A stretch of 64,000 nucleotides of DNA from a virus, in the IMG/VR virus record IMGVR_UViG_3300020421_000003; one strand, written 5' to 3'. The position numbers and the translations under genes are program-made. Position 1 is the first letter of the stretch. Each line of letters begins with the position of its first letter. This document shows positions 1 to 64,000 of this stretch, one piece after another. Under the pieces are notes generated by a model that was given only the letters and a program-made list of their open reading frames with translations, was not told the DNA's origin and did not search any database.

Positions 1-3000
1 AACCAGACGTGATCTGTAGTATGACATATCACCTGTTGTGTATGCCCATGCTGCTGTAGGCTCGCCTTGTGGGACGGTGCTGTCAGAAGACATTGTGGCA
101 AAACCACCAGGAGAGCTGCCTGCCAGCAATCCACCTGCCTCATAAAGACCAGTGTTTAATCCAGGGGTATTTGCTGCACCGATTTCGTTGCCATCAATCC
201 AAAGTTTGACACGACCAGATCCAGCTCCAACAGTGCCACCAATTCTAATCTCCCAAGTGATCTCATGCTCACCACCATCGAAGTAGTCTGACAGACTAGA
301 AACAGGCACGTCAAGAAGTGCAAGACCAGCGTCAGCAGAAGTGCTTGCACCACCTGCATATGAGTTAGCACCATTACCAGCACGGAGACGGAGGTATGTG
401 CCGCTGTCTCGGATACCGAGGAATGCTCCAGCACCGTTTCCACCAAGCTCCCATAGGACGCCATCAGAAGGTGTGCCAGCAGGAAGTATTGTTACACAAC
501 TACCGACCATATCTTCATCATTGGTAATACCAGTTGAAGAAGCAGATCCACTTGCAATGTTGTTTGTGCCGTTAGTAAATATGCGAGTAGCGGTGTTGTT
601 ATAATTTCCAGCAAGGACGATACCATTATCAACTACTGAATTGCGAAGTACCGTAGTAGGTTTGGGGACTGCCTCAGAGAATGTCTGGACGCCACCGCTA
701 TATGCTGCAATGTTAGTGATAATCTGACCACGCATTGCACGCTTCACCAGTCTCTTCGCCTCTTCCAGAATCCAATTTACCTCTGTTGCCAGAGATGTAA
801 CGTGGGCGAGAGATCCACCGTATGTTGTATAGAATTCAGATACCCAGTTGATCCAGTTATCTCCACCATACTTAAGGTTGAAGACCAGTCCTCTGAGGAT
901 GTCAGTCACGTCATGGACGCAATCGATGCTACCGTTAGCAACAACAGCACCTTCATGTGCATTGACAAAGGTATGAGTATATTGCTCACCTGCAGGAGAT
1001 GCACCAACGTTGATCGTAATCGTATCAGTGGTATGTGCAGTAATTAATCTAGATGTGGTGTATGCAGGATCACCTTTACGGGGGTAGTAGTTGGTAACGT
1101 TGTTACCATCAAGTGTGCATGTAAATCCAATAGAATCAGGTCTAACGGTAACTCTGTTACCTGTAACTAAACCATGACCTGCCATGGTAATGACCATCTC
1201 ACCACTTGATGCAATGTAAGTTGCATCCGATGGGGTGTATTGCTGACCACCGTAAATTCCACCGTTAATACTCAGTGAAGGATACTGTGTTTCACCTGCC
1301 TTAACTGCTTGCTCAGCAATCCAACGAATGTTTGCATCGATAGCATCACCACAATCTGCAAAGATTTGCTCCTTGGGGTTTGCTTCATAGGTGCCTGGAT
1401 CAACGTTGTTAGGATCGTTGCCAGGGATATAATCTCTACCGAAACCATTTCTCATGGTTATGGTTGCAATGTCTCTAACGAGTTTCATGACAGTGACAGT
1501 TGCTTCCCAATCATCTTCGATATGCTTCAGAGAATTATTCTCTGTCTCAACGTAGAGACTTGCAGCATCCCATGTCCTTTCATTACAGTTGTAGTTGAGG
1601 TCATGGATAAGAGCATTAAGGATATCCTTAACGTCATCACTACAGTTAACAGGACCACCCTTGATTTGGAATAGGGCATACTTGGACATGTCATTCATTG
1701 TCTCGACTGCCTCATGTGCAATCAGATCAATGTTTGCCTTAAGAGCGTTGGTAGCATCCTTATAACGATTCCAGTTAGAAACGCTATCCTGAGGATATCC
1801 TTCATCATCGATAATGATGGTATCATCTCTGTATGCGCCACGGGCAGTAAACAGAGGTGTGTGATAATCATCTTGTGCCCATGCTGCGATACCAAAATCA
1901 CTAGCAACCTCACCAGGGGAGAGGAGCAAGTTGTTAGCTGCTTTCTGTGTGAGATACTTGGCATGATGGAATGCGTCAAGCATTGGATTCAACTCATGCT
2001 CAACATGGAGCACATTATTTTGATCATCCAGATACTTATCAACGACTGCTTCCACGTTGTATGTGCCACCCGTGCAAAGGTCAGCAATCACAGCAGGGAG
2101 AATGAATTGCTTAATATCTCTCTCGCAATATGGTTGACCATAACCAGGCATCACCAAGAATTGTGTGACAGTGCCGTTGAGGTCAATCTCATACTTATCG
2201 AGAATGTATCCAGCAACTTCTTCTGCGATATAGTCGCGGTTTTTCCAGATCAGGACACCACTGTCTCTGAAGATATCAGGATTAGGTGCAAGGACTTCCA
2301 GCACTTCACGACCCAGTTGATCAAACTCATCCTGGATGGATTGAGATGCAGGAGATGCAAAGTTGTTGGGAAGTCTCAATCTGTTTGTATAGGTGCCAGA
2401 CAGATCTGTGTCAGTTGTAGTAATTACATACTTACAAAGGACGAATGCCTGATCCCATGCATACAGAGTTTGCAGAATCTCGTTACCAACGTGCTTCAGT
2501 TTGCCTGATGCCTCAAGGTAAGTACGAGCGGTGTAGAGAGAGTTGTAGTTACCACCGTCTCTCAAGTCCTTGACAAGAGCGCCGATGATGTAGTCTTTAG
2601 TATCCCTGATACACTTGTTGGTGCCACCATAACTACCTTCGGCCACGTTGTTGCCTGGGATGACAAAATCAGGGAATGCTGCTTCCATTCTACCGACTGC
2701 TTCTTCAGCAATCCAGGCAGCGTTAAGGTCGATAATATCAGCACAGTTTCTGTGATCTGATCTACCAAGATCAACGTTTTCAATGATTGCAAAGTTTTGA
2801 TCGTAGTTAAGTTCCTTGACAGCAGCAGAGGAGATACGCTGACCAGTGTAGATAGCATATGTTTCCTGATTATCAATGACGAATGGTTGCTCACCATCAA
2901 GACCAAACTTGACATACTGGTTAGAGTAGTCGATCTGGGTGGGAGGCACGAATGCAGTATTGAAGTCGGACTCTCCATTCTTAACAACCACGTTGTCCAT

Positions 3001-6000
3001 ATAACCGCCAAACTGGTTGGCAGCGTTAAAGTCAGCACCGATGTAGATGGCAGCGTAACCGTAGTCATTGGTATCAGCGTAGTTACCACCAACCTGCACG
3101 CCATCGACATAGAGTTGCAAGACGCTAGTAGTCCTGACAACTGCAATGTGATGCCAGTTGTTAGCAAGCAGCGTGCCACCAGTCAGCAGTTGAGACGTGC
3201 CGTTATAGACAGTGATTGCACCATTGGTTTGGAGAGTAATTCTCAAACCAGAGGCAGCAGACAGACGACGGAAGTCGAATAGATGCTGTGTGGTGAGAAG
3301 GTTATCTGCTCTAATCCACGCTTGGACGGTAAAGTCTGCAGTGTTACCGAAGGAGAAGTCGTAACTATCTCTAGTAACCAGATATCCGTTAGATGGGAAT
3401 TTGATAGACTTCTTACCGCTAAGTCTCTTGTATTTCTGGACAACACTTAGAGAAACGCCGTTTTGGTTAGAAGTGGTGGAGTTGGTAAGATACTCACCAT
3501 CCTGGAATGATCCAGTAACGGCATCAGCAAAGATCCATTTCAGACCAGAGTTAGATCCGATTGCTTCAAAGTTTGCACCGCTAGTAACACCAGTAATAGT
3601 GTCTCCAACAATAAACAAACCACCCGCACGATCCTTGTATGCAATCTTCGTTGTGCGAATATTTTCGTTAGCAACGAATGTGCCATCGGTGATGCTCGCG
3701 AGAGCGTTAATATTATTGAGGTTTTGTGCTGCAATCGCAGTCGTAGAGATGTCTACGAGCGTAGCGATATATGCCTGGACGTTAGCACAATTCTGGATTG
3801 TTTCATTTCGGCCTGAGTAGTAATTGGGGTCGAAATACTTGGCAGTTGTGCCACCGCCAGTGAAGACTGCATTATCCAGTGCCTTGACGAATGTATGGGT
3901 ATATCCACCACCGCTACTAACTGCATTAGCAGAAGCACCAGCCCATGTGTGAGCATACTGTTGACCCTCAGGAGAGTTACCAACGTTAACCGTGATGGTT
4001 GTTGCGGTAACACCATGGATAAACAGACGACGACCAGCAGCAGGGTCACTTGCTCTAGGATATGTCTGGGCAGCGACGTTACCATCAGAATCACATGTGA
4101 ATGATATCGAGTCGGTAGCAATACTTACATAGTCATTAAGCTCAAGACTATGTGCTCCGATGGTCAATGTCATATCACCCGTTGCTGGGTCATAGGTGCC
4201 ACCAGTTGGGGTGTATTGGACTAGAGGAGATGCGCCAACGTTGACTGTGATTGTAGTGCCAGTCTCAGCACTAATAGCAAGAGGAGTGTTGAATGCAGGA
4301 TCTCCAGCACGAGGATAGTCGTGGAAGGATGCATCGTTATCAGAATCACAAGTAAACTTCAGAGAGTGTGGACGGATCGTAACGGTATCCGAAGTTGTCA
4401 GTGAGTGAGTGCCAATGGTAAGGACCATTTGACCATTTGAAGGTGTGTAGACTGCAGAAGACACGTCGAATTCTTGCAGATCATCTTCACCACCACTGTA
4501 GGATCCCTGATATGTTGTAGGATCTTTCAGCATGAATCCAGTGACAGAAGTCCTGGAATTGACTTGATAATAGAGAAGGTTGTTGATTGCCTGGAAGGAC
4601 AAGTGCATTGCCTTATCGATAGCAGTCAGAGATTCTGCATACTCACCGATTAGACCGTTAGCAATAGGTGCTCCAGCAGCATCGAAATACTTCTTAGTGA
4701 ATTCGATGATGTTGTAGTTGCCACCCTGAGAAACGTCTTCTGCCAAGGCATCGATCATCAGACCGATGTCACGACGACACTTGATTTGACCAGGAGAATA
4801 GGTGCCTTTCGACTCATCAGGAAGGTCAACCAGCGTGCCATTCAGCAGAGTTTCATCAACCACATCATAGAGAGTGGTGATTGCTGCTTGGACATCACTG
4901 CAGTTGTCAGTGCCATTGTTGGACTGGTTAGCACCGTTAGTGCCGTATGGATCGTTAGGTGATGGATCGGGATTGATACCGTTGCCATCATAACCACCAT
5001 GATCTATCTCGCTCCAAGGGACGTAGGTGATACCATCATTAGGTTGACCAGCAGGCACCGTGAAACTAGAAGTCAGATTGTTGACGATTGCCAACTTCAT
5101 CATGTCTTTTGCTTTTTCAAATCCATAACGAGTCTCAGCAGACTCATTGTTGACATACACAAAGTTGCCATTTACATCAAAGTATTTCTGGCAGAGTTTA
5201 CGAGTATATTGGTTACCACCACGGAAAATGTCAATGGAGATAGCATCGATATACAACTCAAGGTCACGGATACACTTATTAGGATCAGGCACAGTAAGTG
5301 ACGTATATTGCGTCATCATCTCATCGTATGCCTTATTAGCAATGTAAGACTTATTCTTTTGAATCAGACGATATGCATCAGAGTATCTGCTCCAGGAGTT
5401 AGTGATAACATCACCAGGGAAGTAGAATCTAGGGTGCTTAACAGCAATTTCTGCTTCAGCAAAATCAACGATTTGATCTTTGTTGCCAAGGATCATTGCC
5501 GAAGCATCTTTGAATCTGTTGGTAGCAACACCATGGAAAACAGAGGTTGGATTACCGTAGTTTGCTCTGTTGTTGATAACAATATCACCTTCATCGAAGG
5601 TGCCACCAGACAACTGAGTGTATTCAACTTCAGTATTTCTAACTTCTTCAAAGTCGAGGAAGTCAGCATTAATTCTGTTAGCAGTATTGTAAAGCTCAGT
5701 AGGTGTAATAGAAGATTGTGAAATGTTATCGATGATAACGTTAGGATTAGTAATACTAACCAGACGCTCAAACAGCAGACCGTAGAATGTAGATCCTGGG
5801 TTGATAATCAACTCATCAACAGCATCCTGGGTGGCAGGATCAATATAAGGTGAGATGTATGTAATTTGACCAGCAATCTTAGATGATGCTGAGTAAACAA
5901 ACTCATTAAGTCTCAGATCAAAGATACCAGTTTCAAACTGTGCAGTACCTGAGGTCTTACTAACCACGATAGCGTCAGTGACATTGCCATCGGGATCAAT

Positions 6001-9000
6001 ATTAGTTTCTTCAATAATAGCAGTGTCGCCTTCAAGGTTAGTGATAGACTCACCAAACTGGAAGATCGTTTCGCTATTCAATAGAGTAACACTCTGGACA
6101 AGTCCTGAGAAGAGGGTGCCACGAGTGATCTCCTCATTCAGGTTGAATGATCCACCAACCAAGTTGATAACATCAATAGTAGTCGTGCCAGAATCGATAA
6201 CAGTAGCAACAACGTCACTATCTGCACCTTGGACTTGCTGACCTATCGTTGGGAAGATTCCGAAGTTTGGTGGACCTGCCTGACCAGAATACAATTGAAT
6301 TCTGTAAATTGGTGTAGGAGTAACCTCCAGAGATCTATAGTTAACTCTAGATGCTGGTTTTGGTGCCTCACCAAATACGATCTGTCCACCAACGATGGAG
6401 TAAGAAACGCCAGGTGCCTGAATCACACCGTTGATAGTAATCAGCAGTTGATTCTGTTGGACGATAACTTGCTCACCTTCTACAGTAAGTGGGAATTGCT
6501 TATCAATACCGTTAAACTGAGGTGAAATATCATCAAGTTTCTTCACGATAGAGGTCAAGATTTCCTCAGAGGAAGTCAGACGCTTTTTACGGAAGAGGAC
6601 TTCAGTATTGTTGTAATCGGTGTAAATTGGTTGTGCTGCACCGAAAGATGTGATCTGGTTGACGTTGGAGTAGTTATTGATGTTAACTTCCTTCGTAAAC
6701 TCAGTGCCGACCTTTCTGCCCGAAACATCCTTACCACCAACGATCTGCAACTGTCCAAACATGTTGAAACCAGCAGGGTGGTTGTTTTCAAGGATTTGAG
6801 TCTTCCATTTGGTAATGGGGATCTCAGACTTAACAACGTAAGAGAAGTTTTGATAGAAGAAGGAATCTTGGATTTTTTGGACGATTTCGGATGGTTTACC
6901 AACATTATCGATAAACTTACCAGGAGTCTTAGTCAAAGATCCAATATTCAAGACACCACGAGCAATACTCATGTTATCGATAACACCAGATGCTTTGGAG
7001 ATGGATCCAGTGACTTTTTCGCCCATTTTCCAATCACCGTCGTAATCGACGATCTTGAGGATCTTAGGACCGATTTGCCAACCAGTATTGGTAGAAACCT
7101 TACCAGTTGCACTTGCAAGCTCAACTGCACTACCCTGGAAGACTTCTTCGCCTTCAAGGAAGCGAGATGTCTCAACAACTGCTTCTGCTTTACCACCGAA
7201 GACTTCGGTGAGCAATACTTGACGACCACTACCCTGAGTCAAGAATGTGATGTAATCACCTGCTTGTGCTGACTGTAGAGTCAATCCAAAGCGGATTTGG
7301 TCGGATTCCAGTGAATTTGCCTGACCAGCGATTGCATAGTAGATCTGACCAGCAATCAATGAAGTCAAACCTGCGCTGGATGGTTTGGGAAGGATACCTT
7401 CAGTGCTACCAACATCTTCAGCACGGAATTGGATTTCTGCACCAGTTGTGATGCCGTGAGGGAAGTTAAACTGCAGATAGTTGAGGTCAAGGTTAACAAC
7501 GTAGTTAAACTCAGACTTCAGCGTGACGATGGGCTCAGAAGAGTAACCAGCACCAGGATTCTTGATAATAATCTCATTGAGTCGGTTATTCTTAATAACA
7601 GCAACTGCATCAGCACCTTGACCGCCACCACCTTCAATAACAACTGCAGGAGTTGATGTATAACCAGCACCAGGATCTGTGATCTTGATCTCGGAAAGAA
7701 TCGACGTATTGAAGAGTTGGAGGTTAACAGGGAAGGTGATTTCGGGTTTCAGGGTGTAATCATGTGAATATCCGAAACCAAACTCATTATTCTTGAGTCT
7801 CTTAATCTTACCAATGTTTCTACCTGTCAAGAAGACAGATGCACCACTACCTTCGCTAGGAATGATAACATTTACAGCGCCACCAGATCCAGACAGTGTG
7901 GGACCAAGGATACCAGTAATAGCGTCAATATCTACAGTAGCAACGGTATAACCCTTACCAGGATCTGCAACATTGACTTCAGCGATTGCACCAGACCCAG
8001 TTTCATCATCTAGAAGGACTGTGACGGTAACTTTACCACCTTCGCCGTCTCCATTAACAGGAACGTCGTAGTAGACGCCAGGTGCGTATTCTGTGCCGCC
8101 ATCAACGATCTCGACCTTCTCAATTTGACGGAAGGATGCAATATCGGAGATGATGGGCAGTTTCTTATAGAATCCACCAGGAGAAACCAGTTTGATGCTA
8201 TTAATAGGACCAACTGCTCTGGTAGATGTCGTAGAGTAGTATGAATACTCATTTCCTTGATCATCAGATCCGATCTCAGCGTTTGCACGCTCAGGCTCTC
8301 TGTTGAGTGGGAATTTGAATTCAGTATCGCTTACAATCTCACTAATGTTAAATCTACCCTGGTATGGAGTTGTGATAACGTCAATGTATGAGTTTTCACC
8401 AACTGGGGAGTCATCTCCAGTCCTTGATGGGTCGAAGTAGTAAGAGATGTTAGTAACATCACCAAGCACCAAGAATTTAACAAATGGAGTGCTTGCACCT
8501 GCACCTTGGATACCAGGAGTGCCCTCTCTAACAGTATTGTTGAAGGAATACTCCAGTTTATACTGGTTATCCTGAGAGAATGACAGATAGTAACCGAAGT
8601 TGGAAGGATCGCTAAGCTCGAAGTTATACTGGTGATTTCTAGTGAAAATCAGAGTAGGATGCTTAGCATAGATGTTGACGTTTGCAATTCCATTGTTTAC
8701 AAACGTTGGATCTGACACTGCGGTGTCTCTAATACCAAATGTGAATTCTCTAGATCCAATAACATCATCGATGAAGAATGATCCGTTATATTGAGCACCA
8801 GAGAATCCTTCAGTGAAGATAATCTCATCTTCTTTGTAGAAGTGTGGAGAATTAGATGTGCAATAGACTTTATCAGTCCTAACGCTGCTAGCAAGAAGAA
8901 TATCTTTCTCAAGACGTGCAGTAACACGAATCTTCTTAACAGATGCAAAACCAGAGATCTCTACAGACTTCTCATCTTCTGACAGAGTGATATTGTTGGT

Positions 9001-12000
9001 GTTGACACTAACAACGTCATTAGGAATGAAGTTTGATCCAGGTTGGACTTCTAAGATTTCAATACTATAGTTGTTACCTTGATCATAAGGCATCAAACGG
9101 GTGTACTGACTGATTGCCTCGTTAGTCTCAACGAAGGACCAAGTAACAGTGCCGTCAGAAACGTCACCAGTGGTATGAGTAGGGGGAGTAGTTGTAGTAA
9201 CACCACCGCCACCAACAGCAACCTGATAAACGTTGAGTTTATACCACACACGCTGACCAACAGCATATAGACGATGTGGCAACCACTCAGGCATATCCAG
9301 ACCAGTAAATTCAGGTCTAGGGAAGGGATGCTCAGTCAGATCAACAGTAAACTTACCTGCATCGTCAATGAATGCCCAGTTAATAACACCATCGGAAACA
9401 ACACCAGTGTTGTGCTGAGGTGAAATAGTGCCAGATGTGCCAGCACCTTGTGCTTCATAGATTCTCTTTTGGTTGTAGACACGATCACCTTGTGCATATG
9501 CAGTTGATGCTGCCCAAGGAGATTCCTCTTCAATAGTATCGAAGTAAGTGCCTTCAATCTGGTTGATATCTCCACCAGGAGTTGTAGTGCGGAATCTATC
9601 AGTATTATTAAATGTGCCAAAGATCTTACCAACTCTATACTTGGTGCCAATACCAGGATTCTGCAGAGTGCCTGCAGGGACTTCTGTGATAGTTGCAAAA
9701 GCAGTAGTAGTGCCAATGTTGTTAAACTGCTGCAGTATAGAATACTGAGTAAGTCTAATTGGTTGAGTAAACGTAAATTCTTGGACGTTATCAATCTTCT
9801 GATATAGAGCATCCCTCATGTAGAATTTGGGGATAACATCAGCAGAGATAATTAGTCTCTTACCACGAGGTGATGGGATAGTAGAAGTCTTGGATGCATA
9901 CTGGTCATACGCTGAAGATAGTGTATATGTACCAGGGATCAACGTGGAGAAAGTCTGGGACATGTCCAGAATTTGCAGACCACCAGGACCCTCTAACCAT
10001 GTAGAAATTGCACCTGGAGAAACACTCGTCCAAGTCATACCGATAGTATGATCGGTGAATGCAATATCACTATACTTGTTAAGACCAGTCAGGGTGTAAG
10101 ATGCACGCTGAGTATGTGCTCTATCAAACTTGATCAGTGCAACATCAGAGTTGGACGTAGTAATTGCAATCTCAGAAGTGGGCACAGTGTAAGAAGTGCC
10201 AGGATAAGGTGCAGCATCATCGAGCACAAAGTCGTCGATGTTACCACGGAAACTATTTGCAACTGTTGGAGGACTGGAAGGACCACAGATAACAACGTCA
10301 TCAAGAGCAACATCAGTAGTGCTCTGATAAGTGATCTGCTGGTTACCGCCAATGAATACCTCATAACGATACAGACCCAGAGATTCTTGACGTTTCTGGA
10401 CAGTAACATGGACCCATGCTGCAGCAGCAAAGGCATCCCAGTTAGTTGCAGCAACAGAAGAAGCAACCTGAGTGCCATTCAAGTAAAGAATAACCTTCTG
10501 ATAGTCAGGATCGGTGTTATCACCCTGAATAGTTGCAGTAATTGAGTTGGTATTAGTTGCATCGTTAAAATGCAGCAATGTGGGCTCGTGTGCAGTATTC
10601 CATGCTGTCGTATTCATGGACATCCACATTCTGCCACTCCACTCAACAGGGGTCAGACCCAAGTCAGCGATAGTGATAGGTGCAACGTCATTAAACTTCA
10701 GAGATCCGCCGTCAAACTTGTAAACAGCAGCATCATGAGTGATATCAGACTGACTGAAGTAGTTGTAGGTGCCAAGATTTTGCTTGGTGGTATCCTCAAC
10801 AGGATTTTGATCATTACCCATTCTCCAAGAGACGAGCTGATCAGATTGCTGACGGTTGACAGCAAGAATAGTATCACCAGAGTTATCCAGAGCATGAGTA
10901 GTTGCTTGGAAACCGATACTCGCAGTATCATCAACCTTAGTTTGATACAGCAGAGTGCCGTCATACTTCATATAAGTGATAACTGAATATCTCTGATTCT
11001 GTGCTTCAGTAACGTCAGAAACGAGAGTATAGTTACCCCACTGGTCATAAGAAATGCCAGCATGGTGCATTTCAAGGAAATCACCAGAAGTTGTAACTGT
11101 CTTACTCCAATCCCACTCAGTTTGTGCAGTGGAAAGGAGGAATTTGTTGATCTGGATCTTATCGTACTTAGATGCTGCAGAGTTGAAGATATCCCAAGCA
11201 ACAATGATTGCACCATAGTCATCCATGACCATTGTTGGGTTGACAACACGTCCACCCACCGTAGGAATCTGCTTGATCCAATCCATCTCAAGGTTTGCAC
11301 CATCGTAGAAGAATTCACCGAAGATCAAGTCATCATTTTGGTCATTAACACCGATAAAGAAGAATCTATCATCGGAAACCATCATGATCTGATGCATTTT
11401 CTCGGAATCATCCTGAGATGCAACCTTACGCTTCTCAACCAGATCGCCTTCAATACCACACTGGATGATCCACATATCATCGGGATCAACAGAGTTAGTA
11501 TCGGTATAACCGCAAAGGTATATACGTTGCTCCTGGTCAAGAGCGATAGAAGTCACAAAGTCTCTTCTGGTGCTACCAGAGATACCAGCAATTGCTCTCT
11601 GCCACTGCAGGATACCGTCAGGATCGTTTGCATTGTTGAATCCAGACTCGTATAGACCTAACCAGATGTCTGGGTTGTAGACATCGTTGTCAGGATTCTT
11701 TGTTTGGCCTGTAACATATATGAGGTCGTTTTCTGGAGCAGAATTGACCACCATCTTGAGGAATTCAGCCCTCTTCTGGTTAGCATTGGTAGGAATGAGA
11801 GTCCTCTCCCAGATCTTCTGACCCAAGTCATCAAACTTGGCAAGGAATCCAGATTCATCACCATCTGTCTCAGTGATCTTACCGCAGATATAGGTATAGC
11901 GTTGCTCGGTAACCTTAATATCGTTGACTTGCACGATACCATCTGCTTCCATGTATTCGGTCAACCAATAGCGAGTTTTCTTAAACTGCTGTGGGTGGGA

Positions 12001-15000
12001 GACACGAATTTGAGGAGGCTCCTCAGGGTCATAACCATTACCAGAGTTGATAATGTTAACACTGTTGATCTGACCAGTATTTTGTAGGACAATCTCTAGT
12101 TGACCATCTTGACCAGCAGATGTGATCAATTCAAATGTAGGAGGAATGTCTTCGTTGTAACCAACACCAACCTGGGTTACATTGATACGCTCAATACCAG
12201 ATACAACTTTAACTTTGAAGTTTTTGTTGGTGTTATCAATGACAGGAGAAGAGTTAAGAATCAACTCATCTTGCTGACGCAAATCATGATCAGTAGAAGT
12301 TACGATTACACCATAAGGGCGATCACCGATGATCTCCTTACTGTATGATTGGATAACTTGACCCTTAACAGATTCGATAAGTGCAGAAGCACCAAAACCA
12401 CCAGTACCTTCATCATCGAAGAAGATGGTGTCATTAACCTGATAAGACTCGCCTGGGTTTTCAATAACGAAACCGTCGATCTGAGCATCTTCAAACTGAG
12501 TAGTTGTCTCAACTTCGATGTCAACTCTAGACTCTTCAGAAACCTGAGGGAAGTAATCATAGATTTGTAGAGTTGCCTCTTCAGACATCTCAAGGACTTC
12601 TTGCTGCTCATTAGCATCAATGATTCCGTCGTTATTACTGTCCTGGACCTCAAAGATAAGAGGATAACCTTCAATCTCAGTCGTTAGGACATCTGCTTCC
12701 TGGTTAGGTTGACGATCAACATCAATATCAACGTTAACATAAGGATCTCTATACCTTACAACGTTTTGTGGAATGTTTTCCTGGGTTGCACCTTGGGTGA
12801 AATTCCAAGGATCAGGCAGTGAGTTAAACTGAGGACCAAGGATATATGGGAATTCAGCAACACCTGCTTCCGATGCATCAATAGTAATAAAGTATGCATA
12901 GGTGCCATTAGGATACTGAGGTGTCTTACAGAAACGACCGTTATAGTTGTCGAGATCACCAGACTGGAAGTCATACTCATAGTCAGCAACAAACGATCCA
13001 GCAGGATATGAGGACAGTGTAGGTCCATCAATACGAGCAGGATTGGGGTTAGTTGCTAGGTCATATACAACGTTATCTTTTAGTTTATATGAAGTGCGAA
13101 GTCTCCTGATTCCGCTATTCTGGTCAGTTGGGTCAATGTAACCGTAGGGACCGTAGATTGGGTTACCATCATACGCCCAACCCAGAATAGGAGAGTGCTC
13201 ATAGTTGGATTCAACTTCTTGGAATTGTTGTGTAACAGCATTTAGGAAGACGTTATCGCCAACCACATAACGAAGCTCTTTAGGATCGCTAAGGTGAGCA
13301 TATTCACCACCAAACTGGTTATTCAGACCAGTAAAGACGTATCCTCGTGCTCCATCATACCTAGTAGAAAGATCATACTGAAGGTTTTTATTCCACTCAA
13401 ATACTTGTGGAGTAAACTCAGCAAAGTCGCCAACAGACTCAAGTCTAACAGTGGTAAGACCTTGGGTATATCCAATACCTCTGTTACTGATGTCAACGCT
13501 AAGGACTCTACCTTTATCTTCGCCAATAGTGCCGATAACTGCTCTTGCAATAGCACCGAAACCATCGCCATTGATGACAATAGTAGGAGCAGTAGTATAT
13601 CCACTACCTGAGTTAATGATAGCGATAGAAACAATACGACCATTGATAACAATGGGTTGTGCCAAAGCACCTTCACCAGAGTTAACTCTGATATCAGGCA
13701 GGTCTGTATAACCACTACCATTGGCAGTGATACTAACACTTTGAATAGGACCACGGACGTTTGCATTTGCCGTAGCACCTGTGCCACCACCACCAGTAAT
13801 AGAAATACTAGGTTGTGAAGTATATCCTGATCCTGGTTGCTCAACCAGAATTCTGGTGACACGACCACCAGTAACGATGGCTTGTGCAGTTGCTCCAATA
13901 CCACCACCGCCAACGATGGAGACTAGAGGAGATTCTATGTATCCGCTACCTTCTGCAGTAACATCAAGTGAAGTCAGACTACCATTAACAACAACTTCAC
14001 CAGTAGCACCTGTACCGCCACCACCAGCAATTTCCAGAGCAGGTTTGGATCCTGCATCATAATCTTGACCAGTGTTAGTAACAGTGATGCCAGTCAGAGG
14101 ACCGAATCTAACAAAGTCGCCAGACTTGTATGCCCAGATAGACACACCATTCACCCATGCACCAATTGAGGTGTTTGCTTGAATATCTTGACGCTCAGAG
14201 ATGGTCTGGACGTTACGGGGGAGACGAATCAGTTTACGCTGGTTACCAGGGATCAGTGCCGATCCCGTGAAAGGACCAACCTTATAATTGGGTAGACCAG
14301 AGGAAGCAACATAAACATACTCATCATTAAAGAAGGAGTTTTGGATATTTGTTGTAAACTCGCTAACAACACTGTTGATGGAATTGACATCGGACTTACC
14401 TCTGTTAAGGTCCACAGATAGAAGGATATTACCTTCAGGGATTATCTCTGTGGGAGTATTGATCTGATATGTAAATTGGAATGCATCAATACGAGAAGTA
14501 ACGGTAAACGTGCCATTGAATACAACAGGGTTAGCACCATAAATCGTCACCTGATCAGATACCAGAAGACCATGTGGGTTACCACAGACAACCGTAGCAG
14601 TCTGGTTATTAACACCACCAGGAGTGATGCTGGTAACCTGAATTAGTTTCTTAACGTTATACAACCAGGAAGACAGTCTCTCATCTTCAGAAGAAGATCC
14701 GAGTTTAGCAACCTTCAGTTTGTCGCCTTGCAGATAGTAAGATCCAGTATCTTCCAGGATCGTTGTACCTGCTTCTGCAATACCAAGCACTCTGAGTTTA
14801 CACTCAGTAGGTGTATCCTTATTGACATATACAAAGATGTCAGAGAATATAATCGTGCCAGGATCCCAGTCTTCTACAACACCATTCTGTGATCTGGTGC
14901 ATTCGATAAACTGGTTAAGTGATTTCTCTTTATACTGTACGATCTCCCTATCGTTAATACGGATGGTGCCGTTTCTTTCTGGCCATCCAATCGTGGAGTC

Positions 15001-17487
15001 AACGGTAATAATCTGACCAGTTGTATTCAACGGCTCAACTAGAGTCGTCTTATAAGGAATGATGAAATCGCCATTGAGGGTCTCCTCAGAGATTGCCAAT
15101 TCGTAGATAGTGTCCTTACCTTCAATAATGGTAATGACGTTTTCAATCAGAGCATTTGCTGCCCTGACACTAAGGTCAACAGGATCAGCATACTGAATAA
15201 GTTGTGAGTCAATCAGATTAGCAGGGTCACCTGAGATCAACTCAGCACGCAGCACCGTATCAACAACCCAGGTTGCAGCAGATGGTGAGATGATTTCTTC
15301 ACGGGGATAGTAGATATCCACCTGCTCACCAAACATGATCTTAAACAGATACTGTGTAGCAAGCTCAGTACCTTTACTGATGTAAAAGTCACTAATACTC
15401 TTAATTACCTGGACTGGATTGATTACAGAATAATCAATCTTAATATTGGGCAGATATTGTCTTCTAAATTTGTCAAAGACTTCTTTGATAAACAAAGAGT
15501 CTAGGTTAATGACCGTAGATGCTGCAGGGTGAGTAGACTGACGCAGTGCTGCTTCACCTGCATAGATTTCATTATGAAGGTTGTCATATCCAACAGCACC
15601 AGATACACCACGACTACATCCTAAGAATGCAGAAGGTGAATATCCACTACCTCTTTCAATGATCTCATAACCAGTCAGCTCGTTGAAACCAACAGCAACA
15701 GATGCTCTTGCTGCTTGAGGCTCAGCAATGAAAATCTTAGGAGGCTCTGTCTCAGAATATCCAGTACCGAAGTTGGTAATGTTGATATCGGTGATTTCGC
15801 CGTTAAAGATAGTTGCAGCAGCAGTTGCACCTGTGCCACCAATGGGATCACCGTAAGGATCCTTTCTATCATCAACAATGTATACAGAAGGAGCATCGGT
15901 ATAACCTCTGCCACCTGTCAACATTTGAATGTTGGTAACGTTACCAGATGCGACAGTAACGTCAAGCACCTGAGCACCAATAGGTTGAATAATCCTTGCT
16001 CTAGGTGGGGTTACATACCCTCTACCTCTATTTGTAATAACGATCTCGTAGACTTGACCGTCTTGGTTGATTCTGGAAATTGCCTGAGCATTAATACCAC
16101 CCTCAGGTGCTGGATCCAGATATACAATAGGAGGATTACTATAGTTCAGTCCAAATTCTTCGACAGCAATACTGTCAATGTTTACACGACCTTCACTATC
16201 AATTGTAGGTTGACCAATTTTACAACCACCAGGATTAACAAACGAAATAGCAGGGATAAAGTCATATCCACTACCAGAATTCATAATAGTCAGACTATCG
16301 ACCTGACCTGTTGTATCATCTACAGTCAGAGCGACTTTTGCCAGTGTGCCACCCGTAGGAGCGCCTACAAGGGCAAGAGGAGGGTTATATGATGTGTAAC
16401 CCTGTCCACCATCAATTAGGTTGATATCCTTGATACCACTAACCAAAGTTTTGGCAGTTGCACCTACACCTTCACTGTGCTGGACTGTAACCTTAGGTGC
16501 AAAGTCTAGTCGGTATCCACTACCACCAGTTTTAGGAATCAGGCGGTCAACTTGACCATTATCGTCAACAGAGACAACTGCAGATGCTCCAGATCCAAAA
16601 GAAGGAGCAATATACTCAACAGAGCGAATATGGATATCATCAGCAGCACCCAATGGGAATCTGAAGATAATTTCACTTCCATATACGGTATAGTCGGTAT
16701 ATGCCTCAAGTTGGCGATTGTTTTTCTTGACAATCAGACCAATTGCTGAAGTTGGGGTATATGGTTGTGTATTTACTCTGAGAGGATATTCTTTCTTACC
16801 TTGATACTCTTCAAAGGGAATTGCATCAGTTGTGACGATCGTTTGATCGGCATACCCAACCAAATAGACAATTTCAGTGAATGCAGAGTCGTCAGCACCA
16901 GATCTTTCACGGGGAGCAACAGCAAAGCGAATTTCATCGCCTTCCAGAAAATAGTCAGTCCCAGGGACCAACATATCATTATATGTGATAACAATTAGGT
17001 GATCTGCAGAAGGGGGATTTACAGGAGTGCCTAAAAAGTTAAGAGGGAATTTATTTCTAGTCCCATCAAACAAAGCGAAGGGATTTTCGAGTTGTTGTTT
17101 CTTTTTATCAAACTGACCAGGAGAAACACCTGGAGTAACAATAGCATCAGGTCCACGAGTAACAGTCTCGTAGTAGATTACCTCATTATCGATCTGGATA
17201 GATCCATCGGTCTCTTTGAAACCATCGATGGACTCAATTCTGATAGTTTTATCGTACAGACCAATATCACTCAATAAGAGTGTGTCATTTGACAATTCGT
17301 CTGAGGTATATCCGTCGAGATCCAAATAACCCAGAAGGTTATTCAGGATATCGTAAGGACGACCTGTTTTTTCTTGAGACTTGTAATACTGGAAGAGAAA
17401 GTCAACAAATTGTCGATCTTCCTCCCTAATGAATTCTGGGAGTTGATTTTCAACTCTATCCGAAATGGTGATATTCTTGTGTGGCAT
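1..17487 (-). CDS. gp7: Giant baseplate wedge initiator-like structural protein (gp7-like), >5829 aa, 3' end beyond window
   Basis: ATG at 17487 directly after the gp6 stop reads MPHKNITISDRVENQLPEFIREEDRQFVDFLFQYYKSQEK. Spot translations at ~12000, ~5400, ~2400 and 1-60 are all in the same open frame. Position after gp25-gp6 matches T4-like baseplate gene order. Absent from the ORF track, presumably because no stop lies in the window. I did not check every codon. Confidence 0.85.
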   Translation of the reverse strand, partial: MPHKNITISDRVENQLPEFIREEDRQFVDFLFQYYKSQEKTGRPYDILNNLLGYLDLDGYTSDELSNDTLLLSDIGLYDKTIRIESIDGFKETDGSIQIDNEVIYYETVTRGPDAIVTPGVSPGQFDKKKQQLENPFALFDGTRNKFPLNFLGTPVNPPSADHLIVITYNDMLVPGTDYFLEGDEIRFAVAPRERSGADDSAFTEIVYLVGYADQTIVTTDAIPFEEYQGKKEYPLRVNTQPYTPTSAIGLIVKKNNRQLEAYTDYTVYGSEIIFRFPLGAADDIHIRSVEYIAPSFGSGASAVVSVDDNGQVDRLIPKTGGSGYRLDFAPKVTVQHSEGVGATAKTLVSGIKDINLIDGGQGYTSYNPPLALVGAPTGGTLAKVALTVDDTTGQVDSLTIMNSGSGYDFIPAISFVNPGGCKIGQPTIDSEGRVNIDSIAVEEFGLNYSNPPIVYLDPAPEGGINAQAISRINQDGQVYEIVITNRGRGYVTPPRARIIQPIGAQVLDVTVASGNVTNIQMLTGGRGYTDAPSVYIVDDRKDPYGDPIGGTGATAAATIFNGEITDINITNFGTGYSETEPPKIFIAEPQAARASVAVGFNELTGYEIIERGSGYSPSAFLGCSRGVSGAVGYDNLHNEIYAGEAALRQSTHPAASTVINLDSLFIKEVFDKFRRQYLPNIKIDYSVINPVQVIKSISDFYISKGTELATQYLFKIMFGEQVDIYYPREEIISPSAATWVVDTVLRAELISGDPANLIDSQLIQYADPVDLSVRAANALIENVITIIEGKDTIYELAISEETLNGDFIIPYKTTLVEPLNTTGQIITVDSTIGWPERNGTIRINDREIVQYKEKSLNQFIECTRSQNGVVEDWDPGTIIFSDIFVYVNKDTPTECKLRVLGIAEAGTTILEDTGSYYLQGDKLKVAKLGSSSEDERLSSWLYNVKKLIQVTSITPGGVNNQTATVVCGNPHGLLVSDQVTIYGANPVVFNGTFTVTSRIDAFQFTYQINTPTEIIPEGNILLSVDLNRGKSDVNSINSVVSEFTTNIQNSFFNDEYVYVASSGLPNYKVGPFTGSALIPGNQRKLIRLPRNVQTISERQDIQANTSIGAWVNGVSIWAYKSGDFVRFGPLTGITVTNTGQDYDAGSKPALEIAGGGGTGATGEVVVNGSLTSLDVTAEGSGYIESPLVSIVGGGGIGATAQAIVTGGRVTRILVEQPGSGYTSQPSISITGGGGTGATANANVRGPIQSVSITANGSGYTDLPDIRVNSGEGALAQPIVINGRIVSIAIINSGSGYTTAPTIVINGDGFGAIARAVIGTIGEDKGRVLSVDISNRGIGYTQGLTTVRLESVGDFAEFTPQVFEWNKNLQYDLSTRYDGARGYVFTGLNNQFGGEYAHLSDPKELRYVVGDNVFLNAVTQQFQEVESNYEHSPILGWAYDGNPIYGPYGYIDPTDQNSGIRRLRTSYKLKDNVVYDLATNPNPARIDGPTLSSYPAGSFVADYEYDFQSGDLDNYNGRFCKTPQYPNGTYAYFITIDASEAGVAEFPYILGPQFNSLPDPWNFTQGATQENIPQNVVRYRDPYVNVDIDVDRQPNQEADVLTTEIEGYPLIFEVQDSNNDGIIDANEQQEVLEMSEEATLQIYDYFPQVSEESRVDIEVETTTQFEDAQIDGFVIENPGESYQVNDTIFFDDEGTGGFGASALIESVKGQVIQSYSKEIIGDRPYGVIVTSTDHDLRQQDELILNSSPVIDNTNKNFKVKVVSGIERINVTQVGVGYNEDIPPTFELITSAGQDGQLEIVLQNTGQINSVNIINSGNGYDPEEPPQIRVSHPQQFKKTRYWLTEYMEADGIVQVNDIKVTEQRYTYICGKITETDGDESGFLAKFDDLGQKIWERTLIPTNANQKRAEFLKMVVNSAPENDLIYVTGQTKNPDNDVYNPDIWLGLYESGFNNANDPDGILQWQRAIAGISGSTRRDFVTSIALDQEQRIYLCGYTDTNSVDPDDMWIIQCGIEGDLVEKRKVASQDDSEKMHQIMMVSDDRFFFIGVNDQNDDLIFGEFFYDGANLEMDWIKQIPTVGGRVVNPTMVMDDYGAIIVAWDIFNSAASKYDKIQINKFLLSTAQTEWDWSKTVTTSGDFLEMHHAGISYDQWGNYTLVSDVTEAQNQRYSVITYMKYDGTLLYQTKVDDTASIGFQATTHALDNSGDTILAVNRQQSDQLVSWRMGNDQNPVEDTTKQNLGTYNYFSQSDITHDAAVYKFDGGSLKFNDVAPITIADLGLTPVEWSGRMWMSMNTTAWNTAHEPTLLHFNDATNTNSITATIQGDNTDPDYQKVILYLNGTQVASSVAATNWDAFAAAAWVHVTVQKRQESLGLYRYEVFIGGNQQITYQSTTDVALDDVVICGPSSPPTVANSFRGNIDDFVLDDAAPYPGTSYTVPTSEIAITTSNSDVALIKFDRAHTQRASYTLTGLNKYSDIAFTDHTIGMTWTSVSPGAISTWLEGPGGLQILDMSQTFSTLIPGTYTLSSAYDQYASKTSTIPSPRGKRLIISADVIPKFYMRDALYQKIDNVQEFTFTQPIRLTQYSILQQFNNIGTTTAFATITEVPAGTLQNPGIGTKYRVGKIFGTFNNTDRFRTTTPGGDINQIEGTYFDTIEEESPWAASTAYAQGDRVYNQKRIYEAQGAGTSGTISPQHNTGVVSDGVINWAFIDDAGKFTVDLTEHPFPRPEFTGLDMPEWLPHRLYAVGQRVWYKLNVYQVAVGGGGVTTTTPPTHTTGDVSDGTVTWSFVETNEAISQYTRLMPYDQGNNYSIEILEVQPGSNFIPNDVVSVNTNNITLSEDEKSVEISGFASVKKIRVTARLEKDILLASSVRTDKVYCTSNSPHFYKEDEIIFTEGFSGAQYNGSFFIDDVIGSREFTFGIRDTAVSDPTFVNNGIANVNIYAKHPTLIFTRNHQYNFELSDPSNFGYYLSFSQDNQYKLEYSFNNTVREGTPGIQGAGASTPFVKFLVLGDVTNISYYFDPSRTGDDSPVGENSYIDVITTPYQGRFNISEIVSDTEFKFPLNREPERANAEIGSDDQGNEYSYYSTTSTRAVGPINSIKLVSPGGFYKKLPIISDIASFRQIEKVEIVDGGTEYAPGVYYDVPVNGDGEGGKVTVTVLLDDETGSGAIAEVNVADPGKGYTVATVDIDAITGILGPTLSGSGGAVNVIIPSEGSGASVFLTGRNIGKIKRLKNNEFGFGYSHDYTLKPEITFPVNLQLFNTSILSEIKITDPGAGYTSTPAVVIEGGGGQGADAVAVIKNNRLNEIIIKNPGAGYSSEPIVTLKSEFNYVVNLDLNYLQFNFPHGITTGAEIQFRAEDVGSTEGILPKPSSAGLTSLIAGQIYYAIAGQANSLESDQIRFGLTLQSAQAGDYITFLTQGSGRQVLLTEVFGGKAEAVVETSRFLEGEEVFQGSAVELASATGKVSTNTGWQIGPKILKIVDYDGDWKMGEKVTGSISKASGVIDNMSIARGVLNIGSLTKTPGKFIDNVGKPSEIVQKIQDSFFYQNFSYVVKSEIPITKWKTQILENNHPAGFNMFGQLQIVGGKDVSGRKVGTEFTKEVNINNYSNVNQITSFGAAQPIYTDYNNTEVLFRKKRLTSSEEILTSIVKKLDDISPQFNGIDKQFPLTVEGEQVIVQQNQLLITINGVIQAPGVSYSIVGGQIVFGEAPKPASRVNYRSLEVTPTPIYRIQLYSGQAGPPNFGIFPTIGQQVQGADSDVVATVIDSGTTTIDVINLVGGSFNLNEEITRGTLFSGLVQSVTLLNSETIFQFGESITNLEGDTAIIEETNIDPDGNVTDAIVVSKTSGTAQFETGIFDLRLNEFVYSASSKIAGQITYISPYIDPATQDAVDELIINPGSTFYGLLFERLVSITNPNVIIDNISQSSITPTELYNTANRINADFLDFEEVRNTEVEYTQLSGGTFDEGDIVINNRANYGNPTSVFHGVATNRFKDASAMILGNKDQIVDFAEAEIAVKHPRFYFPGDVITNSWSRYSDAYRLIQKNKSYIANKAYDEMMTQYTSLTVPDPNKCIRDLELYIDAISIDIFRGGNQYTRKLCQKYFDVNGNFVYVNNESAETRYGFEKAKDMMKLAIVNNLTSSFTVPAGQPNDGITYVPWSEIDHGGYDGNGINPDPSPNDPYGTNGANQSNNGTDNCSDVQAAITTLYDVVDETLLNGTLVDLPDESKGTYSPGQIKCRRDIGLMIDALAEDVSQGGNYNIIEFTKKYFDAAGAPIANGLIGEYAESLTAIDKAMHLSFQAINNLLYYQVNSRTSVTGFMLKDPTTYQGSYSGGEDDLQEFDVSSAVYTPSNGQMVLTIGTHSLTTSDTVTIRPHSLKFTCDSDNDASFHDYPRAGDPAFNTPLAISAETGTTITVNVGASPLVQYTPTGGTYDPATGDMTLTIGAHSLELNDYVSIATDSISFTCDSDGNVAAQTYPRASDPAAGRRLFIHGVTATTITVNVGNSPEGQQYAHTWAGASANAVSSGGGYTHTFVKALDNAVFTGGGTTAKYFDPNYYSGRNETIQNCANVQAYIATLVDISTTAIAAQNLNNINALASITDGTFVANENIRTTKIAYKDRAGGLFIVGDTITGVTSGANFEAIGSNSGLKWIFADAVTGSFQDGEYLTNSTTSNQNGVSLSVVQKYKRLSGKKSIKFPSNGYLVTRDSYDFSFGNTADFTVQAWIRADNLLTTQHLFDFRRLSAASGLRITLQTNGAITVYNGTSQLLTGGTLLANNWHHIAVVRTTSVLQLYVDGVQVGGNYADTNDYGYAAIYIGADFNAANQFGGYMDNVVVKNGESDFNTAFVPPTQIDYSNQYVKFGLDGEQPFVIDNQETYAIYTGQRISSAAVKELNYDQNFAIIENVDLGRSDHRNCADIIDLNAAWIAEEAVGRMEAAFPDFVIPGNNVAEGSYGGTNKCIRDTKDYIIGALVKDLRDGGNYNSLYTARTYLEASGKLKHVGNEILQTLYAWDQAFVLCKYVITTTDTDLSGTYTNRLRLPNNFASPASQSIQDEFDQLGREVLEVLAPNPDIFRDSGVLIWKNRDYIAEEVAGYILDKYEIDLNGTVTQFLVMPGYGQPYCERDIKQFILPAVIADLCTGGTYNVEAVVDKYLDDQNNVLHVEHELNPMLDAFHHAKYLTQKAANNLLLSPGEVASDFGIAAWAQDDYHTPLFTARGAYRDDTIIIDDEGYPQDSVSNWNRYKDATNALKANIDLIAHEAVETMNDMSKYALFQIKGGPVNCSDDVKDILNALIHDLNYNCNERTWDAASLYVETENNSLKHIEDDWEATVTVMKLVRDIATITMRNGFGRDYIPGNDPNNVDPGTYEANPKEQIFADCGDAIDANIRWIAEQAVKAGETQYPSLSINGGIYGGQQYTPSDATYIASSGEMVITMAGHGLVTGNRVTVRPDSIGFTCTLDGNNVTNYYPRKGDPAYTTSRLITAHTTDTITINVGASPAGEQYTHTFVNAHEGAVVANGSIDCVHDVTDILRGLVFNLKYGGDNWINWVSEFYTTYGGSLAHVTSLATEVNWILEEAKRLVKRAMRGQIITNIAAYSGGVQTFSEAVPKPTTVLRNSVVDNGIVLAGNYNNTATRIFTNGTNNIASGSASSTGITNDEDMVGSCVTILPAGTPSDGVLWELGGNGAGAFLGIRDSGTYLRLRAGNGANSYAGGASTSADAGLALLDVPVSSLSDYFDGGEHEITWEIRIGGTVGAGSGRVKLWIDGNEIGAANTPGLNTGLYEAGGLLAGSSPGGFATMSSDSTVPQGEPTAAWAYTTGDMSYYRSRLV
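855..5290 (-). repeat. Five copies of a Cys-containing helical protein repeat in the giant ORF
   Basis: KCIRDLELYIDAISIDIFRGGN (~5250), KCRRDIGLMIDALAEDVSQGGN (~4750), KCIRDTKDYIIGALVKDLRDGGN (~2590), NCSDDVKDILNALIHDLNYNCN (~1620), DCVHDVTDILRGLVFNLKYGGDN (~890). Confidence 0.75.
1000..4480 (-). repeat. Three copies of an ~80-aa beta-rich module (Y..P..G.M.LT.G.H.L...FTC..D.....YPR..DPA...TITVNVG) in the giant ORF
   Basis: Copies read at ~4240-4480, ~3980-4220 and ~1000-1240. Confidence 0.75.
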
Positions 17488-17492
17488 CTATC

Positions 17493-19676
17493 TCAGAAAC
17501 AGGAGGTATCTACTGGATATGTGAAACTATCCGTGGGATAATCAATGATATTTATCCCACTTGGGTCACCGTAATTGTAACCGCTAAAGTTGTTTGGATC
17601 GAAGTTGGGGATTGAGATGTCATTGGTCTTCCAATCGATTGGGAAGACGCTAGGATCGAATAATGTGGGATCAACGCCAGGTGGGACTGTGATAGATCCA
17701 CCATATGGCAATACTTGCATCGGCAGACGCTCTGTGTCGTCTGGCGTGCCTCCAATTGCAATGGGTCCTACACAAACCTGACCTTTTTCATAATCAACGC
17801 TACCAACAGCATTATTTAACACAACTTCAACCTCGTCTCTTTTTGTGACAAGGAGAAGATTGCCTTTTCCGTCATCTCTGATGTTAACGGGGACCAAAAC
17901 TTGATTTTCGTCAGCAATAGACTGGGACGATACAACAGGGGCAGTTGAATTAGTGCCAGCGCCTTGCATGGTCAGATTAACAAGATCTTCAGTGAAACCT
18001 GTTGCATAGAATGTGCCAGATTTAACTACGGAGAAGGAAGGATCGCATTTTCCACTGTTTCCACCACCAGCATTGGGATCTTGTTGGCAAGTGCCATCTA
18101 TACAGATCTGACCTTCAGGACAATCTGCATCTGTGGAGCAAGGAGTGCCACTACCGCCACTTGGACTGCCTGAATAGTTGGATGGGTTGTAAAGTGGGTT
18201 TCCAAAGTCAAGACATTGAGTAAATACGTTACCAAACTCAAATTTATCAAGATTTTGACCGATAGTCATCTGAGTGACACTACCAGAAATTGCAGGATCA
18301 CTATTATCAAGCATCGAGTTGTATTTCGACGTATCAACACGACCACCGAAGCGATTGTTTTGACCATTCTTGTTAAATTGGTCAACATTACGCAAAACGT
18401 CACTTGCTAGTTGAGCGCCACTCTTATTAGTGTTATTCCCGTCATAATAAACGTAAGATTTGGGAATAATGTAGTAAGTAGTGGGATCAATGATCACAGG
18501 ATCGATTGATGCAACTGTATAAGGCTTCAGATCATTCTTGATCTTTGCTTTTGTCGTCTCATTCAGTTTGTTACCCGTTTTTGGACGGATAGCAACATAG
18601 ACTTTACCGTAAATGGGTGGAGTAAGTTTCTCACCACCGTATGCGGTCACAGATGCTGCCTGAGGATAGATCTCTGAGACAATATGCTCATAGTCCGTCT
18701 CAGTCACTGCTCTGTTTTGAGTAGCGAAGGATCTAGGTGCCCTAAACTTGATGGATAGCGCACTTTCGCGTGCTTCACCGTCTGCTGCAGCCTCTCTGGT
18801 GACAACTGCGATGTTTGCAGGTGCAATTGCGCGTTGATCACTGTCTCTAATGGTGCCAATGAAGGCAAAGTCCTTACAACCGTTTGCTTCTTCACCAAAA
18901 GTAGTCACATAGGACAGTCTGATGAATTCACCATCGATCAATTTACGCCCAAGGACGCCATCACCAAAGACTAGGCGGTATCTGAGGTCATCAGACTCCT
19001 CAAGGTAGTAAACACGAGAGGTGCTGTTGAGCGTAGTTACGTTTGCAGCGAGGTTGTAGGTGTCAATCTCTTGCGACTGTGCGTTAGGAGAGATATCGAC
19101 GTAAACCAAGGCGGTGTCTACGTTTTCAGTGGGGATAATATAGTCTTGTCTCTTCGTATAGTCAACAGTGTAGTTGAATGTGAGCAAGTTACCCTGATAT
19201 ACCAACACAGGGTCAAACACCGCAATGCCAGTTGAGGCATCTACGGTAGTTTGGAGGTCACGAGTCACACAGAAGGTGTAAGTATCGTTAAAGTTACGGG
19301 CAACAAACACATCTCCTGCAGACAATGTGCAGAATTCTGGAAATGTGGTGCCATTTAGCGACTGTTGCGTCTGCACACGGATAGTTACACACGCTCTAGG
19401 TGCTTTAATTGACCTAGGAGTGTAATTTAACTGCTTTGCAATGCGGACTACGTTGTCTCTTACCGTAGCAGACTCAAGAAATGCTTCATTCAGCGCCATG
19501 TTAGCGTTGAATGCCGTATAATATGTGTTATAAGCGAGGGTATCGATAAGATACGACGCAGCACTACCCTCAAAGTCGTAATCTGTAAACTCGTTACGCG
19601 TTCTGAGGTAGGATTTGATAGACTCTTTAATCTCAAAGAAGTCTAGCGATGTTAGTTGTGATGGGATAGCAGCCAT
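17493..19676 (-). CDS. gp6: Baseplate wedge subunit gp6
   Basis: LDFFEIKESIKSYLR..FTDYDFEGS..LIDTLAYNTYY and RAPRSFATQNRAVTETDYE motifs are typical of T4 gp6; adjacent to gp25. Confidence 0.95.
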   Translation of the reverse strand: MAAIPSQLTSLDFFEIKESIKSYLRTRNEFTDYDFEGSAASYLIDTLAYNTYYTAFNANMALNEAFLESATVRDNVVRIAKQLNYTPRSIKAPRACVTIRVQTQQSLNGTTFPEFCTLSAGDVFVARNFNDTYTFCVTRDLQTTVDASTGIAVFDPVLVYQGNLLTFNYTVDYTKRQDYIIPTENVDTALVYVDISPNAQSQEIDTYNLAANVTTLNSTSRVYYLEESDDLRYRLVFGDGVLGRKLIDGEFIRLSYVTTFGEEANGCKDFAFIGTIRDSDQRAIAPANIAVVTREAAADGEARESALSIKFRAPRSFATQNRAVTETDYEHIVSEIYPQAASVTAYGGEKLTPPIYGKVYVAIRPKTGNKLNETTKAKIKNDLKPYTVASIDPVIIDPTTYYIIPKSYVYYDGNNTNKSGAQLASDVLRNVDQFNKNGQNNRFGGRVDTSKYNSMLDNSDPAISGSVTQMTIGQNLDKFEFGNVFTQCLDFGNPLYNPSNYSGSPSGGSGTPCSTDADCPEGQICIDGTCQQDPNAGGGNSGKCDPSFSVVKSGTFYATGFTEDLVNLTMQGAGTNSTAPVVSSQSIADENQVLVPVNIRDDGKGNLLLVTKRDEVEVVLNNAVGSVDYEKGQVCVGPIAIGGTPDDTERLPMQVLPYGGSITVPPGVDPTLFDPSVFPIDWKTNDISIPNFDPNNFSGYNYGDPSGINIIDYPTDSFTYPVDTSCF

Positions 19677-19677
19677 T

Positions 19678-20091
19678 TCAGGTCTTCTCTAAGAGGAATG
19701 TTACTTCTTGGGTTATGTTTTCTCCAGTGATCTTATATTCAAGCTCAACTTGAATTTCATTCAGATCACTGTTATCTTCAATCCGCACATCTTGTACAGT
19801 AATACGTGGCTCAAGACGACCGAGACAATCACTGATTTCAGTCTTGATAGCATCTGCCGAGAACGGATCCCATGGCTCAAAAAGAAGACCCTTCACCCGA
19901 CTTCCAATGTTCGGCTGAAAAGGTCTTTCACCTAATATAGTTAATAGTAAATTTCTTACAGACTGATTGATTGCTCTCTCATTCTTTACAGCACCAAAGT
20001 CATCAGTAGAAGGATTTGAATTAAAGGAAATTGCTAAGTCCTTAAACCCTCTACTGACGTACTGGTCTGATCTGAATCTGTAAGCAGGCAT
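19678..20091 (-). CDS. gp25: Baseplate wedge subunit gp25
   Basis: AINQSVRNLLLTILGERPFQPNIGS..LLFEP..EPRI is the gp25/GPW family signature. Confidence 0.95.
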   Translation of the reverse strand: MPAYRFRSDQYVSRGFKDLAISFNSNPSTDDFGAVKNERAINQSVRNLLLTILGERPFQPNIGSRVKGLLFEPWDPFSADAIKTEISDCLGRLEPRITVQDVRIEDNSDLNEIQVELEYKITGENITQEVTFLLEKT

Positions 20092-20238
20092 TTAACCCTC
20101 TTTTTTCTTTGGTCTCTCAGGTGGTTGGATGTTACGACTCACCTTATGAAGATATTTATCACTTCGTGGGTCGGTTATTAGACGCATACCCGATTTGATA
20201 AAGTCTTCGCTCTGGTCAGGTACTGGACTGTTAGCCAC
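20092..20238 (-). CDS. Small hypothetical protein (48 aa)
   Basis: GTG start with GGAGGA RBS; reads MANSPVPDQSEDFIKSGMRLITDPRSDKY...; stop abuts the gp25 ATG. Below the ORF track size cutoff. Confidence 0.7.
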   Translation of the reverse strand: MANSPVPDQSEDFIKSGMRLITDPRSDKYLHKVSRNIQPPERPKKKEG

Positions 20239-20271
20239 GATGATTCCTCCACATGGTGATTTTATTTATGG

Positions 20272-20928
20272 TCATTGAGAAGATTCCTCCTCAGGGGTTT
20301 GCCAATGGTAATCATTGGTATCTCCTAACCTGCCCCACTTGATACCATTTTCGACTTGATAGTATTTGGTTGATACTTTGAAGTCTGGTGTCTTGGGCTC
20401 GCTAGGAGTGATCGACAGATCAAAGATTCTGATCCTATTGTTTGGATACAAAGCAAACTGACCATTCTCTAGGAGAATGCAGTTGTGTGATTTGTGCTCC
20501 TGTGGGTTTTCACTGACGTTGGTGTCGATGATGTCAACATCAGCGTGGAAGTTGTCTAGTGTAAAAAGATACTGACCAGCAACATTCCCATGATCACGAG
20601 TGCGACACTCAAAGTCCATGCTGCCAATAAATTGCTTTTGTATGCAGCGCACCCCATAGTCCATACAATTCCAAAATTGTAGGTTAGGCAGATCCATGTC
20701 TACCACTGGAGTTTTAGGATCACTCACAAATGCACTGATAGGCAACTTATCATACATGGCGGCATACTCAGGTAAGTATGTCTCAAAATAAAAAGCACGT
20801 CCAGGAATTGACTTTGCCGATACCCAGACGCCCTCTACAAATTCGCCATGTCCATCAACATGGTCCCTAAGATATTCCTTACGGACCCAAACCTTAGTTG
20901 CTGGTAGGTTGACGATTAATTGACTCAT
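20272..20928 (-). CDS. Conserved hypothetical phage protein
   Basis: 218-aa ORF with globular composition in the gp25 operon. Confidence 0.8.
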   Translation of the reverse strand: MSQLIVNLPATKVWVRKEYLRDHVDGHGEFVEGVWVSAKSIPGRAFYFETYLPEYAAMYDKLPISAFVSDPKTPVVDMDLPNLQFWNCMDYGVRCIQKQFIGSMDFECRTRDHGNVAGQYLFTLDNFHADVDIIDTNVSENPQEHKSHNCILLENGQFALYPNNRIRIFDLSITPSEPKTPDFKVSTKYYQVENGIKWGRLGDTNDYHWQTPEEESSQ

Positions 20929-21082
20929 TTTCTACTTCATAGGTTGGGGGATGAAAATTGCAATACTCGTTGAAGGTAATCTTCATCTCTTTTTCCGTGA
21001 GATTGCAATGCTTGGCTGCTTTAGGAAGATTCCATTTAGCAGACCAAAGCATTTCCATTGCCTCTCGGGTCTCGACTCTCAT
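20894..21082 (-). CDS. Small hypothetical protein, possible helix-turn-helix
   Basis: 62 aa, WNLPKAAKHCNLTEKEMK pattern; ATGA overlap with the upstream gene. Confidence 0.65.
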   Translation of the reverse strand: MRVETREAMEMLWSAKWNLPKAAKHCNLTEKEMKITFNEYCNFHPPTYEVENESINRQPTSN

Positions 21083-21228
21083 CGACCCTGCCCACGGTAA
21101 CGCTTACCTTTGTTGTTACGAGATGTTGCAGAATATTTAGTATTTTTAGAGGTACCCTGTCGAGTCATTTTTGGTTTACCAGGCACCCATCCATCTTTAA
21201 CCAGTCCTGTCGTTGCGCGTGCGGGCAT
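21079..21228 (-). CDS. Small basic protein (49 aa) ending KRYRGQGR
   Basis: Reads MPARATTGLVKDGWVPGKPKMTRQGTSKNTKYSATSRNNKGKRYRGQGR; stop overlaps the next ATG. Not in the ORF track. Confidence 0.75.
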   Translation of the reverse strand: MPARATTGLVKDGWVPGKPKMTRQGTSKNTKYSATSRNNKGKRYRGQGR

Positions 21229-21247
21229 TAGTCCCTTTCAAACTACC

Positions 21248-21781
21248 TTAGGATGATAGCACAGTCGGATGCCCAAAAGCAACCACTGAAGAGCATGGAT
21301 ATGAGAATCCAGGGAATCCGACACCTAGTGGATCTAGGATCCTCGCAACAGGAATCTTGAATGCAAACACAGTCAACGTAGTGGGGAAGAGGACTCTAGG
21401 GTGTCCGACACCACCCATATCCTCAATAGTCAGTGTGCTGCATGGGATGGGTGTAGGGATAGGACAAACACCCTTACCGCAAGGGCAGATGTAAATCACA
21501 ATATTTGTACACAACGCAATGTGTGGCGTGAATGTATCTCCACCGATCATGATAGGGATAAACTGCACAAGCACACACGCTCTTAGTGGGTTGACCGCTG
21601 AGAGTGGAATTAGAGGTGTGGGTGGCCACCAGCATGTAAAATTCTTAATGACGATGCTGTAGGGCACTGGAGGGGTGCCACACGCTTGTACTGAGTGGAT
21701 AGTGGATGGTAAGCAAAGACCATGCCCTGAGCAGGGCAGACCATTCAGTGATGCAACTGGTTTTAGAAATCCGTATGCCAT
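21248..21781 (-). CDS. PAAR-like spike tip protein (gp5.4-like), Cys-rich
   Basis: CSGHG near the N-terminus, GDTFTPH, and PVARILDPLG..CSSVVAFGHPTV at the C-terminus resemble PAAR repeats with His/Cys metal ligands. Confidence 0.7.
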   Translation of the reverse strand: MAYGFLKPVASLNGLPCSGHGLCLPSTIHSVQACGTPPVPYSIVIKNFTCWWPPTPLIPLSAVNPLRACVLVQFIPIMIGGDTFTPHIALCTNIVIYICPCGKGVCPIPTPIPCSTLTIEDMGGVGHPRVLFPTTLTVFAFKIPVARILDPLGVGFPGFSYPCSSVVAFGHPTVLSS

Positions 21782-24700
21782 TAAAATTCTTGGTTAATAT
21801 CTTTACCTGCAGTATCAGGTCTAGCAACATCACATTCAGAGAAGTATGGGTTGCCAAAGTTATTTAATGAGTTACTTAGTGCCTGGATACCGCCAGTCAA
21901 CCAATTCCTTACACGCATTGTGCCGCTATAAGATCCCATCTTGAATACCTTGTCGCCATCTGAGTTGGTATACATTCTTGATGGGTCAATAGCAATAGAC
22001 GCATCATTAACATTTTCCAAACCAGCAGCAGGAGGTCCACCAAAGATCCAAGCATAGTAACTCGTTGCAGCAGGTGTGCAGGTTGCACAGAATGGATTGA
22101 CTGGTCCTGTAGGACTATTCTGTACGGTGCCTACGCCTGGTCCTGTGATCTCCCAGAAGCGGTTTCCAGGGATTGGGTTACCCTCGCTATCATATCCACA
22201 ATAAACGTCTAGAGGGGCGTCTGAGGGCGCTCCTGTCTTCCTTGCATAGGTATCCCAGCACTCATGGTTAGGCACATTGGTAGAAGCGGGGTTAGGATTG
22301 CAATCCACACCAAATGCAGTGTATGTGCCGTTGCCAGAATACGATGTAGTTGTGCTACTTGTGGTCGATTCTCCAGTTTCAGGGTCTGTAGTGGTGGTAG
22401 ATGTAGTCTCATCCCATGACCAACCCACTGATGCGCCACCTGTGAGTGCTCCACCAGTCAAATTGTCACCCAACCAGAGCTGGAATTGCTCGTATTCACT
22501 AAAACCTAGACGGTTATAGTCAAAAGTGTTCTCATCTAGACCCACTGGGACGAAAATAATGTCATTTTGGTCGTTAGGATCGCGATAACAGCGCCCATCG
22601 ACCGCTCCATTGTTACAATTCCACGTTTTATAACCACCAGACACCTTTCTTCGCGCTGTTACCTTGGGTTTTTTGAAACTTTCCATGAAATCCATGAAAG
22701 CAGGACCCTGAGATCCCGTAACTTTGCCTTCAATCATGATTGATACGTTAAATTCTGCCTCTTTGATCTTAGAAGCGCAGTATTTGTAAGGCAAATAACC
22801 GAAAGCACGCTCATCAGTGAGGTTTCTACCCTTCTCAATCATGTCAAGAGTGGCAGATCCCCTCTCAGTGTTGCTAATGTACGCACATGGCATGTCAAAC
22901 CAGCGTTTAATGTTGTAAACCTTGGGTTGTCCCATGGTCAAACAGCGGTCTTTCTGGAAAGGACCGTAAACATGCGACACTGAGTCCTGATATTCGTCCA
23001 ATTCCATCACTGTTTTGTAGACATCAGGCATAACTTCCGACTCAAACTTGCGAATCTTGTCGTTAGTGCCACTCATGATCTGCCAGAAGTCCTCTTTAGG
23101 GATAGCATCGATCACATTACCGCGACCATTCACCTCCAAACAGTTAGGTGGGAGGTCAAAACACAGTTTTGTTTCGTTTTCTGTGTCAAGCTCCGCCATT
23201 CTGATGTAAGAATCGGGTGCTGCAGAGGCAATAGGGGTGCTCATAATGGTGAAACCCGTGTTTGCAACCTGATTAGGGGAGGTTGGAGACCCAACACCCG
23301 TAGTACCTAGACTCTGAAACTCAGTAGGTGCGCCTCTAAAGTCATTATCAGTGTTAGTATTGATCCATTCCGTAGGATCTTGCTGCTTACCAGTAGGTAA
23401 ACTACTATCAACGTTGGCAAACTGATCAGAAATACCCTGTCCTAGCGCAGCAATGTCCCCAATGTCGGGACTTTCATACTCAATAAACTCAGGATCGCTA
23501 ATAAACACGTCAGGTGGCTCTTCAGGATCGTATCCTGATCCAGGTTTGACCACTCTAACTCTCTTAATACCACCAATCTCGTCGAATGCAGCGATCTTTA
23601 ACTTGGCACCACGAAGTTTTACTCCAATATTATCGTGGTCAACAGGGAATTCTAGAGCTCCACTCGATGCACCAGACGCAACTTGCACATCTTTGATGGG
23701 ATCCTCCCCCGAAAATGAGGATTCTGTAAAACCAATTGCCCTATTCCAGTCATCATCCTTAAGGATTAGGTCTTCTAGTTGCTTTGTAGTGTCTGTAGCA
23801 GAGAAATTCTTGAGGACTTTAGGTGTAATTGCGGTAACCTTTGCGTTTTTAGAGTAACCACGTCCGCTATTAATGATAACAATCTCATCAATACCGCCTT
23901 TGTCATTGATAACTGCCTCAAGTTTCGCCTCATCCAGTGTACGATTGGGCACAAGTGCCTTAGGAGAGAGCTCAACCTTGTAGTATGCCACCTTTTTAGG
24001 GAATTCATACACTCCAGCAAACGCACATTTGTCTGCAATGCCGTATCCAGCAAGGATTTCGCACTGACCACCGTCTGTAGAAGTGAAATTCTGCTGATAA
24101 GTGAAGGCACTTCCGCTACCTTCCAACTCCATGATGCCACATTTGAGTTGATCACCGTAATAAAGGACGGAAACTATATTCCAACCGTTGATTTGCTCAC
24201 CTCTATTGAAGTCACCAGTCCTTGTTAGGTATCTAAACAGGACTTTAGTGCTGTCTGTGTCAATAGTTTCAAAGGATTCGTTAACTGCATTGGTAGATTC
24301 ATCAGTTAATACACACCTAGTCTTAGTAGTCTCCCATGAGTCTTCCCTAATTTTATAGAAGTGTGAGTAGAAATGCTCGTTAGGTAGGCATATAGGATTA
24401 CCCTCATCGTCATCAGCGTTAGGACAACACGGAATATCATTCAATGCATACTGGATACCGAAGAGAGGACCATTCCAAGGGTATGATGTGTCATACAAGT
24501 AGTAGTAAAACTGTGAGTCATACGAATCCTCAAACCCTAGGAAGCGTGGCACAGCACCTTTGATCGCTCCATTGAGTCCATACATCCACTCAAAGTTTGC
24601 TGCTTCACTTATCTTCTCTGCATTGTCAGGATTACCAAAACCAACAACACCAGGAGTGCTGGTTGCTCTGTAATATCCAGGTCTTGAGTAGGGACCATCC

Positions 24701-25587
24701 TCTTCAAATGCATACCAGGATGACTTGTCTACACACTGACCAGTAGGTCCTAACTTACCAACGTCTATAACACGCTCCTGTGGACTGTTAGGGGCGTCTG
24801 CAGGATACACATACCCAACGATACCCACATACTGATAATCCCTATCCATGGGTTTCTTACATGGGATAGGACTATCAACTAGATTAACTTCCTCTGCAGG
24901 GTTAATAGTATAGAAGTCATCGATATCTTTACCACTACCTGCACTGTAACTACCATAGCGGTAATGATACAGAGGCACAGCATCAGGTCCATACTCCTGT
25001 GCGTCAGATAGATTCGTGCAAATATACCCAATGGTATAGCACTCATAATATTTTCCTTTACCACAACCAGTGCTAACACCAGAAGGACTACCAGTGCTTA
25101 GAATAGTATTGTCAGGCCAATATGAATACCACACTTTGAGTGGCACACTATTCTCTCTCTGACGATCTAGACAGAAGAAGTATGGAGTGCCTTTCCTAGG
25201 CTCATGATTATATCCACTACCTGCTTTCTTCCAGGACTCATTCTCACATCCTAGATCTGCTTCAATTAGTGATGAATTCTTTGTATACTTATGATCACGC
25301 TTTGCACCACGATACCATCTGTATACTGGTGCTCGGGTATATCCGCAGTATGCTACACACGTCTCCTCTTGATCACCGATATAGTGTACAGCATCTTTAC
25401 CCAGAGGATAGGATCCAGGTCCGCTACCCTCAAAGGTAATAAAGTAATCTGTCCCGCTTCCAAGTCCATTACCTGACGAATGACTCTCATAGTCACCACT
25501 CGATGGTCTTTTCCAGGTTGTATTATACTCCTCTCCGTTAATAGGATTAGGAAAACTCCGAGCAGATTCTAGGAGATATGCTGGCAT
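21781..25587 (-). CDS. Large virion/baseplate-associated structural protein (1268 aa)
   Basis: N-terminal PVYRWY..DHKYT / VPLYHY..DDFYT repeats; INSGRGY and KPGSGYDPEEPP motifs shared with the giant ORF; TAATG-coupled to the PAAR-like gene. Confidence 0.75.
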   Translation of the reverse strand: MPAYLLESARSFPNPINGEEYNTTWKRPSSGDYESHSSGNGLGSGTDYFITFEGSGPGSYPLGKDAVHYIGDQEETCVAYCGYTRAPVYRWYRGAKRDHKYTKNSSLIEADLGCENESWKKAGSGYNHEPRKGTPYFFCLDRQRENSVPLKVWYSYWPDNTILSTGSPSGVSTGCGKGKYYECYTIGYICTNLSDAQEYGPDAVPLYHYRYGSYSAGSGKDIDDFYTINPAEEVNLVDSPIPCKKPMDRDYQYVGIVGYVYPADAPNSPQERVIDVGKLGPTGQCVDKSSWYAFEEDGPYSRPGYYRATSTPGVVGFGNPDNAEKISEAANFEWMYGLNGAIKGAVPRFLGFEDSYDSQFYYYLYDTSYPWNGPLFGIQYALNDIPCCPNADDDEGNPICLPNEHFYSHFYKIREDSWETTKTRCVLTDESTNAVNESFETIDTDSTKVLFRYLTRTGDFNRGEQINGWNIVSVLYYGDQLKCGIMELEGSGSAFTYQQNFTSTDGGQCEILAGYGIADKCAFAGVYEFPKKVAYYKVELSPKALVPNRTLDEAKLEAVINDKGGIDEIVIINSGRGYSKNAKVTAITPKVLKNFSATDTTKQLEDLILKDDDWNRAIGFTESSFSGEDPIKDVQVASGASSGALEFPVDHDNIGVKLRGAKLKIAAFDEIGGIKRVRVVKPGSGYDPEEPPDVFISDPEFIEYESPDIGDIAALGQGISDQFANVDSSLPTGKQQDPTEWINTNTDNDFRGAPTEFQSLGTTGVGSPTSPNQVANTGFTIMSTPIASAAPDSYIRMAELDTENETKLCFDLPPNCLEVNGRGNVIDAIPKEDFWQIMSGTNDKIRKFESEVMPDVYKTVMELDEYQDSVSHVYGPFQKDRCLTMGQPKVYNIKRWFDMPCAYISNTERGSATLDMIEKGRNLTDERAFGYLPYKYCASKIKEAEFNVSIMIEGKVTGSQGPAFMDFMESFKKPKVTARRKVSGGYKTWNCNNGAVDGRCYRDPNDQNDIIFVPVGLDENTFDYNRLGFSEYEQFQLWLGDNLTGGALTGGASVGWSWDETTSTTTTDPETGESTTSSTTTSYSGNGTYTAFGVDCNPNPASTNVPNHECWDTYARKTGAPSDAPLDVYCGYDSEGNPIPGNRFWEITGPGVGTVQNSPTGPVNPFCATCTPAATSYYAWIFGGPPAAGLENVNDASIAIDPSRMYTNSDGDKVFKMGSYSGTMRVRNWLTGGIQALSNSLNNFGNPYFSECDVARPDTAGKDINQEF

Positions 25588-25593
25588 TACGAA

Positions 25594-25836
25594 TCATTTG
25601 TCTTCCAAATTATTTAGACGGGTATATAGATCGTCAAATAACTCAGGTAAATTAGAATACTCTTCGTTGCCTGGTATCTTATATTTAATCATATCCGCAC
25701 CAGGAGGCGGAAACTTTTGTATTGCCTGCTCTAAGGCAGTTACGCGATTAGTCAGTTGGACTAACGCTTGGGATAGTTGCTCAAAACCCCAGTTGGTATA
25801 TTCTTCTAGGGTTTCAAACTTTGGATTTTCATTCAT
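25594..25836 (-). CDS. Hypothetical coiled-coil protein
   Basis: 80 aa with heptad pattern LSQALVQLTNRVTALEQAI. Confidence 0.7.
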   Translation of the reverse strand: MNENPKFETLEEYTNWGFEQLSQALVQLTNRVTALEQAIQKFPPPGADMIKYKIPGNEEYSNLPELFDDLYTRLNNLEDK

Positions 25837-25865
25837 AATGTTGGACGCGGTTTTTCGCGGATTTT

Positions 25866-26030
25866 TTAAGTCACTACTTTTGTCAAGATAATGGATCCGT
25901 CGATGTCTTCAGAGTATTCTAAGACATCTCCCACGTCCCACTGTGCTTCTTCAAGCAATTGATCAGGTAGTGTAACGAAGCACTCACCGTGCTCATCTAC
26001 CTCGACTTCTAGGACATAGCGTTTCGACAT
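25866..26030 (-). CDS. AbrB/MazE-like swapped-hairpin small protein (54 aa)
   Basis: Reads MSKRYVLEVEVDEHGECFVTLPDQLLEEAQWDVGDVLEYSEDIDGSIILTKVVT, matching the AbrB-type pattern G...vtLP......l....GD.l......g.iil. Not in the ORF track. Confidence 0.65.
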   Translation of the reverse strand: MSKRYVLEVEVDEHGECFVTLPDQLLEEAQWDVGDVLEYSEDIDGSIILTKVVT

Positions 26031-26050
26031 ACGTTAGTTGTTTCTACACC

Positions 26051-26533
26051 TTATGTAGACTTCTTGCGAATTGCGCCGATACAACTTGTATTCCAAATAC
26101 GATTACCATCTTTCTCTAGATCTACAATCATACTCGTAGCATCATATGGATGGTGTAGCATGAAACCATTACCTAGGTAAATCCCTCCATGATTCGGTGC
26201 TCTGCCCCGTGGTGCTGAGTATGATCCTCCTAATGGATTGGTATACAACCTAAACAGAATTACATCCTCAGGAAGGAGTGTAGAGAAGTCTGTCTCCTCT
26301 CCCCATTCACTCTCCCACAGTTTCTCTGCACCACCCTCTTCGATTGCTTCATCAGTAAAGGTGATAATCCCCCGTGCATTGAAGTCTGGTAGATCGTCAT
26401 CATGGATATACTTATAATACTTACGAATGATTTCATAACATCCGTAGATACGTCGTCCTGTCCAGGGCAATCCTATGAGATCACTGTATTGCTCTCTAAG
26501 GGCAATCATTTCTTCTTTGCGAGAAATACTCAT
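26051..26533 (-). CDS. NlpC/P60-family protein
   Basis: LIGLPW..GCYEII (catalytic Cys), DVILF, and NHGGIYLGNGFMLHH (catalytic His). Confidence 0.8.
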   Translation of the reverse strand: MSISRKEEMIALREQYSDLIGLPWTGRRIYGCYEIIRKYYKYIHDDDLPDFNARGIITFTDEAIEEGGAEKLWESEWGEETDFSTLLPEDVILFRLYTNPLGGSYSAPRGRAPNHGGIYLGNGFMLHHPYDATSMIVDLEKDGNRIWNTSCIGAIRKKST

Positions 26534-26697
26534 GTTTTGGTAGTCTTGTTTGTAAGTTTGGCGAGAAGCGCCTTAGCGGCGATCCTAGCGGTCTCTGAGA
26601 GTGATTCCCAGATATAATTCAACTGTGCTCTCAAAGGGGTTGAGAGAGTAAAATTATACTGGGAATTTTTTTGTGTAGGGGGGACCCGAAGTTTCAT
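26530..26697 (-). CDS. Small hypothetical protein (55 aa)
   Basis: Reads MKLRVPPTQKNSQY...LNYIWESLSETARIAAKALLAK; ATGA overlap with the NlpC gene. Confidence 0.45.
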   Translation of the reverse strand: MKLRVPPTQKNSQYNFTLSTPLRAQLNYIWESLSETARIAAKALLAKLTNKTTKT

Positions 26698-26804
26698 TTT
26701 GATTAATATAGAGCTTTCGGATAGTTACTTTTGTAGGTTAGGGACTTAAGCGTTTTTAATATACCCGCTTCGCGGTAACACAAACCATGCACAAAAACAC
26801 TGTC

Positions 26805-27011
26805 CTAAGTGTCTCCTACCTCTACATCATAGCACATACCCTCAGCAATGCAATAGTCACAGAATTGTTGATACTGTCGCAGGTCATCATCTAGATCTAA
26901 ATCTATTAACTCCTGTGCCAGTTGTACTTGCTCAGATGGTGGTAGTTGTCCCTCATCGTATAACTCTAGAAGCATCTCTAGTTTATTAGATAGGGATGAT
27001 GATTGTTTCAT
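26805..27011 (-). CDS. Hypothetical acidic protein
   Basis: 68-aa ORF, ATGA-coupled to the upstream micro-ORF. Confidence 0.7.
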   Translation of the reverse strand: MKQSSSLSNKLEMLLELYDEGQLPPSEQVQLAQELIDLDLDDDLRQYQQFCDYCIAEGMCYDVEVGDT

Positions 27012-27175
27012 AGTTGTGCTGAGAATGTGCGTGCGTCGTTAACTGCTTGCTGCTGACTCTTAAACGGACCATTCTTAGGACAACCCTCGTAATCGTATCG
27101 CCAAAAGTAACGCTTACTCTTCTCCCATAGTTTTACCTCTACAGGGGGATTGGTGTCGAGTGTGATGCTTTTCAT
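27008..27175 (-). CDS. Small hypothetical protein (55 aa)
   Basis: Reads MKSITLDTNPPVEVKLWEKSKRYFWRYDYEGCPKNGPFKSQQQAVNDARTFSAQL; ATGA overlaps at both ends. Confidence 0.7.
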   Translation of the reverse strand: MKSITLDTNPPVEVKLWEKSKRYFWRYDYEGCPKNGPFKSQQQAVNDARTFSAQL

Positions 27176-27279
27176 TGGTCTGTGTAGGTGTCAGATAGGG
27201 TGTCTTCAGTTAAGTCATCATACTCGGGGAATTCATCCTCTAGCATGTCATCAATCCAATCGTTGTCGATGTCATTCAT
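27172..27279 (-). CDS. Very acidic 35-aa peptide
   Basis: Reads MNDIDNDWIDDMLEDEFPEYDDLTEDTLSDTYTDQ; ATGA overlaps at both ends. Confidence 0.6.
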   Translation of the reverse strand: MNDIDNDWIDDMLEDEFPEYDDLTEDTLSDTYTDQ

Positions 27280-27464
27280 GAGTTGTAATCCTCTGGGCGT
27301 TGTTGGGCATTAGGGGGCGATGGGCGTTGATACTTTCCTGTGGATTCATCTGTGGAAAACTCATCGCTCACTGTGCGATTAGTCTTTGAATACTGTCTCT
27401 TTTCTCTGATAGATTTGGGGCGTCGTGAGTTGTGCAGGTCGTTGCGTTTGTAGGTCCTTCCCAT
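27276..27464 (-). CDS. Small basic protein
   Basis: 62 aa with Arg/Lys-rich N-terminus; first gene after a sigma70-type promoter. Confidence 0.65.
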   Translation of the reverse strand: MGRTYKRNDLHNSRRPKSIREKRQYSKTNRTVSDEFSTDESTGKYQRPSPPNAQQRPEDYNS

Positions 27465-27504
27465 TGTCAGCAGATCAAAAGTGTCCTTGGTTAACTACTC
27501 AACC

Positions 27505-27533
27505 AATATAGAATCGATTGGCATGATTGTCAA
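27505..27533 (-). promoter_or_regulatory. sigma70-type early promoter
   Basis: TTGACA (27533-27528), 17-nt spacer, TATATT (27510-27505), ~40 nt upstream of the ATG at 27464. Confidence 0.75.
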
Positions 27534-27570
27534 GTGGTCTGTGTGGGTTTGTGTTGTGTCCTCATAGTAT

Positions 27571-27599
27571 TTGACAAAAAAATGTCGTTGTGCTACGGT
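27571..27599 (+). promoter_or_regulatory. Possible divergent sigma70-type promoter
   Basis: TTGACA (27571-27576), 17-nt spacer, TACGGT preceded by TG (extended -10 like). Points at the DnaA-box cluster; no plus-strand gene follows. Confidence 0.4.
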
Positions 27600-27660
27600 C
27601 TTAGGTAACAATAACTCCGTAGATATAATTCTCGGAGGTATATTTATTAAGACATTTTAA

Positions 27661-27703
27661 TTATCCACAGGAAATGCGGAAACTGTGGAAATCGTGTGGA
27701 AAA
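27661..27703. promoter_or_regulatory. DnaA-box cluster
   Basis: TTATCCACA (+, 27661-27669). On the minus strand GTTTCCGCA (27675-27683), ATTTCCACA (27684-27692) and TTTTCCACA (27695-27703). A further TTTTCCACA lies at 27351-27359. An AT-rich stretch spans 27639-27660. Confidence 0.6.
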
Positions 27704-27706
27704 CTA

Positions 27707-28333
27707 TTAGATTGGGACAACATTAGCAGTGATAGTGATACGTTGATCTGAAGGGTTAGAGTCATACCCGTGAGTGATATTAGAGGGATAGATTAATATG
27801 TCTCCCTCTGACTGTTGGAATGTTGCTTCTGTCATATTGTAGGGAGATAACTCTTTTGTATCTAGTTGAATGACTGGGTAAAAATGTGATGCAACGTTTC
27901 GTCTCCACTTCATATAAGCGTGTTGTTTCTCATCATAGTTAACAAGGTAGGTGAGAGAGTAGAGGCAATTAGAATGCTCATGAGGAGCATAGATTGCGTC
28001 TTTGTTTGCAATTTCAAGGTAGGAATCAGAGAAGGCAAAGGAGGTGTTATATTTGAGGGAGTTGTCGTTATGTAGTGTGACAGCGTTGATTAATAGTTGG
28101 GCAAGATCGGGGATGTCATTAATTAGTTTGTTATTTGCCCCTACTTGTAAGACATTGTGACAGATTGCATTTCTGTTGTGATCTTGTTGAATTTCTTGAG
28201 TACTCATCCAAGTGAGTATTTGTTGTTTAATGTCCTCATGATTAGTAACAGAATAACGGGTGATAGGGATTGGAAAGAGACCGTAAGTTTCTTGTGTTAC
28301 TTTATTATCGAGAGAATCAGAGAGGGATGTCAT
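27707..28333 (-). CDS. Fe(II)/2-oxoglutarate oxygenase (HxH type, TIGR02466-like)
   Basis: LFPIPI N-terminus, PHEHSN, EGDILIYPSNITHG, RITITAN. Confidence 0.85.
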   Translation of the reverse strand: MTSLSDSLDNKVTQETYGLFPIPITRYSVTNHEDIKQQILTWMSTQEIQQDHNRNAICHNVLQVGANNKLINDIPDLAQLLINAVTLHNDNSLKYNTSFAFSDSYLEIANKDAIYAPHEHSNCLYSLTYLVNYDEKQHAYMKWRRNVASHFYPVIQLDTKELSPYNMTEATFQQSEGDILIYPSNITHGYDSNPSDQRITITANVVPI

Positions 28334-28513
28334 TTAATGAGGTGTCAGTAATGCGTATTTAGTGTAGTGAGTAGTGCCTCTTATTTGTCGTTTAGGAGAT
28401 TGTTTGATTCTTAATGACATAGAGGGGAATTGATGAAATTGAGAGATTAGAGCGATCGGGATAGATTCTTGTGAGAGGTGTGAAGAATGTCCAGATGTGA
28501 TCAACGTAAGTTG

Positions 28514-28642
28514 TTATTGACATAAGTCCTCAAAGCGTTTAATAGTGATCAATTCTTGTGATTCAGGTGAAAGAGTAGGGAAATCTTCTTGCACCTCTTC
28601 AAAGATAGATTCTAGGATTGATTCGTTATTGATGTTTGACAT
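28514..28642 (-). CDS. Small acidic hypothetical protein (42 aa)
   Basis: Reads MSNINNESILESIFEEVQEDFPTLSPESQELITIKRFEDLCQ; TAATG overlap with the upstream gene. Confidence 0.6.
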   Translation of the reverse strand: MSNINNESILESIFEEVQEDFPTLSPESQELITIKRFEDLCQ

Positions 28643-28968
28643 TATTCTGCGAAGGTGTAACCGTTAGCGAAAGAAACGGTTTGATTGTTGTCACGCACAA
28701 ACCACTGATAATTCTTTTGAAATACTCCATCAGTCGCAGCATTACAGAAACGATCGATGAGAGCGTTAAGGCGTGATTTGGTGGTTACAGTCTGCCAACC
28801 GCCATCAAAGATGCGAAGGAAGTCATCACCGATCTCAGCGATCTTGTTGCCATGAAGTCTCACGATTGAGAGATTTTCTTCTTCATTGAAATGAACTGTG
28901 GTGTTGCCTGATGTCCAGTTAGTGGAGTTGGCAACCGCTTGATTCATTTGAGTTTCGATCTTACGCAT
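28642..28968 (-). CDS. Conserved early hypothetical phage protein
   Basis: 108 aa with VRLHGNKIA..DGGWQTVTTKSRLNA motif; first gene behind a promoter cassette. Confidence 0.8.
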   Translation of the reverse strand: MRKIETQMNQAVANSTNWTSGNTTVHFNEEENLSIVRLHGNKIAEIGDDFLRIFDGGWQTVTTKSRLNALIDRFCNAATDGVFQKNYQWFVRDNNQTVSFANGYTFAE

Positions 28969-29023
28969 GAGTCTGAATTTAGGTGAGTTGTGAGAGGCGG
29001 TCTTCTGTGCCCCTCGTTGTTTT

Positions 29024-29093
29024 AATTATAGAGCATGAGCGCACCCCTGTGAAGGGGTTAACCGTATTTTGGGTACAGTTGTTACACTGTCAC
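29024..29093 (-). promoter_or_regulatory. Early promoter cassette copy 1
   Basis: TGTGACAGTGTAACAACTGTACCCAAAAT, hairpin ACCCC-TTCACA-GGGGT (29043-29058), then TATAAT. Confidence 0.65.
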
Positions 29094-29094
29094 A

Positions 29095-29613
29095 TTACAT
29101 CTTGTTTATGTAATTCATTATGAAATGATGCTTATCCTCGAAGAAATTACGATTTGGTGTTGCTATCAGTGGCAGGCGTAAGAATTGATCAGGCAAAGGA
29201 TTAGCAGAGGCAGTGATAGTGCTACCCTGTATTTTCACGTTATAGAGTTGATGACCATGACACCATGCGATCTTCATGTTTCTGTAATCAGTGAAGAGAT
29301 AGTAATCAGCAGCGTGAAATCTATCTAATGATGGTGCTCCATATCCATTCGCTACGATCACACCACGCACTGCATTCACTCCTTTATTCTTGAATGTGAT
29401 GCCTTTAGATTCGTAGGTCTTAGAGTCCTCAGCACCCAATAGATCAACGCCTTTCTTGTTAACTCTGATCAATTGATCATCACTGAATTCTTGCCATGCA
29501 AACTCAATCATTCTGCCTAAGTCGAAATACTCAGTGGGATCAGTATTACCGCTCAATGTATGCATCAAGCGGGTCATTCTGTCTATCTGGAAGCGAGAGA
29601 AATCAATCATCAA
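29095..29613 (-). CDS. Putative PD-(D/E)XK nuclease-like protein
   Basis: GRMIE...KGVDL..KTYESK arrangement fits an E..D..ExK active site; ATGA-coupled to the helicase. Confidence 0.45.
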   Translation of the reverse strand: MMIDFSRFQIDRMTRLMHTLSGNTDPTEYFDLGRMIEFAWQEFSDDQLIRVNKKGVDLLGAEDSKTYESKGITFKNKGVNAVRGVIVANGYGAPSLDRFHAADYYLFTDYRNMKIAWCHGHQLYNVKIQGSTITASANPLPDQFLRLPLIATPNRNFFEDKHHFIMNYINKM

Positions 29614-30848
29614 ACGAGTGCAGTAGCGGGGACACCTTTAACAAAAATCTCATCAACAATACGCTGGAGACGCTTACAAACAGCGGCACCATAATTGCGA
29701 TGCACAGGCACAGTCACAAAACCTGTGGGTTTGTTATACAAACTCCACTGCTGTGGTTGTAACTCACCTGACTGCAATCGTGCAGCGTCATCACGATCGA
29801 GACGGATAACTCTGCCGATCGTTTGTGCCATCTCAACAACGTTAAGATTACGGAGTAAAATGCAATGAGTGAGACCAGGGACGTTGATACCCTCAGACAA
29901 AATAGAATAGTGGAAGATCACAAACTTGCGATCCTTTTCTTTGCCCCATTGTGTCAACGTCTCAAAGAATACCTCACGCGATACCTTGGTGCGATTGACA
30001 TATGCACCGAATTTAGATGTTACATGAAGCACATCGTAACCACGCTCAAACAACTCATGGAGGATATCTGTGCTGCCGAGGATGTTACCCAGCACACGAG
30101 AAGAAGGCACAGCAACCAACACTTTTGCAGCGTCAGTCTCATCGAGATTGTCGATGATGTCTTGCACAGTGTTACTGTGGACAAGGTGTGGATTCTTCTT
30201 ATCTACGCTGTGATCTGTCTCGAAAGGGACAATCGTAGGGGGGAGAATGTGACCGCCTTGGACTAACTCAGGAGCAGGCACATTGCACAGCACAGGACCA
30301 AAAACCTCAACGTTATTCATGCCACGATCATGACGATTAGAGACACGAGGTGTTGCAGTGAAAAAATACTTCATATCTGCATGAAGACTCATTGCAGCAA
30401 CAGGAATGAAGAAATTACGTGTGCAAGCATTGTGTGCTTCATCGAAATAGATAGCATCAACATCGATGCCACTATCTACAACACGGCGCAAAGAGTGATA
30501 AGTCGTGAATATAATGCAGGACTCATTTGCTGCTCGCGCAGTGTTATTGAAGAGAGCAAGTTTGTCGCTCTTAGTAGTAGAGAAATGATGTGTTTCACCG
30601 CTGTGGCAGTGTGCGACGTGTGTCCATGTGCCGCTGATGTGCTCCATGAACTCATCGCTGAGTTGATTAGCGAGCAGGATGCGCGGAGCAACGACGACGA
30701 TGGTGCGAGGTCCGTGCGTCAGCAGGTGACGAGCGTGCTCGATCATGATGATGGTCTTACCACCGCCCGTGGGGACGATCACCTGACCGTGACCAGTGGA
30801 GCAAAGCGCGTCGAGAGCGCGTGACTGGTGGGGACGGAGTGTGATCAA
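29610..30848 (-). CDS. Superfamily 2 DEAH helicase (ResIII-like)
   Basis: LRPHQ (Q motif), PTGGGKT (Walker A), FDEAH, TATP, SEGINVP, QTIGRVIR. Start moved to the TTG at 30848 because the track start lies inside the promoter cassette. Confidence 0.9.
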   Translation of the reverse strand: MITLRPHQSRALDALCSTGHGQVIVPTGGGKTIIMIEHARHLLTHGPRTIVVVAPRILLANQLSDEFMEHISGTWTHVAHCHSGETHHFSTTKSDKLALFNNTARAANESCIIFTTYHSLRRVVDSGIDVDAIYFDEAHNACTRNFFIPVAAMSLHADMKYFFTATPRVSNRHDRGMNNVEVFGPVLCNVPAPELVQGGHILPPTIVPFETDHSVDKKNPHLVHSNTVQDIIDNLDETDAAKVLVAVPSSRVLGNILGSTDILHELFERGYDVLHVTSKFGAYVNRTKVSREVFFETLTQWGKEKDRKFVIFHYSILSEGINVPGLTHCILLRNLNVVEMAQTIGRVIRLDRDDAARLQSGELQPQQWSLYNKPTGFVTVPVHRNYGAAVCKRLQRIVDEIFVKGVPATALV

Positions 30849-30873
30849 AATCTTGTTTGTTTGTCGATATAAC

Positions 30874-30946
30874 AAGTATACAGGAAAACCCATGAAAAAG
30901 CACCCCCTAGAGGGTGCTGGTGTGCAGGTTAGTCGATTGTCACACT
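30874..30946 (-). promoter_or_regulatory. Early promoter cassette copy 2 with embedded terminator-like hairpin
   Basis: GTGTGACAATCGACTAACCTGCACAC, then GCACCC-TCTAG-GGGGTGC-TTTTT, then TGTATACT. Confidence 0.65.
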
Positions 30947-30947
30947 C

Positions 30948-31109
30948 TCAACGGTAGTCGCTGCAGATGTCATCGTAACTAGCACCAACGGGGACAGATT
31001 GACAGAATCGTGTCATCTTAGTCTCTTGAAATTGTGATACCTTGTTGATAGCACTGATGCCTATATTAGCACCAACGATGACAACAATCGCAGCAAGGAT
31101 AATTCTCAC
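30948..31109 (-). CDS. Small membrane-anchored protein (53 aa)
   Basis: GTG start overlapping the upstream stop; hydrophobic N-terminus RIILAAIVVIVGANIGISAI plus two Cys. Confidence 0.6.
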   Translation of the reverse strand: MRIILAAIVVIVGANIGISAINKVSQFQETKMTRFCQSVPVGASYDDICSDYR

Positions 31110-31486
31110 TTAAGTGCCTCCAATGCGTTGCGGTGCTGATCATCGAAGATCGCTTGAGATACTGACTCGTTGATATACTCAAAGATGAATTGTTTGCACT
31201 CGTCAATGGTGTCAAACGTGGTGATTTGTGGGAAAATGTAGATTAGAGTGTGGTCTGCTGTGTATTGCTGACGACGTGCATTTACTCTATATTTTCCACC
31301 TTCTGCCATATTTTCAGTGATCTGAAATGCAGGAACTTTGATGCCTGCATCATTATAAATGCAGTCAAATTGAATGAATACGTCCTCACTGTAGAGGATA
31401 GAAGTGCCACTCACTGTGGTGTAATCAATGTCGATAGTCTCAATCATGATGTTGTTAGATAGTGTGATTAGGTTAGACTCAATCAA
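31106..31486 (-). CDS. Hypothetical protein
   Basis: 126-aa ORF in a coupled minus-strand run; start uncertain. Confidence 0.65.
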   Translation of the reverse strand: MIESNLITLSNNIMIETIDIDYTTVSGTSILYSEDVFIQFDCIYNDAGIKVPAFQITENMAEGGKYRVNARRQQYTADHTLIYIFPQITTFDTIDECKQFIFEYINESVSQAIFDDQHRNALEALK

Positions 31487-31680
31487 GCGTCGAAAGTCTC
31501 GTTGTAGACATCATAAAAGAGATCGAAGGCAGCGAGGTCACCAGCGAAGGGACGGGACTGATCAGCGACCCAATCGTATGCCATATCGAGATCAGCATCA
31601 GTGCTGAGCAGGAAGGCAGGCAGGTCGCGCAGCGCCTGGATGAAGGAGGAATCGGTGAGAAGCATTTTCTTGTTTGTCAT
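31483..31680 (-). CDS. Hypothetical acidic protein
   Basis: Track ORF trimmed to the ATG at 31680, which lies just after the TATGAT -10 box. Confidence 0.7.
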   Translation of the reverse strand: MTNKKMLLTDSSFIQALRDLPAFLLSTDADLDMAYDWVADQSRPFAGDLAAFDLFYDVYNETFDA

Positions 31681-31686
31681 GTGCCA

Positions 31687-31756
31687 ATCATACCAGAACC
31701 AGGGGACCATGCAACGGGTTTTCCTGATTTTGGGTACAGTGCCTCGATTGGCACAC
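31687..31756 (-). promoter_or_regulatory. Early promoter cassette copy 3
   Basis: GTGTGCCAATCGAGGCACTGTACCCAAAAT followed by TTGCAT...TATGAT. Confidence 0.7.
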
Positions 31757-31760
31757 GGTC

Positions 31761-31946
31761 TCAGGTGTCGCTGGTGAGGTCGTCTGGATGTGCATTAGTT
31801 AATGCTAATTGTCGTTGAAGTTCATACTTTACAACGTTAGTGTGCTTGAGAATGTGCTTTGAATAATGGAAATCCTCAGCAAGTTTCTCAATGCTTCTAA
31901 TCTGTTGTAAAGCAGTCCTCAATCTACTAGCATTATTCAGGGACAT
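31761..31946 (-). CDS. Hypothetical protein
   Basis: 61-aa helical ORF in a coupled run. Confidence 0.65.
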   Translation of the reverse strand: MSLNNASRLRTALQQIRSIEKLAEDFHYSKHILKHTNVVKYELQRQLALTNAHPDDLTSDT

Positions 31947-31950
31947 TACA

Positions 31951-32151
31951 TCAATTAATCAGGGTATTATTTGGGATGAAGATAAACTCATACTCACCAT
32001 CCATAGGATCGCGACCATCAACAACCCACTCATTTAAGATGCTTTTAGCATCATCAGCGCGTGAATCTTCGATGCAGAGTCTCATTGCTTCCAACAATGA
32101 ATCACCCATGTTATCTAGTGAAGTTTCTTTTTCGTTGATGTCGTAATTCAT
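31951..32151 (-). CDS. Hypothetical protein
   Basis: 66-aa acidic ORF, ATGA overlap. Confidence 0.7.
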   Translation of the reverse strand: MNYDINEKETSLDNMGDSLLEAMRLCIEDSRADDAKSILNEWVVDGRDPMDGEYEFIFIPNNTLIN

Positions 32152-32351
32152 GAATTTAGGGGGTTTGAGTAAAAATTGACGATTTCACGATATAGTGAAA
32201 CCTGTGGATCATCTGGTGGTTGTTTTAACTCTGCTTCAATGATGTCAAGAATCTCGCCACATTCATCAGCGGCGTCTTCATCAATCAACACAGCATAGTC
32301 TTCTACAGCATCAGCAATTAACTCAAGTTGTCGTTTAGTAAATGTTGCCAT
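32148..32351 (-). CDS. Hypothetical protein
   Basis: 67-aa acidic ORF with AGGA RBS. Confidence 0.7.
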   Translation of the reverse strand: MATFTKRQLELIADAVEDYAVLIDEDAADECGEILDIIEAELKQPPDDPQVSLYREIVNFYSNPLNS

Positions 32352-32417
32352 GGTGTCCTGATTAGGAGTTTGTGGGAGGTCTTACGCTTAATACTGTGCT
32401 GCCCCCGTGTTAGTTAA

Positions 32418-32690
32418 TCAACCCACACATGCCATCGGACGATATACATTAGCAGGAATCTTGTCGGTGTGGTAGTCAGTAACTGTAGCGCCTCCAGCGA
32501 TACGCTCTGCCCACTCATTACGTGCTGTGAGTGATGTCACAGTGCTGTAAGACTGTTGTCCATTAGCACGAAATGTGACACACTTAACAAAACGCTTGAC
32601 GACAACTTTCATGCCTTTGACTTCATCAGACTCAGCAATGAATGCCTCAGGGAAGAAATCGACGATGGTGACGTTGTTTGTGAGTTGCAT
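32418..32690 (-). CDS. Hypothetical early protein
   Basis: Track ORF trimmed to the ATG at 32690 (MQLTNNVTIVDFFPEAFIAE), downstream of the cassette -10 box. Confidence 0.7.
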   Translation of the reverse strand: MQLTNNVTIVDFFPEAFIAESDEVKGMKVVVKRFVKCVTFRANGQQSYSTVTSLTARNEWAERIAGGATVTDYHTDKIPANVYRPMACVG

Positions 32691-32714
32691 GTGATGCGTT
32701 TCTTTGACTCTCTT

Positions 32715-32757
32715 AATATACACGGTTTTGGGGTGCTGTGCCACTATAGTGGACACT
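32715..32757 (-). promoter_or_regulatory. Early promoter cassette copy 4 (compact)
   Basis: AGTGTCCACTATAGTGGCACAG...TGTATATT. Confidence 0.6.
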
Positions 32758-33003
32758 TCACGAGGTGGTTAGTTTTGAGAGACTGATCACGAGCAAAAAC
32801 GAAAGCATAATAACAACATCCCACGCTCTAGTTCTTACAAAATAGGGCACACTGATTAAATCAGCAATTAGTTGAATACTTACACCCAGTAAGATATTCA
32901 CATGGAGGATGACAAAATAGGCAGTGATGACACCAACGCTGCCTAATACTCTCGCTTTACTATCAATTGGCATAAGAAACAATTTTGTAGTTGTTGAGAT
33001 CAT
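32758..33003 (-). CDS. Small integral membrane protein
   Basis: Three hydrophobic segments; true start probably MPIDSKAR at ~32973. Confidence 0.7.
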   Translation of the reverse strand: MISTTTKLFLMPIDSKARVLGSVGVITAYFVILHVNILLGVSIQLIADLISVPYFVRTRAWDVVIMLSFLLVISLSKLTTS

Positions 33004-33217
33004 CTTTGATGACTCGCTCGTTTGGTGATAACAAACTACGCTCTAGTCGTAGTTGCCAACCCTCCACAATGTCATTCTCAGCAATAACAGCGAAACCGAA
33101 ACATCCTGGTGTTGGCATCATAAACAAACCATGCTTTTCTGCCTCTTGAGTGTTAGCGAAACCTCGGGCAGTGATGGTCCAATCTTTACCAAAGTAGGCA
33201 CAAATAAAGTCAGTCAT
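32963..33217 (-). CDS. Hypothetical protein
   Basis: 84-aa ORF in a coupled run. Confidence 0.7.
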   Translation of the reverse strand: MTDFICAYFGKDWTITARGFANTQEAEKHGLFMMPTPGCFGFAVIAENDIVEGWQLRLERSLLSPNERVIKDDLNNYKIVSYAN

Positions 33218-33236
33218 TGTTGTTAATTAAGGGTGA

Positions 33237-33431
33237 TCAGAAAGGGTTAGACCATGACTCGTACTTCTTCATGGTGATATAACCCTCACGGCAAAGTGAG
33301 TCAGTAAAGTATGACCACTCTAGACGCTTAGCAACAGCATCACCACGTAGGCGAGGATTCTGTTTTGTGTCAACCTTCCAGTTGTAACGGAATTGCTCTA
33401 GCGCCTGTGCTTTGGTGATAGTCCTGATCAT
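33237..33431 (-). CDS. Hypothetical early protein
   Basis: 64 aa with WSYFTDSLCREGYIT..Y.SW.NPF motif; first gene after a promoter cassette. Confidence 0.75.
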   Translation of the reverse strand: MIRTITKAQALEQFRYNWKVDTKQNPRLRGDAVAKRLEWSYFTDSLCREGYITMKKYESWSNPF

Positions 33432-33453
33432 CGTGTCGTTTGCTGATGAATCA

Positions 33454-33515
33454 ATTATAAGGGGTCAGGGTGCCACTGTGCCGTCAATTGATACCAGTTT
33501 GCGGATTGACACACT
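33454..33515 (-). promoter_or_regulatory. Early promoter cassette copy 5
   Basis: GTGTGTCAATCCGCAAACTGGTATC...TATAAT; overlaps the 3' end of the oxygenase gene. Confidence 0.6.
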
Positions 33516-34016
33516 AGGGTAGACCGCTCCCAAACTCACACGATATCCGCTCTCAGGTCCCTCACCGCGATGGATCACACTTGAGTTGAATATAACTAAG
33601 CGACCTAGTTTCCATTCTACAGTATCATCCTCAAACACAGTATTGCCACTGTTACCATGTCCCATGTAGATAACACTCAAATAATTATCACTATCAGCAT
33701 CAGTATGATCACACCCTGATTGACCAGCAAGTTGACCATTTAAGAGCACACGATGACAATGACCGACAGTCCATTCTTTACACAAATCATTCCACATGCA
33801 GTGATTGAAATATTCAATAAACCACCATGGTTTAATGTCAATGAATTGATCATTCTCCACTAACATTGACCCGAAGAATCGTGCCTTCTCAAAATCTGCA
33901 TATGGTGAGTTATTATACCTAACAGGCATAAACTCTAGATCTTGTGATACTTTCTCCACCATCCATCGTGGAAAGTAATCATCAACTATCGTTATCTCGT
34001 CCTTGGGATGCATCAT
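33465..34016 (-). CDS. Fe(II)/2-oxoglutarate oxygenase (HxD type)
   Basis: DHTDAD, GRLVIFNSSVIHRG, RVSL. Confidence 0.85.
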   Translation of the reverse strand: MMHPKDEITIVDDYFPRWMVEKVSQDLEFMPVRYNNSPYADFEKARFFGSMLVENDQFIDIKPWWFIEYFNHCMWNDLCKEWTVGHCHRVLLNGQLAGQSGCDHTDADSDNYLSVIYMGHGNSGNTVFEDDTVEWKLGRLVIFNSSVIHRGEGPESGYRVSLGAVYPSVSIRKLVSIDGTVAP

Positions 34017-34191
34017 ATGCTGAGTCTAATAATTCGTTTAATTCCTTACACTTGTTGACACGCTCACTGATACTATCCTCAAGGGATTCACCATCCAATG
34101 TAGAATCGCCATAACGTGCCATCATGTCCTTAAGTTGCTCTAATGCCTTGGCAACTTTCTCTCCTTCGGATCTACCATCCTTCATCATCAT
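33982..34191 (-). CDS. Hypothetical protein
   Basis: 69-aa ORF overlapping both neighbours. Confidence 0.6.
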   Translation of the reverse strand: MMMKDGRSEGEKVAKALEQLKDMMARYGDSTLDGESLEDSISERVNKCKELNELLDSAYDASQGRDNDS

Positions 34192-34384
34192 CTGCCTCCC
34201 TGTTAATAATCTCTCGCAATCCTTCTGTGATCATGACTTGAATCTGCTCTTCAGTTAGACCCTTAAACATACTATATCTAGGGTCATTCTCGTCCCATTG
34301 TACTTCAAATGTGCCATCATCATTCTCTGTGATGGAGAGACCATCAACGTCATTGAAATCCTTTGGGTTGTTGTTGTTTTGCAT
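34172..34384 (-). CDS. Hypothetical acidic protein
   Basis: 70 aa, ENDDGTFEVQWDENDP motif. Confidence 0.7.
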   Translation of the reverse strand: MQNNNNPKDFNDVDGLSITENDDGTFEVQWDENDPRYSMFKGLTEEQIQVMITEGLREIINREADDDEGW

Positions 34385-34583
34385 CGATTACCTCAATAGT
34401 TTTAATGAATTGGTGATAATTCCACCACGCTGTTTGTGCTTCCTCCCATGAGGATACGATCTTCACACTGTTATCTGTACACCATATCTTATAACGGTGG
34501 CGGTCATAAGGGGCATCACTGGTCTGTGTGAAATAGGGTGGCAATTCGTTAGTTGATTTCATGATAGTCCCAGTCATTGTCAT
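34350..34583 (-). CDS. Hypothetical protein
   Basis: 77 aa, PYDRHRYK..W motif; start probably MKSTN. Confidence 0.7.
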   Translation of the reverse strand: MTMTGTIMKSTNELPPYFTQTSDAPYDRHRYKIWCTDNSVKIVSSWEEAQTAWWNYHQFIKTIEVIDAKQQQPKGFQ

Positions 34584-34752
34584 GTGGATAGTCTACCCAA
34601 AACCAGAAGTCAACGTTGTCGATAGCACTGAAAAACCAGCGATCAGCACGTTTGTGCTCAAGATAAACTAATGATTTAGAGTTTAGATTGTTGGCAAAGA
34701 TGGTCTTTGCCTTGTCACTCTTGGGCGTGACTTTGCATTTACCTCTTAACAT
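34549..34752 (-). CDS. Hypothetical protein
   Basis: 67 aa, VTPKSDKAK..FAN and aromatic C-terminus. Confidence 0.7.
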   Translation of the reverse strand: MLRGKCKVTPKSDKAKTIFANNLNSKSLVYLEHKRADRWFFSAIDNVDFWFWVDYPHDNDWDYHEIN

Positions 34753-35033
34753 AGAATGCCTGCAAGTGGACCTAGATTGAGTTGCATTGACGTATACGGG
34801 CGAGTGTCAGCAAAGTCAACTACTTTTCCTGGTTTCTTGTGATTGATTGGAGCAATGTAGGTGTGCTTTCTTGTGTTGTAAAAACCCCAGATAGATTTAA
34901 CAGGAGCACCACTGTTGTAAACGTATTCAGCACGATTGCAAATCCAAATAGATAAGACACTCTGCTTATGTTGTGTAACCTCATAATAATAACCTTTGGG
35001 TGCTTTGTGTGTGAAACTTTCAGGTAGCATCAT
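34746..35033 (-). CDS. Conserved hypothetical cyanophage protein
   Basis: 95 aa, FTHKAPKGYYYE..IWGFYN..APIN..KPG..TRPYTSM. Confidence 0.75.
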   Translation of the reverse strand: MMLPESFTHKAPKGYYYEVTQHKQSVLSIWICNRAEYVYNSGAPVKSIWGFYNTRKHTYIAPINHKKPGKVVDFADTRPYTSMQLNLGPLAGILC

Positions 35034-35917
35034 AATGATAGAAACTTACGATAACAACCACGATTCTTGAGTTTGTCGTGGTGCATGTCAGCAACTGTGA
35101 CATTTAACTCAATCCTACCATCTTCACTGGTGATGATACGATCAAGACCAATACACAATAGTTGATAGAATAGAGTCAATCGACCCTCATTACTCATGTC
35201 AACTGAATTTGAATTCCAGTAAGTAATTATATCAGATGTTAGTTTAGTAGTTTTACCATCCAGGCGAGCAAGAATCTCCTCCTCTAACAACTCAAGGAAA
35301 GTTAGAGCAGATTGATTATACTTGTGTGAGCAGGCAAGTGTTGCCCATGCACCTAATACTTTCGACTGAGATGAAAACTTCTCAGTATTTGTGAGGAAAG
35401 TATCAACCAGTGCAACACCCTCACGAATGTCATCACGCCACAATTCCCACTCTCTCACAGCATTATTGATTGTGAGTTTGACACCACGACGCCGACGTAA
35501 TACGTCACCAAGAATAGCAACTTCACTGGCAAGTGCAGTCTTATCTTTACGTTGGATCTCATCACATGCTCGTCTAGGTTTAGCGAGCACAGTATTTGAG
35601 AAGCAGTTAAGGGCAACACCAGTCGCAACAATACACTCAAATGTATCATCAGGATCATGCCATTTAGCAATAGCACTGAGACGATATTGTCCCTCAGTTA
35701 GGTTACCTTGCTCATTGAATGTGATCGGTTGACCATCATACAACCAACCTGTTTCTCTGATACCAGAATAGATCTCATTGATGTGATTCTTACAGATCTT
35801 TCTGTTATCAAAATTGTGGTTGTCGATGACATATTGGGCATGATCTCTATTCAAATGATAGATGCCAACTGTCTTCTCCTTTGTGATCTCAAATGGTAGT
35901 GTGTTTGCGATTGTCAT
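35030..35917 (-). CDS. ParB/Srx-like N-terminal domain protein
   Basis: N..NR....I......W..DGQPITF...G.LTEGQYRL.AI is a variant of the DGQHRL motif; start MTIANT overlaps the MTase stop (ATGA). Confidence 0.65.
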   Translation of the reverse strand: MTIANTLPFEITKEKTVGIYHLNRDHAQYVIDNHNFDNRKICKNHINEIYSGIRETGWLYDGQPITFNEQGNLTEGQYRLSAIAKWHDPDDTFECIVATGVALNCFSNTVLAKPRRACDEIQRKDKTALASEVAILGDVLRRRRGVKLTINNAVREWELWRDDIREGVALVDTFLTNTEKFSSQSKVLGAWATLACSHKYNQSALTFLELLEEEILARLDGKTTKLTSDIITYWNSNSVDMSNEGRLTLFYQLLCIGLDRIITSEDGRIELNVTVADMHHDKLKNRGCYRKFLSL

Positions 35918-36753
35918 AATAAACGAGTGAATACATTGTCTGTCCATGGTAGCACACGCTCGGCACACATCTGATGATATGTTTCATCGATCTCAAAACC
36001 GATAAAATTGCGATTCTCTTCTAGGCACACCTGGGCGGTGGTCCCTGCTCCCATGAAAGGATCAAGAATAACATCATTAACATCAGACCATGTAAGAATG
36101 TGCCCTCGTGCTAACTCTTCAGGCATAGTTGCTGGATGTTTGTAACTTGCCTTGGATGATTGTCCGAAACCTCCTGAGTTTTTGATCTTCCAAATGTTAG
36201 TCCTGACACCATACTCACGAATGACTTTAGACTTCTTGCCTGGGTCATTCATGGTGCCATCCTTCTTACGAGTCTTAGCATTGCCGAAACTCGTATACCC
36301 TGCCCATGCATTCTTCTTATCTTGGATAAGATTAATGGTCTTGGGTCTACCCTTGGAGAGTATAAAACAATACTCAAAGATCTGAGTATATCTTACACTC
36401 TTAGGACCAGATGCGAAGGCAGTGCCTGTCTTCTCATATATCATGGTGTCATGTAGTTTGAGACCACATTGATCCATAAAATATAAGCATTGACGGAAAC
36501 TGCTGCCAGTCTCTGATCCTTTGACTGTGGCATCGTTAACATTCCACATGATAACTCCACCCTGCTTTAACACACGAGTGAGGTTATCTGCGACCTGTGT
36601 AAACACAGTGTGATCCCATTGACTGCTGTCGTTGTATGTCCTCAGGTCATCATAGGGAGGAGAGGTAACAACTAAGTCAACACTCTCCTCATCCATGAGT
36701 TGCATACCATCGATGCAATTCATGAGGTGAGTTTCATTCAGCGAGAGTTTCAT
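35914..36753 (-). CDS. DNA amino-methyltransferase, beta class (N4-cytosine/N6-adenine)
   Basis: VDLVVTSPPY (motif IV, SPPY suggests N4mC), HPATMPEEL, ILDPFMGAGTT (motif I), FIGFEI. Start trimmed to MKLSLNETH. Confidence 0.92.
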   Translation of the reverse strand: MKLSLNETHLMNCIDGMQLMDEESVDLVVTSPPYDDLRTYNDSSQWDHTVFTQVADNLTRVLKQGGVIMWNVNDATVKGSETGSSFRQCLYFMDQCGLKLHDTMIYEKTGTAFASGPKSVRYTQIFEYCFILSKGRPKTINLIQDKKNAWAGYTSFGNAKTRKKDGTMNDPGKKSKVIREYGVRTNIWKIKNSGGFGQSSKASYKHPATMPEELARGHILTWSDVNDVILDPFMGAGTTAQVCLEENRNFIGFEIDETYHQMCAERVLPWTDNVFTRLL

Positions 36754-37342
36754 AGTCAGTGTGGATGAATTTACGAGTCTTACGCACTTTACCATAGATT
36801 ACGGTAATGCAGTGCAGGTCATCATTGTGGACGCGAAGAGTAGAGAAACCGTTGTTATTCTTGCCAGTTTCTGTCACCTTATCATCCCAACCAGTTTCAG
36901 GATGTGTGGCAGTGGAGAGATCAACAATGCAAGCAAATACAGATGGGAAGATGTTACCCACTTGAGTTGCTTTAACACAAAAGATCTTATCAACCTTAGT
37001 CTTGCTGTGGTTGTTACCAGTAGCGAAGGATGATGTTGACTGCGTGAGTGTCAACTTATTCTCTAGTTTCTCACCACATAGAATAGCATCGTAACCAGTA
37101 GTTTCTTCGGTGATGTAGTCAACGCGGTTGAGATCTGCAGCATCCTGCAGAGCAGGGTTAAACACGTTGGCAAGCAGTTTAGTCTTGTCTACGGTAGTCT
37201 CACCGAAATACTCATCAAGGTCGTTGAAACGACCGCCTGAGAGCACGCTGAGACCCTTCTGAAGGCGTTGTGTGCTCAAGGAGATCGCTTTAGGCACGAT
37301 GCGAAACAGTTGATCAGCGAGTTGTGTGTTGGTGGTAGTCAT
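36734..37342 (-). CDS. Putative restriction-endonuclease-like PD-(D/E)XK protein
   Basis: TGYDAILCGEKLENK fits D..ExK; overlaps the MTase start; first gene behind a promoter cassette. Confidence 0.5.
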   Translation of the reverse strand: MTTTNTQLADQLFRIVPKAISLSTQRLQKGLSVLSGGRFNDLDEYFGETTVDKTKLLANVFNPALQDAADLNRVDYITEETTGYDAILCGEKLENKLTLTQSTSSFATGNNHSKTKVDKIFCVKATQVGNIFPSVFACIVDLSTATHPETGWDDKVTETGKNNNGFSTLRVHNDDLHCITVIYGKVRKTRKFIHTDYETLAE

Positions 37343-37366
37343 GTCGTGTTTCTTTGGTATGCATAT

Positions 37367-37428
37367 AATATACAGGAAGGAAACACGGTGCGCCATCTCA
37401 GGTGGACAGTTTACCCAACTGTCACACT
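37367..37428 (-). promoter_or_regulatory. Early promoter cassette copy 6
   Basis: GTGTGACAGTTGGGTAAACTGTCCAC...TGTATATT, ~25 nt upstream of the ATG at 37342. Confidence 0.7.
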
Positions 37429-37756
37429 ACCTCTTGTTGAGATCAGGCAGCAGATCATTTCCTGGGTGGTCCTCTGTGGTGCCACGATATGCTTTATGAT
37501 CATAAAAATGCTCATCTTCAATCTCAAGATCATCCCAAAACATTGGATATATGCATAGACAACACTTATTGTATGGTTGTCTATATCCTGGTGGATTAGG
37601 TTTGGATGATATACACAAGGTGATGTATTCATCACTCACGAATTCAATCGTGCCCTCAAAATCTTGAAACCTTGCAGGCATACCAACTTCAAGAGATCGT
37701 AGGATGTTGCTAACTTCTTTAGGCACAGATTCAGAGATAAAGAGTGGGATAGTCAT
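37427..37756 (-). CDS. Hypothetical protein
   Basis: 109 aa, GTIEFVSDEYITLCI motif; ATGA overlap with the oxygenase gene. Confidence 0.7.
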   Translation of the reverse strand: MTIPLFISESVPKEVSNILRSLEVGMPARFQDFEGTIEFVSDEYITLCISSKPNPPGYRQPYNKCCLCIYPMFWDDLEIEDEHFYDHKAYRGTTEDHPGNDLLPDLNKR

Positions 37757-38373
37757 AAGGTTAATGCAGTGTCTTCATAACCAAATGGACCTTTAAGGAA
37801 ATAATTAAAGGCACATGAGTAGCGATCTTCTTCAGTGTCACTGGGTGACACATAGTGAGGCAAGTGAGATGGGAAGATAATAATAGTCCCCTCACATGGT
37901 TCGATTGGAAACTCCCGTTGATTAAGGTAGTTGCTCTCCATGATATCAGGTTGCACAGTGCTTGTCAAGTATGTTGGAAACATGGTGGGCATCCTCAGAC
38001 GAAACTCACCGCAGTTGGGTGGCACCTTAATATACAAACAACCGCTAAACATACTATTGACATGAGTATGCTCAGCGGCGCTATCACCAATGCCATGGTA
38101 ATTAATCCATGATGATTGATGTTGTAATCTGTGTTTACGACTGATTGTTAATGCTTCATGCACATATATGTCCATGTGTTGATCAACAATATCCTTGACA
38201 TCTAAGTGATTAGATAACCACTGTGTGTCCTGTGACATGAATCCATTCTTCTTATATGCACCATCTAGGGACATATCTTGCATGGGTGTCTTTTCTGCCC
38301 TCGTCAATACATCAGGGTCTAAATTAACAACGTCAATATAGACTGGTTGTGAGAAGAGAGGCAGGATTTCCAT
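37753..38373 (-). CDS. Fe(II)/2-oxoglutarate oxygenase (HxH type)
   Basis: LFSQPVY, SWIN, EHTHVNSMFSGCLY, IIFPSHLPHYV, RYSCAFN. Confidence 0.9.
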   Translation of the reverse strand: MEILPLFSQPVYIDVVNLDPDVLTRAEKTPMQDMSLDGAYKKNGFMSQDTQWLSNHLDVKDIVDQHMDIYVHEALTISRKHRLQHQSSWINYHGIGDSAAEHTHVNSMFSGCLYIKVPPNCGEFRLRMPTMFPTYLTSTVQPDIMESNYLNQREFPIEPCEGTIIIFPSHLPHYVSPSDTEEDRYSCAFNYFLKGPFGYEDTALTL

Positions 38374-38528
38374 TACAAATGCAGAGTGTCAACGATATTC
38401 TTTAGTGATTCATTTTGCACGGTTGTCATGTGTCCGTGTTTTTCATGTGCATTCTTCTGATATAAGAAGAGAGCGTGCTTCAACAATGATTTTTCTTGTT
38501 GAGATAGGATGGCAGACTTATTAAACAT
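38373..38528 (-). CDS. Small hypothetical protein (51 aa)
   Basis: Reads MFNKSAILSQQEKSLLKHALFLYQK...LKNIVDTLHL; GGAG RBS; TAATG overlap. Not in the ORF track. Confidence 0.6.
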   Translation of the reverse strand: MFNKSAILSQQEKSLLKHALFLYQKNAHEKHGHMTTVQNESLKNIVDTLHL

Positions 38529-38566
38529 GAGTGATACTCCGACATGAATATCTTATCGTATTCGGA

Positions 38567-39271
38567 TCATTTGTCCATGGATTGCCAAATCTTTTTCACG
38601 GTTTCAACATTTAATCCAGCGATACCTTGATCTTCAACGGGTGGCATATTATTTATTTCGTGATCAACAAACAGTTTATGTCTTGTCTCACTATCCATAT
38701 ATTTGAATGCCAAGATGTATCTGTTAAACATATACTTGGGCGTTGGTGGTCTACCAGTGTGAGGAATACGCCCGTCAAATATAACAACACGCCCAGGTCT
38801 AGGTGTCACAATACGTTGTGCCTCTAATTTATCATCATAGAATATAGTTTCACCACCCCAGTTTGCATTCCACTCTGCATTGAGATATACCAACACAGTC
38901 TTATTATCCTCTGCAAAGTATGGTGCATCACAATGAATCCCTGGGTTATCATTATACTTAAGCACGTTGATATATGCTGCATAACATTCATCGCGTGGTG
39001 GCATATCAGGTAACTTTGCTTCAAGATATGACAACACATCTTTCCACAATGGATTCTCACTACCATGCAATCCTGGAGATTGTAACTCATCAGGATCATC
39101 AACTGGACAATAGTTATAAAACTGGTGTGTCCAATACATCCCTGCTAGATCTAATTCAGGTTGTGATTGTGTGGGTGGCACATCAACTCTAGTGTAATAA
39201 TATGGGAGATGCACTACTTGAGAGAATAACTCCTCACTCACTACCTTAGTATCAAATACTTTAATTGACAT
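38567..39271 (-). CDS. Fe(II)/2-oxoglutarate oxygenase (prolyl-hydroxylase-like, HxD)
   Basis: IHCDAP, LVYLNAEWNANWGGET, PRPGRVVIFDGRIPHTG, RYILAFK. Confidence 0.9.
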   Translation of the reverse strand: MSIKVFDTKVVSEELFSQVVHLPYYYTRVDVPPTQSQPELDLAGMYWTHQFYNYCPVDDPDELQSPGLHGSENPLWKDVLSYLEAKLPDMPPRDECYAAYINVLKYNDNPGIHCDAPYFAEDNKTVLVYLNAEWNANWGGETIFYDDKLEAQRIVTPRPGRVVIFDGRIPHTGRPPTPKYMFNRYILAFKYMDSETRHKLFVDHEINNMPPVEDQGIAGLNVETVKKIWQSMDK

Positions 39272-39878
39272 AGTTACCCATCACATTCATGCTCATGACA
39301 TATCTATCTTTGTTTGTCTTATTAACTTCAGTCTTATGTGTCAACCATCCTGGGAAGAATAGCACATCATTAGTTTGCACATCGATATACTCCCAGTCCA
39401 TACCCATGTCATAATAATTATAGTCAAGAGGTTCTGATAGTTTATACTGGCAGTATGGATTCTTCACCATAAATCTACCACTACCCTCAGGCACTGATAG
39501 ATAAGCAGCACAGGCAACTGTGACATTCTGATGATGATGCTCATCAGTCCATGCACCATTGGGATGCACATTGATCCATGATTCTGACAGCATTTTATTC
39601 ATTGGAGTGAGATGCCATAGGTCCCAGATCCTATTAACACGCTCATAAAACCATGGCATAAAATCTTCAAACTCCTCCCATATATGAGGTGGAGTGATTC
39701 TATTAATGACTACACTTGTAGTGCCACCACCTTTCTCATGGGTTTCATATTTGTTATCGTCGATCACTTGTTGTGCTGCTACCATGTGACCCATGGTCCT
39801 TGCTTGTAGTTTTGAATCTTCAAAACCAAAGTCATACTTACATCGATGAATGATGGGAAATGGATTATACGATTTCAT
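39261..39878 (-). CDS. Fe(II)/2-oxoglutarate oxygenase (HxH type)
   Basis: ESWINVH, EHHHQN, LFFPGWLTHKT, RYVMSMN. Confidence 0.9.
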   Translation of the reverse strand: MKSYNPFPIIHRCKYDFGFEDSKLQARTMGHMVAAQQVIDDNKYETHEKGGGTTSVVINRITPPHIWEEFEDFMPWFYERVNRIWDLWHLTPMNKMLSESWINVHPNGAWTDEHHHQNVTVACAAYLSVPEGSGRFMVKNPYCQYKLSEPLDYNYYDMGMDWEYIDVQTNDVLFFPGWLTHKTEVNKTNKDRYVMSMNVMGNYVN

Positions 39879-40560
39879 GCCATCTCCTGTCTTTACGTTT
39901 CAAAGGACACATATGTTGCATTGGAATAGATACACTCAAACGTTTACCGCTAGGTTGTGCTTGGTGATAACATCTAGCGGGGATGTATAACATATCACCT
40001 GGCGTCATTATAACATCAATGGCACAATCTAGATAGTCATGCTCTGGGTTGTCATGTCTCTGTGACATTAGATTAGAGCAACGGTTATTATATACTTTCC
40101 AGTGTGTCTCTCCCTCTACTTGAATAATAAAATTATTAGCAAAGTCTTCATGAATTCTGAATGATTTAGTCTCACCTATACCAGCATATATGTGCATACT
40201 TGCCTGCACTGGAGGAAACATCTCCTCTACACTTTGCATGATATTCTGTCTCTTTTGATCAATGAAATCAAACTCATTGATGATAAGATTATGACCATCA
40301 TTAAACATCTTAACTAATGTCTCAGCATCAGGAGATGGTGGACCCCATGCTCTCTCATATACTGGGTAGTTTTCAAACGATGCAACAATTCTATTGATAA
40401 ACTGCATCTTAAAATGCTCAGGATGATTGAGACAATACTCTACATCTTGCCAAGTGCAGTAATAGTGAGGATCATCAATTACTCCCTTCCAATAGTGTGG
40501 CGTGTCATCAAGTGACCAGTCTTTGTTAAGACTCTGTAAAATCGAATAGATCATGCTCAC
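39865..40560 (-). CDS. JmjC/cupin-4 oxygenase (YcfD/NO66-like core)
   Basis: SFRIHED, FIIQVEGETHWKVY, MTPGDMLYIPARCYHQA, RLSVS. Confidence 0.88.
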   Translation of the reverse strand: MSMIYSILQSLNKDWSLDDTPHYWKGVIDDPHYYCTWQDVEYCLNHPEHFKMQFINRIVASFENYPVYERAWGPPSPDAETLVKMFNDGHNLIINEFDFIDQKRQNIMQSVEEMFPPVQASMHIYAGIGETKSFRIHEDFANNFIIQVEGETHWKVYNNRCSNLMSQRHDNPEHDYLDCAIDVIMTPGDMLYIPARCYHQAQPSGKRLSVSIPMQHMCPLKRKDRRWHEIV

Positions 40561-41179
40561 AAGTAAAATTTAGATTCAATATAACCCTGAATGGATTAGT
40601 TGTCGGGTTAGATGATGAGTGGAATTGATGACCATCAAATGCAAATAGTTTATTTGCTTTCGGTGTTGCTCTGAAGCACTCATTATATGACTGAGTTCTT
40701 GCTTTTGTCCAGCGTTGGTTAACATCACCATACATTGGATCATCATACTCATGAAAGAATACAGTGTCACCACTGCTGTCATGTAAGTAAAATAATGCTG
40801 CATAGTGATCACTCTCATGATCAGTATGTGGTCCGTTATGTGAGTCTTTACCGTTTGCTAGTTGTAATGCCAACCTAGCACGAAAGAATTGCACAGGATA
40901 AGGTAATGCATCACTCACACTATCTAGTAGTGGTTGAAACATAGGCAGAAATGGACTCTCTACGCCCTCCTGATCTAACAGTACATGAGTGAATCCCAGA
41001 GTCTTTTGCTCCTCTGGAATATCACCTAGATGCACATCACCAAACTGTGCAGTTTGAGGTGTGTAACTAATATCTTCAGATAGAAAAAACCATGGGAATC
41101 CATTCATCCCTGATGTCAACGTGTATAACCTCTGAAGGTAACTAGGGGTCAGTAGATCATCTACTTGGATATATTTCAT
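40526..41179 (-). CDS. Fe(II)/2-oxoglutarate oxygenase (HxD type)
   Basis: FPWFF, GPHTD, FYLHDSSGDTVFF, PKANKLFAFDGHQFHSSSNP, RVILNLN. Start trimmed to MKYIQVDD. Confidence 0.88.
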   Translation of the reverse strand: MKYIQVDDLLTPSYLQRLYTLTSGMNGFPWFFLSEDISYTPQTAQFGDVHLGDIPEEQKTLGFTHVLLDQEGVESPFLPMFQPLLDSVSDALPYPVQFFRARLALQLANGKDSHNGPHTDHESDHYAALFYLHDSSGDTVFFHEYDDPMYGDVNQRWTKARTQSYNECFRATPKANKLFAFDGHQFHSSSNPTTNPFRVILNLNFTCEHDLFDFTES

Positions 41180-41795
41180 GATAATGATTAGAAAATGCTG
41201 TAATATTAAATGATAGAGAGATCCTGTCACCTTCACCAGCAGACTTGCTGACTGCATGTTGTAACCATGCTGGAAAGATTACGAGTTGATCTTCTTCTGG
41301 AAACACATCATGCTCTGTCTCATTCATGTGATCCCATCGATGTACATTGTTACCATCACCCCAGTATTCTTTCATTTGTGAGTAACTAAGGTCACGAATG
41401 AATGAGAGATGACCATAACAACAGTCAGGTAGTTTCAAATAATATACACCAGACAACACACCACCAGGATGTGTGTGGACGTGATTAAATGCACCCTTGT
41501 TATTGATATTGATCCACATGTTGATCATCTTCAACGTGTAGTCATTGAATCCAAACTCATCAGCAGCAGCATATGCTCGCTCCATGATGGCGTTTCTAAT
41601 ATCTTTGAGTGGATTGATATCCATGACACTATCAATAAAGTCATGCGATTGCCATCCACCCATGTTGGATTGTTTACGACCCTCAGGGTCTTCATCCTTC
41701 ACACGATATACAAAATTAGTAAGAGATTCTCGGTCTATGCCTACATTATCAAACTTCCAAACAGGTGTTGGAAATATCAATTCAGTTTTCATCAC
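41157..41795 (-). CDS. Fe(II)/2-oxoglutarate oxygenase (HxH type, TIGR02466-like)
   Basis: IFPTPVW, SNMGGWQS, WININ..G.FNHVHTHPG..LSGVYY, IFPAWLQHAV, RISLSFN. Confidence 0.92.
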   Translation of the reverse strand: MMKTELIFPTPVWKFDNVGIDRESLTNFVYRVKDEDPEGRKQSNMGGWQSHDFIDSVMDINPLKDIRNAIMERAYAAADEFGFNDYTLKMINMWININNKGAFNHVHTHPGGVLSGVYYLKLPDCCYGHLSFIRDLSYSQMKEYWGDGNNVHRWDHMNETEHDVFPEEDQLVIFPAWLQHAVSKSAGEGDRISLSFNITAFSNHYHEIYPSR

Positions 41796-42169
41796 TCAGC
41801 AAAAGTAAACTCACGCTCAGTAACTTCTGGATCCACATGATTTTTATAGAGAGACAATGCTTCAACAGCACCTGATAGTTTATTCATCATATCTCTCTTG
41901 ATTTGCAATTCTTCCAGTGAGATCTTTGTAATCGTAGAAGTGTAATGCATGTTATCAAGTGCTTCCTGCAGTTTGATATACTCTTCCTTGACATCATCAT
42001 ACTGTTGGATGAAATTCATGACGAGTTGATCAAAAGTGATAAGTCCTTCAATCTCTTCTAGGACTCCTTTCTTTTCTTCTTCAGTTGCAACTCCTGCCTG
42101 TGTAGCAAGATCCACTTCAAGCACATCTTGCACGCCTGGTGCAGTGATCTGCGATTCTTCTTTTGCCAT
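41792..42169 (-). CDS. Hypothetical coiled-coil protein
   Basis: 125 aa, acidic and helical, embedded in the oxygenase operon. Confidence 0.75.
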   Translation of the reverse strand: MAKEESQITAPGVQDVLEVDLATQAGVATEEEKKGVLEEIEGLITFDQLVMNFIQQYDDVKEEYIKLQEALDNMHYTSTITKISLEELQIKRDMMNKLSGAVEALSLYKNHVDPEVTEREFTFAE

Positions 42170-42171
42170 AG

Positions 42172-43059
42172 TTACATAAACCTCTTGATGTTTTTATTTA
42201 GTGCAAGGATTACCTTGTGTGATGCAATGCGCTCCTTGATGGTTTCCATCTCCATAAAATGTTTATGTCGTTGGTATTCCATGATAGCATTGTTTTCAAA
42301 GTCTGCCTCATTGGCAGTCTCGCAATGAAAATCAATGTTCCTATTACTTAGGAGACTTCTATGCACTGGCACCCATTGACAGAGTGGAGTGCCTGCTTTA
42401 ATTAGATACTCACCCTCCTCAATCTTGTGCCAGAATAGTTGTAAGTTAATCTCGTATGAATACGATGGATCAACTATACCTGTAGGTGGTGTGAATCTAT
42501 CCTCATCCCAATAGGGAATAGGCATTTGAATAAACACAATATCAGGGTGTGCTTGTACTCTCCATGGCAATTCTAGTTTAATTGTCCAGTCAAGTACATC
42601 TTTCTGCTGGTTAACTAACTCACGCACACCTGTAGTCTGCTCAGGTATATGTGCTGACACATATTTGCCTGGATTACCTGGACCACCTGTTTTTGTGCAG
42701 AATCTCATTTGTGAGATCCATTGAAAGTTTACACCCGTGCCATCAGTCTTGATCAGAATATCAGCAGGACATTTTAACACATAACCTGAGTCCATAACAT
42801 CACGCAATGCAGGGCATGTTACGGCATGTTCGTATAACTCAGGGATGCTATCATCTCCTCTTAATTCAGCAGACATTCTCTCCCAGAGTTTAGTCACCCT
42901 GAGATATGGGCAGCGTTTCTCTTTACTAGCAGTCTGCTTTAGTGCTTCTGTCCGCCACTTACGATGCAGTTTTGCTGCAGGTATCCATGGTTGCAATTCA
43001 GCAACTCCAGGATCAACGGAATAGAATCTAACCCACGGTTTCTTCTTCTTGAAGATCAT
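42172..43059 (-). CDS. Hypothetical beta-clip (dUTPase-like fold) protein associated with oxygenase clusters
   Basis: CPALRDVMDSGYVL, KLELPW, GIVD, IKAGTPLCQWVP pattern. Confidence 0.65.
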   Translation of the reverse strand: MIFKKKKPWVRFYSVDPGVAELQPWIPAAKLHRKWRTEALKQTASKEKRCPYLRVTKLWERMSAELRGDDSIPELYEHAVTCPALRDVMDSGYVLKCPADILIKTDGTGVNFQWISQMRFCTKTGGPGNPGKYVSAHIPEQTTGVRELVNQQKDVLDWTIKLELPWRVQAHPDIVFIQMPIPYWDEDRFTPPTGIVDPSYSYEINLQLFWHKIEEGEYLIKAGTPLCQWVPVHRSLLSNRNIDFHCETANEADFENNAIMEYQRHKHFMEMETIKERIASHKVILALNKNIKRFM

Positions 43060-44641
43060 AAATGTTGTCCCTCAGGTACTCATAGTGTGATGGTAGTTGA
43101 TCAACCCAGTCGATCATCATTTTGCGGTCTTGTTGGTATTTAGTATGAATATCATGGATGTCATCCATCCACTCATCTAATTCAGGGGCAGTAGACTTCT
43201 TCTCGTGATACATTCCTTCTGAGAATGGACGATAACCCTGACCAGCAGCAATGTAGATAGATCCACTATGTTGCTCCAGGTTATTGAATGCATTCTCCAT
43301 ACCTTCAAGCATAACAACTGTATTACCATGAGCAACCCTAGTTGAATGTCTCCATGTAGGGTCAATATCAAAGTTAATGTTAGTGCAATCTCTCCAGTAT
43401 TGGTTGTCATCACGTTGACTGAGTGCATAGTGAAGTGCAACGAAACACTTCATTGCTTCAATCATGTTATCACAACTGTAGTTAAATGCATCCTGCTCCA
43501 TTCTAGCATAGAATCCCTGTCTTTTCTCTAAAACATCACACAACAGCAAGACATTCTCGTGTGTTGTCATCAGTCCAGTAGATTCTAGAGGTTCTAAGAA
43601 TGCATAGGACAATCCAATGCCCACAACATTCTTAACCCATGCCTTATTACGTTTACCATGTTTAATATCAATCTTGCGTAGTTTGGCATCTTTAGCAATT
43701 TCAGGCGTATATCTCTCACTGAGATACTCTCTAAACTCTACCTCTGCCTCACACTCATTGATATAATCAGACGAGTAAACATATCCTGTGCCAACACGAT
43801 TCCATAGTGGGATATTCCATACCCATCCTGCATCCATTGCAACACAGTCAGTATATGTTTCCATCTGATTCTCACGATCAGAGTATGGAATCTGTGTTGC
43901 TAGTGCTGTATCATTGAATAGTTTATCCTTGAATGATATAAACTCACTACCCATATGCTGCTCAAGTAACAGTGACTTGAAACCTGTGCAGTCAATGTAT
44001 AGATCAGCACGAATCAATCCATCCTGATCAGTAACAAGTGAGTCAATACTACCATCAGGATTCTTCATTACCTTCTCAATTGTGCCCTTGAGATGTAACA
44101 CACCATTAGGAATACAGATAGTATCTCTTAGATAGTTACCAAACAATCCTGCATCAAAATGATATGCAGTATCCTTATCCATATTATAGATGCAGTCAGG
44201 AATAGCATCAGCAGAGATCTTACATTGATCTGCTAAGTATGTCTGACTGTTGGCAAAGTTAGCAAATTGCTCTGGTGGATACTTCTCCATACCATATTCA
44301 CATTGCAACTCAAAGTATCTCATCAATGAGTCTTTATAATCAAATAGATCAAACTCTCCGAATGGATATTGGAATCTCTCTCCCTTACCATCTCTGAAAT
44401 TCTTAAATGCAATTGATGTCTTGTAAGTTGCATTACATGCAGGCATCCAGTCTTTATCTTTCAATCCCAATCTTCTTAGGAATCGATTAAAGTGACCCAA
44501 TGTAGATTCACCCACACCAATTGGTCCCTCAGCACCTTCAATCAGACCAATCTGCATCTTAGGGAATGTTTTGGATAACATTGCTGCTGTCATCCAACCA
44601 CTGCTACCACCACCAACAATAACAATAGATTCAACTCGCAT
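43028..44641 (-). CDS. Flavin-dependent halogenase (tryptophan halogenase/PrnA family)
   Basis: IVGGGSSGW (FAD binding), GVGEST, ATYK (catalytic Lys), AYHFDA, IDCTGF, GWVWNIP, FLEPLESTG. Confidence 0.93.
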   Translation of the reverse strand: MRVESIVIVGGGSSGWMTAAMLSKTFPKMQIGLIEGAEGPIGVGESTLGHFNRFLRRLGLKDKDWMPACNATYKTSIAFKNFRDGKGERFQYPFGEFDLFDYKDSLMRYFELQCEYGMEKYPPEQFANFANSQTYLADQCKISADAIPDCIYNMDKDTAYHFDAGLFGNYLRDTICIPNGVLHLKGTIEKVMKNPDGSIDSLVTDQDGLIRADLYIDCTGFKSLLLEQHMGSEFISFKDKLFNDTALATQIPYSDRENQMETYTDCVAMDAGWVWNIPLWNRVGTGYVYSSDYINECEAEVEFREYLSERYTPEIAKDAKLRKIDIKHGKRNKAWVKNVVGIGLSYAFLEPLESTGLMTTHENVLLLCDVLEKRQGFYARMEQDAFNYSCDNMIEAMKCFVALHYALSQRDDNQYWRDCTNINFDIDPTWRHSTRVAHGNTVVMLEGMENAFNNLEQHSGSIYIAAGQGYRPFSEGMYHEKKSTAPELDEWMDDIHDIHTKYQQDRKMMIDWVDQLPSHYEYLRDNIYDLQEEETVG

Positions 44642-46076
44642 ATAATGTCCTCAAATAATAATTAAGCGGTGTCGTCATAGTATCTATACCCTCGTAGGGA
44701 GGGATCTCAAAGGTATTTGCACGAGCATTAGTAGGCACACCACCGAAGAATTCCATCTCATCTAGTATAACATCATTAAATGGATTCCATCCATGTCCTG
44801 CCATCACACACAACAATGAATCACTCTCCCATGTAATCTTGATCGGGAAGTGAATCGATTGCTCCATATAATTGATCTGGGCAGACTTAAACAGATTATC
44901 ATATGGATATCTGATATTAGAAACTGCTCTCCAATATGGTGAGTCATTACGTTGAGTCATTGCATAATGCAGTGCAACGAAAGATGCAAACCCATCAAAA
45001 TTATAGTTGGAGTTGTTATTGAAGGTGTCTCTCATAAACTGAGTGACATGATCCTTACCTGCCATTACTCGGCAGAATTGTGTCAAGAATGTGTGTGTAG
45101 ATAGCAGACCATTTGACTCTAGAGGTTCGATAAATCCTGCACTCAAACCAATAGAAACAACCTTACCATTCCATATCTCTTTCTTACGTCCTGTCTTATA
45201 TTCTATCAGTCTGAATCCATGCTCATCGGGATTAACCTTGAGGTGAGTTGCAAACTCCTGTAGTGCATCATCTGTAGAGATATACTTATCACAGAAATTA
45301 TATCCTGTGCCAATTCTCTCCCATGTTGGTACATTCCATACCCATCCTGATGACAATGCAGTGCAATCAGTGACAGGTTTCAACTGCTCCTCTTTATTAG
45401 TATAAGGGAGACGTGTTACCCATGCTCTATTATTAGGTAGGTAGTCACTGTAATCAATCCACTCACTATCATTCAGCAGTGATTTGAATCCAGTGCAATC
45501 AAAGAATAGATCATAGTCTTCATTCAATATATCCCTAGTTAGATGCTCCTGCTCATACCTTACACCACGAGGTATTGCATAGTTTTCCTTCAACCAGTTT
45601 GCAAACTTAACTGCATCAAAGTGAAACCCTGTTTGTCCACCAATCTTAAAGTATTCATGATCAACAGGCAGCAAATTCTTTTCAGCACAATATGCTGTCA
45701 CATAAAAGTCTTTGGCAAACTGATCATTAGTCCACCCACGTTTTGCCTGAGCATACCACCACACATCTGGTGGGATATCAGTATCAGTTCTTGGTTGACC
45801 AAAAGGATACTGCCAAGGTCTATCACCAACTTTATTAAAATTATGAAACCTTACACTAATCTTATAGGTTGCATCACATGCAGTCATCCACTCTTCATCT
45901 TTAAGACCTAGGAAGTGCAACCACTGTCTAAACAACTGCGTTGTAGATTCACCCACGCCAACACTGGCAACTTTGGGCGATTCAATCAGGGTTATATCCC
46001 AATCTGGAAATGCTTTTACAAGAGTAGAGGCGGTCATCCAACCAGACGATCCGCCACCAACAATACAAATTTTCAT
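44631..46076 (-). CDS. Flavin-dependent halogenase (tryptophan halogenase/PrnA family), second paralogue
   Basis: IVGGGSSGW, GVGEST, ATYK, GFHFDA, FDCTGF, GWVWNVP, FIEPLESNG. Confidence 0.93.
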   Translation of the reverse strand: MKICIVGGGSSGWMTASTLVKAFPDWDITLIESPKVASVGVGESTTQLFRQWLHFLGLKDEEWMTACDATYKISVRFHNFNKVGDRPWQYPFGQPRTDTDIPPDVWWYAQAKRGWTNDQFAKDFYVTAYCAEKNLLPVDHEYFKIGGQTGFHFDAVKFANWLKENYAIPRGVRYEQEHLTRDILNEDYDLFFDCTGFKSLLNDSEWIDYSDYLPNNRAWVTRLPYTNKEEQLKPVTDCTALSSGWVWNVPTWERIGTGYNFCDKYISTDDALQEFATHLKVNPDEHGFRLIEYKTGRKKEIWNGKVVSIGLSAGFIEPLESNGLLSTHTFLTQFCRVMAGKDHVTQFMRDTFNNNSNYNFDGFASFVALHYAMTQRNDSPYWRAVSNIRYPYDNLFKSAQINYMEQSIHFPIKITWESDSLLCVMAGHGWNPFNDVILDEMEFFGGVPTNARANTFEIPPYEGIDTMTTPLNYYLRTLYAS

Positions 46077-46111
46077 ATAATAAAGAAAGTCTTAGACTTT
46101 AGATCACTATC

Positions 46112-46540
46112 TTACACAGGTGGAGTCCAGTTGTCAACCCATTGATCCCATGCTTTACGTCCTTCAAGTTGTGAGTGCTTAGGATTAGGCACGTATTCAG
46201 GAATACTACTAGGTGAAGTTGTGGTTGCTCTTACATTAGCAATGTGATCTTTCCAACGTGTGCCACCATCTAACTGATCCAAATACTGCATCTCTAGTTG
46301 CTCACCAGTGGTGCCATATCCTAGGACACGGGTAACAGTTGCACGCTCTTTGTGATCCTCAAGGTCATCTCTATGGACACATACGCCATTGATCATACTG
46401 TGCTCATAGGTGACATCATCAGGTACTGGCACCCACTTCATGTTAGCGTCTGGACCTTCATAGATCTCAAACTTATCTTCTTCATCGCAGATGTCGTTAA
46501 GTTGACCTGTCGCTGCGTCGCAGATTGCCCATTTAGCCAT
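46112..46540 (-). CDS. Tail fibre assembly/chaperone-like protein
   Basis: R...YGTTGEQLEMQYLD..G..RWKDHIANVR motif of small proteins that follow fibre genes; AAGGAG RBS. Confidence 0.55.
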   Translation of the reverse strand: MAKWAICDAATGQLNDICDEEDKFEIYEGPDANMKWVPVPDDVTYEHSMINGVCVHRDDLEDHKERATVTRVLGYGTTGEQLEMQYLDQLDGGTRWKDHIANVRATTTSPSSIPEYVPNPKHSQLEGRKAWDQWVDNWTPPV

Positions 46541-46565
46541 GATAGATTAAAATCTCCTTCGTTGT

Positions 46566-46572
46566 TATTTAT
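46566..46572 (-). promoter_or_regulatory. T4-type late promoter ATAAATA
   Basis: Overlaps the end of the 46572 gene, 26 nt before the next ATG. Identical motifs upstream of genes at 20153, 20263, 47402, 48232, 49067, 54939, 58565 and 63849. Confidence 0.75.
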
Positions 46573-47381
46573 CAGCTGTAGTATTCGTAAACTACAACTA
46601 CACCTTCACGTCCTCTAGCACCTCTGTTACCGTGCTGAGATCCGTTACCACCCGCGCCCCATGCGGCGTGTGATTGGTGTCTATGTGAATAGTTGCCTTG
46701 GTTGTGTGATGATGGTTGAGATCCACCCATGAAGGATGATCCACCAGAGTGGTTGCCATAACTATAGTGAGATCCGTGACCATTGCCACCTCCACCATAG
46801 ATATTCAGGGTGCCACCTGACCCATTGCCACCGATACCACCAGCATGTTGCTGACGGCAGTTTGCGCCGTATCCGCCCGATGCTGAGCAGAATGATCCAA
46901 AACTTGATGAGTTACCGTTACCACCACATCCAGCGTAGTTTGTACCACCGCCAGGACTACCGATAGTAACTGAAACACTCGAAGTGTTAGTTACATCAAT
47001 AACTCTCTCTGCCATACCACCAGCACCTGCTGATTCACAATAACCTGATCCCCCGCCACCAGCGCCGACTACGACGACTTTAATTGATGCAACACCACTA
47101 GGTCTAGACCATGTGCCATTAGATGTCCACACTTGCATGGACCTGAATCCACCTGTAGCAGAAACTCCTGACCATTGTAGACTACTACCATTGGTAGATA
47201 GATACTTACCACTTTGTCCCGAAAGCGACGGGATCACATAAGTAGATGCCCCCGAAATACTGCCGTTAATGTTAAGGTTGGTGACCTTTAATTCACCGTT
47301 CGCAGTAATTTGACCACTGTTGAGGGTAAATCCACCCACACCAGAAGGATCTCGTACTGTAGTAACTTTTAAGACGCTCAT
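46572..47381 (-). CDS. Gly/His-rich adhesin-like fibre protein, copy 3
   Basis: 269 aa; MQVWTSNGTW.RP and VVVVGAGGGG..GVVVV.E bracket a glycine-rich domain; paralogue of both upstream genes. Confidence 0.8.
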   Translation of the reverse strand: MSVLKVTTVRDPSGVGGFTLNSGQITANGELKVTNLNINGSISGASTYVIPSLSGQSGKYLSTNGSSLQWSGVSATGGFRSMQVWTSNGTWSRPSGVASIKVVVVGAGGGGSGYCESAGAGGMAERVIDVTNTSSVSVTIGSPGGGTNYAGCGGNGNSSSFGSFCSASGGYGANCRQQHAGGIGGNGSGGTLNIYGGGGNGHGSHYSYGNHSGGSSFMGGSQPSSHNQGNYSHRHQSHAAWGAGGNGSQHGNRGARGREGVVVVYEYYS

Positions 47382-47404
47382 TTCGTAATGCCTTGACTTA
47401 GTAT

Positions 47405-48214
47405 TTATCCGAAGAATTCTTGGACTACAACTACACCCTCACGACCTCTAGCACCTCGGTTACCATGCTGAGATCCATTGCCACCAGCACCCCACGCGGC
47501 GTGAGATTGGTGTCTATGGGAATAGTTTGATTGACCATGAGACGATGGTTGTCCACCACCATAGTATGATCTACCAGAGGAATGGTTACCGTAACTGTGG
47601 TGTGATCCATGACCATTACCACCGCCACCGTATACATTTAGGGTGCCACCTGATCCATTACCACCAATGCCACCTGCGTGCTGTTGACGACAGTTAGCAC
47701 CATATCCACCAGATGCAGAGCAATAACTACCGAAAGAAGATGAGTTACCGTTACCACCACATCCTGCATAGTTTGTGCCACCACCAGGACTACCAACAGT
47801 AACTGAAACTGATGAGATATTAGTTACATCAATTACTCTTTCAGCGGTGCCACCAGCACCAGCGGACTCAGTATATCCACTGCCACCACCACCTGCTCCA
47901 GTAACAGTCACGATGATAGATTTACAGTTACTAGGTCTAGTCCATGTGCCATTAGATGTCCACACTTGCATAGATCTAATACCAGATCCACCACCAGCAC
48001 CTGCCCATTCAAGACCAGATGCACCTGCTCTCAGGTATTTGCCTTCGTTACCAGACATATTAGGAATAATGTAATCACTATTACCTGAGATCTTACCGTT
48101 GATGACGATGTTAGAGACCGTCAACGTCCCGATAGCGTGGATTTTACCTGTAGAAAGGAGAAACCCAGAGTTATCAGAAAGATCTTTAATAGATGATACT
48201 CTAATCTGTGACAT
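47405..48214 (-). CDS. Gly/His-rich adhesin-like fibre protein, copy 2
   Basis: 269 aa, colinear with copies 1 and 3. Confidence 0.8.
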   Translation of the reverse strand: MSQIRVSSIKDLSDNSGFLLSTGKIHAIGTLTVSNIVINGKISGNSDYIIPNMSGNEGKYLRAGASGLEWAGAGGGSGIRSMQVWTSNGTWTRPSNCKSIIVTVTGAGGGGSGYTESAGAGGTAERVIDVTNISSVSVTVGSPGGGTNYAGCGGNGNSSSFGSYCSASGGYGANCRQQHAGGIGGNGSGGTLNVYGGGGNGHGSHHSYGNHSSGRSYYGGGQPSSHGQSNYSHRHQSHAAWGAGGNGSQHGNRGARGREGVVVVQEFFG

Positions 48215-48234
48215 AATAGTCTCTTTTTTAGTAT

Positions 48235-49044
48235 TTATCCGTAGAATTCGTGGACTACGACCACACCCTCACGTCCTCTAGCACCTCTATTTGAGTGCTG
48301 AGATCCGTTACCACCAGATCCCCATGCAGCATGAGACTGGTGTCTGTGAGAATAGTTTGATTGACCGTGGGATGATGGTTGTGCGCCACCGAAGTAACTC
48401 ACTCCTGAAGTGTGGTTACCATATGAGTGGTGAGATCCGTGTCCGTTACCCCCACCTCCGTAGATGTTAAGGGATCCTCCAGATCCGTTACCACCGTATC
48501 CACCAGCGTGCTGTGTACTACAGTTGGCACCGATTCCGCCACTGGCACTACAGTAGGATCCAAAGGAAGAAGAGTTACCGTTACCGCCACAACCAGAATA
48601 GTTTGTACCGCCACCAGGACTACCAATAGTAACTGAAACTGATGATACATTGGTCACATCAACTTGTCTCTGTGAAGTGCCAGCAGCACCACCAGATTCA
48701 CAGTGTCCGCTACCTCCACCACCTGCACCTGTCACCGTAACCATGATAGTTTTAACACCAGATGGTTTCGTCCAAGTACCATTAGAAGTCCATACTTGCA
48801 TGGATCTTACACCAGCAGCACTACTCAGATCACCCCATTGAAGTGATGATCCATTAGTGGTTAAAAATTTACCCTGATAACTAGAAGGGTTTGGAATAAT
48901 ATAGTTAGACGATCCAGCAATATTCCCATCAACTGAGAGATTAGTAACGGTTAGTGTGCCGTTAGCGGTCAATCCACCACTCGACAAGGTGAATCCACCG
49001 ATTCCACCTAAGTCCTTAATAGCGTTTACATTTAGCTGTGCCAT
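48235..49044 (-). CDS. Gly/His-rich adhesin-like fibre protein, copy 1
   Basis: 269 aa, colinear with copies 2 and 3. Confidence 0.8.
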   Translation of the reverse strand: MAQLNVNAIKDLGGIGGFTLSSGGLTANGTLTVTNLSVDGNIAGSSNYIIPNPSSYQGKFLTTNGSSLQWGDLSSAAGVRSMQVWTSNGTWTKPSGVKTIMVTVTGAGGGGSGHCESGGAAGTSQRQVDVTNVSSVSVTIGSPGGGTNYSGCGGNGNSSSFGSYCSASGGIGANCSTQHAGGYGGNGSGGSLNIYGGGGNGHGSHHSYGNHTSGVSYFGGAQPSSHGQSNYSHRHQSHAAWGSGGNGSQHSNRGARGREGVVVVHEFYG

Positions 49045-49065
49045 GCTACTTTAATTCCTACGTTG

Positions 49066-49620
49066 TTATTTATGTAATTTCCTGGTCTTAAACATCAGAG
49101 TCATTCTAAGCGAATCACTATACTGACTAACTGGTCTGACTCCGTGCCAGACATTACCAGGAAAACCTAAGATTGATCTAAACTTAGGTAATACCGAATG
49201 AGTTATCAATTGGTTTTCTTTATCCCAAAGAATAGTTTCTCCTCCAGAATCGACACCCCAAGATTTATTCACATAGACAATTATAGTCTTACTTGTATCT
49301 AGGGAATCATCAGTGTGTAGTCTTTGATCTTGCCCACATGTTTGAGCATTTGCATAACAACGAATCAAACAATCATCAGGATCTAAGTATGGTTTGATAT
49401 CTTTCCACACATCAAGTATCAATCCACTAATTTCATGCTCACAGTCATAACATGACTCCCCCAATGTAGTCGGTCCACCGAAAAAGATAGTCCAATGTGG
49501 AATACTCCTCCTTACTATACTAGGATGACTGAGATATCCCCATTTCCAGGCAGAATTTCTCAGGTATTCATATAATTCAGTTGCTCTAGATTCAGATATC
49601 GCATTTTCATGATAAAACAT
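49066..49620 (-). CDS. Fe(II)/2-oxoglutarate oxygenase (prolyl-hydroxylase-like, HxD)
   Basis: RCYANAQT.GQD..LHTDD, YVNKSW...GGET, WHGVRP, RMTLMFK. Confidence 0.9.
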   Translation of the reverse strand: MFYHENAISESRATELYEYLRNSAWKWGYLSHPSIVRRSIPHWTIFFGGPTTLGESCYDCEHEISGLILDVWKDIKPYLDPDDCLIRCYANAQTCGQDQRLHTDDSLDTSKTIIVYVNKSWGVDSGGETILWDKENQLITHSVLPKFRSILGFPGNVWHGVRPVSQYSDSLRMTLMFKTRKLHK

Positions 49621-49626
49621 ATTCTT

Positions 49627-50454
49627 TTAACCCCAACCGAAGTATCCTTCGGCGTTTCCTAGGAATCTATTAACAAATGTTTGTGCTTGAGATTGATCAA
49701 TTGTGCCATTTGTCTGTCCCTTTGACACTAGAGCAGTCCAAACAAAACAGTTTGTTGATGTTGATTCGTATTGAGATGTGTCACTGTCAGAGTTACCTGC
49801 AAAAGTATTAACAGTAAATCCATTAGAGACATTACTACCTCCCCACCTACTACTACCAACAGTGCAGTATAAGTGAGAAACACCAGGGTCACTATTCTGG
49901 TTCCATGATTTGTTTACGATCCATGCATAAACCTTATCAAATTCTCCCACCGTAGCATTATTATATACTGTAAGTGCAGCAGGAGTGCCACCACCATTGT
50001 CAGCACCTAGGTTACCATATCTTGACCATCCATATCGAGTTTCTTGACCAGTTGGTGCGACTGCAATAGCAACCAAGGGCCAAGAATAACCAAGTGGAAT
50101 ATATTTGATCGAACTGAATGTTTGTAGATTACTATTATATCCCAGGTTACCACTGGCACTACCATCCCTTCTTACTTGAGTGTAGTTACCACCGTCATAC
50201 ATATCAGACTGAGCATCATTAATTCTGTCATCACCAGCATCTGTCTCATATTGATAGTTGGTGCCAGTTGATGCCCAACCTGTTTTCCTAGTCTGCATGT
50301 AGTCACGGAATGCTGTTAACTCAGAATCATTATATAAAGGGAAATCAACTACGCCACCACCTGAATTGGGATCACCAGCAGCACCACCAATTGTGCCTCT
50401 TCTTGCAATAGTAGCACCAAGGGGCGAAAATGCCCCTGACAGTCCAATACTCAT
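49627..50454 (-). CDS. Putative fibre-tip/receptor-binding structural protein
   Basis: 275 aa, Gly/Ser/Asn/Trp rich, INDAQSDMYDGGN motif; ATGA-coupled to a fibre gene. Confidence 0.55.
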   Translation of the reverse strand: MSIGLSGAFSPLGATIARRGTIGGAAGDPNSGGGVVDFPLYNDSELTAFRDYMQTRKTGWASTGTNYQYETDAGDDRINDAQSDMYDGGNYTQVRRDGSASGNLGYNSNLQTFSSIKYIPLGYSWPLVAIAVAPTGQETRYGWSRYGNLGADNGGGTPAALTVYNNATVGEFDKVYAWIVNKSWNQNSDPGVSHLYCTVGSSRWGGSNVSNGFTVNTFAGNSDSDTSQYESTSTNCFVWTALVSKGQTNGTIDQSQAQTFVNRFLGNAEGYFGWG

Positions 50455-51308
50455 GATGCGTAGTTTCCTCCACTACCTAACACTGTATACTGACCCGTGG
50501 ATCCAGTGTTGAATGCAATGAATGAGAAAGATACAACACAAATACTACCACCAGTATGTCCAGGGTTAACACCCCCAGGCCATTTAATCACTTGTTGTTG
50601 ACCATCTACGTTGACTGTAGAGGGGATACCTGTACCACCAGCGTCGTTAATAATACATGTAATTGTATATGCCGCCGAGTCTGTGGGCATATTGTTAATA
50701 TTTAAGGTGAAGTTACCACCGCCAGTCTTTTCAATAAAGATAGCATTATTGTTATTAAAATCGTGAGTGATGTCACCAGCGGTGTTGTAGAAAGTCAGAC
50801 TTTCTTTTGTCTCAGAGAAGTGTAGCGTCCCTGTGCTAGTGATATGTCCAGATGTAATCTCTACAAATTCTGCAGTGCTGGAGTCTTCCTCACCAATAAC
50901 GTTCCATGCAGCACCATTTTCAACGGTAACTGTGAAACCGTTGTCAATCTGCACGGGACCAATCGTGGCACCGTTGGCAAACTCAGGACCACCGTTAGCA
51001 GTTGATCCAATAGTAATATTCTCTTGAATATTCTTTCCGTTTGTCCTGATGATAGAGTCTTCACCCAGTGAAGGACCACCACCACCGACATCATCCCAAC
51101 CAGGCACACCTTGGGCAGCATCTGCTTTATAGATCTGCGCCATGTCCTCGGTGGTGTTATACACCAACGTGCCATAGGCAGGTGTGCCTAAGGCAGTGAC
51201 TGCTGCTTGGTTAAGTGCAGGCAGGTTGATCTGCTCGGTTACCTGCAGTGCCTCCATAATGGCACGGGTAACCTGATCAATCTGATTGCCTATAATTTTG
51301 GTGGACAT
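50451..51308 (-). CDS. Tail fibre-associated structural protein
   Basis: GTLVYNTT, IIRTN..I.ENITI..GPVQI.NG.TVTV.NG..W, IKWPGG motifs typical of fibre proteins. Confidence 0.7.
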   Translation of the reverse strand: MSTKIIGNQIDQVTRAIMEALQVTEQINLPALNQAAVTALGTPAYGTLVYNTTEDMAQIYKADAAQGVPGWDDVGGGGPSLGEDSIIRTNGKNIQENITIGSTANGGPEFANGATIGPVQIDNGFTVTVENGAAWNVIGEEDSSTAEFVEITSGHITSTGTLHFSETKESLTFYNTAGDITHDFNNNNAIFIEKTGGGNFTLNINNMPTDSAAYTITCIINDAGGTGIPSTVNVDGQQQVIKWPGGVNPGHTGGSICVVSFSFIAFNTGSTGQYTVLGSGGNYAS

Positions 51309-51333
51309 TCTAGACCCCGATTAGTGTATGATT

Positions 51334-54300
51334 TTAGATAACCAATTCACGGATTTGAATGTTGTCTCCAGTCTGAGGCACTGTGCCGACTGAGAAGTCA
51401 ACCGCGTTAGCAGTAACTGTGTAGTCAGTCCCAGGACGTTGACAAACACCATTCAAGAATACCAATAATGAATATGCATTATGACCAGGCGAGATAGCAA
51501 AGGATGACGTTGATCCATTGCCTGTATACATCACACCGTTGTTTCCATTACTAATTCCAGTCGCCAATGAGTATTTATCAGCGCAACCATATTTACCAGT
51601 CACATCAATGTCACCGCTAACCATTACGTTACCAGCAATCTTCATGCGATTGGATGCATCAGGTGCGATGCCAATACCATAATGTGTTTCACCACTAAAC
51701 CTATTAGATGTGATAGGTGTAGTATCACTTAGACCAAACTTATACCATGTGCCTGAGTCGTAAATCCAACCCAAGGCAAGACCTGGAGCCCAGTCAATGT
51801 TGTAGCAGAGATCACCGCTGTTGTATGCTTCACCAGAATCAACCTCAGGGTTACCTGAGGAATCCTCTTCTGCCATGAGGATGTTTCTCAACACCGTGCC
51901 ATCTTGGTTGGACAGTGTGAAGTTAACAGTCTGCACTGTATCCTGTGATGTAATCTTCTTCTGGAAGGTTACAGGACCAGAGAATACAGATTCCAACTGG
52001 TTAGATGCACCACCAATAACAGTTAGTTTATCAGTCAGCACCAACTCAGAGAATGTCTCAATAGTTGTGCCTTCTTCACCCAACACGTTAAGTTGTGCAA
52101 TATCTTCGTTAGTGATCTGACCTGTAACTGGGTTAATAACTTGGTTACCAACAAACAACTCACCGTCAGAGTTAACACCAGAGTAGTATGCAACACCTGC
52201 TGCTTCTTTCAGTGACTGAGACAGGCGAACTTGGGCAGGACTGAGCACTTCCACCTGTGTAGATGGGAATGCAGTTGAGTAGTTACCAGGACCGAAACCA
52301 AGATACTCAAACGTGTGACCAGATGCTCTAAGAATAGAGTATCTTCTCAACTCACAGAGAATAGGTTGGACACTATTGTCAGCGTTAAGTTTCAATGGGA
52401 TCTTACGATCTTCTGCTTCACCCAGGCGTGCAGTGACAGAAATGCCATTCAGCACGTTAGATGTAGTGTTATAACCTAGGTTATTCTCACTCTCAAGCAG
52501 GAAGAATTGTGATGATTCCTTTGTAATAGATCTCTCTGTATCCTTATTAGGGACAGGAGATGCACCATCAGTTGTAGTAACTAAACCTAGAGTTTCGTTA
52601 TCTGCAATAGAAACTGCAGCGGCAGGATCAGCAACAGGGTTGTCTCTATCGAATGCAGGATAGAGGTCAACTGTCTGCTGTGAGAAGAAGAAATCGTTGA
52701 AGTTAGAGGTAGATGGTGATACTGACGCATTCAATAGTGTCAGATAGTAGATACCATCGGTAACACCCCTTTCAAATGTTTGATATGTCTCAGTAGCATA
52801 GACATAGTATGTCTTACTGTATGCAGGGGAGTTTGTTTCACTGGATCTAGGTTGTAATACGAAACCAGTGATGGGCTCTCTAGGCACTGGGAATGCATCT
52901 TTGTCCAGCACATAGCGATAACGATATACTCTGTCAACCAAGTTACGAGCATCAGGCACACGACGAATGTATGTCGTAGGTGTGAATCCGAGGTTTTGAT
53001 AGAGTGAGTTTGCTTGTAGCGTAGTATAAATGGTATTCTGTGCTGCGTTACCGTCAACCTGAATATACCATTGATTGTTGCTACTATCCCACTTGAGTGG
53101 TGATTCATCATCACCAGCACGGGTGCCAGTTACATCCTTACCAGAAGGATTGATGTCTGCATAGTGTGCAGTGGGTTCAGACGCGCCAGATGCAAGCAAG
53201 AGGACATATAGACGGTCAGGGGTGTTAACGTCGTCTCTTCTTGCACCAACAGTATAACCTTGGACCTTACTTGGTGGTCTTCCAGTTTCTACTGTGTATC
53301 CATATATGAATAGTTTAGTTGGGTCTGCTACAGATCGGGTCTTGGTAATATCAATTGTGACCCAGTTGATCGAAATTTCATCAACATCTGACAGCGACTT
53401 GGGAGGAATAACGTGGGTAATCTGTCCCGCTTTATCCTTAGTAAATGATGCTGCTTTGAAACCTTTGCTTCGCAGCGACGTATTTCCGAAGTTAGAGTTT
53501 GAGTTAGTAATGGATAAGTCACCACCAGACTCACTAAAGAAATGGTCACCAAATCCCACAGCAAACACAGACACAACCTGAATGAATGAATCATTGGATG
53601 CGTGGATATGGACGTGACGCCATCCTTTACGGTATTTACATAGACCGTTAATGTGTGCGCCAGATCCAGAAGCTTGTGCTTCATAGTTTCCTGTATTAGG
53701 GTTATACAGCACGAATGCACGGTCATCCTTTTGAAGGGAGATTCCCGTGAATTGAGCCACAACCATCGACTTAAATCCAGTTGCTTGACTACCATCGGCG
53801 TGCATACCGTTGATACCCCAAACACTTCTTAGTGATAGGTTAAAGACATATGGTGAGGCAGAGTCAACTGTGTCGATCTCAACCTTAACTAGGACATTAC
53901 TACCCAAAGCATTACCTGAGGGCTCTGCTGACATCTGATAGGTAAACTGGTTACCCTGTGCAGATGTTACCAGGAATGATCCATTATAGAGGAGAGCATC
54001 TTGGTCAGTAGGACCTGTAACCCCAGAAATATTAACAGCGACACCCACGGAGAATCCATGATTCTTCGGGTTACCAAGTTCATCAACTGTGAATGCTGTG
54101 GCGGTTTGTCCATTTCGGATGATCTGTGAGACTGCAAATTCGTCGGAAATAGGACCAACGATTCTGTTTTCCTCGACCCTTGGTTGCAACTGGTCTTGTG
54201 ATGGCAAACCTGAAGTATCAGGAATAACTGCGTAACCTTTAGAGATCTTCTGATAGTAGAGCTCTAGATCATCACCGTTGGCATATTCAAAACAAGTAAT

Positions 54301-54912
54301 CTTATGGTGTGAGAAGTTAGGTGCAATCTGACTCAGGTCATCTCTATAATAGACACCAGTGTTGTCCCCATCAAAGAAGGACATCTGCCAGAAATAACAA
54401 CCACCAGTTAACCTAAAGATAGCAGAAGGGCCAGGTTCATTAGCAGCAGTAATACCGAGACTACCCTGTACTGTGGGATAAGGGACGTATTTCGGAATGA
54501 TTTTGGTTCTACGAAGGTCCGAACCAACAACAGAGACACCACGAGGACAAATAACACCACCACGAGTTGAATTAAATTTATAAAGCTCATTACTCGCTGA
54601 GGTTAGATCAAAGTTGGTGTTTTCATTAAACGGTTGAATCTGGTTGTAATCCGCAAGACCAGGACGGTTATCAATAACATACTCTGATGGATACAGGTAG
54701 ATACTGAATGCGTCAAATTCGTCATTACTTAGACCCACACGATATGAGAAACGTGCCACCTCAAGGAAAGCACGTTGCAACGACTTAAATGGACGCAATG
54801 CCGAGTTACCTCGGTTATCAAATGCGTCCGATGCATCAAAGTCATCAGGGTTGACGTAAATAATACGCCCAGTCCTCGACGTGATTATATTTTTAAGACG
54901 TGTTAATGCCAT
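51334..54912 (-). CDS. Large tail fibre/spike structural protein (1192 aa)
   Basis: IIYVNP..DASD..N.G.S.LRPFKSLQRA and SVVGSDLRRTKI motifs (beta-helix-associated); C-terminal GNGSTSSF..LVFLNGVCQRP.TDY; late promoter upstream. Confidence 0.8.
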   Translation of the reverse strand: MALTRLKNIITSRTGRIIYVNPDDFDASDAFDNRGNSALRPFKSLQRAFLEVARFSYRVGLSNDEFDAFSIYLYPSEYVIDNRPGLADYNQIQPFNENTNFDLTSASNELYKFNSTRGGVICPRGVSVVGSDLRRTKIIPKYVPYPTVQGSLGITAANEPGPSAIFRLTGGCYFWQMSFFDGDNTGVYYRDDLSQIAPNFSHHKITCFEYANGDDLELYYQKISKGYAVIPDTSGLPSQDQLQPRVEENRIVGPISDEFAVSQIIRNGQTATAFTVDELGNPKNHGFSVGVAVNISGVTGPTDQDALLYNGSFLVTSAQGNQFTYQMSAEPSGNALGSNVLVKVEIDTVDSASPYVFNLSLRSVWGINGMHADGSQATGFKSMVVAQFTGISLQKDDRAFVLYNPNTGNYEAQASGSGAHINGLCKYRKGWRHVHIHASNDSFIQVVSVFAVGFGDHFFSESGGDLSITNSNSNFGNTSLRSKGFKAASFTKDKAGQITHVIPPKSLSDVDEISINWVTIDITKTRSVADPTKLFIYGYTVETGRPPSKVQGYTVGARRDDVNTPDRLYVLLLASGASEPTAHYADINPSGKDVTGTRAGDDESPLKWDSSNNQWYIQVDGNAAQNTIYTTLQANSLYQNLGFTPTTYIRRVPDARNLVDRVYRYRYVLDKDAFPVPREPITGFVLQPRSSETNSPAYSKTYYVYATETYQTFERGVTDGIYYLTLLNASVSPSTSNFNDFFFSQQTVDLYPAFDRDNPVADPAAAVSIADNETLGLVTTTDGASPVPNKDTERSITKESSQFFLLESENNLGYNTTSNVLNGISVTARLGEAEDRKIPLKLNADNSVQPILCELRRYSILRASGHTFEYLGFGPGNYSTAFPSTQVEVLSPAQVRLSQSLKEAAGVAYYSGVNSDGELFVGNQVINPVTGQITNEDIAQLNVLGEEGTTIETFSELVLTDKLTVIGGASNQLESVFSGPVTFQKKITSQDTVQTVNFTLSNQDGTVLRNILMAEEDSSGNPEVDSGEAYNSGDLCYNIDWAPGLALGWIYDSGTWYKFGLSDTTPITSNRFSGETHYGIGIAPDASNRMKIAGNVMVSGDIDVTGKYGCADKYSLATGISNGNNGVMYTGNGSTSSFAISPGHNAYSLLVFLNGVCQRPGTDYTVTANAVDFSVGTVPQTGDNIQIRELVI

Positions 54913-54957
54913 CTTCTATAAGAGTCCTGCTATATGGTTATTTATTAAGGGTCAAGA

Positions 54958-57192
54958 CTATGGGGCGGGAGCAGCACCACCGTCTGCTTCAGTCTGCTTC
55001 TTAATCATATTGATAACAGTGAGATCATCCGAAGCGGACTCGAAACCATTAACAACGTAACTTAGATCAGCAGCAGAGGAATAGACGAGAATATTCTGTC
55101 CAGGACCCACTACAACACCAGAAATCTTTTCTGTATCATTTGCTGCAATAGCGTTATCGTAGTAGAGGTAATCTTCTGCGCTATAAAGACCTGTCTGACT
55201 TGTTTGCTCAGCAGTAGAGATAGTAGCAGCATTAAATGTTAATGCAGCACCACCACCGTTGCCCAGTTGTGAATCATTGATCTGAATAGTTTCAGCAGCA
55301 GCAAAATCTTCGCCACCATCAACAATAGTAACAGTTGCAGCACCAGACCCATCAACAACTACAGTGAATTTTGCCTTAGCAATATTACCTGAAGCACCAG
55401 TGGCATTTGCGGTCAGATTAGAGTATGTGCCAGCAGAGCGAGCAGCATCAGCAGCACCAACAGTGTCAACAGATAGAATCTTACCAGTGACTGCCTTCAC
55501 CATGACACGAGTGCCATTATTTAATGTTGGCGTGTCAAGGAATTCAGTGTTATCTGTAAATGCAGTAGATCCTTCGCCTAAAGCAACCTTCAGGTGTGCT
55601 TTTGCAGGATCCCAATCCAACACATAACCATAAGGACCAGCGACAATACCATTCTGCTGGACAGTCTGGGTCACGTTGTTGATCGTGAAGGTGTCACCTG
55701 CAATCAGGGGCTCACCAGCAACATCATAGATGTAGATATCTTCGTAAGTAGGATTAGTTTGGACACTAACACCGAAACCAATACCAACTGTTGCTGCAGG
55801 AGGGTTACCAGTCGTGCCATCTGCATATACAAACAGTGAGATTCCAGTATTCTCATCGATAGCAATCGATGTGTATGCACCTGCTTGACCTGCAGTACCC
55901 ACCTTACTAACACCCTGAGTATACTCTGTGCCAGGAGTAGCGTCATTAGGACCCTCCACAGCATCATTGGAGAGTTTCAGAGGATAACCAGTGTTGGATG
56001 AATCTGATATATCAAACTTATAGGTGCGGTCAATGTTAAGTTGCAACTGACCGATATAAACATGATCGGTAGCAGAAGGTCCAGTGGGAGTAACAACAAA
56101 CTTGGTGAGAATAGTTGCACTCACGTTAGTTGTAAAGTTAAGACCAGCAGAAGCATTAGATGTGCCACCAGTGATTGTTTCGCCTTCACTGAAATAGTTA
56201 ACCAGATAGGTGCCGTTATCAATCAGCAGAGTAACGTTAACACCATCGTTATGATCAACATCAGCAGTGCCGTAGATACCACGCTGCAGGGTAAGATCGT
56301 TACCGTTAACCTGATCAATAGTGCAGAGCTCGTTATCAATTACGACAACACCACCAGATACAAATCCAGTGGAGTCAGTAACAGTTAGAGTTGAGTCACC
56401 AGAGGCAAAAGTTGCACCCTCGTTAATAGTTGTAACGGTAGCAGATGCAGACCATGCATTAGATGCAAGACCAGCAGGCACTACGCGAGCAGTTGTGCCC
56501 AGTCCAGAGCGACTAACTGTGACGATATTAGTAGCAGTGTCAACACCAGATGCATCGATAGTGACAACTTCAGCAGCAGCATCGTCTGTGGTGCCTAGAG
56601 TCACATACATGCCATCAGCAAGACCCGTTGTGCGGGAGAATGCCATCGCAGTGACACCCGTAGCATAAGATGTAAATTCTAGATCTGCACCAGTAAGTGA
56701 TCCACCACGATATAAAGCAGTGTAACCAGAATCACCACCAGTTAGAGTCTCACCACCCACAAATGTGCCAGCAGCAGAGTCTGCTTGGAATTGGATAGTA
56801 GAAATATCTTTTACTTGGGTGTAGTAAGTAACCTCACCCGTTGCCTTGAAGATGTCAAGGATCTTACCACTTGATGCGTTGGTAGAGAGAAATTCTCCTC
56901 CAGGGATGGCATCAGCAAATGAAAACCCAGGGTTAACAGTGACTTTATATGCACTGATTGGGTTGCCTTTAGTAAACTTATAGGTAGATGCCGATCCACC
57001 ATTCTCGGATTCGGGTCCATCTAGGTGCAGCACCTGATCGTAGTCCCTTAATGCCATCCGATAAGTGGCACCACTACCAGACTGGTTGCATACACTAACA
57101 ACTGTGCTGCCAGTTACAGTAGTCGGACACCTGTAAAGGACCGTATTTGTGGTTGCTCCTGGTTTAGAAGCTGCGAGTCTTCCTGCTGTCAT
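54958..57192 (-). CDS. Virion structural protein (744 aa)
   Basis: Thr/Gly/Ala-rich beta-strand repeats in the late structural block. Confidence 0.75.
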   Translation of the reverse strand: MTAGRLAASKPGATTNTVLYRCPTTVTGSTVVSVCNQSGSGATYRMALRDYDQVLHLDGPESENGGSASTYKFTKGNPISAYKVTVNPGFSFADAIPGGEFLSTNASSGKILDIFKATGEVTYYTQVKDISTIQFQADSAAGTFVGGETLTGGDSGYTALYRGGSLTGADLEFTSYATGVTAMAFSRTTGLADGMYVTLGTTDDAAAEVVTIDASGVDTATNIVTVSRSGLGTTARVVPAGLASNAWSASATVTTINEGATFASGDSTLTVTDSTGFVSGGVVVIDNELCTIDQVNGNDLTLQRGIYGTADVDHNDGVNVTLLIDNGTYLVNYFSEGETITGGTSNASAGLNFTTNVSATILTKFVVTPTGPSATDHVYIGQLQLNIDRTYKFDISDSSNTGYPLKLSNDAVEGPNDATPGTEYTQGVSKVGTAGQAGAYTSIAIDENTGISLFVYADGTTGNPPAATVGIGFGVSVQTNPTYEDIYIYDVAGEPLIAGDTFTINNVTQTVQQNGIVAGPYGYVLDWDPAKAHLKVALGEGSTAFTDNTEFLDTPTLNNGTRVMVKAVTGKILSVDTVGAADAARSAGTYSNLTANATGASGNIAKAKFTVVVDGSGAATVTIVDGGEDFAAAETIQINDSQLGNGGGAALTFNAATISTAEQTSQTGLYSAEDYLYYDNAIAANDTEKISGVVVGPGQNILVYSSAADLSYVVNGFESASDDLTVINMIKKQTEADGGAAPAP

Positions 57193-57199
57193 TTGTTAA

Positions 57200-58537
57200 T
57201 TACCAACCTGCTTGGAAAAATGATTGTAGTCTTAGTTGCCCACCCAAAACAGGTGCGGCAAGTGCTCCACCGAAACTAATTGCAACGTTACTAATGTTAT
57301 TAGTAGATAGAAGTGTTGCATCAGCGTCAGGGAATTGAATGGAGCGAGCTCCAGTCAAGTTGCTGGCATCAATAGTAATGATACCGTTAACGTCATCTGG
57401 GTTATTTATCTTCGCCAGTTCTAACGTTTTATTATAAAGAACTTGTGTCTTTCTTTCAGACACCAGCATATTAACTAATGTGCCGTTATTCAACGGTGCT
57501 GCTGGATCATCATCAGGAAAAGCAAACACATAGGTTTGGTTGTCCTCAATGTTGCTGAGATCCATTTGGATCTTTCTGGTATCATCACCAACGTCAGCAA
57601 AGATTGCACCTTTGTATATCTTGTTGGTAAGTGTCTGTGACGATGCTTCACCAACTACCTTGATATTCAAATCAGGGAAGGTAACCGTGCGGTTATTGCT
57701 CAGCAACGAAGAATCAAAGATCACATATCTTGTGGGGTCATTCTCTTCATCTGTTGAGGGAGTGTTAGAGAATGTGGGATTGACCATGTTTTTGTTGAAA
57801 ACATTTTGGTCAGAGATGTCGTCCAACAAAGTAGACTGAGTATTAGCAGCACCAAAGTCAGGCAACTTGTAAGTGTGCTGACCAGGACTTTCCCAAGCGT
57901 CACATTCAAATTTTGCGATCTTATCAGTTGAAGTAGATCCTGTGATCTGCAACTCACCGTCTTTAATAATGATCGTCTTGTTTGTGACAGTCTGGAAAGT
58001 ATCATTCGCCAGAATAGTGGTGCTTGTGTTTGTACCTACATTAGGTAGATCGAAACGACGTGTGCCAGACTGGGTTGAGATTGTATCAACGTTGAATTGC
58101 ACTCTCTTTGCAGGGTTTTGATCACCTTGCAAGAAGAATTGTGCATCAGTCTGAATGATAGGACCATTAATAGTAAAAAATCCACTACCCTGTGGAGTCA
58201 TTTCTATGCTTGACGTTGCAGATGCACTGTCAACAGCACGAATGATCAGGGTAGAGGATCCATCAGTGTTTTCTCTTCTAGTATTATAGAGAGATGCTGA
58301 TCCAAATGCTAGACCAATCTCATTAATCGCTGACTGGTATATCCCACTATCTCGGTCCAAGTCAAACGCTAATCCAGGTGCTGATGCGCTACCTGCGCTT
58401 ACACCACGGAATAGTTGATTGACCTTTGCCTTACGGTTTGGAATCAGAGGGTCAGAGATAACGATAGGCAGAATTGCCTCGCCAGTAACGAGCGCATCTG
58501 CAATCGTATCTAATTGGGATATACGTTTAGTTGCCAC
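57200..58537 (-). CDS. Tail fibre-like structural protein (445 aa)
   Basis: MATKRISQL N-terminus, GSASAPGLAF, repeated R...FPD / QTLTNK fibre motifs; late promoter at 58565. Confidence 0.75.
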   Translation of the reverse strand: MATKRISQLDTIADALVTGEAILPIVISDPLIPNRKAKVNQLFRGVSAGSASAPGLAFDLDRDSGIYQSAINEIGLAFGSASLYNTRRENTDGSSTLIIRAVDSASATSSIEMTPQGSGFFTINGPIIQTDAQFFLQGDQNPAKRVQFNVDTISTQSGTRRFDLPNVGTNTSTTILANDTFQTVTNKTIIIKDGELQITGSTSTDKIAKFECDAWESPGQHTYKLPDFGAANTQSTLLDDISDQNVFNKNMVNPTFSNTPSTDEENDPTRYVIFDSSLLSNNRTVTFPDLNIKVVGEASSQTLTNKIYKGAIFADVGDDTRKIQMDLSNIEDNQTYVFAFPDDDPAAPLNNGTLVNMLVSERKTQVLYNKTLELAKINNPDDVNGIITIDASNLTGARSIQFPDADATLLSTNNISNVAISFGGALAAPVLGGQLRLQSFFQAGW

Positions 58538-58563
58538 GAAATCTCAGCACAATTGCTACAGTT

Positions 58564-59241
58564 TTATTTATAACCGTTTTTCTCCAACCATTCATTTGTC
58601 ATAGGTGTAGGAGGATAAACTTCCCACATATTACCCCGCGCACATGCTTGGAGAGCACTCATTGTCATTCCTTCAGTCTTACCTGCCCAGAATGCTTCTT
58701 TCTCCCAAGGGATTGCTCCTGGTTGGAATCTGTAGGTGTCAGCAGCAATCTCTTGCCAGATCTTGGGCACCTTGTCCTCATCCATAATGATAGCGATCAT
58801 GGAGTTGTTGATAGTGCCTGCCATGCAATCCTGTGCGGCGTGCCATCCTTCATGACGCATTACACTCATCAGAGTTTCAGGACGATGCATGAATGCTCGG
58901 TTGAGATAGAAGTTGTTGCTCACAGTGTGATATACACCACGATGTCCAACAGGGAAGTATTTTGAATCTGCAAGATATACTTTGACTCCAACCTGATTCA
59001 ATGCCACAAGCATTTGGTTGAATTCATTAGAAGCGAAAGTAAACCTATCGGGACTATCATACTGAGACGAGACATCCAGAAGTGAAAAGACTTCTGTTAC
59101 CCCCTCAGTACACTCTTGTAGGAGCATACAACCCATAGAATGATTAGTGAAGTATTCACTATCTTTGAGTGGTTTGGCATTGACTGGCAATGTTGCCAAT
59201 CCTAGCAGTGCTCCTGCCAATAATACATTGCGAAATTTCAT
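58564..59241 (-). CDS. Secreted zincin-like protein (HExxH)
   Basis: Signal-peptide-like N-terminus; MRHEGWHAAQDC followed by a downstream EKEA. Confidence 0.65.
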   Translation of the reverse strand: MKFRNVLLAGALLGLATLPVNAKPLKDSEYFTNHSMGCMLLQECTEGVTEVFSLLDVSSQYDSPDRFTFASNEFNQMLVALNQVGVKVYLADSKYFPVGHRGVYHTVSNNFYLNRAFMHRPETLMSVMRHEGWHAAQDCMAGTINNSMIAIIMDEDKVPKIWQEIAADTYRFQPGAIPWEKEAFWAGKTEGMTMSALQACARGNMWEVYPPTPMTNEWLEKNGYK

Positions 59242-59564
59242 ACTAATAACCGTTTAAGTTTACCTTCAACAAAATGTAGCATTATCCTAGGAAAGGGTGC
59301 ATAATGTGCATTCCAGACTGCAGGATAGACCTCAATACTCTTTGTAGCATAGTAGGGTTTCACCTTACCATGCAAACCGTTGGGCACATAACCCTTAGGA
59401 TCTTCTCTTGAAAAGTCCTGAGTGTCGCTGTAATCAACTTCCCATAATTGACCTGCAGGATCTAAGAAAAATGTATACATCCATCCGTCAAGATCTTTTG
59501 TTTGTAGAGGTCTCTTGTAAAAACCTGCACCAAGATCAAAGTGACATAGGATGGTGTCATACAT
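59238..59564 (-). CDS. Hypothetical protein
   Basis: 108 aa, MYDTI..QTKDLD motif. Confidence 0.7.
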   Translation of the reverse strand: MYDTILCHFDLGAGFYKRPLQTKDLDGWMYTFFLDPAGQLWEVDYSDTQDFSREDPKGYVPNGLHGKVKPYYATKSIEVYPAVWNAHYAPFPRIMLHFVEGKLKRLLV

Positions 59565-59574
59565 TATAAAATCC

Positions 59575-60060
59575 TCAAGAAAAACTCAATGTTGCTCTTG
59601 GTCCTAATACCAAGGGCTCATGATGCAGGTATTTAGGTATGAATAGTGCATCGCCTGGCTCCATAAAAACTTCACCAAGACCATCTACACCATAACCTAT
59701 ATCTCCAATAATAGGCACAATCATGACATCTACTGTATCATTGTGCCTACCAAAGGTGCTAGATCCACCACTCAGTGAAACATACTGGTGGAATTCTCTC
59801 ATACCATAGTTGAGTTTCATATGCTCTGCAAGAGGGCGCATACTCCATGGAATATACTTCCCCTCGGAGATCATAGTATTCATACCACCCCTATGTAAGA
59901 CAAGTGTCCTTGATTCGTTAAGGATTTCTTCAGGTTTGATTTTCGGTGCGATCACCGTGAAATCTTTTTGTTGCCTGTCGGTTTCCAACTTATCAAATAC
60001 ATCTTCCCAGGTGATATTACTTACGTCAACTATTCTTTTTGACAGCTTTGCTTGACTCAT
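59575..60060 (-). CDS. Minimal JmjC/cupin-4 oxygenase
   Basis: STFGRHND, MEPGDALFIPKYLHHEP, RATLSFS. Start trimmed to MSQAKL. Confidence 0.8.
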   Translation of the reverse strand: MSQAKLSKRIVDVSNITWEDVFDKLETDRQQKDFTVIAPKIKPEEILNESRTLVLHRGGMNTMISEGKYIPWSMRPLAEHMKLNYGMREFHQYVSLSGGSSTFGRHNDTVDVMIVPIIGDIGYGVDGLGEVFMEPGDALFIPKYLHHEPLVLGPRATLSFS

Positions 60061-60148
60061 GGAGTTTCTTAACTGCTTTGACCGTTTCGGGTGTTTCTTC
60101 CCATTCCCAGGTGTCTCCACCCTTCCCAATGAATTGTTTCTTAGGCAT
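60026..60148 (-). CDS. Small hypothetical protein (40 aa)
   Basis: Reads MPKKQFIGKGGDTWEWEETPETVKAVKKLHESSKAVKKNS with AGGAGGAG RBS. Not in the ORF track. Confidence 0.6.
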   Translation of the reverse strand: MPKKQFIGKGGDTWEWEETPETVKAVKKLHESSKAVKKNS

Positions 60149-60389
60149 TTTTCTCCTCCTTTTTTGTTTTGAAGTAGAGTTTATAATACCTCTTCTTCAT
60201 TTCATTGATGGTGTCCATATCTTCCTTGAAACCCATATATTTAAGATGTTGGGATGTGCCCTCCATCTCACTAATGAGTAGCAGGAGACCTACACCAGTG
60301 ACAGGTCTCCCACCGAAATCATATGAACTCTTGACTGCAGGATCAGTCAGGGACTTCCTCATAATTTTCAATCCAATCACTGAGATCAA
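60141..60389 (-). CDS. Hypothetical protein
   Basis: 82-aa ORF; true start probably further downstream. Confidence 0.65.
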   Translation of the reverse strand: MISVIGLKIMRKSLTDPAVKSSYDFGGRPVTGVGLLLLISEMEGTSQHLKYMGFKEDMDTINEMKKRYYKLYFKTKKEEKNA

Positions 60390-60615
60390 ATAGGATGGGA
60401 TGACATCCTTCTAACACCAGATAGTCTGATGATGTGTAGAGATCATCCATCGTAAATTCTCGTGCAGTATCTGCATCGAGTTTGACTTCTTCTAATTCAC
60501 TCATAAACTTCGGCAACTCTTCAAATGTAAACGGCATACCCTGGATGAAGTACATCTGGACTATACCTATGTCTTCCAAATGATGAAAAGAGCTAGTGAT
60601 CCGAACCTTCTGCAT
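60343..60615 (-). CDS. Hypothetical protein
   Basis: 90-aa acidic ORF. Confidence 0.7.
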   Translation of the reverse strand: MQKVRITSSFHHLEDIGIVQMYFIQGMPFTFEELPKFMSELEEVKLDADTAREFTMDDLYTSSDYLVLEGCHPILFDLSDWIENYEEVPD

Positions 60616-60616
60616 C

Positions 60617-60865
60617 TTAGAAACCTTGCGTCATTTCTCCAAGAGACTCTGCAACGTATGCCTGGACCGCAGCAGGGTCAGGCACAAATTCTTCAGGGTC
60701 TGGGATATTTATCTCAGATCCTTTATCCTTGGTGACGAGAGGTGTCATCATACAAATACCGCCTGGATGGACGATTTTGATTGTATGTCCTCTCTCAACA
60801 AGGGAGAATACGAAGTCGAAGTTTGCCTGGACTTCGGCACAGTCTAATGTAATAATGCTATTCAT
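60617..60865 (-). CDS. Phd/YefM-like small protein
   Basis: EVQANFDFVFSLVERGHTIKI resembles the Phd/YefM N-terminal DNA-binding fold. Confidence 0.5.
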   Translation of the reverse strand: MNSIITLDCAEVQANFDFVFSLVERGHTIKIVHPGGICMMTPLVTKDKGSEINIPDPEEFVPDPAAVQAYVAESLGEMTQGF

Positions 60866-61053
60866 GCGAGATAAGTGATTAGATCTTCAGGGAGGTTTTT
60901 GTTGAATTCAGCGATAGTCTCACTGAAACCCTCGGCACCTTCTTCATCAAACTTCCATTTGATAACTTCGTCCACACCCTCACTATCCATCATTTTGATG
61001 GAGCGTTGAGAGATGGTAACCCAGATGTGCTCAAGGTAGGTATCGGTTTCCAT
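60862..61053 (-). CDS. Hypothetical acidic protein
   Basis: 63-aa ORF, ATGA overlap. Confidence 0.7.
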   Translation of the reverse strand: METDTYLEHIWVTISQRSIKMMDSEGVDEVIKWKFDEEGAEGFSETIAEFNKNLPEDLITYLA

Positions 61054-61084
61054 GGGAGCATGATGAAGACTCCCATATCATACC

Positions 61085-63826
61085 TCAATTCAGCAGCAAT
61101 GGCAAGCCATAGACCTGATGGGGTCCGAGTCCGCAACCTGTTGCCATGTAACCCGTGCCAACACCCGTGTGGATCAGTCCAGTAGCAACCTGATTCAATA
61201 GGGCACCAGTGGGCACAAATTCAGCAATCACACCAGTAGGAGATGCGATGAAGGTTGAGTGGACACCTGCACTAGATCCCATGATGATGTCATTCATGGA
61301 TGCAGGCATGGATGTACCCAGACAGATCCTAGTCTGTGTTGGTGGTGCCAGACCAGGGATAGGCAGGTCAGTAGTGATATCAATGATTGCACCATTCACA
61401 AAGGTGAATTGACCAGACAATGCTTTGAGTGGGTTGAATACTGCAACGATCTCAAATCTACCACTGTTGAGGAAAGAAGAGATCCAGTTTGCCTCGTTAG
61501 TAATCTCACCCGATGCCACGTTTTCAATCGTGTTTGCTTCAGTCTTAATAGTCTGAGAGTTAAATGCTAGTGAGTTAATTGCAGTGATCTTAACCTTTGC
61601 ACCCTGAATACTAACGTCACCAGTGTATGCAATGTCATGGTCACCCTCTTTACGAGTTGCAGACTTCTGCTCTTTCTTGTCTTCTAACTTACCAGCTAGT
61701 TGACTACCCCATGGCACTTTACCCATCTCATCTGCTTCAGGATGGAAAGGAATCTCATCAACAGGATAGAAGTGACCACCAGGCAATGCCTTGAAGTATT
61801 GATCACGCTCAGTCTGCTGAATGTGGACCATGTTGTAAGAGTTATTATTGTTTTTATTTTTCTTCTTGGTAGAAGACTTATCAGCACCACCAGTGTCCAG
61901 ACTAGCAGTCACGTCTGTGCCCTGTTGAGCAATCTTAGTTTTCTTAGCATCAGTACGATCAGTTACTTTGATTGCCTGAGCATCAAGGTCACTCTTTGCA
62001 TCAGCCTTATCTGCCTTCTTAGATGATCCCTTAGACTTTGCTTGAGGACCCTGAGAGGCATTATCATTCTTAGATCCTGTTACTTCCTCATGATAGTTAC
62101 CCATGACCTTCAGATAGAAGTCACCCTCAACTGTCAACACATAGTTACCTTTAATGGTCTCACACTTATCCTTAGCAACGATCTTAGTTTCGTTGTTGGG
62201 GATATTCTTGTGCTCGTTACCATGTCCATCTTGGAAAGAAGTAACACCACCAGGACCCTGAGTGATCTGCTTCTCAATGCCAGGTGTTGCATCATTGATG
62301 ACCTTAGCACCATTCAGTTGGGTAACAACCTCCATGAGGTTTACATTGATCTTAGTAAACATCTGATCGATGTAACTACCGCTGTTACCGCCTCCAGTGA
62401 CAGCATCATCAAAACTAGAGTATGGTGTGCCAACGATTGCTTCATTGACATTGCCACATTCCGTAGTCCCGATCAACGGGAACCACGACTTTGATTTCGG
62501 TCGTTTAATCTTCCTCCCACAATCTTTCTGGAAGAATGCCTTCAGGATGGCAAACAGGAGTTTAATTAGACCTGCCCAGTTAAGTTGAGTGAAGTCAAAC
62601 TCAAAGATTGATGTTACTGTGTCACCAAGTGCTCTTGCTTGACCAGCAATACCCTTTGCCATATCAACCGCAGCGATCACATCTCCAGCAATATCCTTGA
62701 CACGATTCATTGTCTTGGTGATACCACTAAGGATACGATTAGTAACACCCTTAACAGCAGAGTCAACACCCTTAAGTTTATCAGCAATCTTATCTACAAT
62801 CTGCGTCGCTATATTATTAGCGAACGCAGAGACATCCGATATTGCGGCTTGCACTAGCCCCAACCACATCGGTTTCTTCATACAGAAGATATCAAAGATC
62901 ATCTCAAGGAACATCATGATTGTGTTGATCACAACCAGAGGGACAAAACTAGAGATGATTTGCACAATCTTACCAACAACCTCAGCAATGAGTTTGGCAA
63001 GCAATTCTTTCAATGGTGCAAGAATACCAGCGATACCACCAGCAAGGAAATTCATGATCTTACCCATGTGCTCCATCACCTTATCGCCTGCAACCTTCTT
63101 ACCCGTTGCAAGGGAGATGAATCCACCAGGACCACTGGCAAGAGTCGCTGCCATGTTGCCCAACTCTGTGAGCATACGCTCTAGGTCAGTCGAGAAACCT
63201 TCACCACTAGGACCAGCAACACCGTCAGCAATAGACTGCTTCTCTACAGGAGGTTTAGTAGGGTTAGTAACAGCATTACCAGGCAGAGTTTCCTCAGCGG
63301 CAGAGATAACGCCGCGAGCCTCTTCTCCACCCACTGTGCCAGGAGCCCCAGGCGTGCCTGTCTGCTTCTTAGGCATTGGATGACCGTCATTTCTTTCATT
63401 ACCTGCTAAGTCTTTCTTCTGTGGAGTCTCAGTCTTCAACTTTTCTGCATTAGCACCATCAGCAGCAGTTGTTTTCTTCTTAGGATCTTCCTTTGTTTGG
63501 AATCCACGGAATGCACCCATGACAATAGGCAACTGTGCCTCATCACCGTCAAGGAAGAAACCCATGACCCATGCGCCAGGTTGCAATCCAGTGGTGGATC
63601 CAACAGATTTAGTCTGTGCTTTATCCGTAGGTAGCAACACCTGTGCCCATGGCAGCACCTTTGTAGGCATCTCTTTCGTGTATGCCTGCTTTGCCTTGTG
63701 ACCAGTATACCAACCGAGAATACGCACCTGGACACGACCTAACTCGGAGGGATCCTCGATATTCTCAACTTCCCCGATCCACCAAGTGTAACCGTCTCTT
63801 CCTAGGTAATCAGTGCGTTCTCTCAT
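61085..63826 (-). CDS. gp5: Baseplate hub/central spike gp5
   Basis: WWIGEVENIEDPSELGRVQVRILG..LPWA..GAWVMGFFLDG..AQLPIVMG is the gp5 OB-fold; later beta-helix repeats (IKGNYVLTVEGDFYLKVMG). Confidence 0.9.
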   Translation of the reverse strand: MRERTDYLGRDGYTWWIGEVENIEDPSELGRVQVRILGWYTGHKAKQAYTKEMPTKVLPWAQVLLPTDKAQTKSVGSTTGLQPGAWVMGFFLDGDEAQLPIVMGAFRGFQTKEDPKKKTTAADGANAEKLKTETPQKKDLAGNERNDGHPMPKKQTGTPGAPGTVGGEEARGVISAAEETLPGNAVTNPTKPPVEKQSIADGVAGPSGEGFSTDLERMLTELGNMAATLASGPGGFISLATGKKVAGDKVMEHMGKIMNFLAGGIAGILAPLKELLAKLIAEVVGKIVQIISSFVPLVVINTIMMFLEMIFDIFCMKKPMWLGLVQAAISDVSAFANNIATQIVDKIADKLKGVDSAVKGVTNRILSGITKTMNRVKDIAGDVIAAVDMAKGIAGQARALGDTVTSIFEFDFTQLNWAGLIKLLFAILKAFFQKDCGRKIKRPKSKSWFPLIGTTECGNVNEAIVGTPYSSFDDAVTGGGNSGSYIDQMFTKINVNLMEVVTQLNGAKVINDATPGIEKQITQGPGGVTSFQDGHGNEHKNIPNNETKIVAKDKCETIKGNYVLTVEGDFYLKVMGNYHEEVTGSKNDNASQGPQAKSKGSSKKADKADAKSDLDAQAIKVTDRTDAKKTKIAQQGTDVTASLDTGGADKSSTKKKNKNNNNSYNMVHIQQTERDQYFKALPGGHFYPVDEIPFHPEADEMGKVPWGSQLAGKLEDKKEQKSATRKEGDHDIAYTGDVSIQGAKVKITAINSLAFNSQTIKTEANTIENVASGEITNEANWISSFLNSGRFEIVAVFNPLKALSGQFTFVNGAIIDITTDLPIPGLAPPTQTRICLGTSMPASMNDIIMGSSAGVHSTFIASPTGVIAEFVPTGALLNQVATGLIHTGVGTGYMATGCGLGPHQVYGLPLLLN

Positions 63827-63847
63827 TTGAATAATAATTCTATGTGA

Positions 63848-64000
63848 TTATTTATCGATCAAGGTGAAGAGGAATTCACCTTCTTCTTCAGGTTTACCCC
63901 ATGCTTGCTTATCAGTTTCAGTATTCCATCCTTGATCCAATGATCTGTAGTCTAGTCCGTTGAATCGGATCCTAGACTTAATCAGAAACTTACCTACCTG
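63848..64000 (-). CDS. cpeT: C-terminus of a CpeT/CpcT-like bilin lyase (partial)
   Basis: YRSLDQGWNTETDKQAWG..GEFLF resembles the T-type lyase C-terminal S.DRG.D......WGS..G.F.F motif; only 50 codons are visible. Confidence 0.55.
   Translation of the reverse strand, partial: QVGKFLIKSRIRFNGLDYRSLDQGWNTETDKQAWGKPEEEGEFLFTLIDK

What the first reader, a model, noticed from the sequence alone, without database searches (positions are those of the whole stretch)
37753..49620. Candidate virion-tailoring system: triplicated His/Gly-rich adhesin in one late transcription unit with two halogenases and an array of 2OG oxygenases
Seen: a 2OG oxygenase (49620), three 269-aa Gly-rich paralogues and a fibre-chaperone-like gene. 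After a 35-nt gap come two flavin-dependent halogenases, a beta-clip protein, a coiled-coil protein and six oxygenases (three HxH, two HxD, one JmjC), mostly with overlapping or abutting start/stop codons. The nearest upstream promoters are late ATAAATA boxes, and I saw no early cassette until 37428. The adhesin domain carries a conserved run of modifiable side chains (GHGSH.SYGNH, NYSHRHQSHAAWG). Established: PrnA-family enzymes halogenate electron-rich aromatics, and JmjC cupin-4 (YcfD/NO66) and prolyl/asparaginyl hydroxylases modify proteins. Halogenase and 2OG oxygenase genes are known in cyanophages but usually treated as orphan metabolic genes. Inference: the block is a RiPP-like post-translational pathway that halogenates or hydroxylates the receptor-binding protein or other fibre proteins during assembly, tuning host range, stability or metal binding.
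Basis: partly seen in the sequence, partly recalled or inferred. Interest (0 to 1): 0.88.

Follow-up and report, generated by a model that had tools for sequence, protein, structure and literature searches.

The report
Cyanophage fibre genes beside halogenase-oxygenase cassette
A marine T4-like cyanophage carries three short tail-fibre genes and their chaperone next to an already described cassette of two halogenases and six oxygenases. The pairing is kept in many related phages, which makes testable (but does not show) the idea that these enzymes chemically modify the fibres.

Summary
There is one 2OG oxygenase, three 269-aa Gly_rich_2 paralogues, and a 142-aa protein. Then come two VirX1-type flavin halogenases, a dUTPase-fold protein, an acidic 125-aa protein, and six 2OG/JmjC oxygenases.

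The three paralogues fold like the cyanophage Pam3 short tail fibre. The 142-aa protein is predicted to bind their Gly-rich domain, as a fibre chaperone would.

The enzyme cassette is not new. Iyer et al. 2010 described it in Syn9, and VirX1 of Syn10 is a characterised orthologue whose natural substrate is unknown.

What I could not find in the held literature is the linkage. VirX1-type halogenases lie within 0-3.3 kb of tandem short Gly-rich fibre genes in at least six gene arrangements, including ones where the enzyme block is inverted.

"One late transcription unit" does not hold. Late ATAAATA promoters precede each fibre gene and the chaperone. A sigma-70-like promoter, conserved in relatives, lies directly upstream of the first halogenase.

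Fibre modification is my leading reading at about 35%, and nothing here demonstrates it. The rivals are small-molecule, nucleotide or host-protein substrates, or mere hotspot adjacency.

The parts
51334..57192 (-). Two tail-fibre genes (744 aa at 54958-57192; 1192 aa at 51334-54912). They form the upstream part of the fibre module.
   Evidence: phrog_693 and phrog_529 'tail fiber protein'. AATAAATAA late box at 54939, 27 nt before the 1192-aa start.
50451..51308 (-). 285-aa fibre-associated protein that always follows the 1192-aa fibre in relatives.
   Evidence: phrog_29506 and phrog_7459, plus a weak tail-fibre phrog. Present in all 80 fibre-anchored loci.
49066..50454 (-). Variable insert: a 275-aa protein with no family hit, plus a 184-aa P4H-type 2OG oxygenase (HTD).
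   Evidence: PF13640, E 6.7e-8. Among the related loci compared only L013 carries this pair. Other lineages hold a different oxygenase at the same spot.
46572..49044 (-). Three 269-aa paralogous short fibres (48235-49044, 47405-48214, 46572-47381). Each has a variable N-terminal ~80 aa followed by a TNF-like and glycine-rich domain.
   Evidence: PF21722 above cut-off. AF2 mean pLDDT 86, with the best PDB fold match to the Pam3 fibre 7YPX/7YFW (E 1e-8, TM 0.54-0.57). The duplicates are old: dS > 1.2 and dN/dS ~0.1 in the C-domain. Each gene has its own ATAAATA box.
46112..46540 (-). 142-aa protein, probably the fibre assembly chaperone.
   Evidence: phrog_1787 only, with no Pfam or PDB sequence hit. 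It always lies after the Gly-rich genes and stays on their strand when the enzyme block is inverted. Predicted complex with the Gly-rich domain: 0.81 against 0.00 for the best control. It has its own GATAAATAA box at 46566.
46109..46137 (-). Sigma-70-like promoter (TTGACA-17-TAAGAT) directly upstream of halogenase 1.
   Evidence: A site scoring >=10 of 12 is present in 23 of 87 distinct upstream sequences of relatives. The -35 lies in codons W-V-D-N-W of the 142-aa gene and the -10 lies at or after its stop codon.
43028..46076 (-). Two flavin-dependent halogenases: 481 aa at 44631-46076, and 537 aa at 43028-44641. The second is the VirX1 orthologue.
   Evidence: PF04820. Best PDB match is VirX1 6QGM, E 1e-160 and 4e-91. 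GGGSSGW, the ATYK lysine, GWVWN(I/V)P and EPLES are all kept.
41792..43059 (-). 295-aa dUTPase/dCTP-deaminase-fold protein with invariant Cys50, Cys82 and His137, plus a 125-aa acidic helical protein.
   Evidence: AF2 mean pLDDT 81. Foldseek matches dUTPases at probability 1.0 and TMt 0.5-0.6. This matches the 'dUTPase-fold protein with a conserved cysteine' of PMC2938197. It stays with the halogenases in inverted blocks.
37753..41795 (-). Six oxygenases and a 51-aa ORF: 212 aa TIGR02466 type (HVH); 243 aa (HTD); 231 aa JmjC_2/cupin-4 (HED); 205 aa TIGR02466 type (HHH); 234 aa P4H type (HCD); 206 aa TIGR02466 type (HTH).
   Evidence: Pfam and NCBIfam hits. Motifs read. The 243-aa protein has only phrog_274/phrog_81 hits and a sub-threshold DUF6445 hit.

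Best explanation
Anatomy (about 90% confident). The stretch holds two adjoining modules of a T4-like cyanomyovirus.

(1) The distal end of the tail-fibre module. It has three anciently duplicated Pam3-gp24-type short fibres. Each has a divergent N-terminal adaptor and a conserved TNF-like plus polyglycine receptor-binding domain, and each has its own late promoter. A 142-aa chaperone that grips the Gly-rich domain follows them.

(2) The Syn9-type enzyme cassette. It has two VirX1-type FADH2-dependent halogenases, a dUTPase-fold protein, an acidic helical protein and six 2OG/JmjC oxygenases. It starts at its own sigma-70-like promoter and can also be read through from the late promoter 490 nt upstream, because no strong terminator intervenes.

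Mechanism (inferred, about 35%). The cassette acts on proteins of the fibre module. The enzymes would be made from early or middle times onward. They would hydroxylate (P4H-type, JmjC cupin-4 and TIGR02466-type oxygenases) and halogenate (VirX1-type enzymes, using host-supplied reduced flavin and seawater halide) exposed Tyr, His or Trp side chains of the short fibres or neighbouring fibre proteins during chaperone-assisted folding. This would alter receptor binding, stability or metal binding.

Shown: the gene identities, folds, catalytic motifs and conserved linkage. Inferred: the substrate and the effect.
For: Linkage with the halogenase:
- In 80 loci anchored only on the fibre C-terminus (76-98% identical), every locus with enough downstream DNA reads fibre, 285-aa gene, 1-3 Gly-rich genes, 142-aa gene, 1-2 halogenases, then oxygenases. 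Halogenase identity falls as low as 37%.
- The named phages Syn9, P-TIM40, S-RIM44, P-RSM6 and S-WAM1 have the same order.
- In 43 loci found with a Gly-domain profile and having at least 4 kb on both sides, 24 of 25 with >=3 tandem Gly-rich genes carry a halogenase, against 1 of 18 with fewer (Fisher p 7e-10; the loci are not phylogenetically independent).
- Adjacency survives in at least six arrangements. These include convergent inverted enzyme blocks (L141, L190, L170), Gly x4 then halogenase (L145), a halogenase lying between the fibre and neck genes (L122) and a 1258-aa Gly-rich fibre (L113).

Oxygenases and fibres:
- Different 2OG oxygenases have been inserted just upstream of the first Gly-rich gene in three lineages.
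- In Pelagibacter phage HTVC008M a Gly_rich_2 gene lies about 1 kb from a run of 2OG oxygenase genes (four annotated as such plus a fifth labelled ferrochelatase).

Enzyme plausibility:
- Both halogenases keep the catalytic motifs.
- VirX1 is reported to have an unusually open active site that accepts bulky substrates, and its natural substrate is unknown (PMC8407142).
- Peptide-acting flavin halogenases exist (titles and abstracts).
- P4H-type and JmjC cupin-4 enzymes are protein hydroxylases (family knowledge; PMC2938197).
- A 2OG 'prolyl 3,4-dihydroxylase' was detected in a cyanomyovirus virion preparation (PMC12801897).

Fibre side:
- Halogenase-linked Gly-rich proteins keep Tyr149, His179 and His202 in 95-96% of cases, against 0-13% of unlinked ones. 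This comparison is confounded by clade.
- Fibre fold.
- Chaperone: predicted complex score 0.81, best of 3 controls 0.00. That mark was reached by 58 of 80 solved complexes and 2 of 110 mismatched pairs. The runs share at least 93% of contacts and the partner pLDDT is at least 85. A similar complex (Pam3 gp24-gp25) is solved, so the pass may reflect likeness to it.
Against: - No modification has been observed anywhere.
- The linkage may be inheritance within one large clade plus a recombination hotspot at the end of the fibre module.
- The cassette has its own sigma-70-like promoter in the window's clade and in an inverted-block lineage.
- Some relatives have a hairpin with a T-run at the junction, or a separate late promoter.
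- More distant phage halogenases lie among AMGs or replication genes. S-MbCM6 and S-PM2 have a halogenase but no Gly_rich_2 gene. In S-B64 and S-SSM5 the two genes are tens of kb apart.
- 2OG oxygenase arrays also occur in cyanophages without these fibres.
- VirX1 activity has been shown only on small molecules.
- The dUTPase-fold protein suggests a nucleotide-like ligand.
- The His-rich loops are not conserved across the wider family and could simply bind metal.
- Copy numbers of fibres and halogenases do not co-vary.
Confidence: 0.35

Rival explanations
1. Small-molecule pathway (the published reading). The halogenases and dioxygenases successively halogenate and hydroxylate a free amino acid, peptide-derived metabolite or host metabolite during infection. 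The position next to the fibre genes is incidental.
For: Iyer et al. 2010 proposed this for the Syn9 cluster (PMC2938197). VirX1 halogenates many small aromatic compounds in vitro (PMC8407142). A sigma-70-like promoter suits early or middle metabolic genes. Distant phage halogenases sit among AMGs, as in S-MbCM6.
Against: No scaffold-building enzyme (NRPS, PKS, ATP-grasp), precursor peptide, transporter or flavin reductase lies in or near the cassette. This reading does not explain why adjacency to short Gly-rich fibre genes is kept through inversions and in different fibre backgrounds.
Confidence: 0.25
2. Nucleotide or DNA modification. The dUTPase-fold protein binds a (deoxy)nucleotide, and the halogenases or oxygenases modify a base or nucleotide pool.
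For: The 295-aa protein has a dUTPase/dCTP-deaminase fold and invariant Cys and His residues. It travels with the halogenases even in inverted blocks. VirX1's measured substrates include aza-indole heterocycles. A DNA methyltransferase and a helicase lie downstream.
Against: The oxygenase families here (P4H-type, TIGR02466, JmjC cupin-4) are not the TET/JBP or AlkB nucleic-acid types. The dUTPase catalytic motifs were not checked. Several lineages have the halogenase without the dUTPase-fold gene, for example S-WAM1 and L122.
Confidence: 0.12
3. Host-protein takeover. The JmjC cupin-4, P4H-type and halogenase enzymes modify host proteins such as ribosomal or cell-envelope proteins, rather than virion proteins.
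For: The JmjC_2 family to which the 231-aa protein belongs includes the YcfD/NO66/MINA ribosomal-protein hydroxylases (PMC2938197). A sigma-70-like promoter would allow early expression.
Against: There is no specific evidence for this. It does not explain the fibre linkage.
Confidence: 0.1
4. No common pathway. The end of the fibre module is a hyperplastic insertion hotspot where unrelated oxygenase and halogenase genes accumulate and are inherited together.
For: Oxygenase number and family vary widely between relatives, from 0 to 7. Oxygenase genes are scattered elsewhere in cyanophage genomes. The p275 plus oxygenase pair is a recent insert.
Against: The halogenase, chaperone and Gly-rich trio is far more constant than a hotspot would predict. 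It recurs where the surrounding genes differ, including between the fibre and neck genes with no oxygenases at all.
Confidence: 0.15

Closest known systems
Syn9 gp41-gp54 dioxygenase/halogenase cluster (Iyer, Abhiman, de Souza, Aravind 2010, PMC2938197)
   Same: Same gene families in the same order: two Trp-type halogenases, a dUTPase-fold protein with a conserved Cys, a MINA/NO66-clade JmjC and several distantly related classical 2OG dioxygenases. The Syn9 locus aligns gene for gene with the window.
   Different: The window has 6 (+1) oxygenases where Syn9 has 10. The paper read the cluster as secondary-metabolite synthesis and did not connect it to the adjacent fibre genes. The promoter structure and the cross-lineage linkage to Gly-rich fibres are described here.
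VirX1, flavin-dependent halogenase of cyanophage Syn10 (PDB 6QGM)
   Same: The 537-aa protein aligns end to end with VirX1 (E 1e-160, about 50% identity) and keeps GxGxxG, the catalytic Lys, WxWxIP and Glu. The 481-aa paralogue also matches VirX1 best.
   Different: There are no activity data for these copies. The 481-aa copy is internally shorter. VirX1's halide preference (I > Br > Cl) and trimeric state cannot be assumed for them.
Cyanophage Pam3 tail fibre gp24 with chaperone gp25 (PDB 7YPX/7YFW; PMC9608196)
   Same: Short (~270 aa) fibre with TNF-like plus glycine-rich domains. Foldseek E 1e-8, 25% identity. A small gene directly downstream encodes a product predicted to bind the Gly-rich domain through its N-terminal part.
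   Different: The N-terminal ~80 aa is predicted at low confidence, with short beta-strands and no helix, unlike the helical bundle of gp24. There are three paralogues rather than one gene. The 142-aa protein has no detectable sequence similarity to gp25. Pam3 is a freshwater minimal myophage with no halogenase reported.
S16/T2-type gp38 fibre-tip adhesin (polyglycine sandwich)
   Same: Conserved glycine-rich motifs with variable loops between them. The cyanophage proteins were annotated 'gp38 / tail fiber assembly' by similarity (phrog_863). PMC9608196 relates Pam3 gp24 to S16 gp38.
   Different: S16 gp38 did not appear among the Foldseek matches listed. The middle domain is TNF-like rather than a beta-helix. 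Here the Gly-rich domain is the conserved part and the N-terminus is the variable part among the paralogues.
RiPP halogenases (MibH, SrpI, ChlH) and collagen/P4H systems of giant viruses
   Same: These are precedents for flavin halogenases acting on ribosomal peptides (abstracts) and for virus-encoded hydroxylases acting on virion fibre proteins (my own knowledge, not tested here).
   Different: No leader/core precursor, recognition element or protease was found here. There are no collagen-like Gly-X-Y runs in the fibre-module proteins. The best halogenase match is VirX1, not a RiPP enzyme.

Membership tests
Flavin-dependent (Trp-type) halogenase, PF04820 | Pfam model above its gathering score over the full length | tested here: met
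   312 and 352 bits against a cut-off of 21.
Flavin-dependent (Trp-type) halogenase, PF04820 | GxGxxG flavin motif, WxWxIP motif, catalytic Lys (VirX1 K79 region) and conserved Glu | tested here: met
   GGGSSGW, ATYK, GWVWN(I/V)P and (F/L)(I/L)EPLES are present in both copies when aligned to 6QGM.
Flavin-dependent (Trp-type) halogenase, PF04820 | Halogenating activity and a partner flavin reductase | not testable with these tools
   No reductase gene was recognised among the ORFs annotated from about 29.6 to 63.8 kb. The rest of the window was not annotated. A host reductase would be needed.
2OG-Fe(II) oxygenase superfamily (classical and JmjC) | Family model match | tested here: met
   PF13640, PF13759 or PF08007 above cut-off for six of the seven proteins. 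The 243-aa protein has only phrog_274/phrog_81 hits and a sub-threshold DUF6445 hit.
2OG-Fe(II) oxygenase superfamily (classical and JmjC) | HxD/E...H iron-binding triad | tested here: inconclusive
   HTD, HTD, HCD and HED are present in four proteins. The three TIGR02466-type proteins have HVH, HHH and HTH instead. The distal His and the 2OG-binding residue were not mapped.
Pam3 gp24-type short tail fibre (TNF-like + Gly_rich_2) | Gly_rich_2 domain at the C-terminus and a matching fold | tested here: met
   PF21722 at 38-43 bits against a cut-off of 24.3. The domain is C-terminal in nearly all of the 150 relatives listed out of 1775 clusters. Foldseek to 7YPX gives E 1e-8.
Pam3 gp24-type short tail fibre (TNF-like + Gly_rich_2) | N-terminal alpha-helical docking bundle; trimer; presence in the virion | tested here: not met
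   The N-terminal 80 aa is modelled with short beta-strands at pLDDT 60-74, with no helix. Trimer state and virion presence could not be tested. No proteomic flag was found for this gene cluster in the part of the PMC3037559 supplement that is held.
Tail-fibre assembly chaperone (Pam3 gp25 / TfaMu type) | Encoded directly downstream of the fibre gene and binds its distal domain | tested here: met
   The position is constant, and the gene stays on the same strand as the fibres in inverted arrangements. Predicted complex 0.81 against 0.00 for the best control. This is a prediction and may echo the solved Pam3 complex.
Tail-fibre assembly chaperone (Pam3 gp25 / TfaMu type) | Sequence or family similarity to known chaperones | tested here: not met
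   No Pfam hit and no PDB sequence hit. There are only weak atlas leads to DUF2977 and XkdW at 0.86-0.87.
RiPP pathway | Precursor peptide with leader and core, recognition element, protease or exporter | tested here: not met
   None was recognised among the ORFs of the block. The putative substrates are folded structural proteins of 269 aa.
dUTPase/dCTP-deaminase-like (beta-clip) fold | Fold match | tested here: met
   Foldseek probability 1.0 to many dUTPases, TMt 0.5-0.6, 10-13% identity. The catalytic motifs were not examined.
T4-type late promoter (NATAAATA) | Motif on the coding strand about 20-30 nt upstream of late-gene starts | tested here: met
   Strand ratio 15:0. Seven of the sites between 37 and 64 kb lie 18-27 nt before a start codon. 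The total count is not above chance (15 against 10.9 expected). The motif is as reported for S-PM2 and Syn9 (PMC2984593). None lies within 130 nt of halogenase 1.

The most novel reading that the evidence does not exclude
VirX1-type viral halogenases and the accompanying oxygenases are virion-maturation enzymes. They would halogenate (with iodide or bromide from seawater) and hydroxylate conserved Tyr or His residues of Pam3-type short tail fibres while the chaperone holds them. Abundant marine cyanophages would then carry halogenated receptor-binding proteins, a post-translational modification not known for any virus particle. It would also give VirX1 its missing natural substrate.
Probability: 0.2. 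Interest if true: 0.9.

Novelty: new member of a known kind. Interest (0 to 1): 0.55.

Why it matters
The natural role of cyanophage halogenases has been open since 2005, and the role of the large 2OG oxygenase arrays has been open for almost as long. P-SSM2's copy was first dismissed as a transient gene, and VirX1 was characterised only on synthetic substrates.

This work shows that the VirX1-type enzymes are almost always encoded beside a defined set of short receptor-binding fibres and their chaperone, in several gene arrangements. That points to one concrete candidate substrate, and cultured phages (Syn9, Syn10, P-TIM40) are available to test it.

If confirmed, it would add enzymatic halogenation and hydroxylation to the ways phages tune host recognition. 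It would also link marine halogen chemistry to viral infection. If refuted, the cassette remains an ordinary and already described accessory gene cluster.

Tried and rejected
- Megablast of the whole block against phage records found only a 476-nt match to P-TIM40, so there is no close named relative. The window's own assembly is not held.
- tblastn with a Gly-rich paralogue lost the C-terminal domain to the low-complexity filter and returned only N-terminal matches. I replaced it with profile searches.
- The search for homologous proteins returned only close relatives without names.
- Sequence search of the PDB gave nothing for the Gly-rich protein, the 142-aa protein or the 295-aa protein.
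- The Syn9 transcriptome paper (Doron et al. 2016), which could settle expression timing, is not held. A later Syn9 paper has no supplement held. The P-HM2 transcriptome paper does not mention these genes.
- The supplement of PMC3037559 gave no proteomic flag for the gp38-like cluster in the part that is held.
- Contexts of distant Gly_rich_2 fibres were mostly on contigs too short to judge.
- The hairpin in the 35-nt gap is weak (-6.7 kcal/mol, z -1.06), so I rejected it as a terminator. Terminator-like and sigma-70-like sites are not enriched overall in the block.
- I looked for collagen-like Gly-X-Y runs as P4H targets. None occur beyond a 12-residue stretch in two paralogues.
- I considered the 142-aa protein as a Trp-rich substrate peptide and dropped the idea. 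Its conserved part is the N-terminal 105 aa, and its Trp-rich tail varies between relatives.
- NCBIfam hits of the halogenase N-termini to QhpG and LodB cover only the Rossmann motif and carry no information.

Full report
**What is there.**

All genes from 64 kb down to about 29 kb lie on the minus strand. In the order of transcription they are:

- the gp5 baseplate hub (61085-63826), several virion proteins and two tail fibres (744 and 1192 aa);
- a 285-aa fibre-associated protein;
- a 275-aa protein with no family hit;
- a 184-aa P4H-type 2OG oxygenase (49066-49620);
- three 269-aa Gly_rich_2 proteins;
- a 142-aa protein;
- after a 35-nt gap, two Trp-type halogenases (481 and 537 aa);
- a 295-aa protein and an acidic 125-aa protein;
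- six oxygenases: PF13759/TIGR02466 type three times, PF13640 type once, JmjC_2 once, and one recognised only through PHROGs;
- a 51-aa ORF among them.

Downstream follow a 109-aa gene, a 220-aa gene, a DNA methyltransferase, another oxygenase and a helicase. That includes the iron-motif count (HVH, HHH, HTH; HTD, HCD; HED in the JmjC protein) and the mostly overlapping start and stop codons.

The phage is a T4-like cyanomyovirus. Its nearest named relative is P-TIM40, whose fibre C-terminus is 82% identical. The window's own assembly is not held.

**The three paralogues are short tail fibres.**

They are 72-73% identical overall. The N-terminal ~80 residues are divergent and the C-terminal 190 residues are nearly invariant. 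The duplication is old. Synonymous sites are saturated (dS 1.2-1.4 in the C-domain), while dN/dS is about 0.1. The similarity is therefore purifying selection, not recent gene conversion.

An exhaustive profile search finds 1775 cluster representatives. In nearly all of the 150 listed, the domain sits at the C-terminal end, in proteins of 78 to 1258 aa. The AlphaFold model has a mean pLDDT of 86, and above 90 through most of the Gly-rich domain. It matches the cyanophage Pam3 fibre best (7YPX/7YFW, E 1e-8, TM 0.54-0.57). The Bxb1 tail tip and the TNF-like/glycine-rich domain of ALK/LTK follow.

In Pam3 this is a 'simplified' trimeric fibre. [quoted passage not shown] So the 'adhesin' label is reasonable, as an inference from fold.

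Unlike Pam3 gp24, the N-terminus here is not predicted to be helical. It is also the part that differs among the three copies. This suggests three fibres that dock at different sites or on different partners.

The His-rich stretches lie in loops between the conserved glycine motifs. They are conserved only within the close clade.

**The 142-aa protein is probably the fibre chaperone.**

It has no Pfam or PDB sequence match and only weak atlas leads to fibre-region families. It does follow the Gly-rich genes in every relative. It also stays on their strand when the enzyme block is inverted.

A predicted complex of its alignment with three copies of the Gly-rich domain scored 0.81, against 0.00 for the best of three controls. 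That mark was reached by 58 of 80 solved complexes and 2 of 110 mismatched pairs. The runs share at least 93% of contacts, and the partner pLDDT is at least 85. Its residues 6-76 contact residues 114-204 of the fibre. Because the Pam3 gp24-gp25 complex is solved, this pass may partly reflect likeness to that structure. It supports binding but does not show it.

**The enzyme cassette is already known.**

Both halogenases match VirX1 of cyanophage Syn10 best (6QGM; E 1e-160 and 4e-91). Both keep the flavin motif, the catalytic lysine, WxWxIP and the glutamate.

VirX1 is a characterised trimeric halogenase that prefers iodide. It has an open active site, and its natural substrate is unknown (PMC8407142).

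The 295-aa protein has a dUTPase/dCTP-deaminase fold, with invariant Cys50, Cys82 and His137.

Iyer et al. 2010 described exactly this combination in Syn9: two halogenases, a dUTPase-fold protein with a conserved cysteine, a MINA/NO66-type JmjC and many unrelated classical dioxygenases. They interpreted it as secondary-metabolite synthesis (PMC2938197).

Other cyanophage papers treat prnA as a transient or accessory metabolic gene, and the oxygenases as DNA-repair or 2OG-consuming enzymes (PMC1079782, PMC3037559, PMC2984593, PMC10452541). None of the papers I could read links the cassette to the fibre genes.

**Linkage with the fibre genes.**

- Syn9, P-TIM40, S-RIM44, P-RSM6 and S-WAM1 (four named genera plus the unclassified P-RSM6) all read fibre, Gly-rich x2-3, small protein, halogenase(s), then oxygenases.
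- In 80 IMG/VR loci chosen only by similarity of the fibre C-terminus, every locus with enough downstream sequence shows the same order. It has 1-3 Gly-rich genes and 1-2 halogenases, and halogenase identity drops to 37%.
- A search with a profile of distant Gly-rich domains gave 76 loci. Of the 43 with at least 4 kb on both sides, 24 of 25 with three or more tandem Gly-rich genes carry a VirX1-type halogenase within 3.3 kb. Only 1 of 18 with fewer do (Fisher p 7e-10).

The loci are related, so this p-value overstates independence. The arrangements do differ, however:

- the window type;
- giant-fibre types;
- convergent inverted enzyme blocks (L141, L190, L170);
- four Gly-rich genes, then a halogenase, then seven oxygenases on the other strand (L145);
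- a type with no oxygenases, in which the halogenase lies between the fibre module and the neck genes gp14/gp15 (L122);
- a 1258-aa Gly-rich fibre two genes from a halogenase (L113).

Different oxygenases have also been inserted directly upstream of the first Gly-rich gene in three lineages.

There are counter-examples. More distant halogenases (37% identity or less) sit between recombination genes (S-B64), among photosynthesis AMGs (S-MbCM6), in a carbohydrate cluster 7 kb from three Gly-rich genes (S-SSM7), or between the terminase genes (HTVC008M). S-MbCM6 and S-PM2 have a halogenase but no Gly_rich_2 gene. In S-SSM5 the two genes are about 33 kb apart. Syn19 and P-HM2 have neither gene.

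**Transcription signals.**

ATAAATA occurs 15 times on the minus strand and never on the plus strand. It lies 18-27 nt upstream of the starts of gp5, the 445-aa gene, the 1192-aa fibre, each of the three paralogues and the 142-aa gene. A CTAAATA precedes the 125-aa gene. This matches the NATAAATA late promoter reported for S-PM2 and Syn9 (PMC2984593).

None lies before the halogenases. Instead TTGACA-17-TAAGAT lies at 46137-46109, 32 nt before the halogenase-1 start. On its own this is one of 16 such sites on the minus strand. Across relatives it carries more weight. A site scoring at least 10 of 12 is present at the same place in 23 of 87 distinct upstream sequences. The -35 is embedded in the codons W-V-D-N-W. 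The -10 varies (TAAGAT, TAAAAT, TAGAAT, TATAAT, TATTAT) but fits TAnnAT in nearly all, at or after the stop codon.

Signals at this junction differ between lineages:

- P-TIM40-type phages have TGCTATAAT there.
- An inverted-block lineage has TTGACA-17-TATACT before its first halogenase.
- Some lineages that lack halogenase 1 have a strong hairpin with a T-run at the junction.
- Others have a terminator followed by their own TATAAATA.

So the junction is a regulatory boundary, not the inside of an operon. In the window the gap hairpin is weak (-6.7 kcal/mol, z -1.06). Late read-through from the promoter at 46566 therefore remains possible. An early-type promoter together with an upstream late one is how 'middle' expression is thought to arise in these phages. 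Timing cannot be settled without RNA data, and the Syn9 dataset that would settle it is not held.

**Weighing the readings.**

For fibre modification:

- The halogenase, chaperone and short-fibre trio is much more constant than the surrounding genes.
- The oxygenase families present are protein hydroxylase types.
- Peptide-acting flavin halogenases exist.
- VirX1 has an open active site.
- A 2OG prolyl hydroxylase-like protein has been found in a cyanomyovirus virion preparation.
- Halogenase-linked Gly-rich proteins keep Tyr149, His179 and His202 in 95-96% of cases, against 0-13% of unlinked ones. This comparison is confounded by clade.

Against it:

- There is no direct evidence of any modification.
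- The cassette has its own early-type promoter.
- Phages exist that have a halogenase but no such fibres.
- Oxygenase arrays occur without halogenases or these fibres.
- A dUTPase-fold partner hints at a nucleotide-like ligand.
- The His clusters may simply bind metal, as His clusters do in T4 fibre tips (from general knowledge; another first-stage note makes the same suggestion).

I put fibre or virion-protein modification at about 35%. The rivals are a small-molecule pathway at 25%, hotspot adjacency with no shared pathway at 15%, nucleotide or DNA chemistry at 12% and host-protein modification at 10%. 'RiPP-like' is not a good label. No precursor peptide, recognition element or protease is present, and the candidate substrates are folded 269-aa structural proteins.

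**Verdict.**

The cassette itself is a known cyanophage feature. The single-late-operon premise fails.

The conserved coupling of VirX1-type halogenases to Pam3-type short fibres and their chaperone is a useful observation, and I could not find it in the held literature. It turns an old open question into a direct experiment on cultured phages.

Interest is moderate to high (0.55). As a locus it is a new member of a known kind. The most novel reading, halogenated or hydroxylated receptor-binding proteins in virions, has roughly a one-in-five chance and would be of high interest if true.

Noticed in passing
window 49066-50454: The 275-aa protein with no family hit and the 184-aa P4H-type oxygenase form a variable insert. 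Among the related loci compared, only L013 has it. L018, L041-L043 and P-RSM6 carry a different 2OG oxygenase at the same position, just upstream of the first Gly-rich gene.
   Followed up: partly
L002 4649-6238 (P-TIM40 gp043) and L019, L020, L025, L060-L065: In P-TIM40-type phages the middle paralogue is 528-531 aa instead of 269 aa, apparently a lengthened or duplicated Gly-rich fibre.
   Followed up: no
window 41157-41795, 39261-39878, 37753-38373: The three TIGR02466/2OG-FeII_Oxy_5 oxygenases have HxH (HVH, HHH, HTH) where the classical triad has HxD/E. The distal ligand was not mapped.
   Followed up: no
L122 13499-14758; L123 11073-12302; L113 12095-13369: In one T4-like lineage a 409-424-aa protein with no Pfam hit lies between the chaperone and the halogenase. 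In L122 and its closest relatives its DNA encodes a C-terminal C-W-D-C-H-E-C-E-like motif. In L122 the neck genes gp14/gp15 follow the halogenase and there are no oxygenases.
   Followed up: partly
S-PM2 record AJ630128.1 121319-122608: The S-PM2 halogenase match contains one in-frame TAA, so it may be a pseudogene or split gene. The region has no annotated feature in that record.
   Followed up: no
window 40682-40711 and 37940-37968: Two strong sigma-70-like sites (11 of 12; the second with a TG extension) lie inside oxygenase genes, upstream of the JmjC gene and of the 109-aa gene. Conservation was not checked.
   Followed up: no
L033-L039, L049 (junction before the halogenase): Relatives that lack the first halogenase have a GC-rich hairpin followed by 7 T immediately before the start codon of the remaining halogenase, downstream of the sigma-70-like site. 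How that gene is then expressed is unclear.
   Followed up: partly
window 47405-48214 (residues 149, 179, 202 of the 269-aa protein): Tyr149, His179 and His202 are kept in 95-96% of halogenase-linked Gly-rich proteins and in 0-13% of unlinked ones. They are candidates for a metal site or a modification site, but the contrast is confounded by clade.
   Followed up: partly
HTVC008M record NC_020484.1 55083-59681: In a Pelagibacter myophage a 301-aa Gly_rich_2 ORF lies about 1 kb from a run of 2OG oxygenase genes on the opposite strand (four annotated as such plus one labelled ferrochelatase). A halogenase paired with a further oxygenase sits between the two terminase genes 8 kb away.
   Followed up: partly
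P-SSM2 record NC_006883.2 173637-176697: The distant P-SSM2 halogenase is divergently adjacent to two genes annotated 'L-shaped tail fiber protein assembly'. My Gly-domain profile found no Gly-rich gene within 12 kb.
   Followed up: partly
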